Of a stretch of 64,000 nt of DNA, positions 1-64,000 are shown piece after piece. How positions within the stretch are numbered: position 1 is the stretch's first letter; the number at the start of each line of letters is the position of its first letter. The position numbers and the translations under genes were made by a program. The notes below the pieces were generated by a model. The model did not search any database. It saw nothing but the letters and a program-made list of their open reading frames with translations, and was not told where the DNA came from. This stretch comes from Antedon mediterranea (lineage: Eukaryota; Animalia; Echinodermata): positions 11,518,795 through 11,582,794 of the forward strand of contig NC_092670.1 of the NCBI RefSeq assembly GCF_964355755.1, given 5' to 3'.

Positions 1-2
1 TT

Positions 3-3000
3 AGACAGATTGGAAAACCAACATTCTTTCTTTCATTCTCAAGTGCTGATTTCCGTTGGAAAGAAATAATGACGACATTGCTAAGTCAGTCTGGAGACCA
101 AAGAAACATTGAAGAATTAGAATGGGCAGATAAATGTAATTTGTTGAAATCAAATCCAGTGACTGTTGCCAGAATGTTTGATAAACGCTTTCATACTTTT
201 TTGAAAAATGTAATTTTGTCTGAAGCACAGCCTATTGGTAAAGTCGTAGATTATTTTTACCGAATTGAATTTCAAATGAGAGGAAGTCCACATGTTCATA
301 TGTTAGTATGGGTTGAAAATGCTCCTATTTTTGGTACAGATAAAGATAATGAAGTTATTAATTTTGTCGATAAATATATTTCTTGTGCTGTGCCATGTGA
401 AACTGTAGATCCTGAACTGAATGAAATTGTTAAAAGTGTGCAAATTCACAGTAAAAGACATTCTAAATCATGTAAAAAAAAGGGAACAAATTGCAGATTT
501 AACTTTCCCAGACAACCTTCTGGAAATACATTTGTTATGAGACCTACAATTGTGGATAAAGACAATGATGATAATGATGACAATAAACAAGCAATGGAGC
601 TGTTAACCTCAGTAAAAGATGCTGTGACTAATGAAGAAACATATAAAAATGCAATAGAACTTTTCCAAAGTTTAGGTATTACACAGACTGCATTTGAGAA
701 AGCAAATAATTGTGTAGCTACTGAGGAAAAAATTGTTATAAAGAGAAACCCTCAAGATGTGTGGGTAAATCAATATAATCCTTCCTTATTGAGAGCATGG
801 AATGCTAATATGGATATTCAATATATTACAAATGTATATGCATGTATAATTTACGTTATAGGATATATGTCAAAATCTGAACGTGAAATGGGTTTACTGT
901 TAAATCATGCAGCATCAGAAGTAAAAGAAGGCAATGAAGATGCTAGGCAAAGTTTTCGAAAACTTGGTAATGTTTATATGAATAATCGAGAAGTGTCTGC
1001 ACAAGAAAGTATTTATCGTGTTTGTAGTTTAAGATTAAAAGAATGTTCAAGGAAAGTTGAATTTATCCCAGTAGGACCTAATCCTGTCAGAATGAGTTTA
1101 CCACTAAGTGTAATTAAAAACAAAGAAGATGATGATGTAAGTGCATGGTTGCCAAATAAGATCGACAAATATAAAGCTCGACCTAATAGTTCTGAATTTA
1201 ATAAAATGTGCCTTGCAAAATTTTGTTCGGAATATAGAATATTGAGTTCATCAGAAATGAAAGGAAACAAAAAAAAAAAGAATGTATTTCAGTTAAAAAA
1301 ACAGTTGGGATTCATCCAAAAAAGAACACGGACTAGTAATGCTATAGTAAGATACCCTCGATTTCCAATGGATACAGCACCTGAGAAATATTTTTTGAGT
1401 ATACTTCAGTTATTTCTACCAATTCGAAAAGATGAACAGTTAAAACCTCCAAATTTTGAAACGTATGAACAATTTCATGAGAAAGGATGTGTGAAATTAT
1501 GTGGCTGTCAATTACAAACGGTAAAGTCAATAGTTCATGGAAACATGGAACAATATGAAAAAAGTGCTGATGACGTTGAAGAAGCACAGGAATGTTTATC
1601 AAAATTTGGACCACAAGAAGATGCATGGAGCTTATTATGTCCAGAAAGCGAAAAAGAAAGGTTAGACAACCCAAAGCCAAATGTAGAGGTTGATGATGAA
1701 GAAGATGAATTTTTCATTCCAGATTTTGGAATTCAAAAAAATCATACATCTAAAGTAGAGTCTAATTCATCTAATATTCCAAGACCAGAATTGAACAAAA
1801 TGATTCGATCTTTAAATGAAAAACAACAACATATATTTTATAAGACAAGACAATGGTGTTTAGACAAAGTTAATGGTAAAAAACCTGAAGCATTTTACAC
1901 TTTCATAACTGGAGGTGCTGGTACAGGAAAAAGTCATTTGGTAAATTGTATTTATAATGAAGCGACACGTATTCTTGGAAAGATTATGGAAAATCCCGAT
2001 GATTTGTCAATATTGAAATTAGCTCCTACAGGAATCGCAGCATATGATATTAAAGGCCAAACAATTCATAGCGCTTTGTCTATACCGATTAATATTTCAC
2101 TTCCGTATCAACCACTTGGAGAAGAAAAAATAAGTGCACTTCGTAATAAATTGGGCCAGTTGCAAATTGTTATTATAGATGAAATATCAATGGTAAATCA
2201 AAGGTTACTTTGGTATATCCACGGACGATTAAGGCAAATAAAACAAGTACGCAACGATAGTCCATTTGGTAACATTTCAGTAATTGCTGTTGGTGATTTT
2301 TATCAGTTACCCCCGGTGATGGGCAGTTCGTTATATAAAGACACATTGGAAAGCTCACTGTGGATAGATAACTTTAAGCAAGTACAGTTAGATCAAATCA
2401 TGAGGCAAAAAGAGGATAAACAATTTGCTTTATTGTTAAACAAATTGCGTACAAAAGAAAAACATGATTGTTTGTCTGATAACGATTTATTAGTTCTAAA
2501 ATCACGTGAAACAGGTGAAGAATGTGAAGATGCTGTTCATATTTACCCACGCAACAAACAAGTTGATGAATGGAATAAAAAAATGTTGCACAAAACCTGT
2601 ACAGACATTGTATGCATTAAAGCAGAAGATAGTGTAGTAAATAGCAAGAAACAGAGCAAAAATTGTGACAAACCTCGGAATTCACGTCAAACTAGTTTAC
2701 TAAATTATTTGTGGATTGCAATTAATGCCAGAGTGATGTTGATTAAAAATGTAGATGTTAAAAAAGGCTTAACGAATGGATGTATGGGACATGTTGATGA
2801 AATAGTCAAACCTGATCATAACAACGGACCAGTATCTATTAAAGTAAAATTTGACAATAATGACATTGGTATTCAGGCAATTGAAATGTTTAAAGAATCT
2901 ATGGGAAAAAAATACAGTCGAAAACAATTTCCTCTCAAATTAGCATATGCATGCACAGTTCATAAAGTGCAAGGAATGACAATGGATAAAGCAGTGGTTT

Positions 3001-3842
3001 GCCTTAAAGATACTTTTACGCATGGTCAAGCATATGTAGGCCTCAGTCGTGTTACTTCAATAACTGGACTTACCATTGAAAATTTTAAACCTAGTCTGAT
3101 TTATTGTGATCCAAACATAAAGAAGTGCTTAAATAATATGGATTCATACGTACAATGTGATAAACAAGGTCATGATTCGGCTTCTAGATTTTCAATAATG
3201 TTACATAACATTCAAGGGCTTAAACAACATTTTGTTGATCTTCAGTGTAATGATTTGTTTATGAATTCTAATATCATATGTCTAACTGAAACATGGTTAA
3301 ACAAGGATGATGATGTTTTTGACGTACGCATTGAGCCGTATAAATTGTATCACCAAGCAAGGTATGATTCGTATTCTAATACAAATGATCTCAGTTCCAA
3401 AATAAAACATCAGGCTCATGGTGGCGTTGCAGTGTATGCCAAGAACACGTCTTCAAGTAGATTAAACATAGGTAATAATGATATAGAAGCAGTTTCATTT
3501 TTAATAACAAGTCCGATTTCTGTAGCCGTGTCAGTAATTTATCGACCCCCAAGTTATGATATTAATCAATTCTGTCAAAATTTGAGAAAACATTTGGAAG
3601 AGTTACATAAAATGAGCACAAAATGTATTGTAATGGGTGATTTTAATGAAAATCTTTTCAAACAATCTTCCAGAGTGAACAATTTAATGGCAGAGAATGA
3701 GTACAAACAACATGTTACATGTTCTACAACTGAAAACAATACATTGATTGATCATGTTTATAGCAAAGGTCTTGATTCAGTACAGACTGAAGTAATTCCA
3801 ATTTATTATAGCTATCATGAAGCCATTCAAATTAAATTTTAA
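3..3842 (+). CDS. Helentron Rep/helicase/endonuclease protein, 5'-partial (frame open from the window start)
   Basis: HUH Rep motifs KPTFFLSFSSAD (upstream of the listed ATG), YRIEFQMRGSPHVHMLVW and YVIGYMSKSE. PIF1 helicase motifs GGAGTGKS, IIDEISMV, GDFYQLPPV, AYACTVHKVQG and GQAYVGLSRV. C-terminal APE-like endonuclease motifs HNIQGL, CLTETWL, IYRPP, MGDFN, LIDHVY and SYHEAI. No stops or frameshifts. Confidence 0.95.
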   Translation, partial: RQIGKPTFFLSFSSADFRWKEIMTTLLSQSGDQRNIEELEWADKCNLLKSNPVTVARMFDKRFHTFLKNVILSEAQPIGKVVDYFYRIEFQMRGSPHVHMLVWVENAPIFGTDKDNEVINFVDKYISCAVPCETVDPELNEIVKSVQIHSKRHSKSCKKKGTNCRFNFPRQPSGNTFVMRPTIVDKDNDDNDDNKQAMELLTSVKDAVTNEETYKNAIELFQSLGITQTAFEKANNCVATEEKIVIKRNPQDVWVNQYNPSLLRAWNANMDIQYITNVYACIIYVIGYMSKSEREMGLLLNHAASEVKEGNEDARQSFRKLGNVYMNNREVSAQESIYRVCSLRLKECSRKVEFIPVGPNPVRMSLPLSVIKNKEDDDVSAWLPNKIDKYKARPNSSEFNKMCLAKFCSEYRILSSSEMKGNKKKKNVFQLKKQLGFIQKRTRTSNAIVRYPRFPMDTAPEKYFLSILQLFLPIRKDEQLKPPNFETYEQFHEKGCVKLCGCQLQTVKSIVHGNMEQYEKSADDVEEAQECLSKFGPQEDAWSLLCPESEKERLDNPKPNVEVDDEEDEFFIPDFGIQKNHTSKVESNSSNIPRPELNKMIRSLNEKQQHIFYKTRQWCLDKVNGKKPEAFYTFITGGAGTGKSHLVNCIYNEATRILGKIMENPDDLSILKLAPTGIAAYDIKGQTIHSALSIPINISLPYQPLGEEKISALRNKLGQLQIVIIDEISMVNQRLLWYIHGRLRQIKQVRNDSPFGNISVIAVGDFYQLPPVMGSSLYKDTLESSLWIDNFKQVQLDQIMRQKEDKQFALLLNKLRTKEKHDCLSDNDLLVLKSRETGEECEDAVHIYPRNKQVDEWNKKMLHKTCTDIVCIKAEDSVVNSKKQSKNCDKPRNSRQTSLLNYLWIAINARVMLIKNVDVKKGLTNGCMGHVDEIVKPDHNNGPVSIKVKFDNNDIGIQAIEMFKESMGKKYSRKQFPLKLAYACTVHKVQGMTMDKAVVCLKDTFTHGQAYVGLSRVTSITGLTIENFKPSLIYCDPNIKKCLNNMDSYVQCDKQGHDSASRFSIMLHNIQGLKQHFVDLQCNDLFMNSNIICLTETWLNKDDDVFDVRIEPYKLYHQARYDSYSNTNDLSSKIKHQAHGGVAVYAKNTSSSRLNIGNNDIEAVSFLITSPISVAVSVIYRPPSYDINQFCQNLRKHLEELHKMSTKCIVMGDFNENLFKQSSRVNNLMAENEYKQHVTCSTTENNTLIDHVYSKGLDSVQTEVIPIYYSYHEAIQIKF

Positions 3843-3976
3843 TTGCATCAATGGTTTTTAAGTATTTGAATTATATTTCTGTAAAAACTTTTTAGGAATT
3901 GAAAATAGAACTGGATACAAATTAAAAAAAACAATTCGATAAAAACAAGCTGAAAATCATTATGACCCTCTATACA

Positions 3977-5140
3977 CAAGAGGCAGCGAGTAATCTTTAA
4001 CTTCAACCATTGTCATTCTCCTGTATAGGAAAAACAATATCTGGTGTCTAAACACATTTTAATCTTGTTTTTATGTGTTATATTATTATAGATATTGTTC
4101 TGAATTTGAATATGCAATGTTGCAATCTCTGTACATAATAATCGTTCAATATCTACCAGTATTCAAGTAATGTTGAAAATAAAAAGTTACATTTCACAGA
4201 AGAATAAAATACGTTTTGTTTTATACGATTACCAATACTTCATTAGGTCTATACATAATTTCAGTTGTATAATTGTTTTTTATATTCTTTTTTTTTCTAT
4301 CCAGGTCCACATGAAATTACTAATACAGTAATTTACTCATTTGGAAAATAATAAATTTATTATCGATGCAAGAGGGGCAGCGAATAATCTGTAACTTCAA
4401 CCCATGTCATTCTCCTGTATAGGAGAAACAATATCTGGTGAGTAAACAAATTTTAATTTTGTTTTTATGTGAGTTATATTATTATAAAAATTGTTCTGAA
4501 TTTGAATATGCAATGTTGCAATCTTTGCACATAATAATCTTTCAATATCTACCGGTATTCAAGTAATGTTAAAAATAAAAAGTTCCATTTTACAGAAGAA
4601 AAAAATACGTTTTGTTTTATACGATTACCAATACTTCATTAGGTCTATACATAATTTCAGTTGTATAATTGTTTTTTATATTATTTTTTCTATCTATCCA
4701 GGTCCACATGAAATTACTAATACAGTAATTTACTCATGTGGAAGAATAATCAATTTATTATCTATGCAAGAGAGGCAGCGAATAATCTGTAACTTCAACC
4801 CATGTCATTCTCCTGTATAGGAGAAACAATATCTGGTGAGTAAACACATTTTAATCTTGTTTTTATGTGAGTTATATTATTATAGATATTGTTCTGAATT
4901 TGAATATGCAATGTTGCAATCTCTGCACATAATAATCTTTCAATATCTATCGGTATTCAAGTAATGTTAAAACTAAAAAGTTACATTTTACAGAAGAAGA
5001 AAATACGTTTTTTTTTATACGATTACCAATACTTCATTAGGTATATACATAATTCAGTATAATTGTTTTTTATTTTATTTGTTCTATCTATCCAGGTTCA
5101 CAGTAATTTTCTCATTTGCAAGAATAATCAATTTATTTTC
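3977..5140. repeat. ~395-bp tandem repeat, about 3 copies, downstream of the Helentron ORF
   Basis: The motif caagag(ag)gcagcgaataatctgtaacttcaacc recurs at ~3977, ~4368 and ~4767 with near-identical downstream sequence. Confidence 0.9.
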
Positions 5141-5719
5141 TTTTGGCTTTTAGGTGTTCAATAGAATGGTTTCATCTCTTCAATTATAATAGGATCCGGA
5201 TATTTATTCATTAATGCAGCTCTTTCATAGAAATTGTCTAAACGCGGCAAATGATTAAATTATTAATTGTATTAATGATTGTTAAAAATTAAGAATCTTC
5301 TATAAATAGATTAATAATATGCGTTTAATGAATCCAAATTAACATGTATATAATGTAGGAAGTAAAATTACTGATCACCAAATAAACTACTGTATAGTAT
5401 AAACAGCCTATTATAATTTTTAAAATTGTGTACAATTTGCAATAACCAATGAAAGCTTTAATAAATACATACATTTCATACTTATTATTTGTTTGAAATA
5501 AAAGATTATTTTTAACAGTTATGGTGTGATAATATTAGCTTTATCAGAAATATTTTATCTATTGGAGCAAGCTTCACTGGCAACTGAGATAAATGTCAGT
5601 AATCCATAAGATCAAATCACAGAGCAGAGGAGACAAGAAATTGTTATTATTATTATTCACACATGTAACTGGTTGTACTGTAGTATATTATGGTGTTTAG
5701 AACTGAAATTACGGGAGAA

Positions 5720-6810
5720 AACATTGTTTGATGTCATCAAAATGAAACATAAAAGTATGTCCATTTTCGGAAAATAATTCATTTCAATGAGCATAATTAA
5801 ATAATATAATATAAATAATAATTCTGAAAATTTGGCACGTACAACTGAGATGCGTATTATGTTGAAGTGATGAACTATGCCAAAAAACAAATAAAAATCC
5901 TACTTTTCCAATTACTGGCCATAGCATGACATCATAGCAATCCAATAAGAAAATTTTTATGACAGCATATTACAGAATACATTATATGTTATATAATTTA
6001 ATTATCCAAATAATTACATTAATACAAATTTAAAGAATTTTGGGAACGTTAACCTGAGATGCGCTCTATTTTAAACACGATTAATTTTTACGAAAGAGAT
6101 GAAAATCTGACTTTTTAAATTCAACCGGCCATATAATGACGTCATGAAATTAGATAGACAACATTTGTATATGACTTCATATCTACAATTCAACAATTTC
6201 CATAAGTTTTAATCACGTGGGTCACTTTGTTAACTCATGTGTGAAGGAAAATTGATTGATCAAGAACATTAAAACGCATTAGCGTGATGCGCACAGTTAA
6301 ATGGGATTAACTAATACAAAATAGAAAAAAAAATCTATTTTTAAAATTTGAGAGGCCATATGATGACGTCAGAACATCCTTTAGGTAAAATTTGTACATT
6401 AATTGATATCTACAACTCATTAGCTTCTACAATACATTTTTTAAAACGGGGTAAACTGCCATCTTGAGGAGCTAGAATTGAATCAAAATAGGTAAATTTT
6501 TGCACAAATTCGTATTATATTACCCTTTATTTAGCACACGATTTCTAAAGTTTAACATGCACGTGCATCGTTAATTTGCAATAAAAAGTCATGAAAATGA
6601 AAGAAATCGTGAACGTAGGCCTATGACCAACAAAAATCAATTGCAAAACACATTTTTCTACGCTTTGTACAAGCTGTGTGCACAAGTGCGTGCGCAAAAC
6701 ACAAACAATTTAGACAATTTTGAAATGCTCAAAATGACCTGAAATGTACGCAAATTAAATAGAAATTAATTTGGCGCATTTTAAAAATTCACTCGTAATC
6801 AAAAAAAAAT
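5720..6810. mobile_element. Diverged subterminal segment related to the 1.2-1.6-kb units (possibly the autonomous element's own subterminal region)
   Basis: Three copies of gatgcg..tatt...ggccata..atgacgtca and the tgaaatgctcaaaatgacctgaaa block shared with the downstream units. Confidence 0.6.
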
Positions 6811-6828
6811 AAATAAATAAATATAATA

Positions 6829-9800
6829 AACAAATTTGATTTAGGTTTTCCGCAGCGCAAACGCCACGTGCACGTCATACGTTAGAATATTGCACTCAGA
6901 AAAAACGATTATGCCATTGAAAAAATGTTAGTGCGCTCTCTATTTTGCGTCACGCCTAAGTATATACAGTATACACAATACTGTATACGTACTATATACA
7001 GTGAAGAATAGGTGAAAATAAGTGACCAAAGTTTTTAACGCTTTTGAACATGATGACGTCATCACAATTTTAAAAAAGGTGAATCATGCGAAAGGTAATT
7101 GATTGACCTAGACAATATAAAAAAATGGGAGAAAATGGAATACGGATAAGTGGAGATGCGCTCTATGTAATGTGTTGAGCTATGACGAAAGAGACAAAAA
7201 TCCTATATTTTATATTCGAGTGGCCATACAATGACGTCACAATGTCCGGTTAGCCATATTCATGGATGATTTGATATCTACAACTCATATACTTCCATAA
7301 TCTGCAATTTTAAAAAAGTTCACCACGTAGTTTAGAATCTATGACTCTTTTAAAAAAGGCATAATTTTCACGAATTTTTGAACTTTTTCATCAAAAATGC
7401 GCGCAAATTTTTCAATTCTACGTGCTCGTATGACGTGATTTTAAGTCGAAATTGTTTGAAAGTTGGTAAATCTACTAAAAAAAGACAGGAAAAACAAAAA
7501 TCAAGCCAAAAAATGATGTTTTTGCGTTACGTGTGCACGCGCGCGTAAAAAAATTGCGCACGTGTGGGAATTTTTGAAATGCTCAAAATGACATGAAACG
7601 CGTAGAAAGTTGATTAGAAGTTGATTTTTCGCATTTTGAAATTTTAAACGCGCGTGCGCGCGTAACTTTCTCTGCAACCTGCCATTTTTAATCGATAGAA
7701 AGTTTGCGCTTAATATGACTTAAATTTTCACCAAGTTTCAATACAAAATGACTTTTGGTTTTTAATCTATGATCAATAATTGAAATTCATAAAATCACGC
7801 GTAACTTATGCTGCGCAACTCGGACGGGACCGAAAACCTTATTACGACATCTTCAGATAGAGGTCAATCTTCTGATAAAGTTATACAATGTTATGTTAAG
7901 AAGATTTAGAGATACACGCGCAACAAAATTCTGGGAAAGAAAGAAGAAAAAAGAAAAACTAGATTTGAACTCGTCACTACGGACGAGTTAGGTTATCCGC
8001 ATCGCAAACGCCACGCGCACGCCACACGTTAGAATATTGCGCGCAGAAAAACGATTACGCCATTGAAAAAAAATTTAGTGCGCTCTCTATTTTGCGTCAC
8101 GTATAAGTATATACGGTATACGCTATATACTGTATAGGTACTACATACAGTGCAGAAAAGGTGAAAATAAGTGACCAAAGTTACTGACGCTTTTGCACAT
8201 GATGACGTCATAAAAATTTCAAAAAATGGTAAATCATGCGAAAGATAATTGACTGACCTAGACAATACAAAAAAATGGAAGGCAATGGAATACGGATAAG
8301 TGGAGATGCGCTCTATTAAATGTGATGAGCTATGACGAAAGAAACAAAAATCCTATATTTTATATTCGAGTGGCCATAAGATGACATCACAATGTCCGGT
8401 TAGCCATATCGATGCATGATTTGTTATCTACAACTCATCTACTTCCAGAATGTGTAATTTAAAAAAAGTTCACCACGTAGTTTAGAATCTATGACTTTTT
8501 AAAAAAAGGCATAATTTTCACGAATTTTTGAACTTTTTCATCAAAAACGCGCGCAAATTGTTCAATTCTACGTGCTCGTATGACGTGATTTTAAGTCAAA
8601 ATCCATTGAAAATTGGTAAATTTACTAGAAAAGGCTGAAAAAACAAAAATCAAGCAAAAAAAATATGTTTTTGCGCTACGTGCGCACGCGCGCGTAAAAA
8701 AATGCGCGCTGGTGGGAATTTTTGAAATGCTCAAAATGACCTGAAACGCGTAGAAAGTTGATTAGAAATTGATTTTTCGCAATTTGAAATTTGAAACGCG
8801 CGTGCGCGCGTAACTTTTTGCGCAATCTGCCATTTTTAATCTACAGAAAGTTTGCGCTTTATATGACTTAAATTTTCACCAAGTTTCAATACAAAATGAC
8901 TTTTGTTTTTTAATCTATGATCAATAATTGAAATTCATAAAATCGCGCGTAACTTACGCTGCGCGACTCGAAATTTGAAAAAAAAAGTTTCTTGCACATC
9001 TACAGATATAGGGCAATCTTTTGACAAAGTTATACAATCTTCTGTAGGCTAGAATTAGAGATACGCTGCCCACAAAAAATGGGAGAGAAGTGTGGAAAGA
9101 AAGAAATAAATACTAGATTTGAACTCGTCACTTCGGACGAGTTAGGTTATCCGCAGCGCAAAGGCCACGTGCACGTCATACGTTAGAATATTGCGCGCAG
9201 AAAAACGATTACGCCATTGAAATAATGTTAGTGCTCTCTCTATTTTGCGTCACGTCAAAGTATATACGGTATACACCATATTCTGTATACGTACTACATA
9301 CAGTGCAGAATAGGTGACAATAAGGGACCCAAGTTATTGACGTTTTTGGACATGATGACGTCATCACAATTTAAAAAATGGTAGATTATGCGAAAGATAA
9401 TTGATTGGCCTAGACAATATAACAAAATGGGGGGAAATGGAATACGGATAAGTGGCGATGCGCTCTATTAAATGTGATGAGCTATGCGAAAGAGACAAAA
9501 ATGCTATATTTTATATTCGAGTGGCCATACGATGACGTCACAATGTCCGGTTAGCCATATCGATGCATGATTTGATATTTACAACTCATCTACTTCCAGA
9601 ATCTGAAATTTTAAAAATTTTCACCTCGGAGTTTAGAATCTATGACTTTTTAAAAAAAGGCATAATTTTCACGAATTTTTGAACTTTTTCATCAAAAACG
9701 CGCGCAAATTGTTCAATTCTACGTGCTCGTATGACGTGATTTTAACTTGAAATTGTTTGAAAGTTGGTAAAATTACTAGAGAAGGTTGAAAAAACAAAAA

Positions 9801-12800
9801 TCAAGCAAAAAAAACATGTTTTTGCCTTACGTGCGCACGCGCGCATAAAAAAATTGCGCACTCGTGGGAATTTTTGAAATGCTCAAAATGGCATGAAACG
9901 CGTAGAAAGTTGAATAGAAATGAATTTTGCGCATTTTGAAATTTTGAACGCGCGTGCGCGCGTAACTTTATGTAAAACATGCCATTTTTAATCCATAGAA
10001 AGTTTGCGCATGATATAACTTAAATTTTCACCAAGTTTCAATACAAAATGACTTTTCGTTTTTAATCTATGATCAATCATTGAAATTCATAAAATTGCGC
10101 GTAACTTACGCTGCGCAACTCGAAAATCAACAAACAAAGTTTCTTGCACATCTACAGATATAGGTCAATCTTATGACAAAGTTATTCAATCATTTGTTAG
10201 CCAGAATTAGAGATATGCGACCAACAAAATTCGTGGAAAGAAAGAAGAAAAAAGAAAAAAAAGAAAAAAAAAAAAAAGATCCTGACAATAACAAGGGGTT
10301 ATCCGCCAAGAGCGGATAACCAACTAGATTTGAACTCGTCACTACGGACGAGTTAGGTTATCCGCATCGCAAACGCCACGTGCACGTCATACGTTGGAAT
10401 ATTGCGCGCAGAAAAACGATTATGCCATTGAAAAAATGTTAGTGCGCTCTCTATTTTGCGTCACGTCAAAGTATATACGGTATACACTGTATTCTGTATA
10501 CGTACTACATACAGTGCAGAATAGGTGAAAATAAATGACCCAAGTTATTGACGCTTTTGGACATGATGACGTCATCACAATTTAAAAAATGGTAGATCGT
10601 GCGAAAGATAATTGATTGGCCTAGACAATATAACAAAATGGCGGGAAATGGAATACGGATAAGTGGAGATGCGCTCTATTAAATGTGATGAGCTTTGCGA
10701 AAGAGACAAAAATCCTATATTTTATATTCGAATGGCCATAAGATGACGTCATAATGTCCGGTTAGCCATATCGATGCATGATTTGTTATCTACAACTCAT
10801 CTACTTCCAGAATCTGAAATTTAAAAAAAGTTCACCACGGAGTTTAGAATCTATGACTGTTTTAAAAAAGGCATAATTTTCACAAATTTTTGAACTTTTT
10901 CATCAAAAACGCGCGCGAATTGTTCAATTCTACGTGCTCGTATGACGTGATTTTAAGTCAAAATTATTTGAAAATTGGTAAATTTACTAGAAAAGGCTGA
11001 AAGAACAAAAATCAAGCAAAACAAATATGTTTTTGCCCTACGTGCGCACGCGCGCGTAAAAAAAATGCGCGCTCGTGGGAATTTTTGAAATGCTCAAAAT
11101 GACCTGAAACGCGTAGAAAGTTGAATAGAAGTTGATTTTTCGCATTTTAAAATTTTAAACGCGCGTGCGCGCGTAACTTTCTGCGCAACCTGCCATTTTT
11201 AATCCATAGAAAGTTTGCGGTTAATATGACTTAAATTTTCACTAAGTTTCAATACAAAATGACTTTTGGTTTTTAATCTATGATCAATAATTGAAATTCA
11301 TAAAATCACGCGTAACTTATGCTGCGCAGTTCGGACGGGACCGAAAACCTTATTACGACATCTTCAGATAGAGGTCAATCTTCTGATAAAGTTATACAAT
11401 GTTATGTTAAGAAGATTTAGAGATACACGCGCAACAAAATTCTGGGAAAGAAAGAAGAAAAAAGAAAAAAAAGAAAAAAAAAAAAAAAAAAAAGATCCTG
11501 ACAATAACAAGGGGTTATCCGCCAAGTGCGGATAACCAACTAGATTTGAACTCGTCACTACGGACGAGTTAGGTTATCCGCCTCGCAAAACCCACGCGCA
11601 TGACACCTAAGTTAGAATATTGCGCGCAGAAAAACGATTATGCCATTGAAAAAATGTTAGTGAGCCCTCTATTTTGTGTCGCGTCTAAGTGTGTACGGTA
11701 TACACTATATACTGTATACGTACTGCATACAGTGCAGAATAGGTGAAAATAAGTGACCAAAGTTATTGACGCATTTGAACATGATGACGTCATCACAATT
11801 TTAAAAATGGTGAATCATGCGAAAGATAATTGATTGATCTAGACAATATAAAAAAATTGAGTGAAATGGAATACGGATAAGTGGAGATGCGCTCTATTAA
11901 ATTTGACGAGCTATGACGAAAGAGAAAAAAATCTTATATTTTATATTCGGGTGGCCATACGATGACGTCACAATGTCCGGTTAGCCATATCAATGCATGA
12001 TTCGAGAAAAACAACTCATCTACTTCCAGAATATGTAATTTTAAAAAAGTTCACCACGTAGTTTAGAAGTTATGACAGTTTAAAAAAAGGTCTAATTTTG
12101 ACGATTTTTTGAAGTTTTTCATCAAAAACACGCGCAAATTATCCAATTCTACGTGCTCGTGTGACGTGATTATAAGTCGAAATTGATTGAAAATTTATAA
12201 ATTTACTAGAAAAGGCTGAAAAAATAAAAATCAAGCAAAAAAAAGATGTTTTTGCGCTACGTGCGCACGCGCGCGTAAAAAAATTGCGCACGCGTGGGAA
12301 TTTTTGAAATGCTCAAAATGACATGAAACGCATAGAAAGTTGATTAGAAATTGATTTATCGCATTTTGAAATTTTAAACGCGCGTGCGCGCGTAACTTTT
12401 TAAAACCATGCCATTTTTAATCCATAGAAAGTTTGCGCATGATATGACTTAAATTTTCACCAAGTTTCAATACAAAATGACTTTTGGTTTTTAATCTATG
12501 ATCAATCATTGAAATTCATAAAATCGAGCGTAACTTACGCTGCGCGACTCGAAAATCAAAAAACAAAGTTTCTTGCACATCTACAGATATAGTTCAATCT
12601 TATGACAAAGTTATACAATCATTTGTTAGCCAGAATTAGAGATATGCTTGCAACAAAATTCGTGGAAAGAAAGAAGAAAAAAGACTAGACATGTAACTCG
12701 TCACTTTGACGAGTTTGGTTATCCGCCGCGCAAGTGGTGCAACATTAACATTAAGGGGATAGGTTGAGGACAAAAGGAAGTGTTCACGTTGGCATTATGA

Positions 12801-14431
12801 CCTGAACTGAAGAATATGATCTGTTGTTATTGCTGAATTTTATTATTTAAATTCATATATAGTATACACAGTATAATCTGTATCCATATCACATACAGTG
12901 TAGAATAGGTGAAATTACGGGACCCGCTATTTATTGCAATTTTTAACATGTTGATGGTTTTAAAATGAAACGCGAAGTTAGCAATTCCGAAAGCAAATTA
13001 TCTCAGCAACAACGTATTAACGTGTAGAAGAAATTTGAATACGTTAAATATTGATGCGCGCTCTTTTAAATGTAATGAATTATGACGAAAAAGATGAAAA
13101 TACGACCTTTTTTATTTAACTGGCCATATGATGACGTCACAACATCCGATTGGCAACATTTTTACATAATTTCAAATCTACAATCCAATAGCTTCCAGAA
13201 AAAGTTTTAATCGTGATTATCACATTTTATTCTTACGAGCTATAACAGATTAAAATTTACTGTAAAGATGAAATTGATGCCACACGTGATTTAAATTTTT
13301 AGGCATGATGACGTCAAAAAAATTAAAATATTTTTAACTCATGCGAAAGATAGTTGATTGACCTAGACAATATCAAAATCGGGGTGAAAATGGAAAACGG
13401 ATAAGTGGAGATGCGCTCTATTCAATGTGATGAGCTATGACGAAAGATACAAAAATACTAAATTTTATATTCGCGTGGCCATACGATGACGTCACAATGT
13501 CCGGTTAGCCATATTAATACCTGATCCGATATCTACAACTCATTTACTTCCAGAATATGTCATCCACAAAAATTTGACCGTCTAGTTTAGAAATTACGAC
13601 TGTTTAAAAAAAGGCATATTTTAAACGAATTTTTTAACCTTTTCATAAAAAACACGCGCAAATTGTCCAATTCGACGTGCTCGTATGACGTATCTTTAAG
13701 TCGAAATTGTTAAAAATTTGGTAAAATTACTAGAAAAGGCTGGAAAAACATAAATCACGCGAAAAAAATACGTTTTCAATGCTACGTGCGCACCGCACAC
13801 GTAGAAATGTGCGCACGCGTGGGAATTTTTGACATGCTTAAAACGACATGAAACGCGTAGAAAGTTGATTATAAATTAATTTTTCGCATTTTGAAATTTT
13901 AAATGTGCGTGCGCGCGTAACTTTGTGTAAAACACGCAATTTTTTTTCAACAGAAATATAGCGCATGATATAAATTAAACTTTTGCAAAGTTTCACTTTA
14001 AAATGTTATTTGGTTTTCGACATATGTTAAATACGATAAAATCGTTAAATCGCGCGTACGTCACGTTGCGCAATTGTAAACATCATGAAAAGCTTCGCTT
14101 GACGACGTTACATAAATGTCAAAATGTTAACATAGTTAACAAAATGTTATGTTTGCGAGTTTTAGAGAAAAGCGTTACACAAAAATCATACAGAAAGAAA
14201 GAAGAAGAATAAAAAGTTGATGATGATGATGATGATGATTTCGTACAATCACAAGAGGTTATCCTGCAACTTCGTTGCGGATAACCAAAAAAAAAGAAAA
14301 AAAATAAAAAAAAAAAGATCCTGACAATAACAAGGGGTTATCCGCCAAGTGCGGATAACCAAAAAGAAAAAAAAAAAAAAAAAAAAAGATCCTGACAATA
14401 ACAAGGGGTTATCCGCCAAGTGCGGATAACC
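6829..14431 (-). mobile_element. Array/nest of six DINE-1/HINE-like non-autonomous Helentron units
   Basis: Unit ends ACTAGatttgAACTCGTCactacgGACGAGTTaGGTTATCCGC at 7958, 9112, 10323, 11539 and 12684 (variant), plus a hairpin-deleted version at ~6829. Opposite ends GGTTATCCGC..GCGGATAACC at 10321, 11537, 14286, 14360 and 14431. On the minus strand this reads TT-subTIR/IR ... subTIR-stem-loop-CTAG-T, the known HINE/DINE-1 architecture. Confidence 0.88.
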
Positions 14432-14489
14432 AATAATTTCCATAGATACCAAATTGACAGGAAACATAAATGTCTGTCCTACGTAGCTC

Positions 14490-14559
14490 GCCGTGATCGT
14501 ATAGTGGTTAGTACATTGCGTTGTGGCCGCAATAACCCAAGGTCGAATCCTGGTCCCGG
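14490..14559 (+). pseudogene. tRNA-His(GTG) interrupted in the acceptor stem; remainder at 27665-27670
   Basis: Matches the intact copy at 28103 (apart from T-arm substitutions ccaaggtcg) up to cctggtc. The downstream flank cattgataaaacaatgtcacggc resumes at 27669. Confidence 0.92.
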
Positions 14560-14849
14560 TGTAAGATTGAATTGTGTCCAGCATTCAAAAGTGTCCGGGT
14601 GGACACTTTTCAGCATTGGATAGTGTCCAGTTGCATGTTTCAACGGGTTCGTGGGCGTTTTTCAACAATTTAATGCTGTCCGGCCCGTTTAATAATGTCT
14701 GACCCATGGATTGAAATGCGTCCACTATTAAATACTGTATCATACGTTTTATGATAGGTGGTTGTTTTTATCACGCCTGCACTTGTCTTGTCTTCTTTTA
14801 ATAACCAATAATACTTAATGATGCCAAACAAATTTTTTTTTTCTAATTA

Positions 14850-17366
14850 AAGATCGCTTTGCCTAAACACCTCCAATTAGGGACCATTATATTATATGGT
14901 ATGTGAAAAGACAAGAAGAATAAATAATTGTTAAGTATGTGACAAAAACAAGTAAATGAAGTGTTCCTCTTCCAATTAAAAATCACTTTACCTAAAACAC
15001 CTCCAATTAGCGACCATTATATTATTTAGTATTAATAAAGCAAGAAGAATATATAGTTTTTAATTATGTGACAAAAAACAAGTAATTGTACTGGACCTCT
15101 TTCAATAAAGGACCACTTTACTTAAAACACCTCCAATTAGCGACCATTTTATTAATTGGTATGAGTAAAGACAATAATAATTAATAGTTTTAATTATGTG
15201 ACAAAATTAAGTAACTGTACTGACTGGTCCGCTTCCAATTAAAGATCACTTTACTTTAAGACACCTCAAATTAATGACCATTTTTATTAATTGGTATGAG
15301 TAAAGGCAAGAATAATTGATAGTTTAATTATGTGACAAAATTAAGTAAATGTACTGGTCCGCTTCCAATTAAAGGTCACTTTACTTTAAGACACCTCTAA
15401 TTAGCGACCATTTTTATTAATTGGTAGAAGTAAATACAAGAAGAATACATAGTTTTAATTATGATAGTGACAAAATTAAATAACTGTACTAGTCCTCTTC
15501 CAGTTATAGATCACGTTACTTAAAGAAACCTCCAATTAGCGACCATTATATTATTTAGTATTAATAAAGCAAGAAGAATATATAGTTATTAATTATGTGA
15601 CAAAAAACAAGTAATTGTACTGGCCCTCTTTCAATAAAGGACCACTTTACTTAAAACACCTCCAATTAGCGACCATTTTATTAATTGGTATGAGTAAAGA
15701 CAATAATAATTAATAGTTTTAATTATGTGACAAAATTAAGTAACTGTACTGACTGGTCCGCTTCCAATTAAAGATCACTTTACTTTAAGACACCTCAAAT
15801 TAATGACCATTTTTATTAATTGGTATGAGTAAAGGCAAGAATAATTAATAGTTTAATTATGTGACAAAATTAAGTAAATGTACTGGTCCGCTTCCAATTA
15901 AAGGTCACTTTACTTTAAGACACCTCTAATTAGCGACCATTTTTATTAATTGGTAGAAGTAAATACAAGAAGAATACATAGTTTTAATTATGATAGTGAC
16001 AAAATTAAATAACTGTACTAGTCCTCTTCCAGTTATAGATCACGTTACTTAAAGAAACCTCCAATTAGCGACCATTATATTATTTAGTATTAATAAAGCA
16101 AGAAGAATATATAGTTATTAATTATGTGACAAAAAACAAGTAATTGTACTGGCCCTCTTTCAATAAAGGACCACTTTACTTAAAACACCTCCAATTAGCG
16201 ACCATTTTATTAATTGGTATGAGTAAAGACAATAATAATTAATAGTTTTAATTATGTGACAAAATTAAGTAACTGTACTGACTGGTCCGCTTCCAATTAA
16301 AGATCACTTTACTTTAAGACACCTCTAATTAGTGACCATTTTTATTAATTGGTATGAGTAAAGGCAAGAATAATTAATAGTTTAATTATGTGACAAAATT
16401 AAGTAAATGTACTGGTCCGCTTCCAATTAAAGGTCACTTTACTTTAAGACACCTCTAATTAGCGACCATTTTATTAATTGGTAGGACTAAATACAAGAAG
16501 AATACATAGTTTTAATTATGATAGTGACAAAATTAAGTAACTGTACTAGTCCTCTTCCAGTTATAGATCACTTTACTTAAAGAAACCTCCAATTAGCGAC
16601 CATTATATTATTTAGTATTAATAAAGACAAAAAGAATAAATAATTGTTAAGTATATGACAAAAACAAGTAAATGAAGTGGTCCTCTTCCATTAAAAATCA
16701 CTTTACCTAAAACACCTCCAATTAGCGACCATTATATTAATTGGTATGAGTAAAGACAATAATAATTAATAGTTTTAATTATGTGACAAAATTAAGTAAC
16801 TGTACTGGTCCGCTTCCAAATAAAGATCACTTTACTTTAAGACACCTCTAATTAGCGACCATTTTTATTAATTGGTATGAGTAAAGGTAAGAATAATTAA
16901 TAGTTTAATTATGTGACAAAATTAAGTAAATGTACTGGTCCGCTTCCAATTAAAGATCACTTTACTTTAAGACACCTCTAATTAGCGACCGTTATATTAT
17001 TTTGTATGAATAAAGACAAGAAGAAGAAATAGTTTATAATCATGTGATAAAAAACAAGTAATTGTACTGGTCCTCTTCAAATTAAAGATCACTTCAATTT
17101 AAACACTTCCATTTAGCGACCGTTTTATTATTTTGTATGAGTACAGACAAGAGGAATAAATAGTTTATAATCATGTGATAAAAAACAAGTAATTGTACTG
17201 GTCCTCTTCCAATTAAAGATCACTTTACTTTAATACACTTCCAATTAGCGACCGTTTTATTATTTTGTACGAGCACAGACAAGAGGAATAAATAGTTTAT
17301 AATCATGTGATTAAAAACAAGTAATTGTACTGGTCCTCTTCCAATTAAAGATCACTTTACTTTAAG
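14850..17366. repeat. ~130-bp satellite, about 19 monomers, with a 4-monomer 529-bp higher-order repeat
   Basis: Monomer core ggtcc.cttccaattaaagatcactttacttaa..cacctccaattagcgacca. The same monomer variant recurs at 15001, 15530, 16059 and 16587. Confidence 0.92.
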
Positions 17367-17898
17367 ACAGACACGACTAAAAGGTGAAATAATAATAACA
17401 AATAATAATAACAGGATTTTTATAGCACACATACCACAGAGTGCTCAAGGCGCATTAAAAAAAAAATAATAATAAAAACAAATCATACAACTCTCCCGGT
17501 CCCGAGAGCCGCTGTTTTGAGGTTGACCTGACAATTGTGGCAATTACCAATTGGGACATTACCCTTGTTGGACATCTGGTAAAAATAAATACTGATTATG
17601 CTGCCACTTTAGTACACAAAACGATAAATAAAAAAAAATAATACAACTTGTAGCATTCCATTTAAACACAGTAGGCCCTGTTCAAAACTGCTAGTGTAGA
17701 AAAGTCAAATCCACCCATATAATAAAACCTAGAACTAGCTAATGATGTAGAAACACCAACAGCTTATTTATCAAATAAAAATCAACATTATACTCATATA
17801 CAACTCAACAGGTAATGTAGTAACGAAAATTGCCTCACAGCTAATGTAGTTAATATCGCCAGCTAATAAAATATTATATATTTTACAAACCTAAAGTG

Positions 17899-20800
17899 TA
17901 TGGCAAGCCTCAGCTGTCTGAAGTATTCAAAATATTATATTATTATATCATTTTTTTATTATATTATATATTGTATTGTAATGAATTATACGTTTTGCAT
18001 TATATTACTTGGTTTTAGCATTATATTATATCTATTTCGAATATATTATGTGAAAAATGTAACAAATTATTGACTTTTTGTATTATATTATTTGGTTTTA
18101 GCATTATATTATGAACATTTAATATTATATTATTAATAAAATACATTATATTATAATATAATTGTATTATATTAAACGCATTTACTTTACTTTATAACAT
18201 ACAACATTATTATATTATACGGATTCGTTAGTTATATTATTATTTTGTATGATGTTTATTATACGTCACGGCTTATTTCAGTTCTTCTAACTCTTTCTCT
18301 CCCTCCCCCTGTTCACTAGCAATCAGCGGCCGGCAGAATCGGAATCGTGTGACTGTTGAAGAATAACTACGTACTACTAGCCTAGCCTAGGGGATCTAAA
18401 CAAGTGACCAAGGATCACCGGACAGCTACAACTAATACTACAATACAATAATACTACTACAATAACTACTACTACAACTAATACCTAGGCCTAGCTAGTG
18501 AGTAGTAGCTACTACTAGGCTCTAGGGCGTATGTATGATGTTAACTACTAGGGCCTAGGCTAGACCTAGAGGCCTACTAGTACTAGGCTAGGCCTAGACT
18601 TAAAGCCCCATTCCCTACGTTTTTTAGATCTAATTTAAGATCACAAACTATATTTAATGTAAAAATAATACTATATGGTCCTATTGCGATAACTTTTTTC
18701 GTCTTTAAACGGTTAAAAATGTGAAAAATAAGTCGATTTTAATAATTATAGCGGCCCGCTATAAATCCCAAAATGCATTGCGCGCGGATTGATATTTTTG
18801 TTTTTCACCTGTAATTCGCCCACTTTTCGATCGATCGTGAGGCCAAAACAAATGGAAGACTCCTAACTTTTCAGCGAAAATACCGGGTTTTCTCCAATTT
18901 GTATCAACGGAGTCTGGCAAAAATAGAAAGACAATTAATGCAGCAACTATACAACGTCAGGCGCTAGGTATATAGCTCGCGTACGATGTTCGTACGTTAC
19001 CGATGTTTACCAGCTAGGCCTACAAAACTAAGCCTAGCTAGGCTAAGCCTAAGACCGTCCACGAGAGGTCGATCGCCGCGAGCTACTTAGGTAGTGCATT
19101 GTTTCTCACTTTTTATCATAATTTACCATAAAATGTACATTTAAGACAAGAAATGACATGGTTTAATGTTTTTAAAGTGATATATATGTATAATTTTCCA
19201 AAAAACGTCCAAAATTGCAGGGAAGGGGTCTTTAAGTTGTAGTAGGCTAGGGCCGGGCCTGCTGCCTTAGGCTAGGCTACTACTACTACTACTAGGCAGC
19301 CCATGATGGGTACGAGTAAGCCAAAATTTTGGATATATGTAAACCAAAATTTCGGTACGAGCGTGTTGGCATGGCATGGGTACGGGTTGACCTGTATCCT
19401 TCTAGCTAACCGTACTATGCCTAGGCCTCAAGTAAGTCTACGCTACCCAGTCCGGCTACAATATGGTCTATTTTGTTTTATATCTTTATTGATAGCTGGG
19501 TTCAAATCTGTGTTGGGACGGCTTTTTCTCATTCTAAAACAGATTTCCTTATCATAATAAAATAATATATGAATTTATTTGTAATATTGTAATGTATACA
19601 TAATATAAGTAATTGCCATTGCCTTTATTACTATTAATTATGTATTATACGGTTACCCCTTAATTATACTATAGTATAATTTCCTTGTTATATTTTACAA
19701 TATTTTCTTCCTAATTCTACAATTTTGTCTTTCACAGCACAAATTTATCATACTGAATCATCACACACCTGACACCAAGTCTCATAAATCTCTACTGTAT
19801 TTGTCCAAGCTACTCCAGCTACATGGTATTGCCTTGATGCTAAACTACACGGTATACTGGCACTACCATCATTCCTGGCTCGTCAACCTGTACCACATAA
19901 GCACAGTTTCAGTTTCAGTTTATTTACCATTTCAATTTCTGAACATAAGAGATGAACAACTTATATGGATGGATAACCGTAAGAGCGAAGCTCGTTTACC
20001 GGTCACCTGTTAGTGCAGTGACATTACAGAAAACATAAAGACAGGACAAAGGTGCAATACTTAACAAGACATGTGAATACTTGTGTTTGCAACCCCTTGG
20101 ATAAAATAATATATTTATATAAAGGAGAAAGTTAGATATTATAATATTTCTTTTTGATCATACAATGATAATTTTTAAATTACTTCTTAAGAAGTCATAC
20201 TACTGATTCAAAATAGTGACTTACACCCTGTGGTCAAGGCTTTATTTGCTCTTATGCTTATCTCCTCCAACATACAGAGTAACAGAGTACATAGGACTTT
20301 TTTTATTCATAACTGTTGAATTGTTTCCCAATACATAGTACCTATTGGTATTATATCTAAAAATACAAAGGCGGCTAACACAGATAGTTCCATTACAGTA
20401 CTCTTTTATAGATAGATGTATCTCTCCAAACTACTCCCAACTACCTAATCTAATAATAGTACTATTAGCATACTACTATACACTTTGTAGACAAGAAATA
20501 AGTTGTATACACCTACAGGACTTATGGTAGTACAGTCGATCGCACTCTCACTGGCCCGGTCAACATAATCTATACCTAGATTATTACAGTAATTAAAGTA
20601 CATTGTTACAGAGTTTTGTTTTTTTTTGCAGAAATCAAAGTTATGTGTATAGAAAGCAGTACTCGTATTAAAAACTAAGCAGGTTGCAGGTCTTGAATGC
20701 AAACTGGCAGGATATTTTGAATATTTTTTGTTGTTGAAATGATGGAATCCTAACTTCAATTTCCACGAACTGGAGACGAAGACATATTATGACCCTTTTA

Positions 20801-23800
20801 TTTAAATTTATTTGAATAGACCTCCATGTAAAGTCATTAAAGGCTACATGATTTTTTTATATTTTAATATGTGATAGTAGGAAATCATTGTGTATAATGA
20901 GGACTATGAATCTGATATTTACTTGCATTCTTATCTTTTTAAAATATTATTTATAATGCCGGTAATGAGTTTAAAATTTAATTATATTGACTATTTTTGA
21001 TAATCATCATGTCCTTATAAATTCATTTATACTTTTTTTGTGTAATATAGTTCATATATTATGTATTAAATAAATTGGTAAGGCCCTATACTGTTATTAT
21101 TTAAGGAAAGTTTATATACACGATTATTTTATGCCTACCAATATTAGTAATAATTGTTTATGTAAATATTTTGTCTAATTGCCTTGATTTTTGTATAGGC
21201 CAATGGCATCAATGTTTTTCTCAAAGCAAATTAGCCTAATAATGCCACATTTAGACACATGATTCATTGATTTCTGATATTCTGTACTTGTGTATGCATT
21301 ACTAAAATAGTAGTTAATATATTTCATTTATAATGTATGTATAAACATATATTCATATTTTTTTAACATTTTTAAATTTAAAAATTATTACAATACCTAT
21401 CTACCTTTCTGATATTGTTACTATTATATAATATTCTTTGAGGCAGCAATAAAAAAAAAATTAGAACAATTAATTTGACTTATACTGTACTATGTTAGTT
21501 CAGGAGATGAAGTGTGTGTGGGTAGAAACTAGTGTGTTGGAGGTTGGTGGTGTGAGGTGTATAGTTGTCACTTTAATTAGATGTTTTCTGAAGAAAAGAA
21601 GTAAGCACATACGCTTTCAAACAACTCCAAGAAGATTCACACAAAAATAATTACTTTCCAATAAAGTAGTATAACAGTGTATATTACAGTACATTGAATA
21701 AACTCGAGCGGAATAATAACGCACATAAAAAAACATTCATTTTCATTTCGAAAAGTGCCCTCTCTAGTTTTCTATTAATTTATTAATAATTATTATTAAT
21801 TAATGAGTAATATGAACATATTTTTAACATTCAATGCTGGAAGTTGGTTCTACTCCTAACATAGTTTCATATCTCCAAATTTCATTAACGTATTCAAAGC
21901 ACTTCAATATTAAATATCACATTTAACATAAAAATTCGGGTTTTGGATAGAATTTTGCTTAAAAACATATACAAAAAACATCGATAAAAAATACTTTTCG
22001 TTTTCAAAAACATTTGATACTTGGTATAAATGTTCACTATTGGTTGCTCTATTCACAGAAGAAAATTGCATTCATGAACGTTTTTTGTTGGTTGTTTTTT
22101 CAAAATAGTTATTAGCTTGAAAAAAATGAGTTGGAATTGTATGGTCATTCATAAGTGTACATTTTGTAAAAACGTAAATTTAAAAAATCAGTGATATGGC
22201 TTGATAGTTATTTTTTGTTTGCAATATGGATGGAGCAACCTATATTGAACATTTATACCAAGTATCAAATGTTTTTGAATACGAAAAGTATTTTTTATCC
22301 ATGTTTTTTGTATATGTTTTTAAGCAAAATTATATCCAAAACCTGAATTTGTAATGTTAAATGTAATTTATTTAAGTGCTTTGAATACGTTGATGAAATT
22401 TGGAGATATGAAACTTTGTTAGGAGTAGATACAGTTTCCAGCATTAAATGTTAAAAATATGTTTATATTACTCATTAATTGATAATAATTATTAATAAAT
22501 TAATAGAAAACTAGAGAGGGCACTTTTCGACAAGAAAATGAATGTTTTTTATGTGCGTTATTATTCCGCTCGAGTTTATTCAATGTACTGTAATATACAC
22601 TGTTATACTATTTTATTGGAAAGTAATTATTTTTGTGTGAATCTTCTTGGAGTTGTTTGAAAGCGTATCCGCTTACTTCTTTTCTTCAGAAAACATCTAA
22701 TTTAGGTCTTAAAGTGACAACTATACACCTCACACCACCAACCTCCAACACACTAGTTTCTGCCCACACACACTTCATCTCCTGAACTAACATAGTACAG
22801 TATAAGTCAAATAAATTTTTAAATTTTTTTTTATTGCTGCCTCAAAAAATATTATATAATAGTAACAATATCAGAAAGGTAGATAGGTATTGTAATAATT
22901 TTTAAATTTAAAAATGTTTAAAAAAATATGAATATATGTTTATACATACATTATAAATGAAATATATTAACTACTATTTTAGTAATGCATACACAAGTAC
23001 AGAATATCAGAAATCAATGAATCATGTGTCTAAATGTGGCATTATTAGGCTAATTTGCTTTGAGAAAAACATTGATGCCATTGGCCTATACAAAAATCAA
23101 GGCAATTAGACAAAATATTTACATAAACAATTATTACTAATATTGGTAGGCATAAAATAATCGTGTATATAAACTTTTCTTAAATAATAACAGTATAGGG
23201 CCTTACCAATTTATTTAATACATAATATATGAACTATATTACACAAAAAAAGTATAAATGAATTTATAAGGACATGATGATTATCAAAAATAGTCAATAT
23301 AATTAAATTTTAAACTCATTACCGGCATTATAAATAATATTTTAAAAAGATAAGAATGCAAGTAAATATCAGATTCATAGTCCTCATTATACACAATGAT
23401 TTCCTACTATCACATATTAAAATATAAAAAAATCATGTAGCCTTTAATGACTTTACATGGAGGTCTATTCAAATAAATTTAAATAAAAGGGTCATAATAT
23501 GTCTTCGTCTCCAGTTCGTGGAAATTGAAGTTAGGATTCCATCATTTCAACAACAAAAAATATTCAAAATATCCTGCCAGTTTGCATTCAAGACCTGCAA
23601 CCTTCTTAGTTTTTAATACGAGTACTGCTTTCTATACACATAACTTTGATTTCTGCAAAAAAAAACAAAACTCTGTAACAATGTACTTTAATTACTGTAA
23701 TAATCTAGGTATAGATTATGTTGACCGGGCCAGTGAGAGTGCGATCGACTGTACTACCATAAGTCCTGTAGGTGTATACAACTTATTTCTTGTCTACAAA

Positions 23801-25769
23801 GTGTATAGTAGTATGCTAATAGTACTATTATTAGATTAGGTAGTTGGGAGTAGTTTGGAGAGATACATCTATCTATAAAAGAGTACTGTAATGGAACTAT
23901 CTGTGTTAGCCGCCTTTGTATTTTTAGATATAATACCAATAGGTACTATGTATTGGGAAACAATTCAACAGTTATGAATAAAAAAAGTCTTATGTACTCT
24001 GTTACTCTGTATGTTGGAGGAAATAAGCATAAGAGCAAATAAAGCCTTGACCACAGGGTGTAAGTCACTATTTTGAATCAGTAGTATGACTTCTTAAGAA
24101 GTAATTAAAAAATTATCATTGTATGATCAAAAAGAAATATTATAATATCTAACTTTCTCCTTTATATAAATATATTATTTTATCCAAGGGGTTGCAAACA
24201 CAAGTATTCACATGTCTTGTTAAGTATTGCACCTTTGTCCTGTCTTTATGTTTTCTGTAATGTCACTGCACTAACAGGTGACCGGTAAACGAGCTTCGCT
24301 CTTACGGTTATCCATCCATATAAGTTGTTCATCTCTTATGTTCAGAAATTGAAATGGTAAATAAACTGAAACTGAAACTGTGCTTATGTGGTACAGGTTG
24401 ACGAGCCAGGAATGATGGTAGTGCCAGTATACCGTGTAGTTTAGCCTCAAGGCAATACCATGTAGCTGGAGTAGCTTGGACAAATACAGTAGAGATTTAT
24501 GAGACTTGGTGTCAGGTGTGTGATGATTCAGTATGATAAATTTGTGCTGTGAAAGACAAAATTGTAGAATTAGGAAGAAAATATTGTAAAATATAACAAG
24601 GAAATTATACTATAGTATACTTAAGGGGTAACCGTATAATACATAATTAATAGTAATAAAGGCAATGGCAATTACTTATATTATGTATACATTACAATAT
24701 TACAAATAAATTCATATATTATTTTATTATGATAAGGAAATCTGTTTTAGAATGAAAAAAAGCCGTCCCAACACAGATTTGAACCCAGCTATCAATAAAG
24801 ATATAAAACAAAATAGACCATATTGTAGCCGGACTGGGTAGCGTAGACTTACTTGAGGCCTAGGCATAGTACGATTAGCTAGAAGGATACAGGTCAACCC
24901 GTACCCATGCCATGCCAACACGCTCGTACCCAAATTTTGGTTTACATATATCCAAAATTTTGGCTTACTCGTACCCATCATGGGCTGCCTAGTAGTAGTA
25001 GTAGTAGCAGTAGCCTAGCCTAAGGCAGCAGGCCCGGCCCTAGCCTACTACAACTTAAGTCTAGGCCTAGCCTAGTACTAGTAGGCCTCTCTAGGCCTAG
25101 CCTAGGCCCTAGTAGTTAACATCATACATACGCCCTAGAGCCTAGTAGTAGCTACCTACTACTCACTAGCTAGGCCTAGGTAGTAGCAGTAGTAGTTATT
25201 GTAGTAGTATTATTGTATTGTAGTATTAGTTGTAGCTGTCCGGTGATCCTTGGTCACTTGTCTAGATCCCCTAGTAGGCCTAGGCTAGGCCTAGTACGTA
25301 GTTATTCTTCAACAGTCACACAATTCAGATTCTGCCGGCCGCTGATTGCTAGTGAACAGGGGGAGGGAGAGAAAGAGTTAGAAGAACTGAAATAAGCCGT
25401 GACGTATAATAAACATCATACAAAATAATAATATAACTAACGAATCCGTATAATATAATAATGTTGTATGTTATAAAGTAAAGTAAATGCGTTTAATATA
25501 ATACAATTATATTATAATATAATGTATTTTATTAATAATATAATATTAAATGTTCATAATATAATGCTAAAACCAAATAATATAATACACAAAGTCAATA
25601 ATTTGTTACATTTTTCACATAATATATTAGAAATAGATATAATATAATGCTAAAACCAAGTAATATAATGCAAAACGTATAATTCATTACAATACAATAT
25701 ATAATATAATAAAAAAATGATATAATAATATAATATTTTGAATACTTCAGACAGCTGAGGCTTGCCATA
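17899..25769. mobile_element. 7.9-kb foldback element: ~3.5-kb inverted arms, ~175-bp spacer, 7-bp TSD
   Basis: TATGGCAAGCCTCAGCTGTCTGAAG at 17899 mirrors CTTCAGACAGCTGAGGCTTGCCATA ending at 25769. TAAAGTG is duplicated at 17892-17898 and 25770-25776. Mirrored ORF pairs in the track differ by only 0-2 residues. Arms run ~17899-22053 and ~22231-25769. Confidence 0.92.
18604..19231. mobile_element. 628-bp non-autonomous TTAA-specific DNA transposon (Kolobok-like AG..CT ends)
   Basis: TTAA at 18600-18603 and 19232-19235; imperfect TIRs AGCCCCATTCCCTAC / GCAGGGAAGGGGTCT. The empty site (acaacTTAAgtctagg) is present in the other arm at ~25055. Confidence 0.85.
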
Positions 25770-26270
25770 TAAAGTGCCTCTTTTGTCTTTCAATATTTTT
25801 CTAACAATCTTCCTTCTCCCATGATGAATTTATTTAACACTGCTGATTTCAACCATGGTCATAATTTAAGAAGTACTGTTCATAAGTTTCAGTTAACTAT
25901 TCCTTTTGTAAGATTAACTAGTTCTTCTCACTTTATTTATGTTTCTGGCCCTTTAATTTGGAATCAATTAGATACTAGTATTGTTAACTCTTCCTCTCTC
26001 CCAACTTTTCGTAAAAAACTTAAAAGTAATTTGTTATCATTGTACTCAAACTAGACCTTCAAAATGTTTTTGTCATGACTTTTTTTTATTTTATTTAATA
26101 ATTATATACAAATGTATTTTTTTCTTTTGTTTATGGGTCTTGCGTGACAAGTATTCTCTTCTTGCAAGATCCTCTATTAATGGTATTTTTTGTATTTTCT
26201 CATTATAAATTATCATTCTTTTTATTGTATTGTTATACCATTGATAGAAACTAATAAATGTTGAATTAAA
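25770..26270 (+). mobile_element. 3' remnant of a CR1/L2-group LINE (ORF2 C-terminus plus 3' UTR), 5' side interrupted by the foldback
   Basis: Translation SASFVFQYFSNNLPSPM..HGHNLRS..YVSGPLIWNQL..SSSLPTFRKKLKSNLL* resembles CR1/L2-group ORF2 ends; AATAAA at ~26253. Confidence 0.75.
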
Positions 26271-27819
26271 AATGTCTAAATCATGTGCAAATGTATTTCT
26301 CTACTTGTCGTCAGTCTATCCACCTCTCGTAAGTGATCGGCTTTCAAAACTTAGCACTCTGATCGTAAGCAACCACCTTTGTTAGCGACCACCTTTAATA
26401 TTTAAAAGGGACTACCTCTGTTAATGGACCGCTTCTCACAATGGACAACCTCCTGAAGGGGTAACCACCTCTCATAACGGACTGCTTTCATAAACTACCA
26501 CCGCTCGTAGACGACCACTTCTTTTACCGACTACACCTCCCGTAAGTGACCACCTCAATAGAGGTGGTAATTTGCGAAAGGTGGTCGTTACGGAATTATG
26601 AGAAGTGGTCCCTTAGGAGAGGTGGACGTTTTTTTTTTAGAGATTATTCGAAAAATACAAAAAAACGAAATACCCTTGAGTGAACGAATAATTTTGATGC
26701 GCAATTAAGGTGTTTATTTTGCCATATAAAATATAAAAAAATAAATATTTTTTGGTAATATGCATCAACAATATTTTTCAAATGTATTTTAGATAAATAA
26801 ATAAATAATGTAAAATCTCTAGAAACAAATAAAATATTGTGACTAATCAATTCAATGTTTTATTAAATAAAACCAAAAATCAGGCATCTGTGAAAAAAAA
26901 TATAATGAAAAAGAACTCACTTTAACAATGACGAACTTACTTGTTTAAAGCACTTTTGTTATCAGTTAATATTATTAAATTAGTAACAGTATTATGAATA
27001 TTACAAAATAATATTTTGAGAACTGAAAAATATTTTGAGGGAACAAATATATTTAGGGAGAACAAAATAAGATTTCAAGAACTGAACAATATAAAAAATG
27101 AATTACTACTTCGAGACAAGGAATGATCGAGAGAACGAAATAATTTCGAGGGAAATTATTTCGTTCTCTCGCGAATTAGTAATTCGAATTCCAATGAAAT
27201 AATATTTCGAGAGAACGAAAATAGGTAGGCCCTATGCCTATATGATTTAGTGATATTCATTCCCTAGAAATAATAATACAGTACCGGTAGGCTATATATT
27301 TTTTCAAGTTGTCAGATTTACTTCAAATTGACAACAGGTTGTATATACTCAATCAAAAACAAACAATTTAATTTGATTAGACTATATGTCTCCAGATATA
27401 ATAATAGTAATATTTATTTCAATCGACTTGATATTTTGCGATTCAAGTTGGTATTCTAAGGAATTATAATTACCCTAACGGGAGTTGGTGACCGTCCAGT
27501 GCCCTAGTTTTTACGGGGTTAATATGATGTCGATGGTCCTACTTTTTTATCGATGAAAGCTGCCCGGGTGGTTGCAGCCATTTTCAACAGCTGGTATTAC
27601 ACTATTCAATGCTGAAAATTGTCCAGTGGACACTTTCAAACACCGGACACATTTAAATCTTACACCGGCATTGATAAAACAATGTCACGGCAATTGGACT
27701 ATTTTATTTTTACCCACAATGAATGCAATGATGTTATCTTGTACGCGTTAGAAAGAGTTTTTTAAAGAAATGTTTTTACGACAAAAAATATGTCCATAGT
27801 TTTTATTTTACCCACATCT

Positions 27820-27880
27820 GACTCCGTGGCGCAATGGTAGCGCGTCTGACTCCAGATCAGTTCAAATCACGTCGGGGTCA
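27820..27880 (+). pseudogene. tRNA-Trp(CCA) pseudogene, 11-bp deletion
   Basis: Matches the 28563 copy but lacks aaggttgcgtg (variable loop and 5' T-stem). Confidence 0.9.
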
Positions 27881-27988
27881 GTTTAACTTTTGATACCAGT
27901 AGCAATAACATAATTATGTTCGCATTATACCAGCCGTCAGCCTTATTTTACGACTAAGAAGATGTTACATATTTGTTCACTAATATTA

Positions 27989-28040
27989 GACTCTGTGGCG
28001 CCATGGAGCGCGTCTGACTCCAGATCAGAAGGTTGCGTGC
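27989..28040 (+). pseudogene. 3'-truncated tRNA-Trp pseudogene
   Basis: gactctgtggcgccatggagcgcgtctgactccagatcagaaggttgcgtg, then unrelated sequence. Confidence 0.85.
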
Positions 28041-28102
28041 GTTTAATGACAGATATCAAATACAAAATTAGCGGAAACATCAATGTCTGTCCTACGTAGC
28101 TC

Positions 28103-28174
28103 GCCGTGATCGTATAGTGGTTAGTACATTGCGTTGTGGCCGCAATAACCCAGGTTCGAATCCTGGTCACGGCA
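28103..28174 (+). tRNA. tRNA-His(GTG)
   Basis: 72-nt cloverleaf: GCCGTGA/TCACGGC acceptor stem, ttGTGgc anticodon loop, GGTTCGAATCC T-arm. Confidence 0.97.
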
Positions 28175-28344
28175 TTGATAAAACAATGTCACGGCAAAGG
28201 GATTATTTTATTTTTACCCACAATGAATGCAATTTTATTATTTTTACGCATTAAGGAGTACATTTTTTTTAGAAAGGTCCAAAATAAATAATTTCCATAG
28301 ATACCAAATTGACAGGAAACATGAATGTCTGTCCTACGTAGCTC

Positions 28345-28416
28345 GCCGTGATCGTATAGTGGTTAGTACATTGCGTTGTGGCCGCAATAACGCAGGTTCG
28401 AATCCTGGTCACGGCA
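28345..28416 (+). tRNA. tRNA-His(GTG), variant with one T-stem mismatch
   Basis: Same as 28103 except aacGcagg for aacCcagg. Confidence 0.88.
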
Positions 28417-28562
28417 TTGATAAAACAATGTCACGGCAATTGGACTATTTTATTTTTACCCACAATGAATGCAATGATGTTATTTTGTACGCATGAGAGT
28501 TTTTTTAAAGAAATGTTTTTACGACAGAAAAGATGTCCATAGTTTTTATTTTACCCACATCT

Positions 28563-28634
28563 GACTCCGTGACGCAATGGTAGCGCGTCTGACTCCAGAT
28601 CAGAAGGTTGCGTGTTCAAATTACGTCGGGGTCA
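28563..28634 (+). tRNA. tRNA-Trp(CCA), full length with a D-stem variant
   Basis: GACTCCG..ctCCAga..GTTCAAAT..CGGGGTCA, 72 nt; gtgAcgc differs from gtgGcgc in the other copies. Confidence 0.85.
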
Positions 28635-29392
28635 GTTTAAGTTTTGATACGATCAAGAATATGTCCATATTCATAAAAAAGTACACCACATTGATGTCTA
28701 TACAATTATTTATTAACAGAAAATGATAATTGTTCAGCAAAACAGTTTAAATATAATTTTAATTCAATAGGGGTTAAGGAAGGTCTCTCAATATAATTTC
28801 GTTGTCAATGAATGTCACTTCTCCCCAGTATGATATGCTAGGGTACCTATTTGATTATGTTGTATGCTTAATCCTTTTTCAATTAAACTGTATTTTATTT
28901 TCCCATCTTATACACAGTAAAATTAACAGGATTAAACATATGTTGGCCCTTGTTTCATGAGGAAGTGTCCCCTAATAAGGGTGTTCCTTTAATGAGGTAT
29001 TTATAAGGGTGATAAAGAGGTGCCCTGAACAGGGTTGTCCCAAAATACCGTATGCGTTCTAACTGTAGGCCTACATAAATAAAGCAAATGTTCTTTATCA
29101 ATTCCACATAATTTCTTCGTTATTTCGCTGTCAGTGAAGGTCAGTCATCATCATGAACTGCCGTGGTATCTATATATAAATTTTCTAATAAATTTATATT
29201 ATGCCTTATCGTATTGTATTTTTAATTCTCATATATAATAAATGAATAAAATAAATGTAAATTTTTCAAGTGGGTGTAGCTTTATCATAATTTTTTTTTT
29301 CTTTAACATAATTCCCCCGTCTTTATTTCAGTGAATGTTACTTCTCCTCATCATGACATGCTGGGGTATCTCTTGAATGTTACTTCTCCTCA

Positions 29393-32205
29393 TCATGACA
29401 TGCTGGGGTATCTCTTTGATTTCTGTTTTATTCCTGTTCTTCTATATTCTTCTCTTTCGCCTAAATATTCTTGTTTGCATTCTTCATAAAGTGATTTGTC
29501 TTCATAACTTGAAAGATAAAAAAAACATAATTTAAAAAAACATTTGGCTATATAGCTCTGTCTACACTATCAAACTTTATGTGACAAAAAAATGTGATGT
29601 GCCCATATATGGACACGATGATGTCATATCACTACCATATTTAGGAATATCACTACCATATTTGGGCATATCACATTTTTTTTGTCAAACTAGTTTGATA
29701 GTGTAATGAATGCTTTATTATATAAAAGTAAAATAATAATAAATATAAATGCATGATATAAAAAATATCACCAATGAGTGAGATCATGTGATTGAAATGA
29801 TTTTGATATCTAGATATTTTATAAACTTAATTTGGGCAATGGATGTATTGTCCCTTGAAACAACAACAAAAATGAAAAAAAAAATATTCTAAATTTAAAT
29901 TGGCCATATCAAAGTAATATTAAAGTTATTCACTTTAAGTCGAAAATTTGAGGCAAAAACAACAAGTTTACGTAATTAACAGGTAAATTAATTTGATTAC
30001 ATTTCGTCTGGAAAATTGTCACGAGCGAAAGTAAAGAAAGATTTCAAACCACGAGTATGCATTATGCATGATGCTAATTAGGATTGTTTACAACTCGTCG
30101 TGGTTGAGAAGGTGTTTTCACACAGATCGCGGGGAAGTTTTATGATTATGCATACAGAGTAGCCAAACAAGCACGTTGCATTATGAATATGTTTTGATCG
30201 AAAACTTTGACTGGAAGTCAAAGTTATTTTTTGAACAAAAAAACGTCAGTATTTCGGTTATATTTTTTTTTTCAACTAATTTTTGGTGAAAGTTAATAAC
30301 TATCATGATACTTCAAAATGACCCACTTTTTTTCGAAATATAATAAAAAAATTTTTTGGGAAATTACTCAAAGGGACAATACATCTTTAAGTCTTTATCA
30401 AAATGATTTGTTTTACCAAAGATTGTATAGCGCCACTACGCGGCGCAAGATAGGTAACTGTTGCCAAGCTTCTATCTTATAACACTACGCGCCCAGTAAA
30501 TCCATGGACGCCATTCGGGCGGACAGGTTATTATTGTGATTTAAATGTAAATGGTTTAAATGTTGCGGTCCGCCTCGAAGTATCTGTGGTTAACCATCTT
30601 GAGGATTGATTCATGGAAAAGGGAAGAAATTATGTAAACAAAGTAAAATAAAAGTTTCTTTGGGATCTGGACACTTTCCGATTAATTCTGTGTGTTTACA
30701 TTGTAATGCTTGGTTAGACAACTTCGTTCTTTGACTGAAACATCGTACGAAATTGCCTTGACAACGACTTTATTCCGGTCAAATTTGTCCGCCGGAATGG
30801 TGTCCATGGATTACAAACGTCTCACCCAGTTACCTATCTGGTTTTACCAGTCATAAACTATAGTCAATGACAGCTTGGAACCTGTGTCAGTTTTATTGAT
30901 GTGGTGGTTTGTGTTGCTGCCTTAATAGCTCACCATTGACTAGACTATGCAGGCCTATTAGAAATTTAAAATTTCAACAAATAAAGATTTTAACTTACTG
31001 TTTGGTTAAACACGCTTTTAAAGCTGAATTTTCCACCCTACATTTATACACCATAGCGAGGGCATTTTCCTTACAACATCTTGTAAAGTCTATAGTATAT
31101 AACAAATATAAGTTAATGTATTTACAACATTCTATTTATTCATTTTGATCATTTGTATGAATACATTATAAAATACCTTTATGTCAATCAAAGGTATTAC
31201 ATGTTAATAAAGAAGTAGGTAAAGTCGAAACCTAAGCTAATGCTAACGGCCGTGGTCCCCATCTCAATTTCCTTAGCGTGTATGTTTGTAGGGGGTACGC
31301 CACTCCTCCCGCACAAACGAGTCTGATTTACCTTCCCAGTACTTTTTACATACCGGTACCCATTTCTATCACCTGGGGGGGGGGGGAACAATGTGGATAA
31401 AGAATCTTGCTCAAGACTCAACACTGCAGTGACCGAGCCAGGGCTTGAACCGACAACCTCTTGATTGCAAGTCCAATGCTCTAACCACTGCGCCACAGTG
31501 CCAAAGAAGTAATTATTTATAATATTAAAAGCAATAAACAAAACATAAATTAAATACCAAAAGAACCTAAAAGCTTACCAACAACTTCTTTGTCACATAA
31601 AACCTTTGCCTTTTCTCTTATCTTCTTAGGAATTAGCACTTCTGACTCAACTTTTCTGAGGTGCATTTTAGGATCAACTAAAGAAAAAGATTTGTTTATT
31701 ATTTTATTATTGATACCACTTTAAAAATTGTCTTTATTCTTTGACTTTACATTGATTATTGAACAACAAACAAGGCTTCCATCCAGCTTCTTCTACTACT
31801 AGCCTATAGCCTAGCTAGTAGTAGTACTACTACTACTAAGAATATTGATAGGAAGTGGCTATTTATTCAGGTATTAGAATAAATAGGATCAGTCTCAGCA
31901 AGGTTAGACTACTACTAGGTAAGGTCCTAGTCAGGCAGAGAGGCTGGTGGCCGGCAGCAGGCAGCAGCAACATGCTCGCTCGGGCACCACACTGACTGTG
32001 CTTGCATGCTGAATGCATGGAATCTGGATAGCCTAGGCCTACACTTTATGTATTTTAAGCACTGATGTTTGAACGTTTTAATTCTACATTGTTTGTCTAA
32101 GTCAGTAATTATGGTGTAATTTCCAGATTTTAATGATTTAAGGTACAGAAAACGTTTCTTACCATCGCCGAGGAGGAGGAGATCCTCGTTTGTTTTGGAA
32201 GTCAT
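29393..32205 (-). CDS. CMC1: COX assembly mitochondrial protein CMC1 (twin CX9C), 4 exons, 115 aa
   Basis: Exons 32205-32163, 31677-31579, 31089-30999 and 29507-29393, all GT-AG and phase-consistent. Protein ..DPKMHLRKVESEVLIPKKIREKAKVLCDKEVVDFTRCCKENALAMVYKCRVENSALKACLTKHYEDKSLYEECKQEYLGEREEYRRTGI.. aligns with human CMC1. Confidence 0.95.
29554..29705. mobile_element. MITE family A copy (AGCTCTGTCTACACTATCAAACT TIR; PIF/Harbinger-like), right end truncated
   Basis: Shared TIR and cccatatatggaca/actaccatatttggg core. Confidence 0.8.
29841..30386. mobile_element. MITE with GATGTATTGTCCCTT TIRs (TTAA on the right side; Kolobok-like)
   Basis: ggatgtattgtcccttg ... aagggacaatacatct TTAA; left target site not conserved. 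Confidence 0.65.
30499..30812. mobile_element. MITE with ~28-bp imperfect TIRs
   Basis: aatccatggacgccattcgggcggaca ... tgtccgccggaatggtgtccatggatt. Confidence 0.7.
31200..31502 (-). mobile_element. tRNA-derived SINE in CMC1 intron 2
   Basis: Minus strand has A box (tggcgcagtggttag) and B box (ggttcaagccc), no acceptor-stem pairing, followed by a SINE-type body (gtcttgagcaagattcttta..aaatgggtacc). Confidence 0.8.
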
Positions 32206-32524
32206 GTTGTTTTTGTGATTGACCTAGGAATGAACTTTAACCTAACTAAGGCTATTGACTTCTTGTTTTAAATTATATTTTTTTATAGAAAAACCAGTTA
32301 TATGAAAACACGTTTCTTCAATGAACTTAAATAAATTATTCTATAAGTTTAAGTATACATTTTAAACAAATTGAAAGCGGAAAATTATATTTTAAAGAAT
32401 GTTTTCGTCACTATCTATAATTAGTAAGATGACAAGGCCTATTTCTTTTTGTTGGTGTGAGCATGCGTAAAGGCAAATTTGATCATAAGTTTGGTTAGAA
32501 GAGGTCTATGTTTACCATATAAAA
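32206..32524. promoter_or_regulatory. Putative bidirectional promoter for CMC1/STAM
   Basis: Divergent start codons only 319 bp apart; GCATGCG and GCGGAA motifs present. Function is inferred. Confidence 0.65.
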
Positions 32525-35500
32525 ATGCCTTTATTTGGAAGTTCTTCGCCTTTTGATCAAGATGTTGGTAAGTTAGTTTTTTTATATTTTTATATAGATT
32601 ATATATGTTGTTTTACACGTTATATAAAATGATAATAGTGTCCATTTAAACCCAAATAAAGCCAGTTAGGCTAAGCTAGGGAAATCCAAGTTGTTGGGCC
32701 TGCCCAGCAAGCTGACCTCTCTATGGCCTAGTCTACTCTCTGGCTGTTGCTTCGTTCGGCGTTCGCATTTTTGTTTTGTTCTGCCATAGGCTAGGCCTAG
32801 CTTAATTGTTCAATTTATCACTAGATACCTAGGCCTTAATTTACTTTTTGATTTATAGTTTATATTTTTCACTTCCTTAAAGAAAAAAATATACCATTTT
32901 GTTTATTTGAAAGCTCCTTTTTAAAAATGTATTAATTATTAGATATAGATTAAGATGGTGGTCGTGTACTGTCAGTGTCTGTGCTGTGCTGCTGTGTGTT
33001 TATGATGATTCATTGTCTGTTGATTAAAACATGATGGTGGTTACTGTTACTGTAGCCTACCTACCAGACAGTGACTAAGTGTCAGCAACCTAAAACAAAT
33101 AGCCTACAACAATGTGTGGATAGTCATTTTCAATATACCAGTTTTTAATTCTTATATTTCAATGCTCTATGCCTGGCCACTTGTTTTGCATTTATTCCAG
33201 TACTCCTGAAATGTTTATCAATTTTTATTTATATTCTAACTAGTTTTCTAAAGTTGTTTTTTAATTTTTTGTTTTATAATGATTTTATACATACTGTATA
33301 TGTACTGTGCCTATGCGCAATTTGATAGGATGGCGCCGCAATATAAATAAATTCTTTTATTATTATTGGTATTATTATTAACTAACACCTTTGTTGATGT
33401 ATTATAATGTTTAGAACATAACGCTGTGCATTGTCCAACACAGAAAACCCCATACAGTATAAATTTCCCTCCTGTAGTAAAAACTGCACAAACAAACATT
33501 GTTAATATTACATTGCATGAAAAAAAATATATATATAAATCAAATCAAACTTGATATTGTATTTACTTAGTCCAATTTCAGGGAGCTCTATTTCATATTA
33601 ATATTCTAAAAATGTAATGTGCTTCTATTCATTGGATATTCTACTTAAATTCATGTTCATCTTCGGAAATTTCTATTTTAAAATATAATTTATTGCTGCA
33701 ATATTTTAGTGGTTTTTTGCCGATGTCTGGTCAAATTAAGAAGCGGTATTTTTTGCTCTCTTCATGATATCGTTTGAAGGAGATTTTAAGAATTAGAATT
33801 ATTAATATGCCACAATATCCTTCAACATCTAAATAATTCCTCCATTATTAATAAATTATTTAAAAAATTGTCTTTAACCGTTTTCAGAAAAGGCAACATC
33901 TGAAAGTAATATCTCCGATAATTGGGGTATTATTATGGACATATGTGACAAGGTGTCTGCTACACCAAATGGGTAAGACATCTGATTAAATGATCTCTTT
34001 TCAATTCGATTAAATATCACTAAAACTGTATTACCCCAAGAGACTGTGTGAACATAAATAGTCCCAATAAAGCAATAAAGCAGTGAATGTACTGCTGTAC
34101 TCATGTTTGCATTGAATTCTTATCTTGAACATGTAGTGGAGCTGTAGCTTGGTGATTAATGTGCTTTCCTATCAATCCCAAGATCCAGTGTTCAATCCTG
34201 ACCTAAAGTTGTAGTGCCACAACTATTTCGACTGCACTCCCTAAACCTCAAATGAGACTTAGTTTATTAGCACGATAAATTATAAAACAGTTTATCTATC
34301 CTGTAATTGCCGAGTTTGTGCTCGCTGTTGGATGCATATGAAATTTAAAAAAAACATACATTTTGTTTCACCCCATTTTTAATTGTCATTACTATAGGCC
34401 TAAAGATGCAATGAGATCAATAATGAAACGCCTTAGACATCCAGTCCCTCATGTTGGAATGCAGGCTCTTACAGTAAGTAACACTACAACAATGTGTTAA
34501 CAGTGATTGAATGGCACGATGGTAAAAGGAATCAGATTTTGGACCCTGGTTTGGTTTTGCCTAACATGTGAAAAACCTGTTTATAACATACATGTATCTA
34601 ATATGAATACCATACTAAAGGCATGACTAAGAATTATTTGATGGATTTTAATCTGTTATTAGTTACATTCTTAACTATTAAAATGATACAGTATTTGTAA
34701 TATTGTCTTTCATTGATCTAAACTGTTGAGTTTAGTATAATTAAAATTGAGTAACTTTATTTTGAAATGTATTTATCATTTTATGGTTAAAAATTTGAAA
34801 ATTGCAGTTGATTCTGGTAAAAACAGATAGAAATTCTGGGGCCTATTTTGTTTATTTGCTTTTCATTAAGTTTAAAGCGTAGTTCCAGGCCACTCTATAG
34901 AACGCAACATAAAGTAGCGAAATATCGACGCAAGGTGCCGTATTGCGTAATCACAAGTGGAACCGAGCAGTCTGCTGCAAACACTGTTATGCCAATGGGA
35001 AATCAAATCAGTTTGATTTTACGCAACAATGTAAAGCCAAGAACACAGAGACGGGGACAAACACAATTAGTAGAGGGCATTTTCTTACGTTTTTTAAATA
35101 ATTAATATATATATACATATTGCTTTCATTACACAGGTTCTTGGTGCTTGTGTAAATAATTGTGGAAAACAGTTTAAAATGGAAGTTTCATCTAGGGAAT
35201 TTTGTAATGAAGCAAGGAATATTGTTATGAAGGCAAGTATAATTGTAATTTATGATTGTTATGTTTATCAAAATAAGCAGAGTGCATGATTATTGAATAT
35301 TATTTTTTGACATTTTATAATTATAGCTAAATATGACAGAAACAGATCTAAAATAGGAAAACAAATTTGGACAATGGTCCCTTTTGAAAGGAAAAAAATG
35401 GATAGAAAGCTTCTTAGAAATACACCACCACTTCCCCTTTTTTTGGCTCTATTCCAGAAACACAAGTAAATTATTGTTTATTTTATTCCTTGATTTACCT

Positions 35501-38500
35501 TTATTCTTCATTGGAAAATGGCCCAATTAACAATATACAGTACAGTAAGTATAAAAATGAGACTGAAAAGTTCTAAATTCATTAAATTATCATTTTATTC
35601 TTTGTTACTTATACAATCTATTCAGTATTATTATTAATATTATTGTTTTTTTTTAATATAAATAATATATTTACATTTTTTATTCTAGAGTCATCCAAAA
35701 CTGGCAGAGAAATTAAAGTTAATGATTAAAGACTGGGCAGAAGATTTTAAAGGAGATTCTCAACTTAGGTAAAATAAATGAATCAATCAATTAATAAATC
35801 AATAATCAATCAATTGAACAATCAATAAATTTATCAATTTATAATCAATAATCAATCAATTGAACAATCAATGAATTTATCAATTTATAATCAATTAATT
35901 GAACAATCAATTATTCAATCAAATAATCAATCAATCAATCAATTGGCAAAGTGTCTACTTCATTCTGTAACTTTATGACTGCAGGATGCAATGCCAACGG
36001 CTATAAAGCAACAGAACGTTTAATTAATATGTCTTCTTAATTAATTAATTATAGTTTATTTAATTTTACTACTGTATATCTAAACATTTTATATCCTTTT
36101 TAGTTTAATTCCAACGCTATATCAAGAATTAAAACAAGCAGGGCATGATTTTGCACCAGATAAACAGGTAAGACAGTATTTAAATGCAATAAATCTGTCC
36201 TTGAAAGAAAATGTTTTATTATAATATAAACAAGGGTATATGAAAAAAAAAAAAAAAATAAATGGCAGTATAGATAGAAATGTGTGTAAAATGTTTGGAT
36301 ATTGATTGTAACCTTAGACAAACTATTTTTTATTGTTTTAGCCTACAAAGAGTACACCTGTTTCTAGTAACCCAAACGTAGTGTCTTCACAACAGGAAGA
36401 AGATGATATTGCAAAAGGTCAGTTAGATAAAAAATATTTTATGGTCCGCAATTTTCTGTTCTTGTGCATTTATGTAAAAGACTAGTCCAGTCGTAGAGGT
36501 ACCAACTTAAAAAAAGAATTACCTTGAGATTTATGAAAGGATGACCTAATTATAGAGGGTGTTAATGTTATAGAATTTGTAATATATCAAAACATAGAGG
36601 GGCCCTATGTTAAAGAAAATCCTAGTCATCGATATCTATAGTAAACAATAAGTATGCAACTCCATTTCCAAATGCAGAAAATGTGTTGGCAACATATTTT
36701 TGTCTTTATTTGTAAAAAAAAAGGAAATTGTTAGTGGGAGTATAACTCAAAACATTACTCAAATGTCAGGATATCAGGTTAGGTTTGTTGAACAGGTGAT
36801 TTGCCAAGACCAGTGGTTGCCTACAAGTACATACAAATGCTACTGTTATTTCTTAGTTATATGTTTTTATTCCGAAATTGTATATTATATTACTCATCAT
36901 TTTGTTTTTCAGCTATCCAACTGTCTTTAGAAGGTAACTCACCTAGCGCTGCCAGTAGCCTCTATCCCACTACCAACATTGCATCGGTAACAGCAAGCCC
37001 CCAGCCTAGGAGGGAGTCACGTAAGGTCAAAGCTCTCTACGACTTTGAGGCTGCTGAGGATAACGAGTTGACCTTTAAAGCGGGAGAGTTTATTAGCGTT
37101 TTGGATGATAGGTTAGTCATGTGAAAATCTTTTGCTAAAACTCTGTCTACACTTGTTTGACAAAAAAAAATATGATTGGCCCAAATATGGTAGTGATATG
37201 ACATCACCATGTCCATATATGAGCACGTCACATTTTTTTGTCAAAAAATATGATAGTGTAGACAAGGCTTAACATGTGGTACTTGGTTAATTAGATATTT
37301 GAGAGCTTGAACTCGAACAATAGCCTGGCGTTCATACCTCTAGACCACAGAGCTTGCGCTGATGGCTAGGGTAGGTGACTCAACTCTTTGGCTCAAAGCT
37401 ACTCCACAGTAGTTAATACATTTAACATTACCATGTAAACAACACTAGGTCTATTTGAAAATATACAATTATTTTTAATACTAGAATTACCAATTTTTAT
37501 AAAACTATCATTTAAACCCAACCCATTTATTTGAATGTTTACCTTAAATGTGTACCTCTTCCCTTTCTACTTTTATACATTAGATTAATATTCTTAATTC
37601 TCATATTTATTTGGATGTTATGTATCCTTGTCATTCAATTTTTTATATATCTGTATGTACTTTTATGTTCATCTTACTGTAAACTATGTAAAATTCAATC
37701 TCTGTTTACTTAGATTGCAATAAAGATTATTTGATTATTGATACTCTGTGATAGAATCTTGTTACAATTTCTTTTAAAACTTTTTTTTAGTGACGTAAAT
37801 TGGTGGAAAGGTGAAAATTCAAGAGGGGTCGGGTTATTTCCTTCAAATTTTGTTACTGCAGATTTAACAGCGGAAACTGAAGCTGGTAAGTTGGTGTTTG
37901 TAAATTATTATCCGCTTGCATTGCTTTTCATATATTGAATTTCAATAGTTTGTTTCTGTGGATCTCAGAATTAATATCAGTTTGCCAAAATTAATGACGC
38001 CCATGTTTGCAGAAAAAAATCACTTTTGAAATAAACTGAATAAAGTAGAACCCATGGGATCCACCAACAACTGAATATTTATTTATTTATTTATTCTTTC
38101 TTTTGACTGGATTGCATTTTCAGTAACGCAGTACTGCTTTCCAAAATGGTCCAGTTATAAGTTTAAAAGTAAATAAAAATTATAACATAAATACACAGTA
38201 GGCCTAATTTAAAAGATATATACAGAACAGTTAAAAACAAATAAAATATAAAAAATAAAATATTAAAAAAAATGTAGGACATAGATATATTTCCCGCCCT
38301 CCTTGTAACAGGAAAGTGTGTCCTCTAAATATGGTTGTCCCAAAGGAGAGGTTCTTCTCTTGTAGTAGGTTGATGGTGTAAGAATGAGAGTGATCTCTGC
38401 CAAACTTTTGGCACAGCTGAGTCAATACAGTAATTAATAACATTTTATCTTTTATAAAACAAAAAGATCAGAAACTACAGTAGTCATACAATTTCTTAAT

Positions 38501-41500
38501 CGTATGCTCTGTCTACACTATCAAACATTACGTGAGAAAAAAGTGATGTGCCCATTATATGGATATGATGGCATCATGTCACTACCATATTTGGGCATAT
38601 CACACTAGTTTGGTAGTGTAGACTAGCCTTTGCATTGTTTGGCATTTTAAGATGAAGTCTTAAGCTCTGTCTGCACTATCAAACTAGTTTGGAAAAAAGT
38701 GTGATATACCCAAATAGAGTAGTGATATGACATCATCATGTCCATATATGGGCACATAACATATTTTTGTCACATAAAGTTTGGTAGTGTAGACAGACCT
38801 TTACTGTTATTTTTGTACCAAATCATTCATTTCAGATATCAAAGCAAGAGAGAAAAAAAGTGTCTCCTTCGATGAGGAGGTCGAGGTTCGTGCAATTGAA
38901 TCAACTCCAATTGTGGTAACAATTGATGAGACTAAAATGGAAGATACATTAACAATGCTTCAAAATGCAGACCCGACGGAAGAAAGACCAGATCCAGCGG
39001 AAATGCTCGTTTCAGAAGGTAATCCATTAAAAAATGTCTAGTTTTCAGAAGTGGCCACTAAATGGAGGCAAATAGTGAAACAGCTTTGTTTGATGTTACT
39101 TGATTTCTACTGTATTATATTCACATCCAACAACAAGAAGCCTGCCACTTACAACACATAAAAATAGGAAACAAAACAAATAAAAAGTGTATATATATGA
39201 GCCATCTAGATTTAAATATATACCTCAATTTTACGTTTAAAACAACAAAGAGAATCATAAAAAATATCAATAGAATCATCTATAGAAACAAATGATTTAT
39301 AGAATTTGTAAATATACAAATAAAAAAACTCTGTTTAGAAGCATTGACTTGAGAGAATTGATTATTGAATTCACTTTATTCTAAAAGTACACATTTTAGA
39401 CTGGTGTGCAACCATAGGAGCCTTAAAGCTCTGTCTACACTATCAAACTAGTTTGACAAAAATGACTGTGATGTGCCCAAATATGGTAGTGATGTGCCCA
39501 AATATAGTAGTGATATGACATCATAGTGTCTATATATGGGCACATCACATTTTTTTGTCACATAAAGTTTGATAGTATAGACAGAGCTTAAATTAAATTA
39601 TTCTTTTCTTTAAACATATAAATATGTGTTATCAAAGTTTGTCAACAGTTTTATAATAGGTAAACATTGTATATTTTTTAATTCAGAAACTTGTAATCGT
39701 ATGGCGCCCCTTATAGACCAAGAACTTGAAAGAATCGACCGTGAACATGCGGACCTAACAGGATTGAATGAGAAACTAATTAGAGCATTTGACACATATC
39801 AGAAGTTAATGAGGGAGGCACCTGTGTATGGGTATTCATTAAGGGGGTCAGTTGGGCCTGGAACAGCTTACAGTTCTTTGCCATCTCAGGTATCTAAAGT
39901 TATACTTATTTAAATGTGTAAAGCTCTGTCTACACTATCAAACTTTATGTGACAAAAAGGTGTGATGTACAGTACCCAAATATGGTAGTGATATGGCCAA
40001 ATATGGTAGTGATATGGCCAAATATGGTAGTGATATGGCCAAATATGGACACATCACATTTTTTTTGTAGACACAGCTTGACAGGGTGTAAATTGAGAGG
40101 TTTGCTCAGTGGGTGCCATGTTGAAATAAGCTTTAGGCTAGGTGGAAGTCTTTGAACATAGGCGTTCCTGCCCAGAACAATTGCATCCATGATTTTTAAC
40201 ATTATGATGTGAAAAATGTCTAAAGAAATACCTGTATAAATACTAGTGTACTATAATGATAAAGAGTGAAAGAATTTTTTATTTTCAACCAATTTAGCCC
40301 AGTGGGTTAACTAATATACAGGGGCTCTCTTTAATAAAATATTGAAACAATTATTGGAAATTGTACCATTAAACATGGTCATGATTTCCCTGAGTGTGTG
40401 TGGATGAAAAACTGAATAACAAAATAATCATGTGTATTTTATTTTATAGCCGTATGGGTCCATGCCTCCGCCACAGTACATGCCGCATGGTGCAATGCAG
40501 CAAATGCCTGGCATGGCTATGGGAATGCCACAAATGGTAGGGCAACCTCAGAATAGTCAAGGTATGGCAGGGATGCCTCATGGTATGGTACCACCTGGTG
40601 TAGCACATCCAGGGATGGGGCCAGGTGCACCACCTGGTGTGCCTCCAGGTATGTCCACAGGTGTTGTACAAATGCCAGGTGCCATGGAACAACAAACGGG
40701 CCAGATGCAATATACATCAAGGTAAAGTCTTGAATTAAAACATATTGTGCATTATTTTGTTTTGTTAATCTTTATAAATTCTATTTAATTTAATTTTTAA
40801 TTGTTGAATGTTTATGTCTTGTCATAATTGTATTTTTCGTAAAATTGAAATAAATAAGAATTTACTCATATTTTCTATTTACTACAATAGAACCCCCCCC
40901 CCCCCCCCTTTGGGACACAATTATTGGAGGGAGGGGAACCCATTTTACTTATTTTTAAAAGAATTCTTGTACACTATTTTTTGCTGGTATCTATCTTCTT
41001 ATTGTACCTTAACTTATGTTGTTTTAAGGTTGGGAGGGGGGTCGAAGTCTTTTGTTTATTGGGCCGCGCTCCACACTTTTGTTTATTATATCTTGATAAC
41101 TTCTCTGTTGAAATGTTAAATGAAGTGTGGAGAAACAAATACCAAGTAAACAAATACATTGAGATGACATCCTTTTCATGAAAGAGACCTTTTCCTGATT
41201 TAACACTTCTGAAATAACCACTATTCAGAGAAGACTATATTGGGTACTTTATCCCTTGATTCCTAAGGTTTTACTGTAGTTAATATGACATTATTTATTT
41301 GCTATATTATTTCAGTCCAATGCAGAGCGGGACATACACACATCAGAGTACAGGTGTTCCTGGCATGTCAGTCCCTGGCAGTCTTATGAACTCACAGCAA
41401 AGCAGTAGCACAGTAAGCCTTCCCATGTCATCATCTAACCAACCGCCATCATTAGTTTCATCAGCACAACTCGGTGTTAGCAGCGGGAGCTCATCCTTGC

Positions 41501-41631
41501 CACCAATGCACACCACAGGTCACATGACCACAGATTTTAGCAACCAAGGCAACGCTCAGATGCCCCCATTTCAGTCAATGTCGCCACCTAACCAACCAGT
41601 CTATAGCCAATCACCGCAGTTTTTACTCTAA
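32525..41631 (+). CDS. STAM: Signal transducing adapter molecule STAM (ESCRT-0; VHS-UIM-SH3-GAT-P/Q/M-rich tail), 13 exons, 595 aa
   Basis: Exons 32525-32567, 33888-33972, 34398-34473, 35137-35232, 35689-35768, 36104-36167, 36342-36417, 36913-37111, 37791-37885, 38836-39018, 39687-39889, 40450-40721 and 41316-41631; phases consistent. Motifs [20 protein letters not shown] (VHS), EEDDIAKAIQLSL (UIM), [28 protein letters not shown] (SH3), [16 protein letters not shown] (GAT). Confidence 0.96.
37139..37269. mobile_element. MITE family A copy
   Basis: ctctgtctacact ... gatagtgtagaca. Confidence 0.75.
38506..38800. mobile_element. Two adjacent MITE family A copies (38506-38629, 38663-38800)
   Basis: Same TIRs; the second copy is flanked by TTA/TTA. 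Confidence 0.8.
39427..39588. mobile_element. MITE family A copy with TAA TSD
   Basis: taa-AGCTCTGTCTACACTATCAAACT ... AGTTTGATAGTATAGACAGAGCT-taa. Confidence 0.9.
39922..40078. mobile_element. MITE family A copy with an internal 21-bp tandem expansion
   Basis: ccaaatatggtagtgatatgg repeated 3-4 times. Confidence 0.75.
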
Positions 41632-43066
41632 CAGAAAAGACAGTAAATAGAATATACTTCGGAATAGTTCATTATGCGGTAGGGTATAAATACATATTTA
41701 TGGATGATTAATATTGAATAACTAAATCATGCGTCAGTTTTATTATTATGTGTTTTTAAGCATTATTATTTATTTATTTGTGATGAATATGGTAATTTAG
41801 TATAAAAGAGAGGAACATATTAATTTTTTTATTATATTGAAGTATACTGTAATATTATTAGTGTACTGTAACATAACCCTAATACACAGAAAAATATTAC
41901 TGCAGTAATTGCAATATTTAATGCAGCATTAAATTATATATTACTGCATGAATATTATGTATTCTTATTTCATATTATAAATAGAAATACGGAACGGAAG
42001 CATAATGTTTATTTTTCATATACACATTTACAACAGCCCAGGTTTCTCTGTTTTTGAATTAATTAATAATATGTACATCAATGGTGGTAAACCAGTATAT
42101 AAGTTTAGAAATGTCACGTGAATTCAGATAATTATTATAAATATGCACTTGACTTCCAGAAGCATGGGTGTGTCCAGGATATTCAAAATGAGGGTATGCT
42201 AATAGTAACATAGTATAAATAGTCTGTCAAAAATAAAAAAATCAAAAATTAATTTTATAATTTAGCTGTCAAAGGATCACATGCTTCAAGTGACCTCTTA
42301 CGCCCCTCTGGATCCACCCCTGAGAATTGATCTTATGTCTGGCTGCGACAAATACCCACAGTGCTGTACTATGTACATATTCTCTGTGGCGTGCGGCGTA
42401 TGTTAAGGGGCAGATCATGTTGAAGCCACAGATAAACCCTTTGATCTTGAGTTCAGCATCCTGTTGTTAGACTGCCTTGGTCAAATAAATAAGGTTGAAA
42501 ACTTACCCTCCTTTGCCTTTCTCTAATAATAACCCTTCTAACCGTGGTTGAATAACTTTGTGCCTGCCCCCAACCCTACCACCTTCTGCCGCCTATATTA
42601 TATAAGGTGAAAGAAAGAGCTTCTAGAAAAGATTTTCCCATCTTCCGTGTCCTTCCCTCCCCTTTGCTAATCACATCCAAAATAAATTCATTTTTTATTG
42701 TTATTATTGAGAAAGGTATCATTACAAACATGAAAATGTAAATCTATCTGCTAAATATGTAGATAAAATTAAGAAATATAGAGGTCTAAATAAGATAAAA
42801 TTAAAAAATAGAAAATGCCACCAGTTTAAGTTAAACTGAAAAAAATAAATAATACCACACTTGAATATTTTCATTTTCAAAATGTAAATAAATTGTAATT
42901 AATATACTATTGTTGTCAAATAAGTCGTTTTGGTTTTTTAAATGGCAATAGGGACAATATTTTAATTGTTAAAATGAGTTTTATGTGTCTCTCCTAATAT
43001 ATTGTTTGGTGGGATATTTGCTAGTGTATTTTTTGTTATTTGTAATCAAACACACACTTACATTAC

Positions 43067-43197
43067 GCTCTGTCTACACTATCAAACTAGTTTGACAAAA
43101 AAATATGATTGGCCCAAATATAGTAGTGATATAATATCATCATGTCCATATATGGGCACATCACCTTTTTGTGACATAAAGTTTGATTGTGTAGACA
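43067..43197. mobile_element. MITE family A copy
   Basis: gctctgtctacactatcaaact ... agtttgattgtgtagaca. Confidence 0.8.
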
Positions 43198-45361
43198 AGT
43201 ATACAGTTACAATAGAACCCCTACTTTGGAGACCTCTATTACACTTTCTTATAAAACAGATGAAAGGACAATACAATGCAATACAGTTTGTTGTGTCTTG
43301 AAGGTGTCCCCTTAATAGAGTTTCCACTGTATATGTATTTTCACCAAGGGTTATGATTGTAATGAATGTCTTACTTTTATTTTCGGCATGGTCTCTATCG
43401 GAATATGGTCCTTAAATGGAGACATGCGGATGCTTTTGTTATTTATACAGTTTTGGGTAATATAAGTATTATATGGGCACGGTGGAGTATTAAATATTCA
43501 CCTTTAAGACGTGACTGATTTTAAGCATGCATCATAATGTTTGTCCTCTCTAGGCCTACTTTAGTAAGTTAAACACTACTGTGTTTTTACTAATGAGTAA
43601 AGTACAAATCTCACTACTGTAGGCCTATCTAGTTTATGCTTTTCCCGGTTTCAGCCTAAAAAAGCCTACAAACGTTTTTAAAACAATATAAAAAGAGCCA
43701 TATAATATAAAACCGGTGGAAGCACACAAACTGCAGTAAAATGTTTTCGACGGACGGAAGAAAGACGTATACGCAATGCAAGTAATTTGTGACCAATCAC
43801 AAGCGATGGATTATCCAAACTGTTGCATTGTCATTGGTTAACTCGCTTGTATTGCGTTTACGTCCTTGCGTTGCGTCGTAGCTTTACATGGGAAGGGAAC
43901 CACTCAAAGTCAACTACACATTGCCAGTAAAATTCATCTCTAATAAAACATTTATTTGCTCGAGTTTGAAGTGATATTTTATTGAATTATAAGTATCACC
44001 AATACAAAAGGTTACTATTAGTATATGTATGTTTTATTATCTGTGTGTATGCAACTGCTAAATGAATGCACTTTATATAATATACTATTCCAATTCGAAT
44101 ATAAGCCCAGCCTCAATGCATTTGTGACGGGCTTACACCTTAGGACCAAAATGGTTCCAGGAGGAAGGAAATGAATTCTCTAATATTGTCAATGGGCTTA
44201 TGATCGGGTCAGTATAGTATATAAATGGAAATTAATAATATTTTTATTAGTATATAACATTTTTTTTTCCAAAGAACCCAACAAATTGTATGTAATTATT
44301 ACCATATTAACATGATTTCTATTAAATGAAAGCGGAGAAAATAAGAGTCTGAAACCATGTGTGTGCTTTTCTATATCTTGTAAATGTGGGCATGAGGAGG
44401 ATTTGGATGGGTGTAGGTTGTTGGAAATATAATGTACTGTACTAGAACATCTGCTTCAAATTGACCAACCTATCGCCCACGCTTGGTATGGACTTTCTGC
44501 TGTGCTCGAACACTTCTTTTCTATTTCAAAAAAGAAATATATATACTATAAAGCCCTATAATGTTCGTGTGATAGCAGCGCAGACTTATACAGTATGTCA
44601 CGCAATGTCGGTGGATCTTATATTCTTTATTGGTATCACGTAAACTACATTATAATGAAGTTGACAGTAAATATTCAGAATAGGCCTATTTTACGAGAAA
44701 AAACTAACATGCGGAATCACATTTCTAAAAAAACCAAATACAATACAAACTAAATTCAAATTTAAAAAAGTATCCAATAAAGGAATTAAATATCATTTGA
44801 TTGCATTTTTTTAAATACAGTAAATCTTATTTCATATTTAAATATTACACTAATTGCTTGGTTTTGGTGTAATTGCGAACTTATTAACACTTTTAACATT
44901 GACATGGTACTAGCATAACTTACAATAAAAATATGATGATGATCATGAAGACACATTTAAGAAAGTATTCATTAAAACAATTGAATTAAACAGTACAAGT
45001 AAGTTTTTTAATTTTAAATATTGCACTAATCTAATGTAAATGCACTAAATTAATCTTAGTGCTAATTAGAGTGTATCTGTAAAGTTGAATTATTTTCAAA
45101 TATTGCACTAACATAAATACACTAAACTTTTACTTATTACATGTTGGATTGTATCAGTAAAGTTTATTTTAGTTTGCACTTGTACAGGCAATACACTAAA
45201 TTTAATGTAGGCCTAACACACCTACATTATTGCAAACATGTTCAATAATGAAATATTTATTGTTACTGTTCTATCAAAATAATTTAAAAACGATAAATTA
45301 ACTTTACAAATCGATAATCCTCAAACACTCCGTGAAACGTGATAAAGTTAAACAAGATATT

Positions 45362-47075
45362 CTAACAACACCGCGGCCAATACCACGAACCACCATCAGG
45401 ACCACCACGGCCGTCCTGTTTTGAAGTGTTTTCTTCTAGTTTAATGATTTCGTTATCATCTTGTTCTGGTTTTTGGGCGAGGGCACTCTTTGCAATCGTT
45501 TGGAAAGCTTCCTTGACTTGAATGTTATTCTTGGCACTGGTTTCAAAATAAGGAATGCTGTACTTCTTACACCAAGTGTGTGCCATTTGTTTAGTTACCT
45601 GTAAAATACGTCACTATCAATCAAAATTACATATTGAGAGAAATTAACAGTGAACATGGTTGAGCAATGTAATAAATAGCAGCATATCTTTTCAATACAT
45701 ACCACTGTACGGTTTTTCAAATCGATTTTGTTTCCTATCACGACAAAAGGAATATCCGTGCTTGTCCGATTGAGGACCTCTGTGTAATAACTTTCAAGTG
45801 ATTCAAAGGATCTGCTGTTACTTCTGTCTGAAGTTACATCAAATACTAAAACGCAGCCGTGAGCTTTACGAAAGAATGTAGTTGGTAGACTCTTAAACAG
45901 TTCTTGACCTGCTGTGTCCCATATCTAGTGTACCAAATAATGAAGAAATCATTGCTCTCGAAAAAAAGATTTTTTTTTAATGAAATCGCATGTTATTGTA
46001 AATTAATTTCCAACTCAGAGAATAGGTGTACATACTTCTATATTAACTGGTCTGTTGTCCACCAAAACCTTTGTTTCATTAATGCCTGTTCCTACGGTTG
46101 GGATAGATTTATCACTGAATGTGTTGTTGACATATTGGTTTATCAAGGCGGTTTTTCCAACACTAAGACAAAAAGAAACCCATCCTTTTTGAATTACAGT
46201 AGTAGTCATCACCAATCACAAATAAGTGTGATATTTAATTTTAATACAATTTTAATTTAAAAAAAAAAACCTATACAACTAAACACAATTAAGGAAATTC
46301 AGGAATTTTCCTTTAAATAGAAAGAATATAGGAAGTGTTTAAATTCGTGATGTTGCTTAATATAATAGTTAAGTGCATGTAAATACCACCACTGAAAGTT
46401 TCTTACTTATGTTCTCCAAGGAGAATGATTTTCAACAACACTTCCTTCATAATTTGTGTACCCTGCAAAACAAAAACATCATCACTCAATAAGCTTTCTA
46501 GTTTTAATATTCACCGTATTTATTGAAAAGAACTTATTTTGTGTAATTTACAGGATACCAAGATATTAAAAAACCATGGAACAGCCACAATGCTTGGAAT
46601 TATTTATGAATGTTGTATTATACTTTTAAAATATATACTTTCAGAAACTGGTAGACCTACAAATCAAGTTAAAGTTGGATTGCTCGCCGCCGTAATTGCA
46701 TAAATTACGAGTGCATCGCGGTTCCGTCAATCCATTACATACTGTCAATTTTTCTGCACTTACCGCCCTAGCACCCAAGATTTTCTTTTCGAAATCTTCC
46801 TTTCTTGAACTTGTCGTCAGATATTTAGATTGCACATCTTCTATCCACTTTTGCTCATTATCAAAATCTGCATCCGATTCTAGTGCAGAAGCTATCTTCT
46901 CATGGACTTTCATTACGCTGTTAAAAGCTGTAGTCAAACGGTCGAATAAGTTATTGACGGTGTTAATGTCTGTTGCCGAGTTTTCTCCTATTACTTGGTT
47001 CAGTCCCTTCATCGCTTGGGTAAAAGATCCCATCACATTTCGTTTTTCTTTATTTAGCTGATCTAGATCTGCCAT
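45362..47075 (-). CDS. Divergent Rab7-like small GTPase with a 104-aa N-terminal helical extension, 5 exons, 317 aa
   Basis: Exons 47075-46764, 46462-46407, 46162-46036, 45924-45703 and 45598-45362, GT-AG and in phase. G-motifs LKIILLGEHNVGKT, WDTAGQE, GNKIDL and YFETSAK; C-terminal CC. INQYVN, PFVVIGNKIDL, WC..IPYFETSAK and AFQTIA are Rab7-type. The GTPase part (from ATG 46450) is high confidence; the first exon is inferred from splice signals. Confidence 0.85.
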
Positions 47076-48330
47076 ATTGTTGGTTAGTTTACCTTTTACT
47101 GCAGCTGCATACGCAATTATTCCTCGGTTGCTGCCTGTCTGCTGGGTTTTGGAAAATTGTTGTTGGAAATTTCGATTTCACTATAAATAGGCCTAAATTA
47201 TCATATTCAATAGAAATTGATATGATATTATTATTCACTCTGTCAACCACGATCTTTAAAAATTACTGATTGACTGTGTTTATCATGTCATGAGTGAATG
47301 ATTTGTGATCTTTTTTCTATACGTATGTTTATAATATTTTATATACGAACTATTATATAATTGATAAAAAGGTTATAAAATATACAAAAATTACGAAAAA
47401 AAAGGACGATTGGATAATGGAGTATAATAATTATGTATGAAGATTAAACAACTAATCATTACTAATTGTATATGAATGTTAACGAATAAATAAAAAATGG
47501 TGGTTCAAAAGAGGAGAAAAGTATATTATTTTCCTAATTATACAGTAGGCCTATATTAACATATAATTATATCCATATTGGATTTGAAAGTGACCGCCAA
47601 AGTAGATTGTCATTATTATATGCAATCGGATATGAATCATACTGTTAATAACAAGAATACATTTGTGTTGGTCAATTCCTAAAAACTAAGCAAGCATTTC
47701 ATTTCAGCTCACCACCCAAAGACCGAACTCCGCAAACCAGATGCACAGCCAACTTTAAACGGGAAAGGAGACTACCTATTTTATAACGAATCGCAGTTTC
47801 TGACGTCACACTGCATATAAAACAACATTTGTTATATTATCCGCGTTTTTTAACCAAACAAATCACTAGTTCAAATAGATTAAGTCGGGCTGATGTCATT
47901 TTAGTATAAATGGGAACATATACTGTTTAGGATACAGAAATGATTGAGAGAGGCTAGGTTTTGGAATTGTACGCCCATTGAAAACATCTCGAAGTTATTG
48001 ATATAGCTGACAAGTTTAATTCATGAAAACATTGCAAATTAATCATAAAAGACCATATAGGCCTATGCTTTAATTGGTCTTCAGTTTTCTAACTTAGACC
48101 ACCAAACACTTTCGGACAGTAGTGGTTGTAGTAGTTGATGATCATGCAGTGTAGCAGAGCAACTAATGATGTTATAGCCCTGGTTTATAGTAGGTTTAAT
48201 TCGGTAACGCACGCGCATCTGACATCCCTATCATTAAAATCGGAAAAAAAATGTCCTAAGCATATGGCACATTTGACGTGCCATACTCTGCCGCGAATCG
48301 CGATCGTTTTTTTCTAGCGATCATCACAAA

Positions 48331-51300
48331 ATGGCTGAAGACTACGATGGAAATCTTAGTACTTATAAAGCTCAATTACAACAGGTATGTTGGTCTGGTA
48401 GAATATAAACATTTGTAACGTTTTATGATATTATTTTTAACAATATAGAGTAAATTACAAGAATAAAGACATTCTGAAAATGTCTACAAATGTCTTTTGT
48501 GCTAGGCATATCGATAGGCCTGCCCACTAAACTTACGTGTGGTCTGCACTAGCTGGTCCGGGCCTAGCTGGGCTAGGTAGACCTGCGTGGTGGGCCAATT
48601 GATACAGTACAGACTAGGCCTAGCTTATTTAGAAAATGGTCGAGTACAATGCGATGAAACTAGGACAATACTAGGCCTATATTCTTTTTAAAATGTATAT
48701 TTTTAAATTTCTTTATTTTTTAGATCTATAAAAAATTATTAAAATGTGTAATTTATTAAATATATATAAAGCCTATAGGCCTGGCCCTACTTGCTAGGCC
48801 CTATATACCCTATATACTGTAGGCCTAGTTAGGGCTAATTCGAAAACAAAATAATTACCAGTTTGTTTTTGTTAATTAAAGGTTGAGGCTGCATTGACTA
48901 GTGATCCAGATAATGAAGAACTACTTAAACTAAAACAAGATCTTCAGGTATGTTGGCTAGCTAGCCTATTATAAAATTTAATGATTAATATTTAATTTGC
49001 ATTGTATTTTTCTTTTTCTTATTAACAAATTTACAAAATAGAGATGTATCTCATATAATATATAACTAAGTAAAGCTACTAATTTATTAAGTAATAAATG
49101 TTAATAATTTCAGCTCTATGGGGAGCTTTACTTCTTATGACACACCACTCGACTGCATACAGTACAGACAGATACATAGTCGAGTGAAAATTAAAGCCCC
49201 CAAAGGGATCATGTCAACATTAATTGACTGCAGTTACTGCAGTAACCACATTATTTACTGTACAGTAGTAAAACTTTTAGTTTGTTTTAACATGTTGTAT
49301 TTTTTCTCCAAAAAAACTTAATTTCTCCATTGTTAAATACAGTCCTATTGCATAAACAGGTTAAAGAGTAAACAAATTATAGTCACTGCAGTAACTGCAG
49401 TAGAATAATTTTGACATGATTCCTAATGTAAGTTGGAACAATTTAATAACTACACCATATGCTTATTCTTTTGGAGGTGAAATAAACAAAGAAACAAGCT
49501 ATAAATGAATTGTTATTTCTACAGGAAGTAATAGACCTGACATGTGATTTGATCACTGCTACCCCAGAGAGTGTACAACAAGCAGAAACCTCAGTAATAC
49601 CTCTGCAAAAATGGAATGTAGGAGACAGGTGTTTGGCCATGTATGATGAAGATGGATTGTAAGTGTCATATTTTTCATCAAGCCCACAACATATGTAGAT
49701 TGACACGTTATAATATTCAGAACTGGTCGCACAACATTTATCACACACCACCCCTCTCCCCGATATAATCTGAATGGTTTTTGTCTCGCCATAATAATCA
49801 TATTTTGATAAACCTTAAGCTCTGTCCACTCACTACAAAACTTTATGTTACAAAAAAATGTGATGTGCCTACATATGGAAACAATGATGTTTCATCGTGA
49901 TGACATATTTGGGCACATCACACTCTTTTTGTCACACTAGAAATCTCAACCCATACCTGGATATATTATTATTGGTGAACTTATTTATACATTTTATACC
50001 TACCTTTAACCCACACCCCATACCTGGATGCATCCAGAACGATTCGGCCCTGAGACGATTCGGCCCGAGACTTTTGGTGGCTCACTTTTTGGTCTGAAAT
50101 GTTTTTTTTTATTATTATTTTACTCAATTCATCTCTTTCAGTATTTCACATCTGGACTAAATGTAAACTGCCTGCTACCTCATTTTAATTAATTGAAGGC
50201 CTCTCTATTATGCCCATATGACCAGTAAAAATGTAATTTTACTGGTCCTCTTGTCTAGTTAAAAAACATTAAGGGAGAATTAACTCTCTCTTTGTCAACA
50301 AAACAATAACTTGATAATAAATATGGTGATGAAGATACTGTAGCTATTTTAGCATGACATCTAGTAGCAAACATCTTAATTAAACAATAATTTGATCTAT
50401 AGATCTCCATAATGATTGCTATGTTAATTGCCATTTAGGTTGTACCCTTCAAATATTGACGAAATTCATGAAAATGGTACAGTAACAGTCACCTTTGATG
50501 GTTATGGAAATTCAGAAATTGTAAAGGTAAGTTATTTGTGTCTTTAGCAATGTTGTTATCATTATAATAATAACATTTATTCAACATCAACAGACAGTTT
50601 ACATTGTCTATGGTCAAGACACACAGAAGCCAAAGTGGCTTGTCTTTGTAGTCCCTAAGCATAAAACATAGACGGACGCATTACAATAAATGAAAATTTT
50701 GATAATATACAAAGTGAGATCAAGCATAATAAAAACATATCATAGAAATATAATGCAATCATGGAGGGAGTTAACAATTTTAGAAGTAATGCAAAATAGT
50801 AGTGTATCCCTCCAATTTGGACCACCGTCGGATTTTAGAGAACTCGCTCCTGATGTCTACGGCTTACTTTGGCAGCCAGCCGTCAGTCAGTCCTGGACAT
50901 CCCCGGCGTCCATCTAGACTGTACTGTGTGTGTACACTGATTAGATGAGGAGTGGACTGGTCCACAATTAGAGCGGTCATGCGTCTTAGGCGTTAAATCT
51001 AAAAAAATTATTGTAAGCATAATATGCATGCAATGTACATTTTATAAATCTGAAAAATATATTTTAACCATTTTAGAAACTTTCTCTTGTTCTGTTTCTT
51101 TTTGTTTGACAGTTTGCAGGGCAAAATCAATATGTTGATTTAAAGTTTGCAGTACACCACCACCAATTTCACCTATATTCCAAGTTTCCTGGACTTTATG
51201 CATTCTCACTCTTGAGGACGATCAAAGTATATTGATCGAAACGTCAAGAAACTCAACAGTTCTTTTTAAAACTAAATATATTTAGATTTTCTCAACTCTG

Positions 51301-52675
51301 AAGGTTTACTGACGTTTTACTCAATTTTCTTCTCAGATTAATAAACTACGAGAACTAGTTGAGTCAAAGGGAGAAAAAAGAACATCAGAAGAAGCTGGTC
51401 TAGAAACAGATGGAAAACCAAAATCTAAGTAAGTTGGTACATACCCAATAGCTAATTTAACAACCTGTTATGAATTCAGGTAGTGTGGCACTGTTTTGGC
51501 CATAAAAATAAGAAACTGTGCAGAGGCAAGATTTGAAAGCCAGCATGTACAGTTATGGTAATAGTGCTTGATATTTTATTTAATCAGTAAATTAGAATTT
51601 TATTGTTTACTTTTAGTTTAAGATGTTTGATGGGGTTTTAAAATTTATGTCTTGCCAATATATTATTATACTTCTTCTTCACCGAAGTGGTATATTTTGG
51701 TCTGCTGTGATTATAATTATTATATTATAAGACACATTTTAATTTAAATTGTAAATCTTTTTTTTACTTGCATTTATACATCTGTATTTTATATTTCTAA
51801 TGATATGTACATATCATTAGATATATATCAAGATTCGTACATTGTGAGCGATTATGTTTTCCAATTGAGATTGACTTTTATTGCACAAAAACTTAAATCC
51901 TGTCTTGAAGTTAAGCTGGGTGGTCAGATCAAATTTGAGCATTGTGAAAAATCTTTTGCTGGTGATCTATACCTGACAAGCTTGAATAATTTTTTCCATT
52001 ACAGAAAAGAGCTTTTAGAACAACAAAAGGAATACAAGAAAAGAAAACAACAGAAAAAAGCAGAAAGATTAAAACAGATGGAACAAGCTCATGAAAAAGC
52101 TAAAAACAACTGGTTAGATTTTAATAGCAAGGTTGGTTGTAGTCTTCTACCATTCAAACTTCATTCATAAATTGACATGTCAAATCCCCAGACGGATTAT
52201 TTTTTGAAAAAAATCAACAATAACCATTATACAAGGGTATTGGTAAACCCCTGCAAGTTACTATTAAAGATGCCAATATCTTTTAGTCGCGTGCAACACG
52301 ACTCAACAGCTCACTATGTCGGTCGGTCGGTAAACACTAACTCAAATTTGAGCATGCGACTGAAGCCATGTATGGCCTTGTTTAATAACAACTTCTATGG
52401 TTTGATATATATTTAAAAATGTTATAGCACCCTCTATGGTTTGGACTTTCATAAAACCTCACACTACAGTATTTCATTTTTCCAATGTTTAATACTAATT
52501 AAATTGTTTTATTTTATAGGCATTTAACAAAAACAAAAGAGGCTATGTGAAGAAAAGTATATTTGCGTCTCCCGATGAGTCCACTGGTAAAGTGGGTGTA
52601 GGTACATGTAACAAAGGAGGAAAACCAATGACTAAGTTCCAGAAACAAAAATACCAAGTTCCAGCAAAGAAATAA
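48331..52675 (+). CDS. SMNDC1: Survival of motor neuron-related splicing factor 30 (SPF30, Tudor domain), 7 exons, 238 aa
   Basis: Exons 48331-48384, 48882-48947, 49525-49658, 50439-50526, 51337-51428, 52005-52131 and 52520-52675. Motifs YKAQLQQVEAALTSDPDNEELLKLKQDLQEVIDLT, WNVGDRCLA..TFDGYGNSE and KKSIFASPD..GKVGVGTC. Confidence 0.96.
49818..49937. mobile_element. MITE family A partial copy
   Basis: Left TIR agctctgtccact and the core sequence. Confidence 0.65.
51208..51250 (+). ncRNA. Candidate minimal hammerhead ribozyme (Penelope-type)
   Basis: cTTGAGGA-c-GATCAA(agtata)TTGATC-GAAAC-GTC-aaga: perfect 6-bp stem II, GAAAC, palindromic ACGT; the core has U at position 3. Confidence 0.45.
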
Positions 52676-52889
52676 GTGTCAGGGATTGTTCGGGATTCAA
52701 AATACTGTATGAGGGCCAAGTGTACATCAAGTGTATGCCTTGGTAATACCCAGGTGGGTGGGTGGGTCTTTCTTGGGTGAAGTCTTAGGAAAGATATCCT
52801 AAGTCAAGGCATACATTTTTTCGCACTATGTTGTAAATCATAAATATGAAAAATAAAACCGAATGGTGGTTCAAGGCAGAATAGAGGGT

Positions 52890-53130
52890 GGGTGTTGGGG
52901 AAGGGGTGGAGTGTTGGGGAAGGGGTGGAGTGTTGGGGAAGGGGTGGAGTGTTGGGGAAGGGGTGGAGTGTTGGGGAAGGGGTGGAGTGTTGGGGAAGGG
53001 GTGGAGTGTTGGGGAAGTGGCGGAGTGTTGGGGAAGTGGCGGAGTGTTGGGGAAGTGGCGGAGTGTTGGGGAAGTGGCGGAGTGTTGGGGAAGTGGCGTG
53101 TGTTTGGGAAGTGGCGTGTGTTTGGGAAAG
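52890..53130. repeat. G-rich 19-bp minisatellite (ggggaaggggtggagtgtt / ggggaagtggcggagtgtt), about 12 copies
   Basis: Directly visible tandem array. Confidence 0.95.
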
Positions 53131-53403
53131 GGGAGGGAAGGTGGGGCGTGTTGGAGTAGGAGAGGCATCTTCAGCAAGCCCTTCTCATCCAATATCTATC
53201 TTTTTTTATGTAGGCAACTGTATATTGTGCTAAGAATTCACTCAACAGAGTACATGTTAATTCCATTAAAATGTAGTGCGGTGCTAACCTGTCCTACCTT
53301 TTAATCCCAAATTGATTCTATTCTGTCTTTAGAAGTATGTGGGACACACCCTGTATGTGGGACACACCATGTATTTAGGAAAGTTCTTCTTGGAGAGTGT
53401 CAG

Positions 53404-53730
53404 TACAGTAAAACCCCTCTTAAGGGTACACTTTTGGGACCCACCCTTATTTGCCATTTTTCTATAGTGTTAATACATATATTTCCTTTTATTTGATTCG
53501 TGGGAGAGTGTCTATGGCCGTAGCCAGCATGAGGCTCGCCTCGTCTGAAATTTTCAATTTTCACCACCCACCCCAATTCCCCTGCACAGATCGTAATATT
53601 TTATATAAATACTATAATTATTTAAAGCATCTTTGCCTCGTCTGTTTTTAACCTCTCGCTACGGCCTTGGTGTCCCATTATTGGAGGTGTCCCATTATTG
53701 GAGATGTCCCAAACAAGAGGTTCTACTGTA
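53404..53730. mobile_element. TA-flanked CAGT..ACTG MITE (Tc1/mariner-like) with a probable nested GGCCGTAGC..GCTACGGCC insert
   Basis: tacagtaaaacccctctt ... aagaggttctactgta; internal inverted pair at ~53516 and ~53658-53666. A related element lies at ~43208-43331. Confidence 0.6.
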
Positions 53731-53982
53731 CCTGTTACATGGTTTAATTACTGTACTGTACAGTAACTAAAGCTATTTTAAAAGTGTATGTTCATGCAGT
53801 ATGTATTTATATAGGAAAATAAAACATTCATGATTTATTGGAATAAATAAAGATATTGTAATGTTTCCATAATAAAATTATGTGTATTTTTTTGTTCTAG
53901 AACCTTAATAACTTCATAAAAAAAATCCTTTAAAAAGAGATGGACCATTAAGAAAACACATTCTATATTGCAAGATATATAT

Positions 53983-54930
53983 ACGCCATATAGTAGAGTT
54001 GCCACAAGTCTCATTACGTCTTATACAGTAGTAGACTTGCCACAAGTCTTATTACGTCTTATACAGTAGTAGACTTGCCACAAGTATCATTACGTCATAG
54101 TAGACTTGCCACAAGTCTTATTACGTCATATAGTAGACTTGCCACAAGTCTTATTACGTCATATAGTAGACTTGCCACCAGTCTCATTACGCCATATAGT
54201 AGACTTGCCACAAGTCTCATTACGTCATATAGTAGACTTGCCACCAGTCTCATTACGCCATATAGTAGACTTGCCACAAGTCTCATTACGTCATATAGTA
54301 GACTTGCCACCAGTCTAATTACGCCATATAGTAGACTTGCCACAAGTCCTATTACGTCATATAAATAGACTTGCCACCAGTCTCATTACGTCATATAGTA
54401 GACTTGCCACAAGTCTCATTACGCCATTACGTCATATAGTAGACTTGCCACAAGTCTCATTACGCCATATAGTAGACTTGCCACTAGTCCTATTACGTCA
54501 TATAATAGACTTGCCACAAGTCTTATTACGTCATATAGTAGACTTGCCACAAGTCTTATTACGTCATATAGTAGACTTGCCACAAGTCTTATTACGTCAT
54601 ATAGTAGACTTGCCACAAGTCTCATTACGCCATATAGTAGACTTGCCACAAGTCTTATTACGTCATATAGTAGACTTGCCACAAGTCTTATTACGTCATA
54701 TAGTAGACTTGCCACAAGCTCATTACGCCATATAGTAAATTTGCCACAAGTCCTATTACGTCATATAATAGACTTGACACAAGTCTCGTTACGTCATATA
54801 GTAGACTTGCCACAAGTCTCATTACGCCATAGTAGAATTACCACAAGTCTCATTACGTCATATAGTAGATCAGACTTGGCACAAGTCTCATTACGTCATA
54901 TAGTAGACTTGCCATAAGTCTCATTACGCC
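53983..54930. repeat. 33-bp minisatellite (atatagtAGACTTgccacAAGTCTcattacgtc), about 28 copies
   Basis: Directly visible; each unit has an internal AGACTT/AAGTCT hairpin. Confidence 0.95.
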
Positions 54931-55178
54931 ACAGCGGATACAAATTATCCTTCTATAAAAATGATTATTGCTCATGCGTGATTTCTTGATTCATGAATAA
55001 TTCATGAGGCAATACAACCGTCAATGTGTAACCATTCACACACATCGCATGTATGTTGATTTGACAAAGAAAATTGTTCGCTGAATAATAATATATCGGA
55101 CCACGGCAATAAATAACAGTTCATTTTTTGTTTCTAATGTAAGTATTTAGTAGAGTAACATATGTAATAAAAACTAGC

Positions 55179-56510
55179 TCCAGCTCGATATTTGTGCCAA
55201 AATAGATTTTATTGGCTAACTTTGTTATTCTTGAGTTGCTGAATTCAAAAAAAGTTAGGTGCCATTTTTTTCGACCACTCCTTCAGCCGCCATTTTGTAT
55301 TTCAAAATGGCCGACATTCTACATTGAACTTTGTCATCCATGGTATCATCGGAAAGGGAATGTAATACTGATTATAGTTTGATTAATTATTCTATGTGAC
55401 TTTTTATAATAACAACGTATAGTTAGGATTTATATTGCGATAATCACAAACTATTACGTCAAAATCAAAGGGATCTTTTAGACGTTTAAAACACCGTAAT
55501 TCGTTTCTTTACAATATCGATTGGCAGTTTGTAAAGGTAGTAAAGGCAGTAGTAGGACACTGACTTTTCTTTATTTCGTGTAAACTTTATTTAAGGAAAA
55601 CTAATTGATCTTTTTTTTTTCTTAATTCTTAAGATTTTTCACTGTATAATAATATCAAATGCAAACATTCTGTTTGCTGCACTTAATCTGACGTTCAAAG
55701 AGAAAGAGAAAGGCATGCCAATTAACGTTGGCATTGTGCACAGATGGCTTTAAATTGTTTGGTACCCGCTTTGACAAAAATACAGAATACAGAATACAGA
55801 TACCATTCCCCGTAGCATTTTTTTTTCTTTTTACGAAAAACAGAAATGTAAACTACTAAATAAAAATAAAATAGATTCAGAAATTAAAAAGCTATCCAAC
55901 GAAAAATAAATCAAAGATGTGATTTGACAACAGTTTATTTCACCTTTGTTCACGGACGGACTATAGTTATTTTGATTAAATTAAATAACTCGGAAAATTG
56001 ACATTGAAGTTAAGTGTAATCCAGTACCGTAGCCTACGACAATGACAAAGTAAAAAAAAAATCAAACAAACATTTGAATGAATTGTAAAACCAATAAGAA
56101 AACCCGTATTTATCTTAATACGAAGGAGACTACTTTTTTCATTGTTAAAATGAGTATAGCAAAGCATTTAATGAATAGGCAAACTGCCTTAAAATGTGAC
56201 ATGTTTTGAGAAACTATTCTCGTCATCAGAAGAACAGAAAACAACGCCTATACTTATATACCAATAGGACAGGTTGTATGTAAATAAGAAAGTAATTAGC
56301 ATGATAAAACAACAAGGAACATTACATTTCCTTTCCAATGATACCATGGATGACCAACTTGAGTGTGGAACGTCGGCCAGTTTGAAATACAAAATGGCGG
56401 CTGAAGGAGTGGTCGAAAAAAAATGGCACCTAACTTTTTTGGATTCAGCATCTCAAGAATAACAAAAAGTTAGCTAAAAAAATCTATTTTGGCACAAATA
56501 TCGAGCTGGA
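55179..56510. mobile_element. 1.33-kb non-autonomous DNA transposon with ~190-bp imperfect TIRs
   Basis: tccagctcgatatttgtgccaaaatagatt...(to ~55366) mirrors ~56321-56510; TSD not resolved. Confidence 0.8.
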
Positions 56511-57025
56511 AGACATAATAAGCCATACTAATTTGAAAATGTTACTAAAATAAATACATTTTAATTTTGACATAGGCCTAGCCTACCACTAACCATGGAG
56601 GTATAGAAATATTTTTATTTTTATACCTCCAAGCACTAACTATAGTAGAGCTGAAAATGAAATATTAGTAGGCCTACAGGTTTATCCTTGCCGTGTGCTG
56701 TAGCGGTGTGCATTGCTATAATTGTATTGTATTGCTTGTCATGAATCTCCTAAATCTATATAGATTTAAACAAAAGAAGTATTATAGGTAAAGTAAAGCG
56801 TGGCTAGTGGTTACGTCATTCATTACAGAAAATGACTGGGCCTAGCTAACCATTGGTTATTTTTGGAACATAATATAATAAAGGCAGTGTCCGACAGCAC
56901 CTTATATCTTTGATGTAAGCCTGTTGCAAGTCCTGTTTCGTTTGTTTGACTTAAATATAATAGAAAAATAAAACAAACAAAGCTTGTATAATAGTATTCA
57001 AAACATATTTATTTTATATTCCAGT

Positions 57026-60000
57026 ATGACGACAGTTTTACGTCTTTTTTCAATAACGCTTGGAACTTCGTTCATATTTTCAATATATTTATGGTAAGCA
57101 AAAACTGTTCTCTTTTCATTGTATCAGCGCTACAGTGTATTAAATGGACGCAACGCAATGACGTAATGAAATTTTATTTATTTTATTTATTTTTATTTTA
57201 TTCAAACTCATTCAACAGCGGGAAACCCGCCCCTTACAGAATGGAATAAACTATACCATATAAAAATATATATAAATCTTAAAATCTAGCAATACAAATT
57301 TATACAATTTTACTAATTTTATTACAAAAACAATTATAACGGTAAAAAAAGAGATCAATAGAATTATCTTTAACAACACAATTATTGTGAGAAATTGTTC
57401 TCACTTAAGCTCTGTCTACACTATCAAACTAGATAAAAAAAAGTGCGACATGCCCAAATATGGTAGTCTTATGCTTAAATATGGAAATGATATGACAGCA
57501 TCCTGCCATACATCACATTGTTTTTTTGTCACACAAAGTTTGATAGTGTAGACAGAGCTTTAGAGATGCAAGCGCAAGGCAAGTGACTTGACCAATGACA
57601 AGCGACAGTTCGGATGATCCACCGCGTATGATTGGTCAAATCATTTGCATTGCGCTTGCACGTCGTCCTCGCGTTGCGTCAAAAAAATTGAACTTTAACA
57701 TAATTTGAATTTTTTTATATATCTAGTTGGACAGTTCACGCTTACATTGCTGCTGTGCAGCAGAACATTGGACTATGTTCCCTAAATGTCCTACGTCAAG
57801 AACCAAGCAACTTAGGCCTACAACTGGTGAACAATACCAAATTGGAAAGTGTAACTGTTCGAACGTACGGAAAACTAGAATATATTGGGTTGATGTCTAC
57901 CACCAATGAAAGCAATCGAAATGTGTCATCTATATTCATGAAAGCGTGGAAACAAAATGTATCGAAATTAGAAGAGATGAGGTACGTGACGGAAAAAAGA
58001 TTTATAAGCGTTTATAAGAATTGAAAATCATTCAAATTCATATCTTATAACATTATGAACAATCCCTGTATGTATAGCGCCACTTGTTAGAAATTGAGTT
58101 TATTTCACGATTCCATTGTCGAAAATTTAGTGGCGTTATTATCAATTTTTTGCAAGCGAAAAAACAGATTTGGGTACTGTTGTTGTTAAAAAAAAAACTC
58201 TATAAAAGAATTCCGTCAATACCATTACAGATATAGGGCCTAAATAGTAAAATAATTGTATCAAACTTTTTTTTTTTTTTTTAGATCTGATTTAAAAAAA
58301 GTTGTACATACAGAAATGATTCTGAACCAGAGAAATGTTAAGAAAACTCAAAAATTTAAGTACATGATAAATAAAGGAAGCATCTCTACAAATGTAAAGT
58401 TCTACAAATTAATGCGACAAGTATGTTTCTACTTTACTTTTCTTTCTACTTTTATTGTTGACTTTGAACAAGAGTCGTCTAGGGCAAAATTTTAAACTGA
58501 TTCCATCCCCATAATTCCGCCACTATTTAGCTGGAATTATTCCATAGTACTTCATCATGATTTTAGAGAGTAGAACAATGTCTCCCGGCCCAACACATTT
58601 TCAAAAGTTCGACTCGGATGGTGATGTGCTATTATGTATTTCTATAGTTGGCCTATATTAGTTTTAAATTGAAGATCATTATGTGTGGTGCTATTATGGG
58701 TGATTCACCAAAGGCGTGTTCCCATTGAGCATCTGGTCCATTCCTCACGACTGGAATTTAGATAGATTGTATGATGGCATTGATGTGTATATAATATCAG
58801 CATATGCATATTTGATGTAGTATTCTCCCGAAAAAAGTGTATACAAAAGATGTTCCATTGTGGGTAATGGAGGAATATTGAACGGCAGTAAGTGTGGAAA
58901 CGAGATCGATAAAGCTGACTTTGTTATAAGGTAAGGATGATTGCATTTAATTAAATGCATTTAATCTGTATTACCCTCAGACTACTAAATAGTTGAAATT
59001 ATAATTAAGTCAGATTTTGAATGAAATAATGTAGCCTATACGTATAATTTTGTCTCGTTTTATGATGCATTAGGCCTATTCATGATTTATGTTACCGTTC
59101 ACTGGTACCGTTTTTCAATTGAAAAACACTAGACAGGATCTCCCCCTACTCTCTTTGTCTTCAGATGCAATGCACCACCAATTGGTCGGTTTAAAGAAGA
59201 CGCAGGCGTCAAAAGCAATATAACCACAATGAACCCTTCAATTGTTGTAAAAAGGTGGGTTAGTATTGTGTTTTTTACCTATATTGAAAACCTCATGGGA
59301 AACAGATATGTTCGTCCCTGTTTAGTCGTCGTACTTTTCTTTCGTTTTCGTTTATATACGACCAATTACAATACAATAACAATACCATATGGAAATGAAC
59401 ATGCTTGTGCTTTAGGATGAATAAATATATAAACAAAATTTAAACTTGGTTTTTAATATGCCATTTTAATGTCACATAATAGTTATGCCTTAGATTAAAC
59501 ATTGGATCAAAAAAAAAAATTACTTAACCATAAAAGTGAAATCATTATTTTTTTTTCTTATGGAGGTGACTAAATTAAAACTGAAAAATGTCTGAGTTTA
59601 ACTATAATTGCTCGTTCAGTATGTTAGAACAGAAGGAGGAAAACGATCCTGGTATTCTCTTCCTCCTCTGATCGCACATACGTTTTGTTTGTAATTTTTC
59701 TAGGTTTGGTAGTGCACAAACTAAAAATCAGCAATCCAAGTTTATAAATAAAATGAAGGAATACAGAAATTACGTTTGGTTTCCAAGTTTTTCAAGTAGA
59801 GTGTCCTACATGTTGGCCGTTAAATTAAATAATTTACTAAACAGTAAATTGAAATCCATAAAATTTGTACACGGAAATCCAAGTCATTTCAAAGATATAA
59901 GAAAATATTGGACGGAAAAGGGCATGCGGAATGTGCCATCAACAGGTCAGTATAATCAAGGCAATCTAATAATAGAATGCTGAGCTCCGGAGATCAAAGG

Positions 60001-61362
60001 GTTTATCTGTGGCTGCGACAGGATCAGTTCCACGCCCCTGCTGGTATTTGTCGCAGCCAGACATAAGACAAAATGACTGTTATGAGTTCCTATCTTGACA
60101 ACGCGAGCTCAGTGTCCTGTTGTTTGATTGCCTTAGTATAATTTATGCCTAATAGTCGGAAAAATAAAACTAAAAACAACCTATGCCGAAATTATAGTTT
60201 ACGGTTGTTATGTTCACTTTATACATAGTCTTCTAACTGATTCTGATTCCATTTATTTGTTTTAAAATAATACATGTTTTCTTCACTGAATCTCTGTTGA
60301 TGAAAATGAAAATACAATCACCATTTCGTTGAACATCGATTATCATAAATCGGTTGTTTAAAATTAATTTACAGTGAATACAAAAGCAAAATTAATCAAT
60401 TGGAAAGCGAATGCATTAATATTGCAAATTAACATCAGTGAATACAAAGTGTCATCTCAGGCATGTTAAAGTCGTCGCTTTGTAATAATATTTCGTCGTC
60501 CTTTGTCTTTGCACCACCTGTCACAACGTTTGAATAATAGTATTATCAGTGTTTCAAAATGCGATAGGCAACATTAATACGTGCGATAGGCAGCGTTACA
60601 AAGTGCGTAGTCACCATTCAAAATGCGTTAGGCAGCCTTACAAAGTGCGATAGTTAGCGTTACAAGGTGCGATAAGCAGCGTTACAAAGTGCGATAGTCA
60701 GCGTTACAAAGTGCAATATTAATTAATAAATGCGTAGTCACCATTCAAAGTGCGATAGGCATCGTTACACGTGCGATAGGCAGCGTTACAAAGTGCGTAG
60801 TCACCATACATTCAAAGTGCGTTAGGCATCGTTACAAAGTGCGATAGTTAGCGTTACAAAGTGCGATAGTCAGCGTTACAAGGTGCGATAGGCAGCGTTA
60901 CAAAGTGTGATAGGCAGCGTTACAAAGTGTGATAGGCAGCGTTACAAAGTGCGCGATAGGCCGATAGGCAGCATTAAAGTGCGATAGTCAGCATTAAGTT
61001 AAATTAATAGTTGCCTAACTGGAACCGTGCCGGAGCAAGGTTTGAAAGACGATTAACTGTTATTTCAGTCACACCTGTCTTAAATCAGTAGGCTTTATTT
61101 GTAATTAGAAATAATTACGTTGAATTGTTTCATTTTTGTTGTAGGTTTTTACATAACAACGGCTTCCCTTTTATTTTGTGACGAGGTTCACCTGTATGGA
61201 TTTTGGCCGTTCTCAACTGACATACACAATCGTCCGGCAGCCTATCATTACTTTGAAGATGTAAATTTAACTAGAGTATATCATGCGTTTAACCAGGAGT
61301 TTGATGAATTGCTCAATTTGCACATGGACGGTGTTCTGCAACTTCACGTCGATGATTGCTAA
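57026..61362 (+). CDS. Alpha-2,8-sialyltransferase (GT29, ST8Sia family), 7 coding exons, 372 aa
   Basis: Exons 57026-57093, 57727-57981, 58285-58420, 58821-58930, 59165-59254, 59704-59945 and 61145-61362. N-terminal hydrophobic anchor. Sialylmotif L ([30 protein letters not shown]), S ([26 protein letters not shown]), III (HYFE) and VS (HAFNQEF); C-terminal Cys typical of ST8Sia. Confidence 0.93.
57408..57559. mobile_element. MITE family A copy with TTA TSD, nested in a family B-like element
   Basis: tta-AGCTCTGTCTACACTATCAAACT ... AGTTTGATAGTGTAGACAGAGCT-tta. Confidence 0.88.
60560..60998. repeat. ~22-bp minisatellite (gcgataggcagcgttacaaagt) in the last sialyltransferase intron
   Basis: Directly visible degenerate tandem array. 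Confidence 0.9.
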
Positions 61363-61490
61363 GCTCTGTCTACACTATCAAACTAGTTTGACAAGTTTAC
61401 TAAATATGGTAGCGATATGACGTCATCCTGTCCATATATGGGCACGTCACATTTTGTTTTCACATAAAGTTTGATAGTGTAGACAGAGCT
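61362..61490. mobile_element. MITE family A copy overlapping the sialyltransferase stop codon
   Basis: Full TIRs; flanks cta/tta. Confidence 0.88.
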
Positions 61491-61805
61491 TTAGGCTTGG
61501 TTCTCACTCTATTGAGTACCAAACGCAAGTAGTTTGAGCAATCACGACGCGATGGTCAATTTTTCTCTTGCGTTGTGCGTAAGCCATTTTGATGCGTCTC
61601 GTCTAATTGAATCTATTTAGGAAAATGTGGAGCCAATTATCATGGATTAGACTACATAATAAATTGGCAGGTGTTATACGTTTTGTAGACTACAGTACGT
61701 ACACAGCCAGCCGCAGCCGCTTCCTAATTCTGACGTACCGTACATTTTTGACCAGTCGATACGTCCATAGACTTGTTAGAAAGAAGGTTGATTTCAATTC
61801 CCTAA

Positions 61806-61984
61806 AGCTTGGTTCCCACTAGAACGTAACGCGAGGACGTAAACGCAACTCAAGCGTTTTAACCAATGACAAGCGAAGTTATAGACAGTTAGCAATCACA
61901 AGCGAATAAGCCATCGCTTGTGATTGGTCAATTCACTTGCGTTGTATTACGTCCTTGCGTTGCGTCGCTAGTGGGAACCACGCT
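61806..61984. mobile_element. MITE family B (AGC.TGGTTCCCACTAG TIR, TWA flanks; PIF/Harbinger-like)
   Basis: agcttggttcccactagaacgtaacgc ... gcgttgcgtcgctagtgggaaccacgct; degenerate relatives at ~34875-35090, ~43750-43900, ~57560-57680 and ~61494-61600. Confidence 0.8.
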
Positions 61985-62218
61985 TTAGCGTCAAGGGAGT
62001 GGGTTGTGGGATTGTGATGCTTATAGTGTCTTCCGTTGTTGGAAGTAGAGGCTATAATCTTTCTCTCTGCATTTTGAATAAGTAAGGTAGGCCTATAGTT
62101 AGGATATCAAATGTTGTAACTTCTCCTAATTTGTTGAGGAAATGGACTATGGCACTATGGCGATAATAAAAACAAGTACTGTATTACATAATGATTCTGT
62201 ATTTTTTTATTTAAATAA

Positions 62219-64000
62219 ATGAGTAAAATGATTAATTGGAACGAAAAAAAACAAACAATAAAGCAAAGATCTCGTGCTAAGTGGATAGAAGAGGCTGAAA
62301 AGCCAACCAAATTTTTCTTAGGTCTCGAGAAAACTAACTTTACGAACAAATTAATAGACGAATTAATAGATGAAGAAAAAAAAAACTATATTGGACAATA
62401 AACTTATAATAAAGGAAGTTGAGCATTTTTACAGTTCTTTATATAAAAAAAAAGATATAGAGCAAATAGATTTAAACGTATTAATAACAAACCAGAACTT
62501 CGAAAAAGTTTCAGAAGAAGAATCTCAAAAGCTTGAGAGTGAATTGACCTTAGCTGAGCTTACAAATGCACTCAATAAAATGAAAAACAACAAATCACCT
62601 GGAACAGACGGCTTTACGTCTGAATTTTTCAAGATTTTTTGGGGGAAACTGGGTGCTCTACTTCTTCGTTCTATGAAATATGGCTTTAAAACTTGTAATC
62701 TTTCAGTCACTCAAAAACAGGGAGCAATCACTCTAATCCCAAAGGCGAATAAATCAAGAAAAGAATTAAAAAATTGGCGTCCTATATCTTTATTAAATGT
62801 TGCTTACAAAATTGCTTCATCGGCCATAGCAGAGAGGCTAAAATCTGTCTTTCCAAATATCAATTAATGAAAACCAAGCGGGATTTATAAAAGGAGAAAA
62901 TGTTCGTATTTTATATGATATCCTCTCACTCTATGACGAAAAAAACCTACCTGGTCTCGTATTACTGGTAGATTTCGAGAAAGCTTTTGATTCCCTGGCG
63001 TTCAAATTTATTGATAAGTGTTTGACCTTCTTTAATTTTGGACCAACTCTTAAGAAATGGTGTGGACTTTTTTACACGAATATCTCTTCATGCGTTCTAG
63101 TTAATGGACACCCCAGCAATTTTTTCAATATTGAAAGAGGTTGCAGACAGGGCGATCCGCTATCTCCATACCTTTTTATTCTGGGAGTGGAAATTCTAAA
63201 CATGATGGTACGCCAAAATATTAATATTAAAGGAGTAACAATTGATACCTCTGAGATTAAAATGTTACAATACGCAGATGACACTGCATTTATTCTGAAC
63301 GGCTCACACAAATCACTTACTGAATGCATGAGTACACTTTCAACATTTGAAAAGATGTCTGGTTTAAAAATTAACATTTCTAAATCCAAAGCAATATGGT
63401 TTGGATTAAAAAAGTTCTCGAGTGAACAAATTAATACTAATTCAAATCTTGACTGGTGTGATAAAGGCCGTTTTGATTTTTTTGGTGTTACATTTGACTT
63501 AGAAATAAGCAAAATGACTAAAATAAATGTTGAAGAGATAACTGGTAAAATTAGGTCTACTATCAATGTGTGGCGTAAGAGAAATCTTACTGTGTTGGGA
63601 AGATTAACTGTGTTAAAATCTCTAATATTATCAAAACTTAATTATATTTTCACAATGTTGCCAAACCCTACTACAGCTTATCTAAATGAACTTAATAGGA
63701 TGTTTTTTTAATTTTGTCTGGAAGGGAAAGGATAAAATCAAAAGAAATAAGCTAATTAGAGAGTATAAGGATGGCGGAATTAACATGATTGATATCTTCA
63801 GTTACATAAAGGCATTTAAGATTAGTTGGATGCGAAGAATTTGTAACAACACTGGAATTCTCAATGTAGTTTTCAACAAAATATGCCATGGTAAAAAAAC
63901 TGAATCAATCTTTGAATACGGCTCATGCATGATTCAGAGGCTGTCGAAAAATATGAACAATTTGTTCTGGAGAGATGTTCTCCATTCATGGTCCGAGTTT
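62219..64000 (+). mobile_element. Decayed, 5'-truncated Tx1/L1-clade non-LTR retrotransposon (ORF2 reverse transcriptase)
   Basis: RSRAKWIEEAEKPTKFFLGLEK, KSPGTDG, WRPISLLN, DFEKAFDS, RGCRQGDPLSPYLF and YADDT; frameshifts at ~62385, ~62866 and ~63710; runs off the window. Confidence 0.93.

What the first reader, a model, noticed from the sequence alone, without database searches (positions are those of the whole stretch)
45362..47075. Chimeric gene: Gag-like helical exon spliced in frame onto a Rab7-like GTPase
Seen: the minus-strand ORF at 47075 has a perfect phase-0 donor (GCG|GTAAGT, exon end 46764) after exactly 104 codons. The next acceptor (ttttgcag|, 46462) opens GGT ACA CAA ATT in frame with the Rab ATG, giving an uninterrupted 317-aa protein ending in CC. 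Known: canonical Rab7 has only a few residues before the P-loop strand. Inference: the extension (MADLDQLNKEKRNVMGSFTQA..FNSVMKVHEKI..FDNEQKWIEDVQSKY) looks like the amphipathic helical-bundle N-terminus of BEL/Pao- or Gypsy-type Gag proteins, and no LTR or pol sequence is visible nearby. This would be a domesticated retrotransposon domain fused to a prenylated endolysosomal GTPase, possibly a bait or decoy that routes capsids or other partners to late endosomes.
Basis: partly seen in the sequence, partly recalled or inferred. Interest (0 to 1): 0.88.

Follow-up and report, generated by a model that had tools for sequence, protein, structure and literature searches.

The report
Retrotransposon Gag domain fused to Rab7
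A feather star carries a second, fast-changing copy of the membrane-traffic gene Rab7 whose first exon is the front end of a BEL/Pao retrotransposon Gag protein, spliced on in frame, which likely makes a new membrane-anchored switch protein out of a tamed jumping-gene part.

Summary
Observation confirmed, and the Gag origin is narrowed to BEL/Pao. Five GT-AG exons give an open 317-aa frame, identical to RefSeq XP_071947241.1 of Antedon mediterranea, named only 'Rab-7a-like'. One low-depth contig from a probable RNA run joins 46764 to 46462, with 30 letters on the short side. Exon 1 matches residues 1-100 of full BEL/Pao Gag-Pol polyproteins and folds as a three-helix bundle (pLDDT 93.5). No capsid, pol or LTR remnant was found. 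Contigs of a related organism also link this exon to the Rab exons; frame and donor there are unverified. The Rab part is 56% identical to the animal's canonical Rab7. It keeps 19 of 19 invariant GTP-binding residues and the CC tail, but changes 17 of 25 invariant switch-region residues. Listed substitutions are 27 nonsynonymous to 3 synonymous, from a partial table. Best reading: a domesticated Gag 'matrix' domain that likely dimerises a prenylated GTPase with a rebuilt partner-binding face. The capsid-decoy idea is untested. A relaxed, incidental fusion remains possible.

The parts
46764..47075 (-). Exon 1, 104 codons: BEL/Pao Gag N-terminal (matrix-position) three-helix domain, starting at the Met that aligns with Gag Met1
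   Evidence: single copy at >=80% identity in run X1
46463..46763 (-). Intron 1 (301 nt, GT-AG, phase 0). The Gag frame runs on 40 codons into it to a stop at 46643-46641, so keeping the intron would give a 144-aa Gag-only product
   Evidence: skipped in one X6 contig, kept in another
46407..46462 (-). Exon 2: four linker codons, internal ATG (codon 109, 46450-46448), Rab strand 1 and start of the P-loop
46036..46162 (-). Exon 3: P-loop end and switch I (codons 141-152, about 46110-46075), the most altered and fastest-changing stretch
45703..45924 (-). Exon 4: G3 (WDTAGQE, catalytic Gln kept), altered switch II, G4 NKID
45362..45598 (-). Exon 5 coding part: G5 ETSAK, hypervariable tail, terminal CC (45370-45365), stop 45364-45362
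47076..47216 (-). Upstream stretch shared with organism B (one contig has 6 differences over 47051-47216); likely 5' UTR; two upstream ATGs (47204, 47110)
   Evidence: no RNA cover shown
45256..45261 (-). First AATAAA downstream of the stop (candidate poly(A) signal)
   Evidence: untested

Best explanation
This is a duplicate of Rab7 whose first coding exon is the N-terminal helical domain of a BEL/Pao retrotransposon Gag, spliced in frame, and the 317-aa product is likely a prenylated, GTP-switched membrane protein that the Gag domain is predicted to dimerise and whose rebuilt switch regions likely bind new partners rather than the usual Rab7 effectors. Shown: exon structure, one spliced contig, Gag homology, intact G-box core, altered switches, physical linkage in a second organism. 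Inferred origin: an element inserted at or upstream of the first intron of an intron-bearing Rab7 copy; a donor just after the domain boundary, inside the old Gag frame, was joined to the Rab acceptor; the rest of the element decayed. Inferred working: geranylgeranylation of CC through REP/RabGGT, self-association through the Gag domain like the coiled coils of large Rabs, low or tissue-restricted expression, and fast protein change through diversifying selection or weak constraint.
For: Gag origin: phmmer of exon 1 gives 22 hits at E <= 1e-3: itself, 5 repeat proteins (dropped) and 16 that match at their N-termini at 24-34% identity. One of the 16 has DUF1759 downstream above cut-off (P0133), and four more show its opening motif by eye. 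The profile finds 11 long proteins among 7994 scored, 10 with DUF1759 and 7 with Pao Peptidase_A17. A profile of only those 11 N-termini scores exon 1 at 30.0 bits against at most 13.1 for 2000 shuffles. Selection on a working GTPase: 0 of 19 invariant G-box columns changed, 17 of 25 in the switch flanks, 18 of 57 elsewhere; only 15 of 3000 neutral simulations reach this divergence without a stop. Linkage in organism B: a 1099-nt contig covers 45900-46532 and 46750-46876, with a net 18-nt (frame-sized) insertion in the latter. Dimer: AlphaFold 3 predicts a dimer (ipTM 0.82) for the matrix domain of another Belpaoviridae Gag (10.64898/2026.03.22.711591, passages).
Against: One contig from one run supports the junction, with a 30-letter short side. 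Its depth is about 4 against 484-986 for canonical-Rab7 contigs in the same run, though contig depth is a poor expression measure. An unspliced contig is about as deep. Codon 109 could start a Rab-only protein from another first exon. Nonsynonymous excess (27:3) is only borderline against neutrality (P 0.04-0.08) and comes from partial tables (40 of 198 rows shown). Exon 1 keeps 8 of 15 family-conserved columns against 11-15 in full-length members. RabF1, 3 and 4, which REP binds (PMC5902227), are altered, so prenylation is not assured. The Atlas-virus matrix domain is a four-helix bundle in that paper, and its homology to this domain was not tested.
Confidence: 0.5

Rival explanations
1. Incidental exonisation on a relaxed duplicate: the gene was kept, or is now drifting, for a Rab-only protein from codon 109, and the Gag exon is a rarely used leftover with no role of its own.
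For: Very low contig depth and an equally deep unspliced contig. Substitution ratio not clearly above neutral. Loss of about half of the family-conserved columns of exon 1. An internal ATG with A at -3 sits just before strand 1. Four of five differences in near-identical contigs of organism A change a residue.
Against: Exon 1 is open over the whole domain from Met1 to the domain end, though no other copy at >=80% identity was laid from run X1, which suggests an old insertion. Flanking non-coding DNA takes many indels between organisms A and B, while the exon-1 3' alignment shows a net multiple of three. NCBI models the same full frame.
Confidence: 0.3
2. Defence decoy: the Gag domain pairs with the matrix domain of invading BEL/Pao Gag or another parasite protein, and the prenylated Rab tethers it to a degradative or dead-end membrane, with an arms race driving the fast change.
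For: Nonsynonymous excess in both parts: 7 changed codons of 9 in switch I between organisms A and B, and a spliced X6 contig whose coding part (11 of 120) is more diverged than its 3' UTR (7 of 298, Fisher P 0.005). At least two, probably three, linked haplotypes in organism B. Co-opted gag-host fusions have been proposed to act in arms races (PMC8321522, passages).
Against: No related element at >=80% identity was laid from run X1. The capsid domain is absent. The Rab7 effector triad residue Phe45 and most of switch I are changed, so lysosomal routing by RILP-type effectors is doubtful. The switch I window was chosen after seeing the data.
Confidence: 0.17
3. The exon is a cellular three-helix bundle (syntaxin Habc, spectrin repeat, BAR), not a Gag piece.
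For: Structure searches return spectrin, syntaxin and designed bundles (best Z 13.2 designed, 10.7 spectrin); weak Pfam hits (E 0.02-0.18) to SOAR, BAR_3 and others.
Against: Those matches have 3-17% identity among the 50 rows listed and lie in the range the tool calls generic for helical bundles. The sequence matches are to the first 100 residues of Gag-Pol polyproteins, with invariant His and near-invariant Thr and Trp shared.
Confidence: 0.03

Closest known systems
Crtg14, fungal Bel-Pao gag fused to PEX14 (Wang and Han 2021, PMC8321522; abstract, passages, section 13)
   Same: Bel-Pao gag sequence co-opted by fusion to a host membrane-traffic gene.
   Different: Fungal and old, found with Pfam Gag models. 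Here it is an animal, only the N-terminal domain (no Pfam model) is kept, the partner is a Rab GTPase duplicate, and the range shown is two related organisms. All seven animal cases in that screen were Ty3/Gypsy.
BEL/Pao (Belpaoviridae) Gag N-terminal 'matrix' domain
   Same: Position 1-100 of the polyprotein, helical fold and signature residues.
   Different: Cut off from capsid, protease, RT and integrase; single copy; much of the basic patch of helix 1 is gone.
Rab7a (canonical Antedon copy P0006, 205 aa)
   Same: 56% identity, all G boxes, catalytic Gln, Trp62 and Phe77 of the triad, terminal cysteines.
   Different: 35 of 101 columns invariant in 29 Rab7 sequences are changed, most in the switches; Phe45 is Ile; CC instead of CXC; 108-residue N-terminal extension.
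Large Rabs Rab44, Rab45/RASEF, Rab46 (PMC8303950, abstract)
   Same: Helical N-terminal module in front of a C-terminal Rab domain.
   Different: They carry EF-hands and a long coiled coil of cellular origin; this protein has neither and derives from Rab7. A functional analogy only.
Arc, PNMA, RTL, SCAN (domesticated Ty3/Gypsy gag; PMC8321522 and PMC11011659 passages)
   Same: Host genes built from retrotransposon Gag.
   Different: Built on the capsid domain of Metaviridae; here there is no capsid domain, so capsid formation is not expected.

Membership tests
BEL/Pao Gag-derived domain | Sequence homology to the N-terminus of polyproteins bearing DUF1759, Pao peptidase A17, RT and integrase | tested here: met
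   the 11 polyproteins are close to one another and count as one family
Intact or recent BEL/Pao element | Capsid (DUF1759), pol and flanking LTRs | tested here: not met
   tblastn of 17 Gag/Gag-Pol proteins hits only 47084-46731; longest direct repeat in 41700-49400 is 27 nt
Ty3/Gypsy Gag (Arc, PNMA, RTL, SCAN type) | Metaviral capsid or matrix homology | tested here: inconclusive
   No such Pfam hit and all classifiable relatives are BEL/Pao; no Gypsy-specific profile was run
Co-opted gag gene (Wang and Han criteria) | Shared synteny or host-like phylogeny across at least two host families | not testable with these tools
   Linkage seen in organisms A and B only; no crinoid genomes could be searched
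Co-opted gag gene (Wang and Han criteria) | Evidence of selection on the gag-derived part | tested here: inconclusive
   Open frame over the whole domain; only 4 changed bases of exon 1 in organism B were listed (3 codons, all nonsynonymous) and 1 synonymous in organism A
Co-opted gag gene (Wang and Han criteria) | Expressed as a spliced transcript | tested here: inconclusive
   One contig, 116 + 30 letters, one probable RNA run; NCBI model agrees
Rab small GTPase | G1-G5 boxes and C-terminal cysteines | tested here: met
   Pfam Ras E 3e-50; GEHNVGKT, T145, DTAGQE, NKID, ETSAK, CC
Rab7 subfamily by descent | Closest relatives are Rab7 | tested here: met
   Every Rab named to subfamily among the best 120 of 2382 hits is Rab7; Atlas best structure row is a Rab7 cluster. 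The tree had no non-Rab7 outgroup and left the long branch unplaced
Rab7 by function | Conserved switch I/RabF1 and hydrophobic triad for RILP, Rubicon and PDZD8 binding | tested here: not met
   QYKATIGADFLT reads KSIPTVGTGINE; Phe45 is Ile; role of the triad from PMC8458453
Rab7 by function | Prenylation and late-endosome location | not testable with these tools
   CC is a listed geranylgeranylation motif (PMC5902227); needs a bench test
Large Rabs (Rab44/45/46) | N-terminal EF-hands plus coiled coil | tested here: not met
   No EF-hand family in P0001

The most novel reading that the evidence does not exclude
Crinoids have turned a BEL/Pao Gag matrix domain and a Rab7 duplicate into a fast-evolving, multi-copy restriction factor: a membrane-tethered Gag decoy with its own GTP switch that captures retrotransposon or parasite proteins. 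It would be an animal case of Bel-Pao gag domestication and a transposon-GTPase fusion, neither of which turned up in my searches.
Probability: 0.17. Interest if true: 0.9.

Novelty: new variant of a known kind. Interest (0 to 1): 0.66.

Why it matters
A screen of 2,011 eukaryotes found 14 deep gag co-options, one from Bel-Pao (fungal) and none from Bel-Pao in animals (PMC8321522). That screen used Pfam Gag models and asked for above-family age. The domain here has no Pfam model, so fusions of this kind would be missed and may be more common. The gene also gives a handle on what the BEL/Pao N-terminal domain does, and shows a normally near-invariant Rab7 being rebuilt on its partner-binding face while its nucleotide pocket is kept. 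If the fast change is adaptive, it points to an unrecognised conflict at endosomal membranes in echinoderms.

Tried and rejected
No whole genome is held, so paralogs and synteny could not be read directly. The run search listed no holder on record as RNA; X6 is a guess. Pfam gives no Gag hit on exon 1. The PDB sequence hits to designed PPR proteins and the 5 repeat-protein hits were rejected: with the domain profile three scored 1 bit or less and two were not reported. Fold searches of the single-sequence and alignment models gave nothing at E <= 0.001, and the wide search only generic bundles; the profile found no solved relative (best E 0.12). The Atlas feature search pointed to DUF1759 clusters only weakly (0.81; recognition 1875, under the 2300 bar). 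Locus searches with exon 1 found nothing in metagenome contigs and two 37-residue viral matches taken as chance; the alignment was too diverse for that tool. The word search for longer relatives of exon 1 found only the protein itself among 110 candidates, and no other protein with both parts was among the 120 rows listed; both are weak evidence of absence. Neither tree placed the sequence with support. My first exon boundaries were off by 1-2 bases and were corrected. Earlier-finding look-ups were empty. X6 shows no cover over 46881-47075, which is no evidence either way. Paper supplements were not opened; tables S1-S3 of PMC8321522 could bear on which genomes that screen covered.

Full report
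Observation. On the minus strand, five exons (47075-46764, 46462-46407, 46162-46036, 45924-45703, 45598-45362) separated by four GT-AG introns give one open frame of 317 codons ending in PRCC. The same sequence is in the protein collection as XP_071947241.1, 'ras-related protein Rab-7a-like' of the feather star Antedon mediterranea, in a cluster of one. The gene model is therefore public, but its name says nothing of the extension.

Is it transcribed that way? Twelve runs were listed, none on record as RNA; I laid seven of them. Run X6, from another study of organism A, behaves as RNA because it shows a GT..AG joint of the neighbouring gene. It has one 146-nt contig, depth 3.97, that skips exactly intron 1. 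The short side is 30 letters, one under the tool's bridging bar, so this is single, thin support. Run X1 is continuous over the intron. X6 also has an unspliced contig over the donor (depth 2.9), and its listed exon-1 contigs end at 46880. Contigs that I assign to canonical Rab7, by reading their loose ends against P0006 by eye, have depth 484-986 in the same run. Contig depth is a poor measure, but the chimeric gene looks weakly expressed in that sample.

Origin of exon 1. Pfam has no model for it. phmmer against 1.84 billion representatives gave 22 hits at E <= 0.001: itself, five repeat proteins that I dropped, and 16 proteins matching at their N-termini at 24-34% identity. They align from Met1 with an invariant His and near-invariant Thr and Trp. 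One, from a sea cucumber, has DUF1759 downstream above cut-off; DUF1759 is listed as a Gag domain in PMC5933816 (one passage). The profile retrieved 11 proteins of 728-1802 aa among 7994 scored candidates; 10 carry DUF1759 and 7 the Pao peptidase A17. Three of five rescanned show the full order DUF1759, protease, RT, A17, integrase, DUF5641. With a profile of the N-terminal columns only, built without the query, exon 1 scores 85.5 bits and residues 1-100 of the polyproteins 77-111 bits, against at most 12.9 for 2000 shuffles. That figure is inflated because the 16 were chosen by likeness to exon 1. The independent profile from the 11 polyprotein N-termini (one narrow family) gives 30.0 bits against at most 13.1. 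AlphaFold with the alignment gives three long helices (4-30, 37-64, 68-103; pLDDT 93.5). Fold matches are generic bundles. In a preprint on nematode Belpaoviridae (10.64898/2026.03.22.711591, passages) the N-terminal Gag domain is called matrix, modelled as a four-helix bundle and predicted to dimerise; I did not test its homology to this domain. tblastn of 17 Gag and Gag-Pol proteins hits the window only at 47084-46731, there is no LTR-like repeat, and no second copy at 80% identity or more was laid from run X1. The donor lies inside the old Gag frame, right after the domain. The exon keeps 8 of 15 family-conserved columns, against 11-15 in full-length members, with losses mostly in the basic patch of helix 1.

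The Rab part. The animal has a canonical Rab7 on another contig (P0006), 56% identical. Of 101 columns invariant in 29 Rab7 sequences (29 picked from 119 hits), 35 are changed. None of 19 G-box core columns is changed, against 17 of 25 in the switch flanks and 18 of 57 elsewhere (sets defined from general Rab knowledge after seeing the alignment). Only 15 of 3000 neutral simulations reach that divergence without a stop, ignoring indels. The copy was thus kept as a GTP-binding protein while its partner face was rebuilt. Phe45 of the triad used by RILP, Rubicon and PDZD8 (PMC8458453, passages) is Ile, while Trp62, Phe77 and the catalytic Gln stay. CC is a valid prenylation motif, but REP binds through RabF1-4 (PMC5902227, passages), which are altered. 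That the intron positions match human RAB7A, implying a DNA-level duplicate, is recalled and not tested.

Relatives. In organism B (runs X10 and X12, one study, near-identical contigs, counted once) a 1099-nt contig covers 45900-46532 and 46750-46876, linking Rab exons 2-3 to the 3' part of exon 1 with 19 differences and a net 18-nt insertion. Joints of equal depth point to a second contig linking to 46786 (64-letter side) and a third to 46976 (29-letter side, weak); three contigs share differences at 46987-47017. The arrangement is therefore older than the A/B split and probably multi-copy in B. Whether the frame and donor are intact in B could not be read: only 40 of 198 substitution rows and 12 of 86 indel rows were shown. 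Listed coding differences that I classified: organism B 17 nonsynonymous codons to 2 synonymous (including 7 of 9 codons of switch I); a spliced X6 contig of a divergent allele or paralog 7 to 0; near-identical contigs of organism A 3 further to 1; none makes a stop. Pooled 27 to 3, this rejects strong purifying selection (P < 1e-7 for omega 0.2) but is only borderline against neutrality (P 0.04-0.08). Rows were assigned to contigs by matching depth.

How it likely works. Shown: anatomy, origin, intact nucleotide pocket, altered switches. Inferred: a prenylated GTPase dimerised by the Gag domain, much as large Rabs carry helical N-terminal modules (PMC8303950, abstract), acting with new partners in few cells (0.5). 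Rivals: incidental exonisation on a relaxed copy (0.3), a Gag decoy in an arms race (0.17), cellular origin of the bundle (0.03).

Known and new. The nearest precedent is the fungal Bel-Pao gag-PEX14 fusion; that screen found only Ty3/Gypsy co-options in animals and used Pfam Gag models above family level (PMC8321522: abstract, passages, section 13). Searches of the held library for this species, for gag-Rab fusions and for crinoid Rab7 showed no description of this gene in the listings seen; the library lacks most subscription papers. Verdict: a real, new variant of gag domestication by gene fusion, with function unproven. Interest 0.66.

Noticed in passing
window 45038-45556 (run X6, 570-nt contig): A spliced transcript contig 97-98% alike in the 3' UTR but 91% in the coding part, with all 7 classified codon changes nonsynonymous and a shorter tail region: a very divergent allele or young paralog not seen among the listed X1 contigs.
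   Followed up: partly
window 45478-45930 (runs X1, X6, X7): At least one more divergent Rab7-like locus exists in organism A (contigs of 988 and 1115 nt; a 906-nt X6 contig at depth 134). Whether it carries a Gag exon diverged beyond 20% is unknown.
   Followed up: no
P0124, P0126: Two BEL/Pao Gag proteins appear to carry the N-terminal helical domain twice in tandem.
   Followed up: no
window 3-3839 (+): Open Helitron-type Rep / PIF1 helicase / endonuclease frame of 1279 codons.
   Followed up: partly
window 19232-22055 and 22227-25058: 2.8-kb inverted duplication, 97.7% identical, with a 171-nt spacer.
   Followed up: no
window 6838-13200 and 14840-17369: Tandem arrays of about 1.15-kb and about 130-bp units.
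   Followed up: no
window 62370-63708 (+): LINE-type reverse transcriptase in two overlapping frames.
   Followed up: partly
window 36792-41631 (+) and about 48300-52675 (+): Flanking host genes: an SH3-containing gene (STAM-like by recall) downstream, and a head-to-head gene (SMNDC1-like by recall) with a spliced 5' intron at about 48383-48880. A shared bidirectional promoter is possible.
   Followed up: no
window 47733-48147: Low-depth X6 contigs lie between the two head-to-head genes: an upstream non-coding exon, promoter transcripts or DNA carry-over.
   Followed up: no
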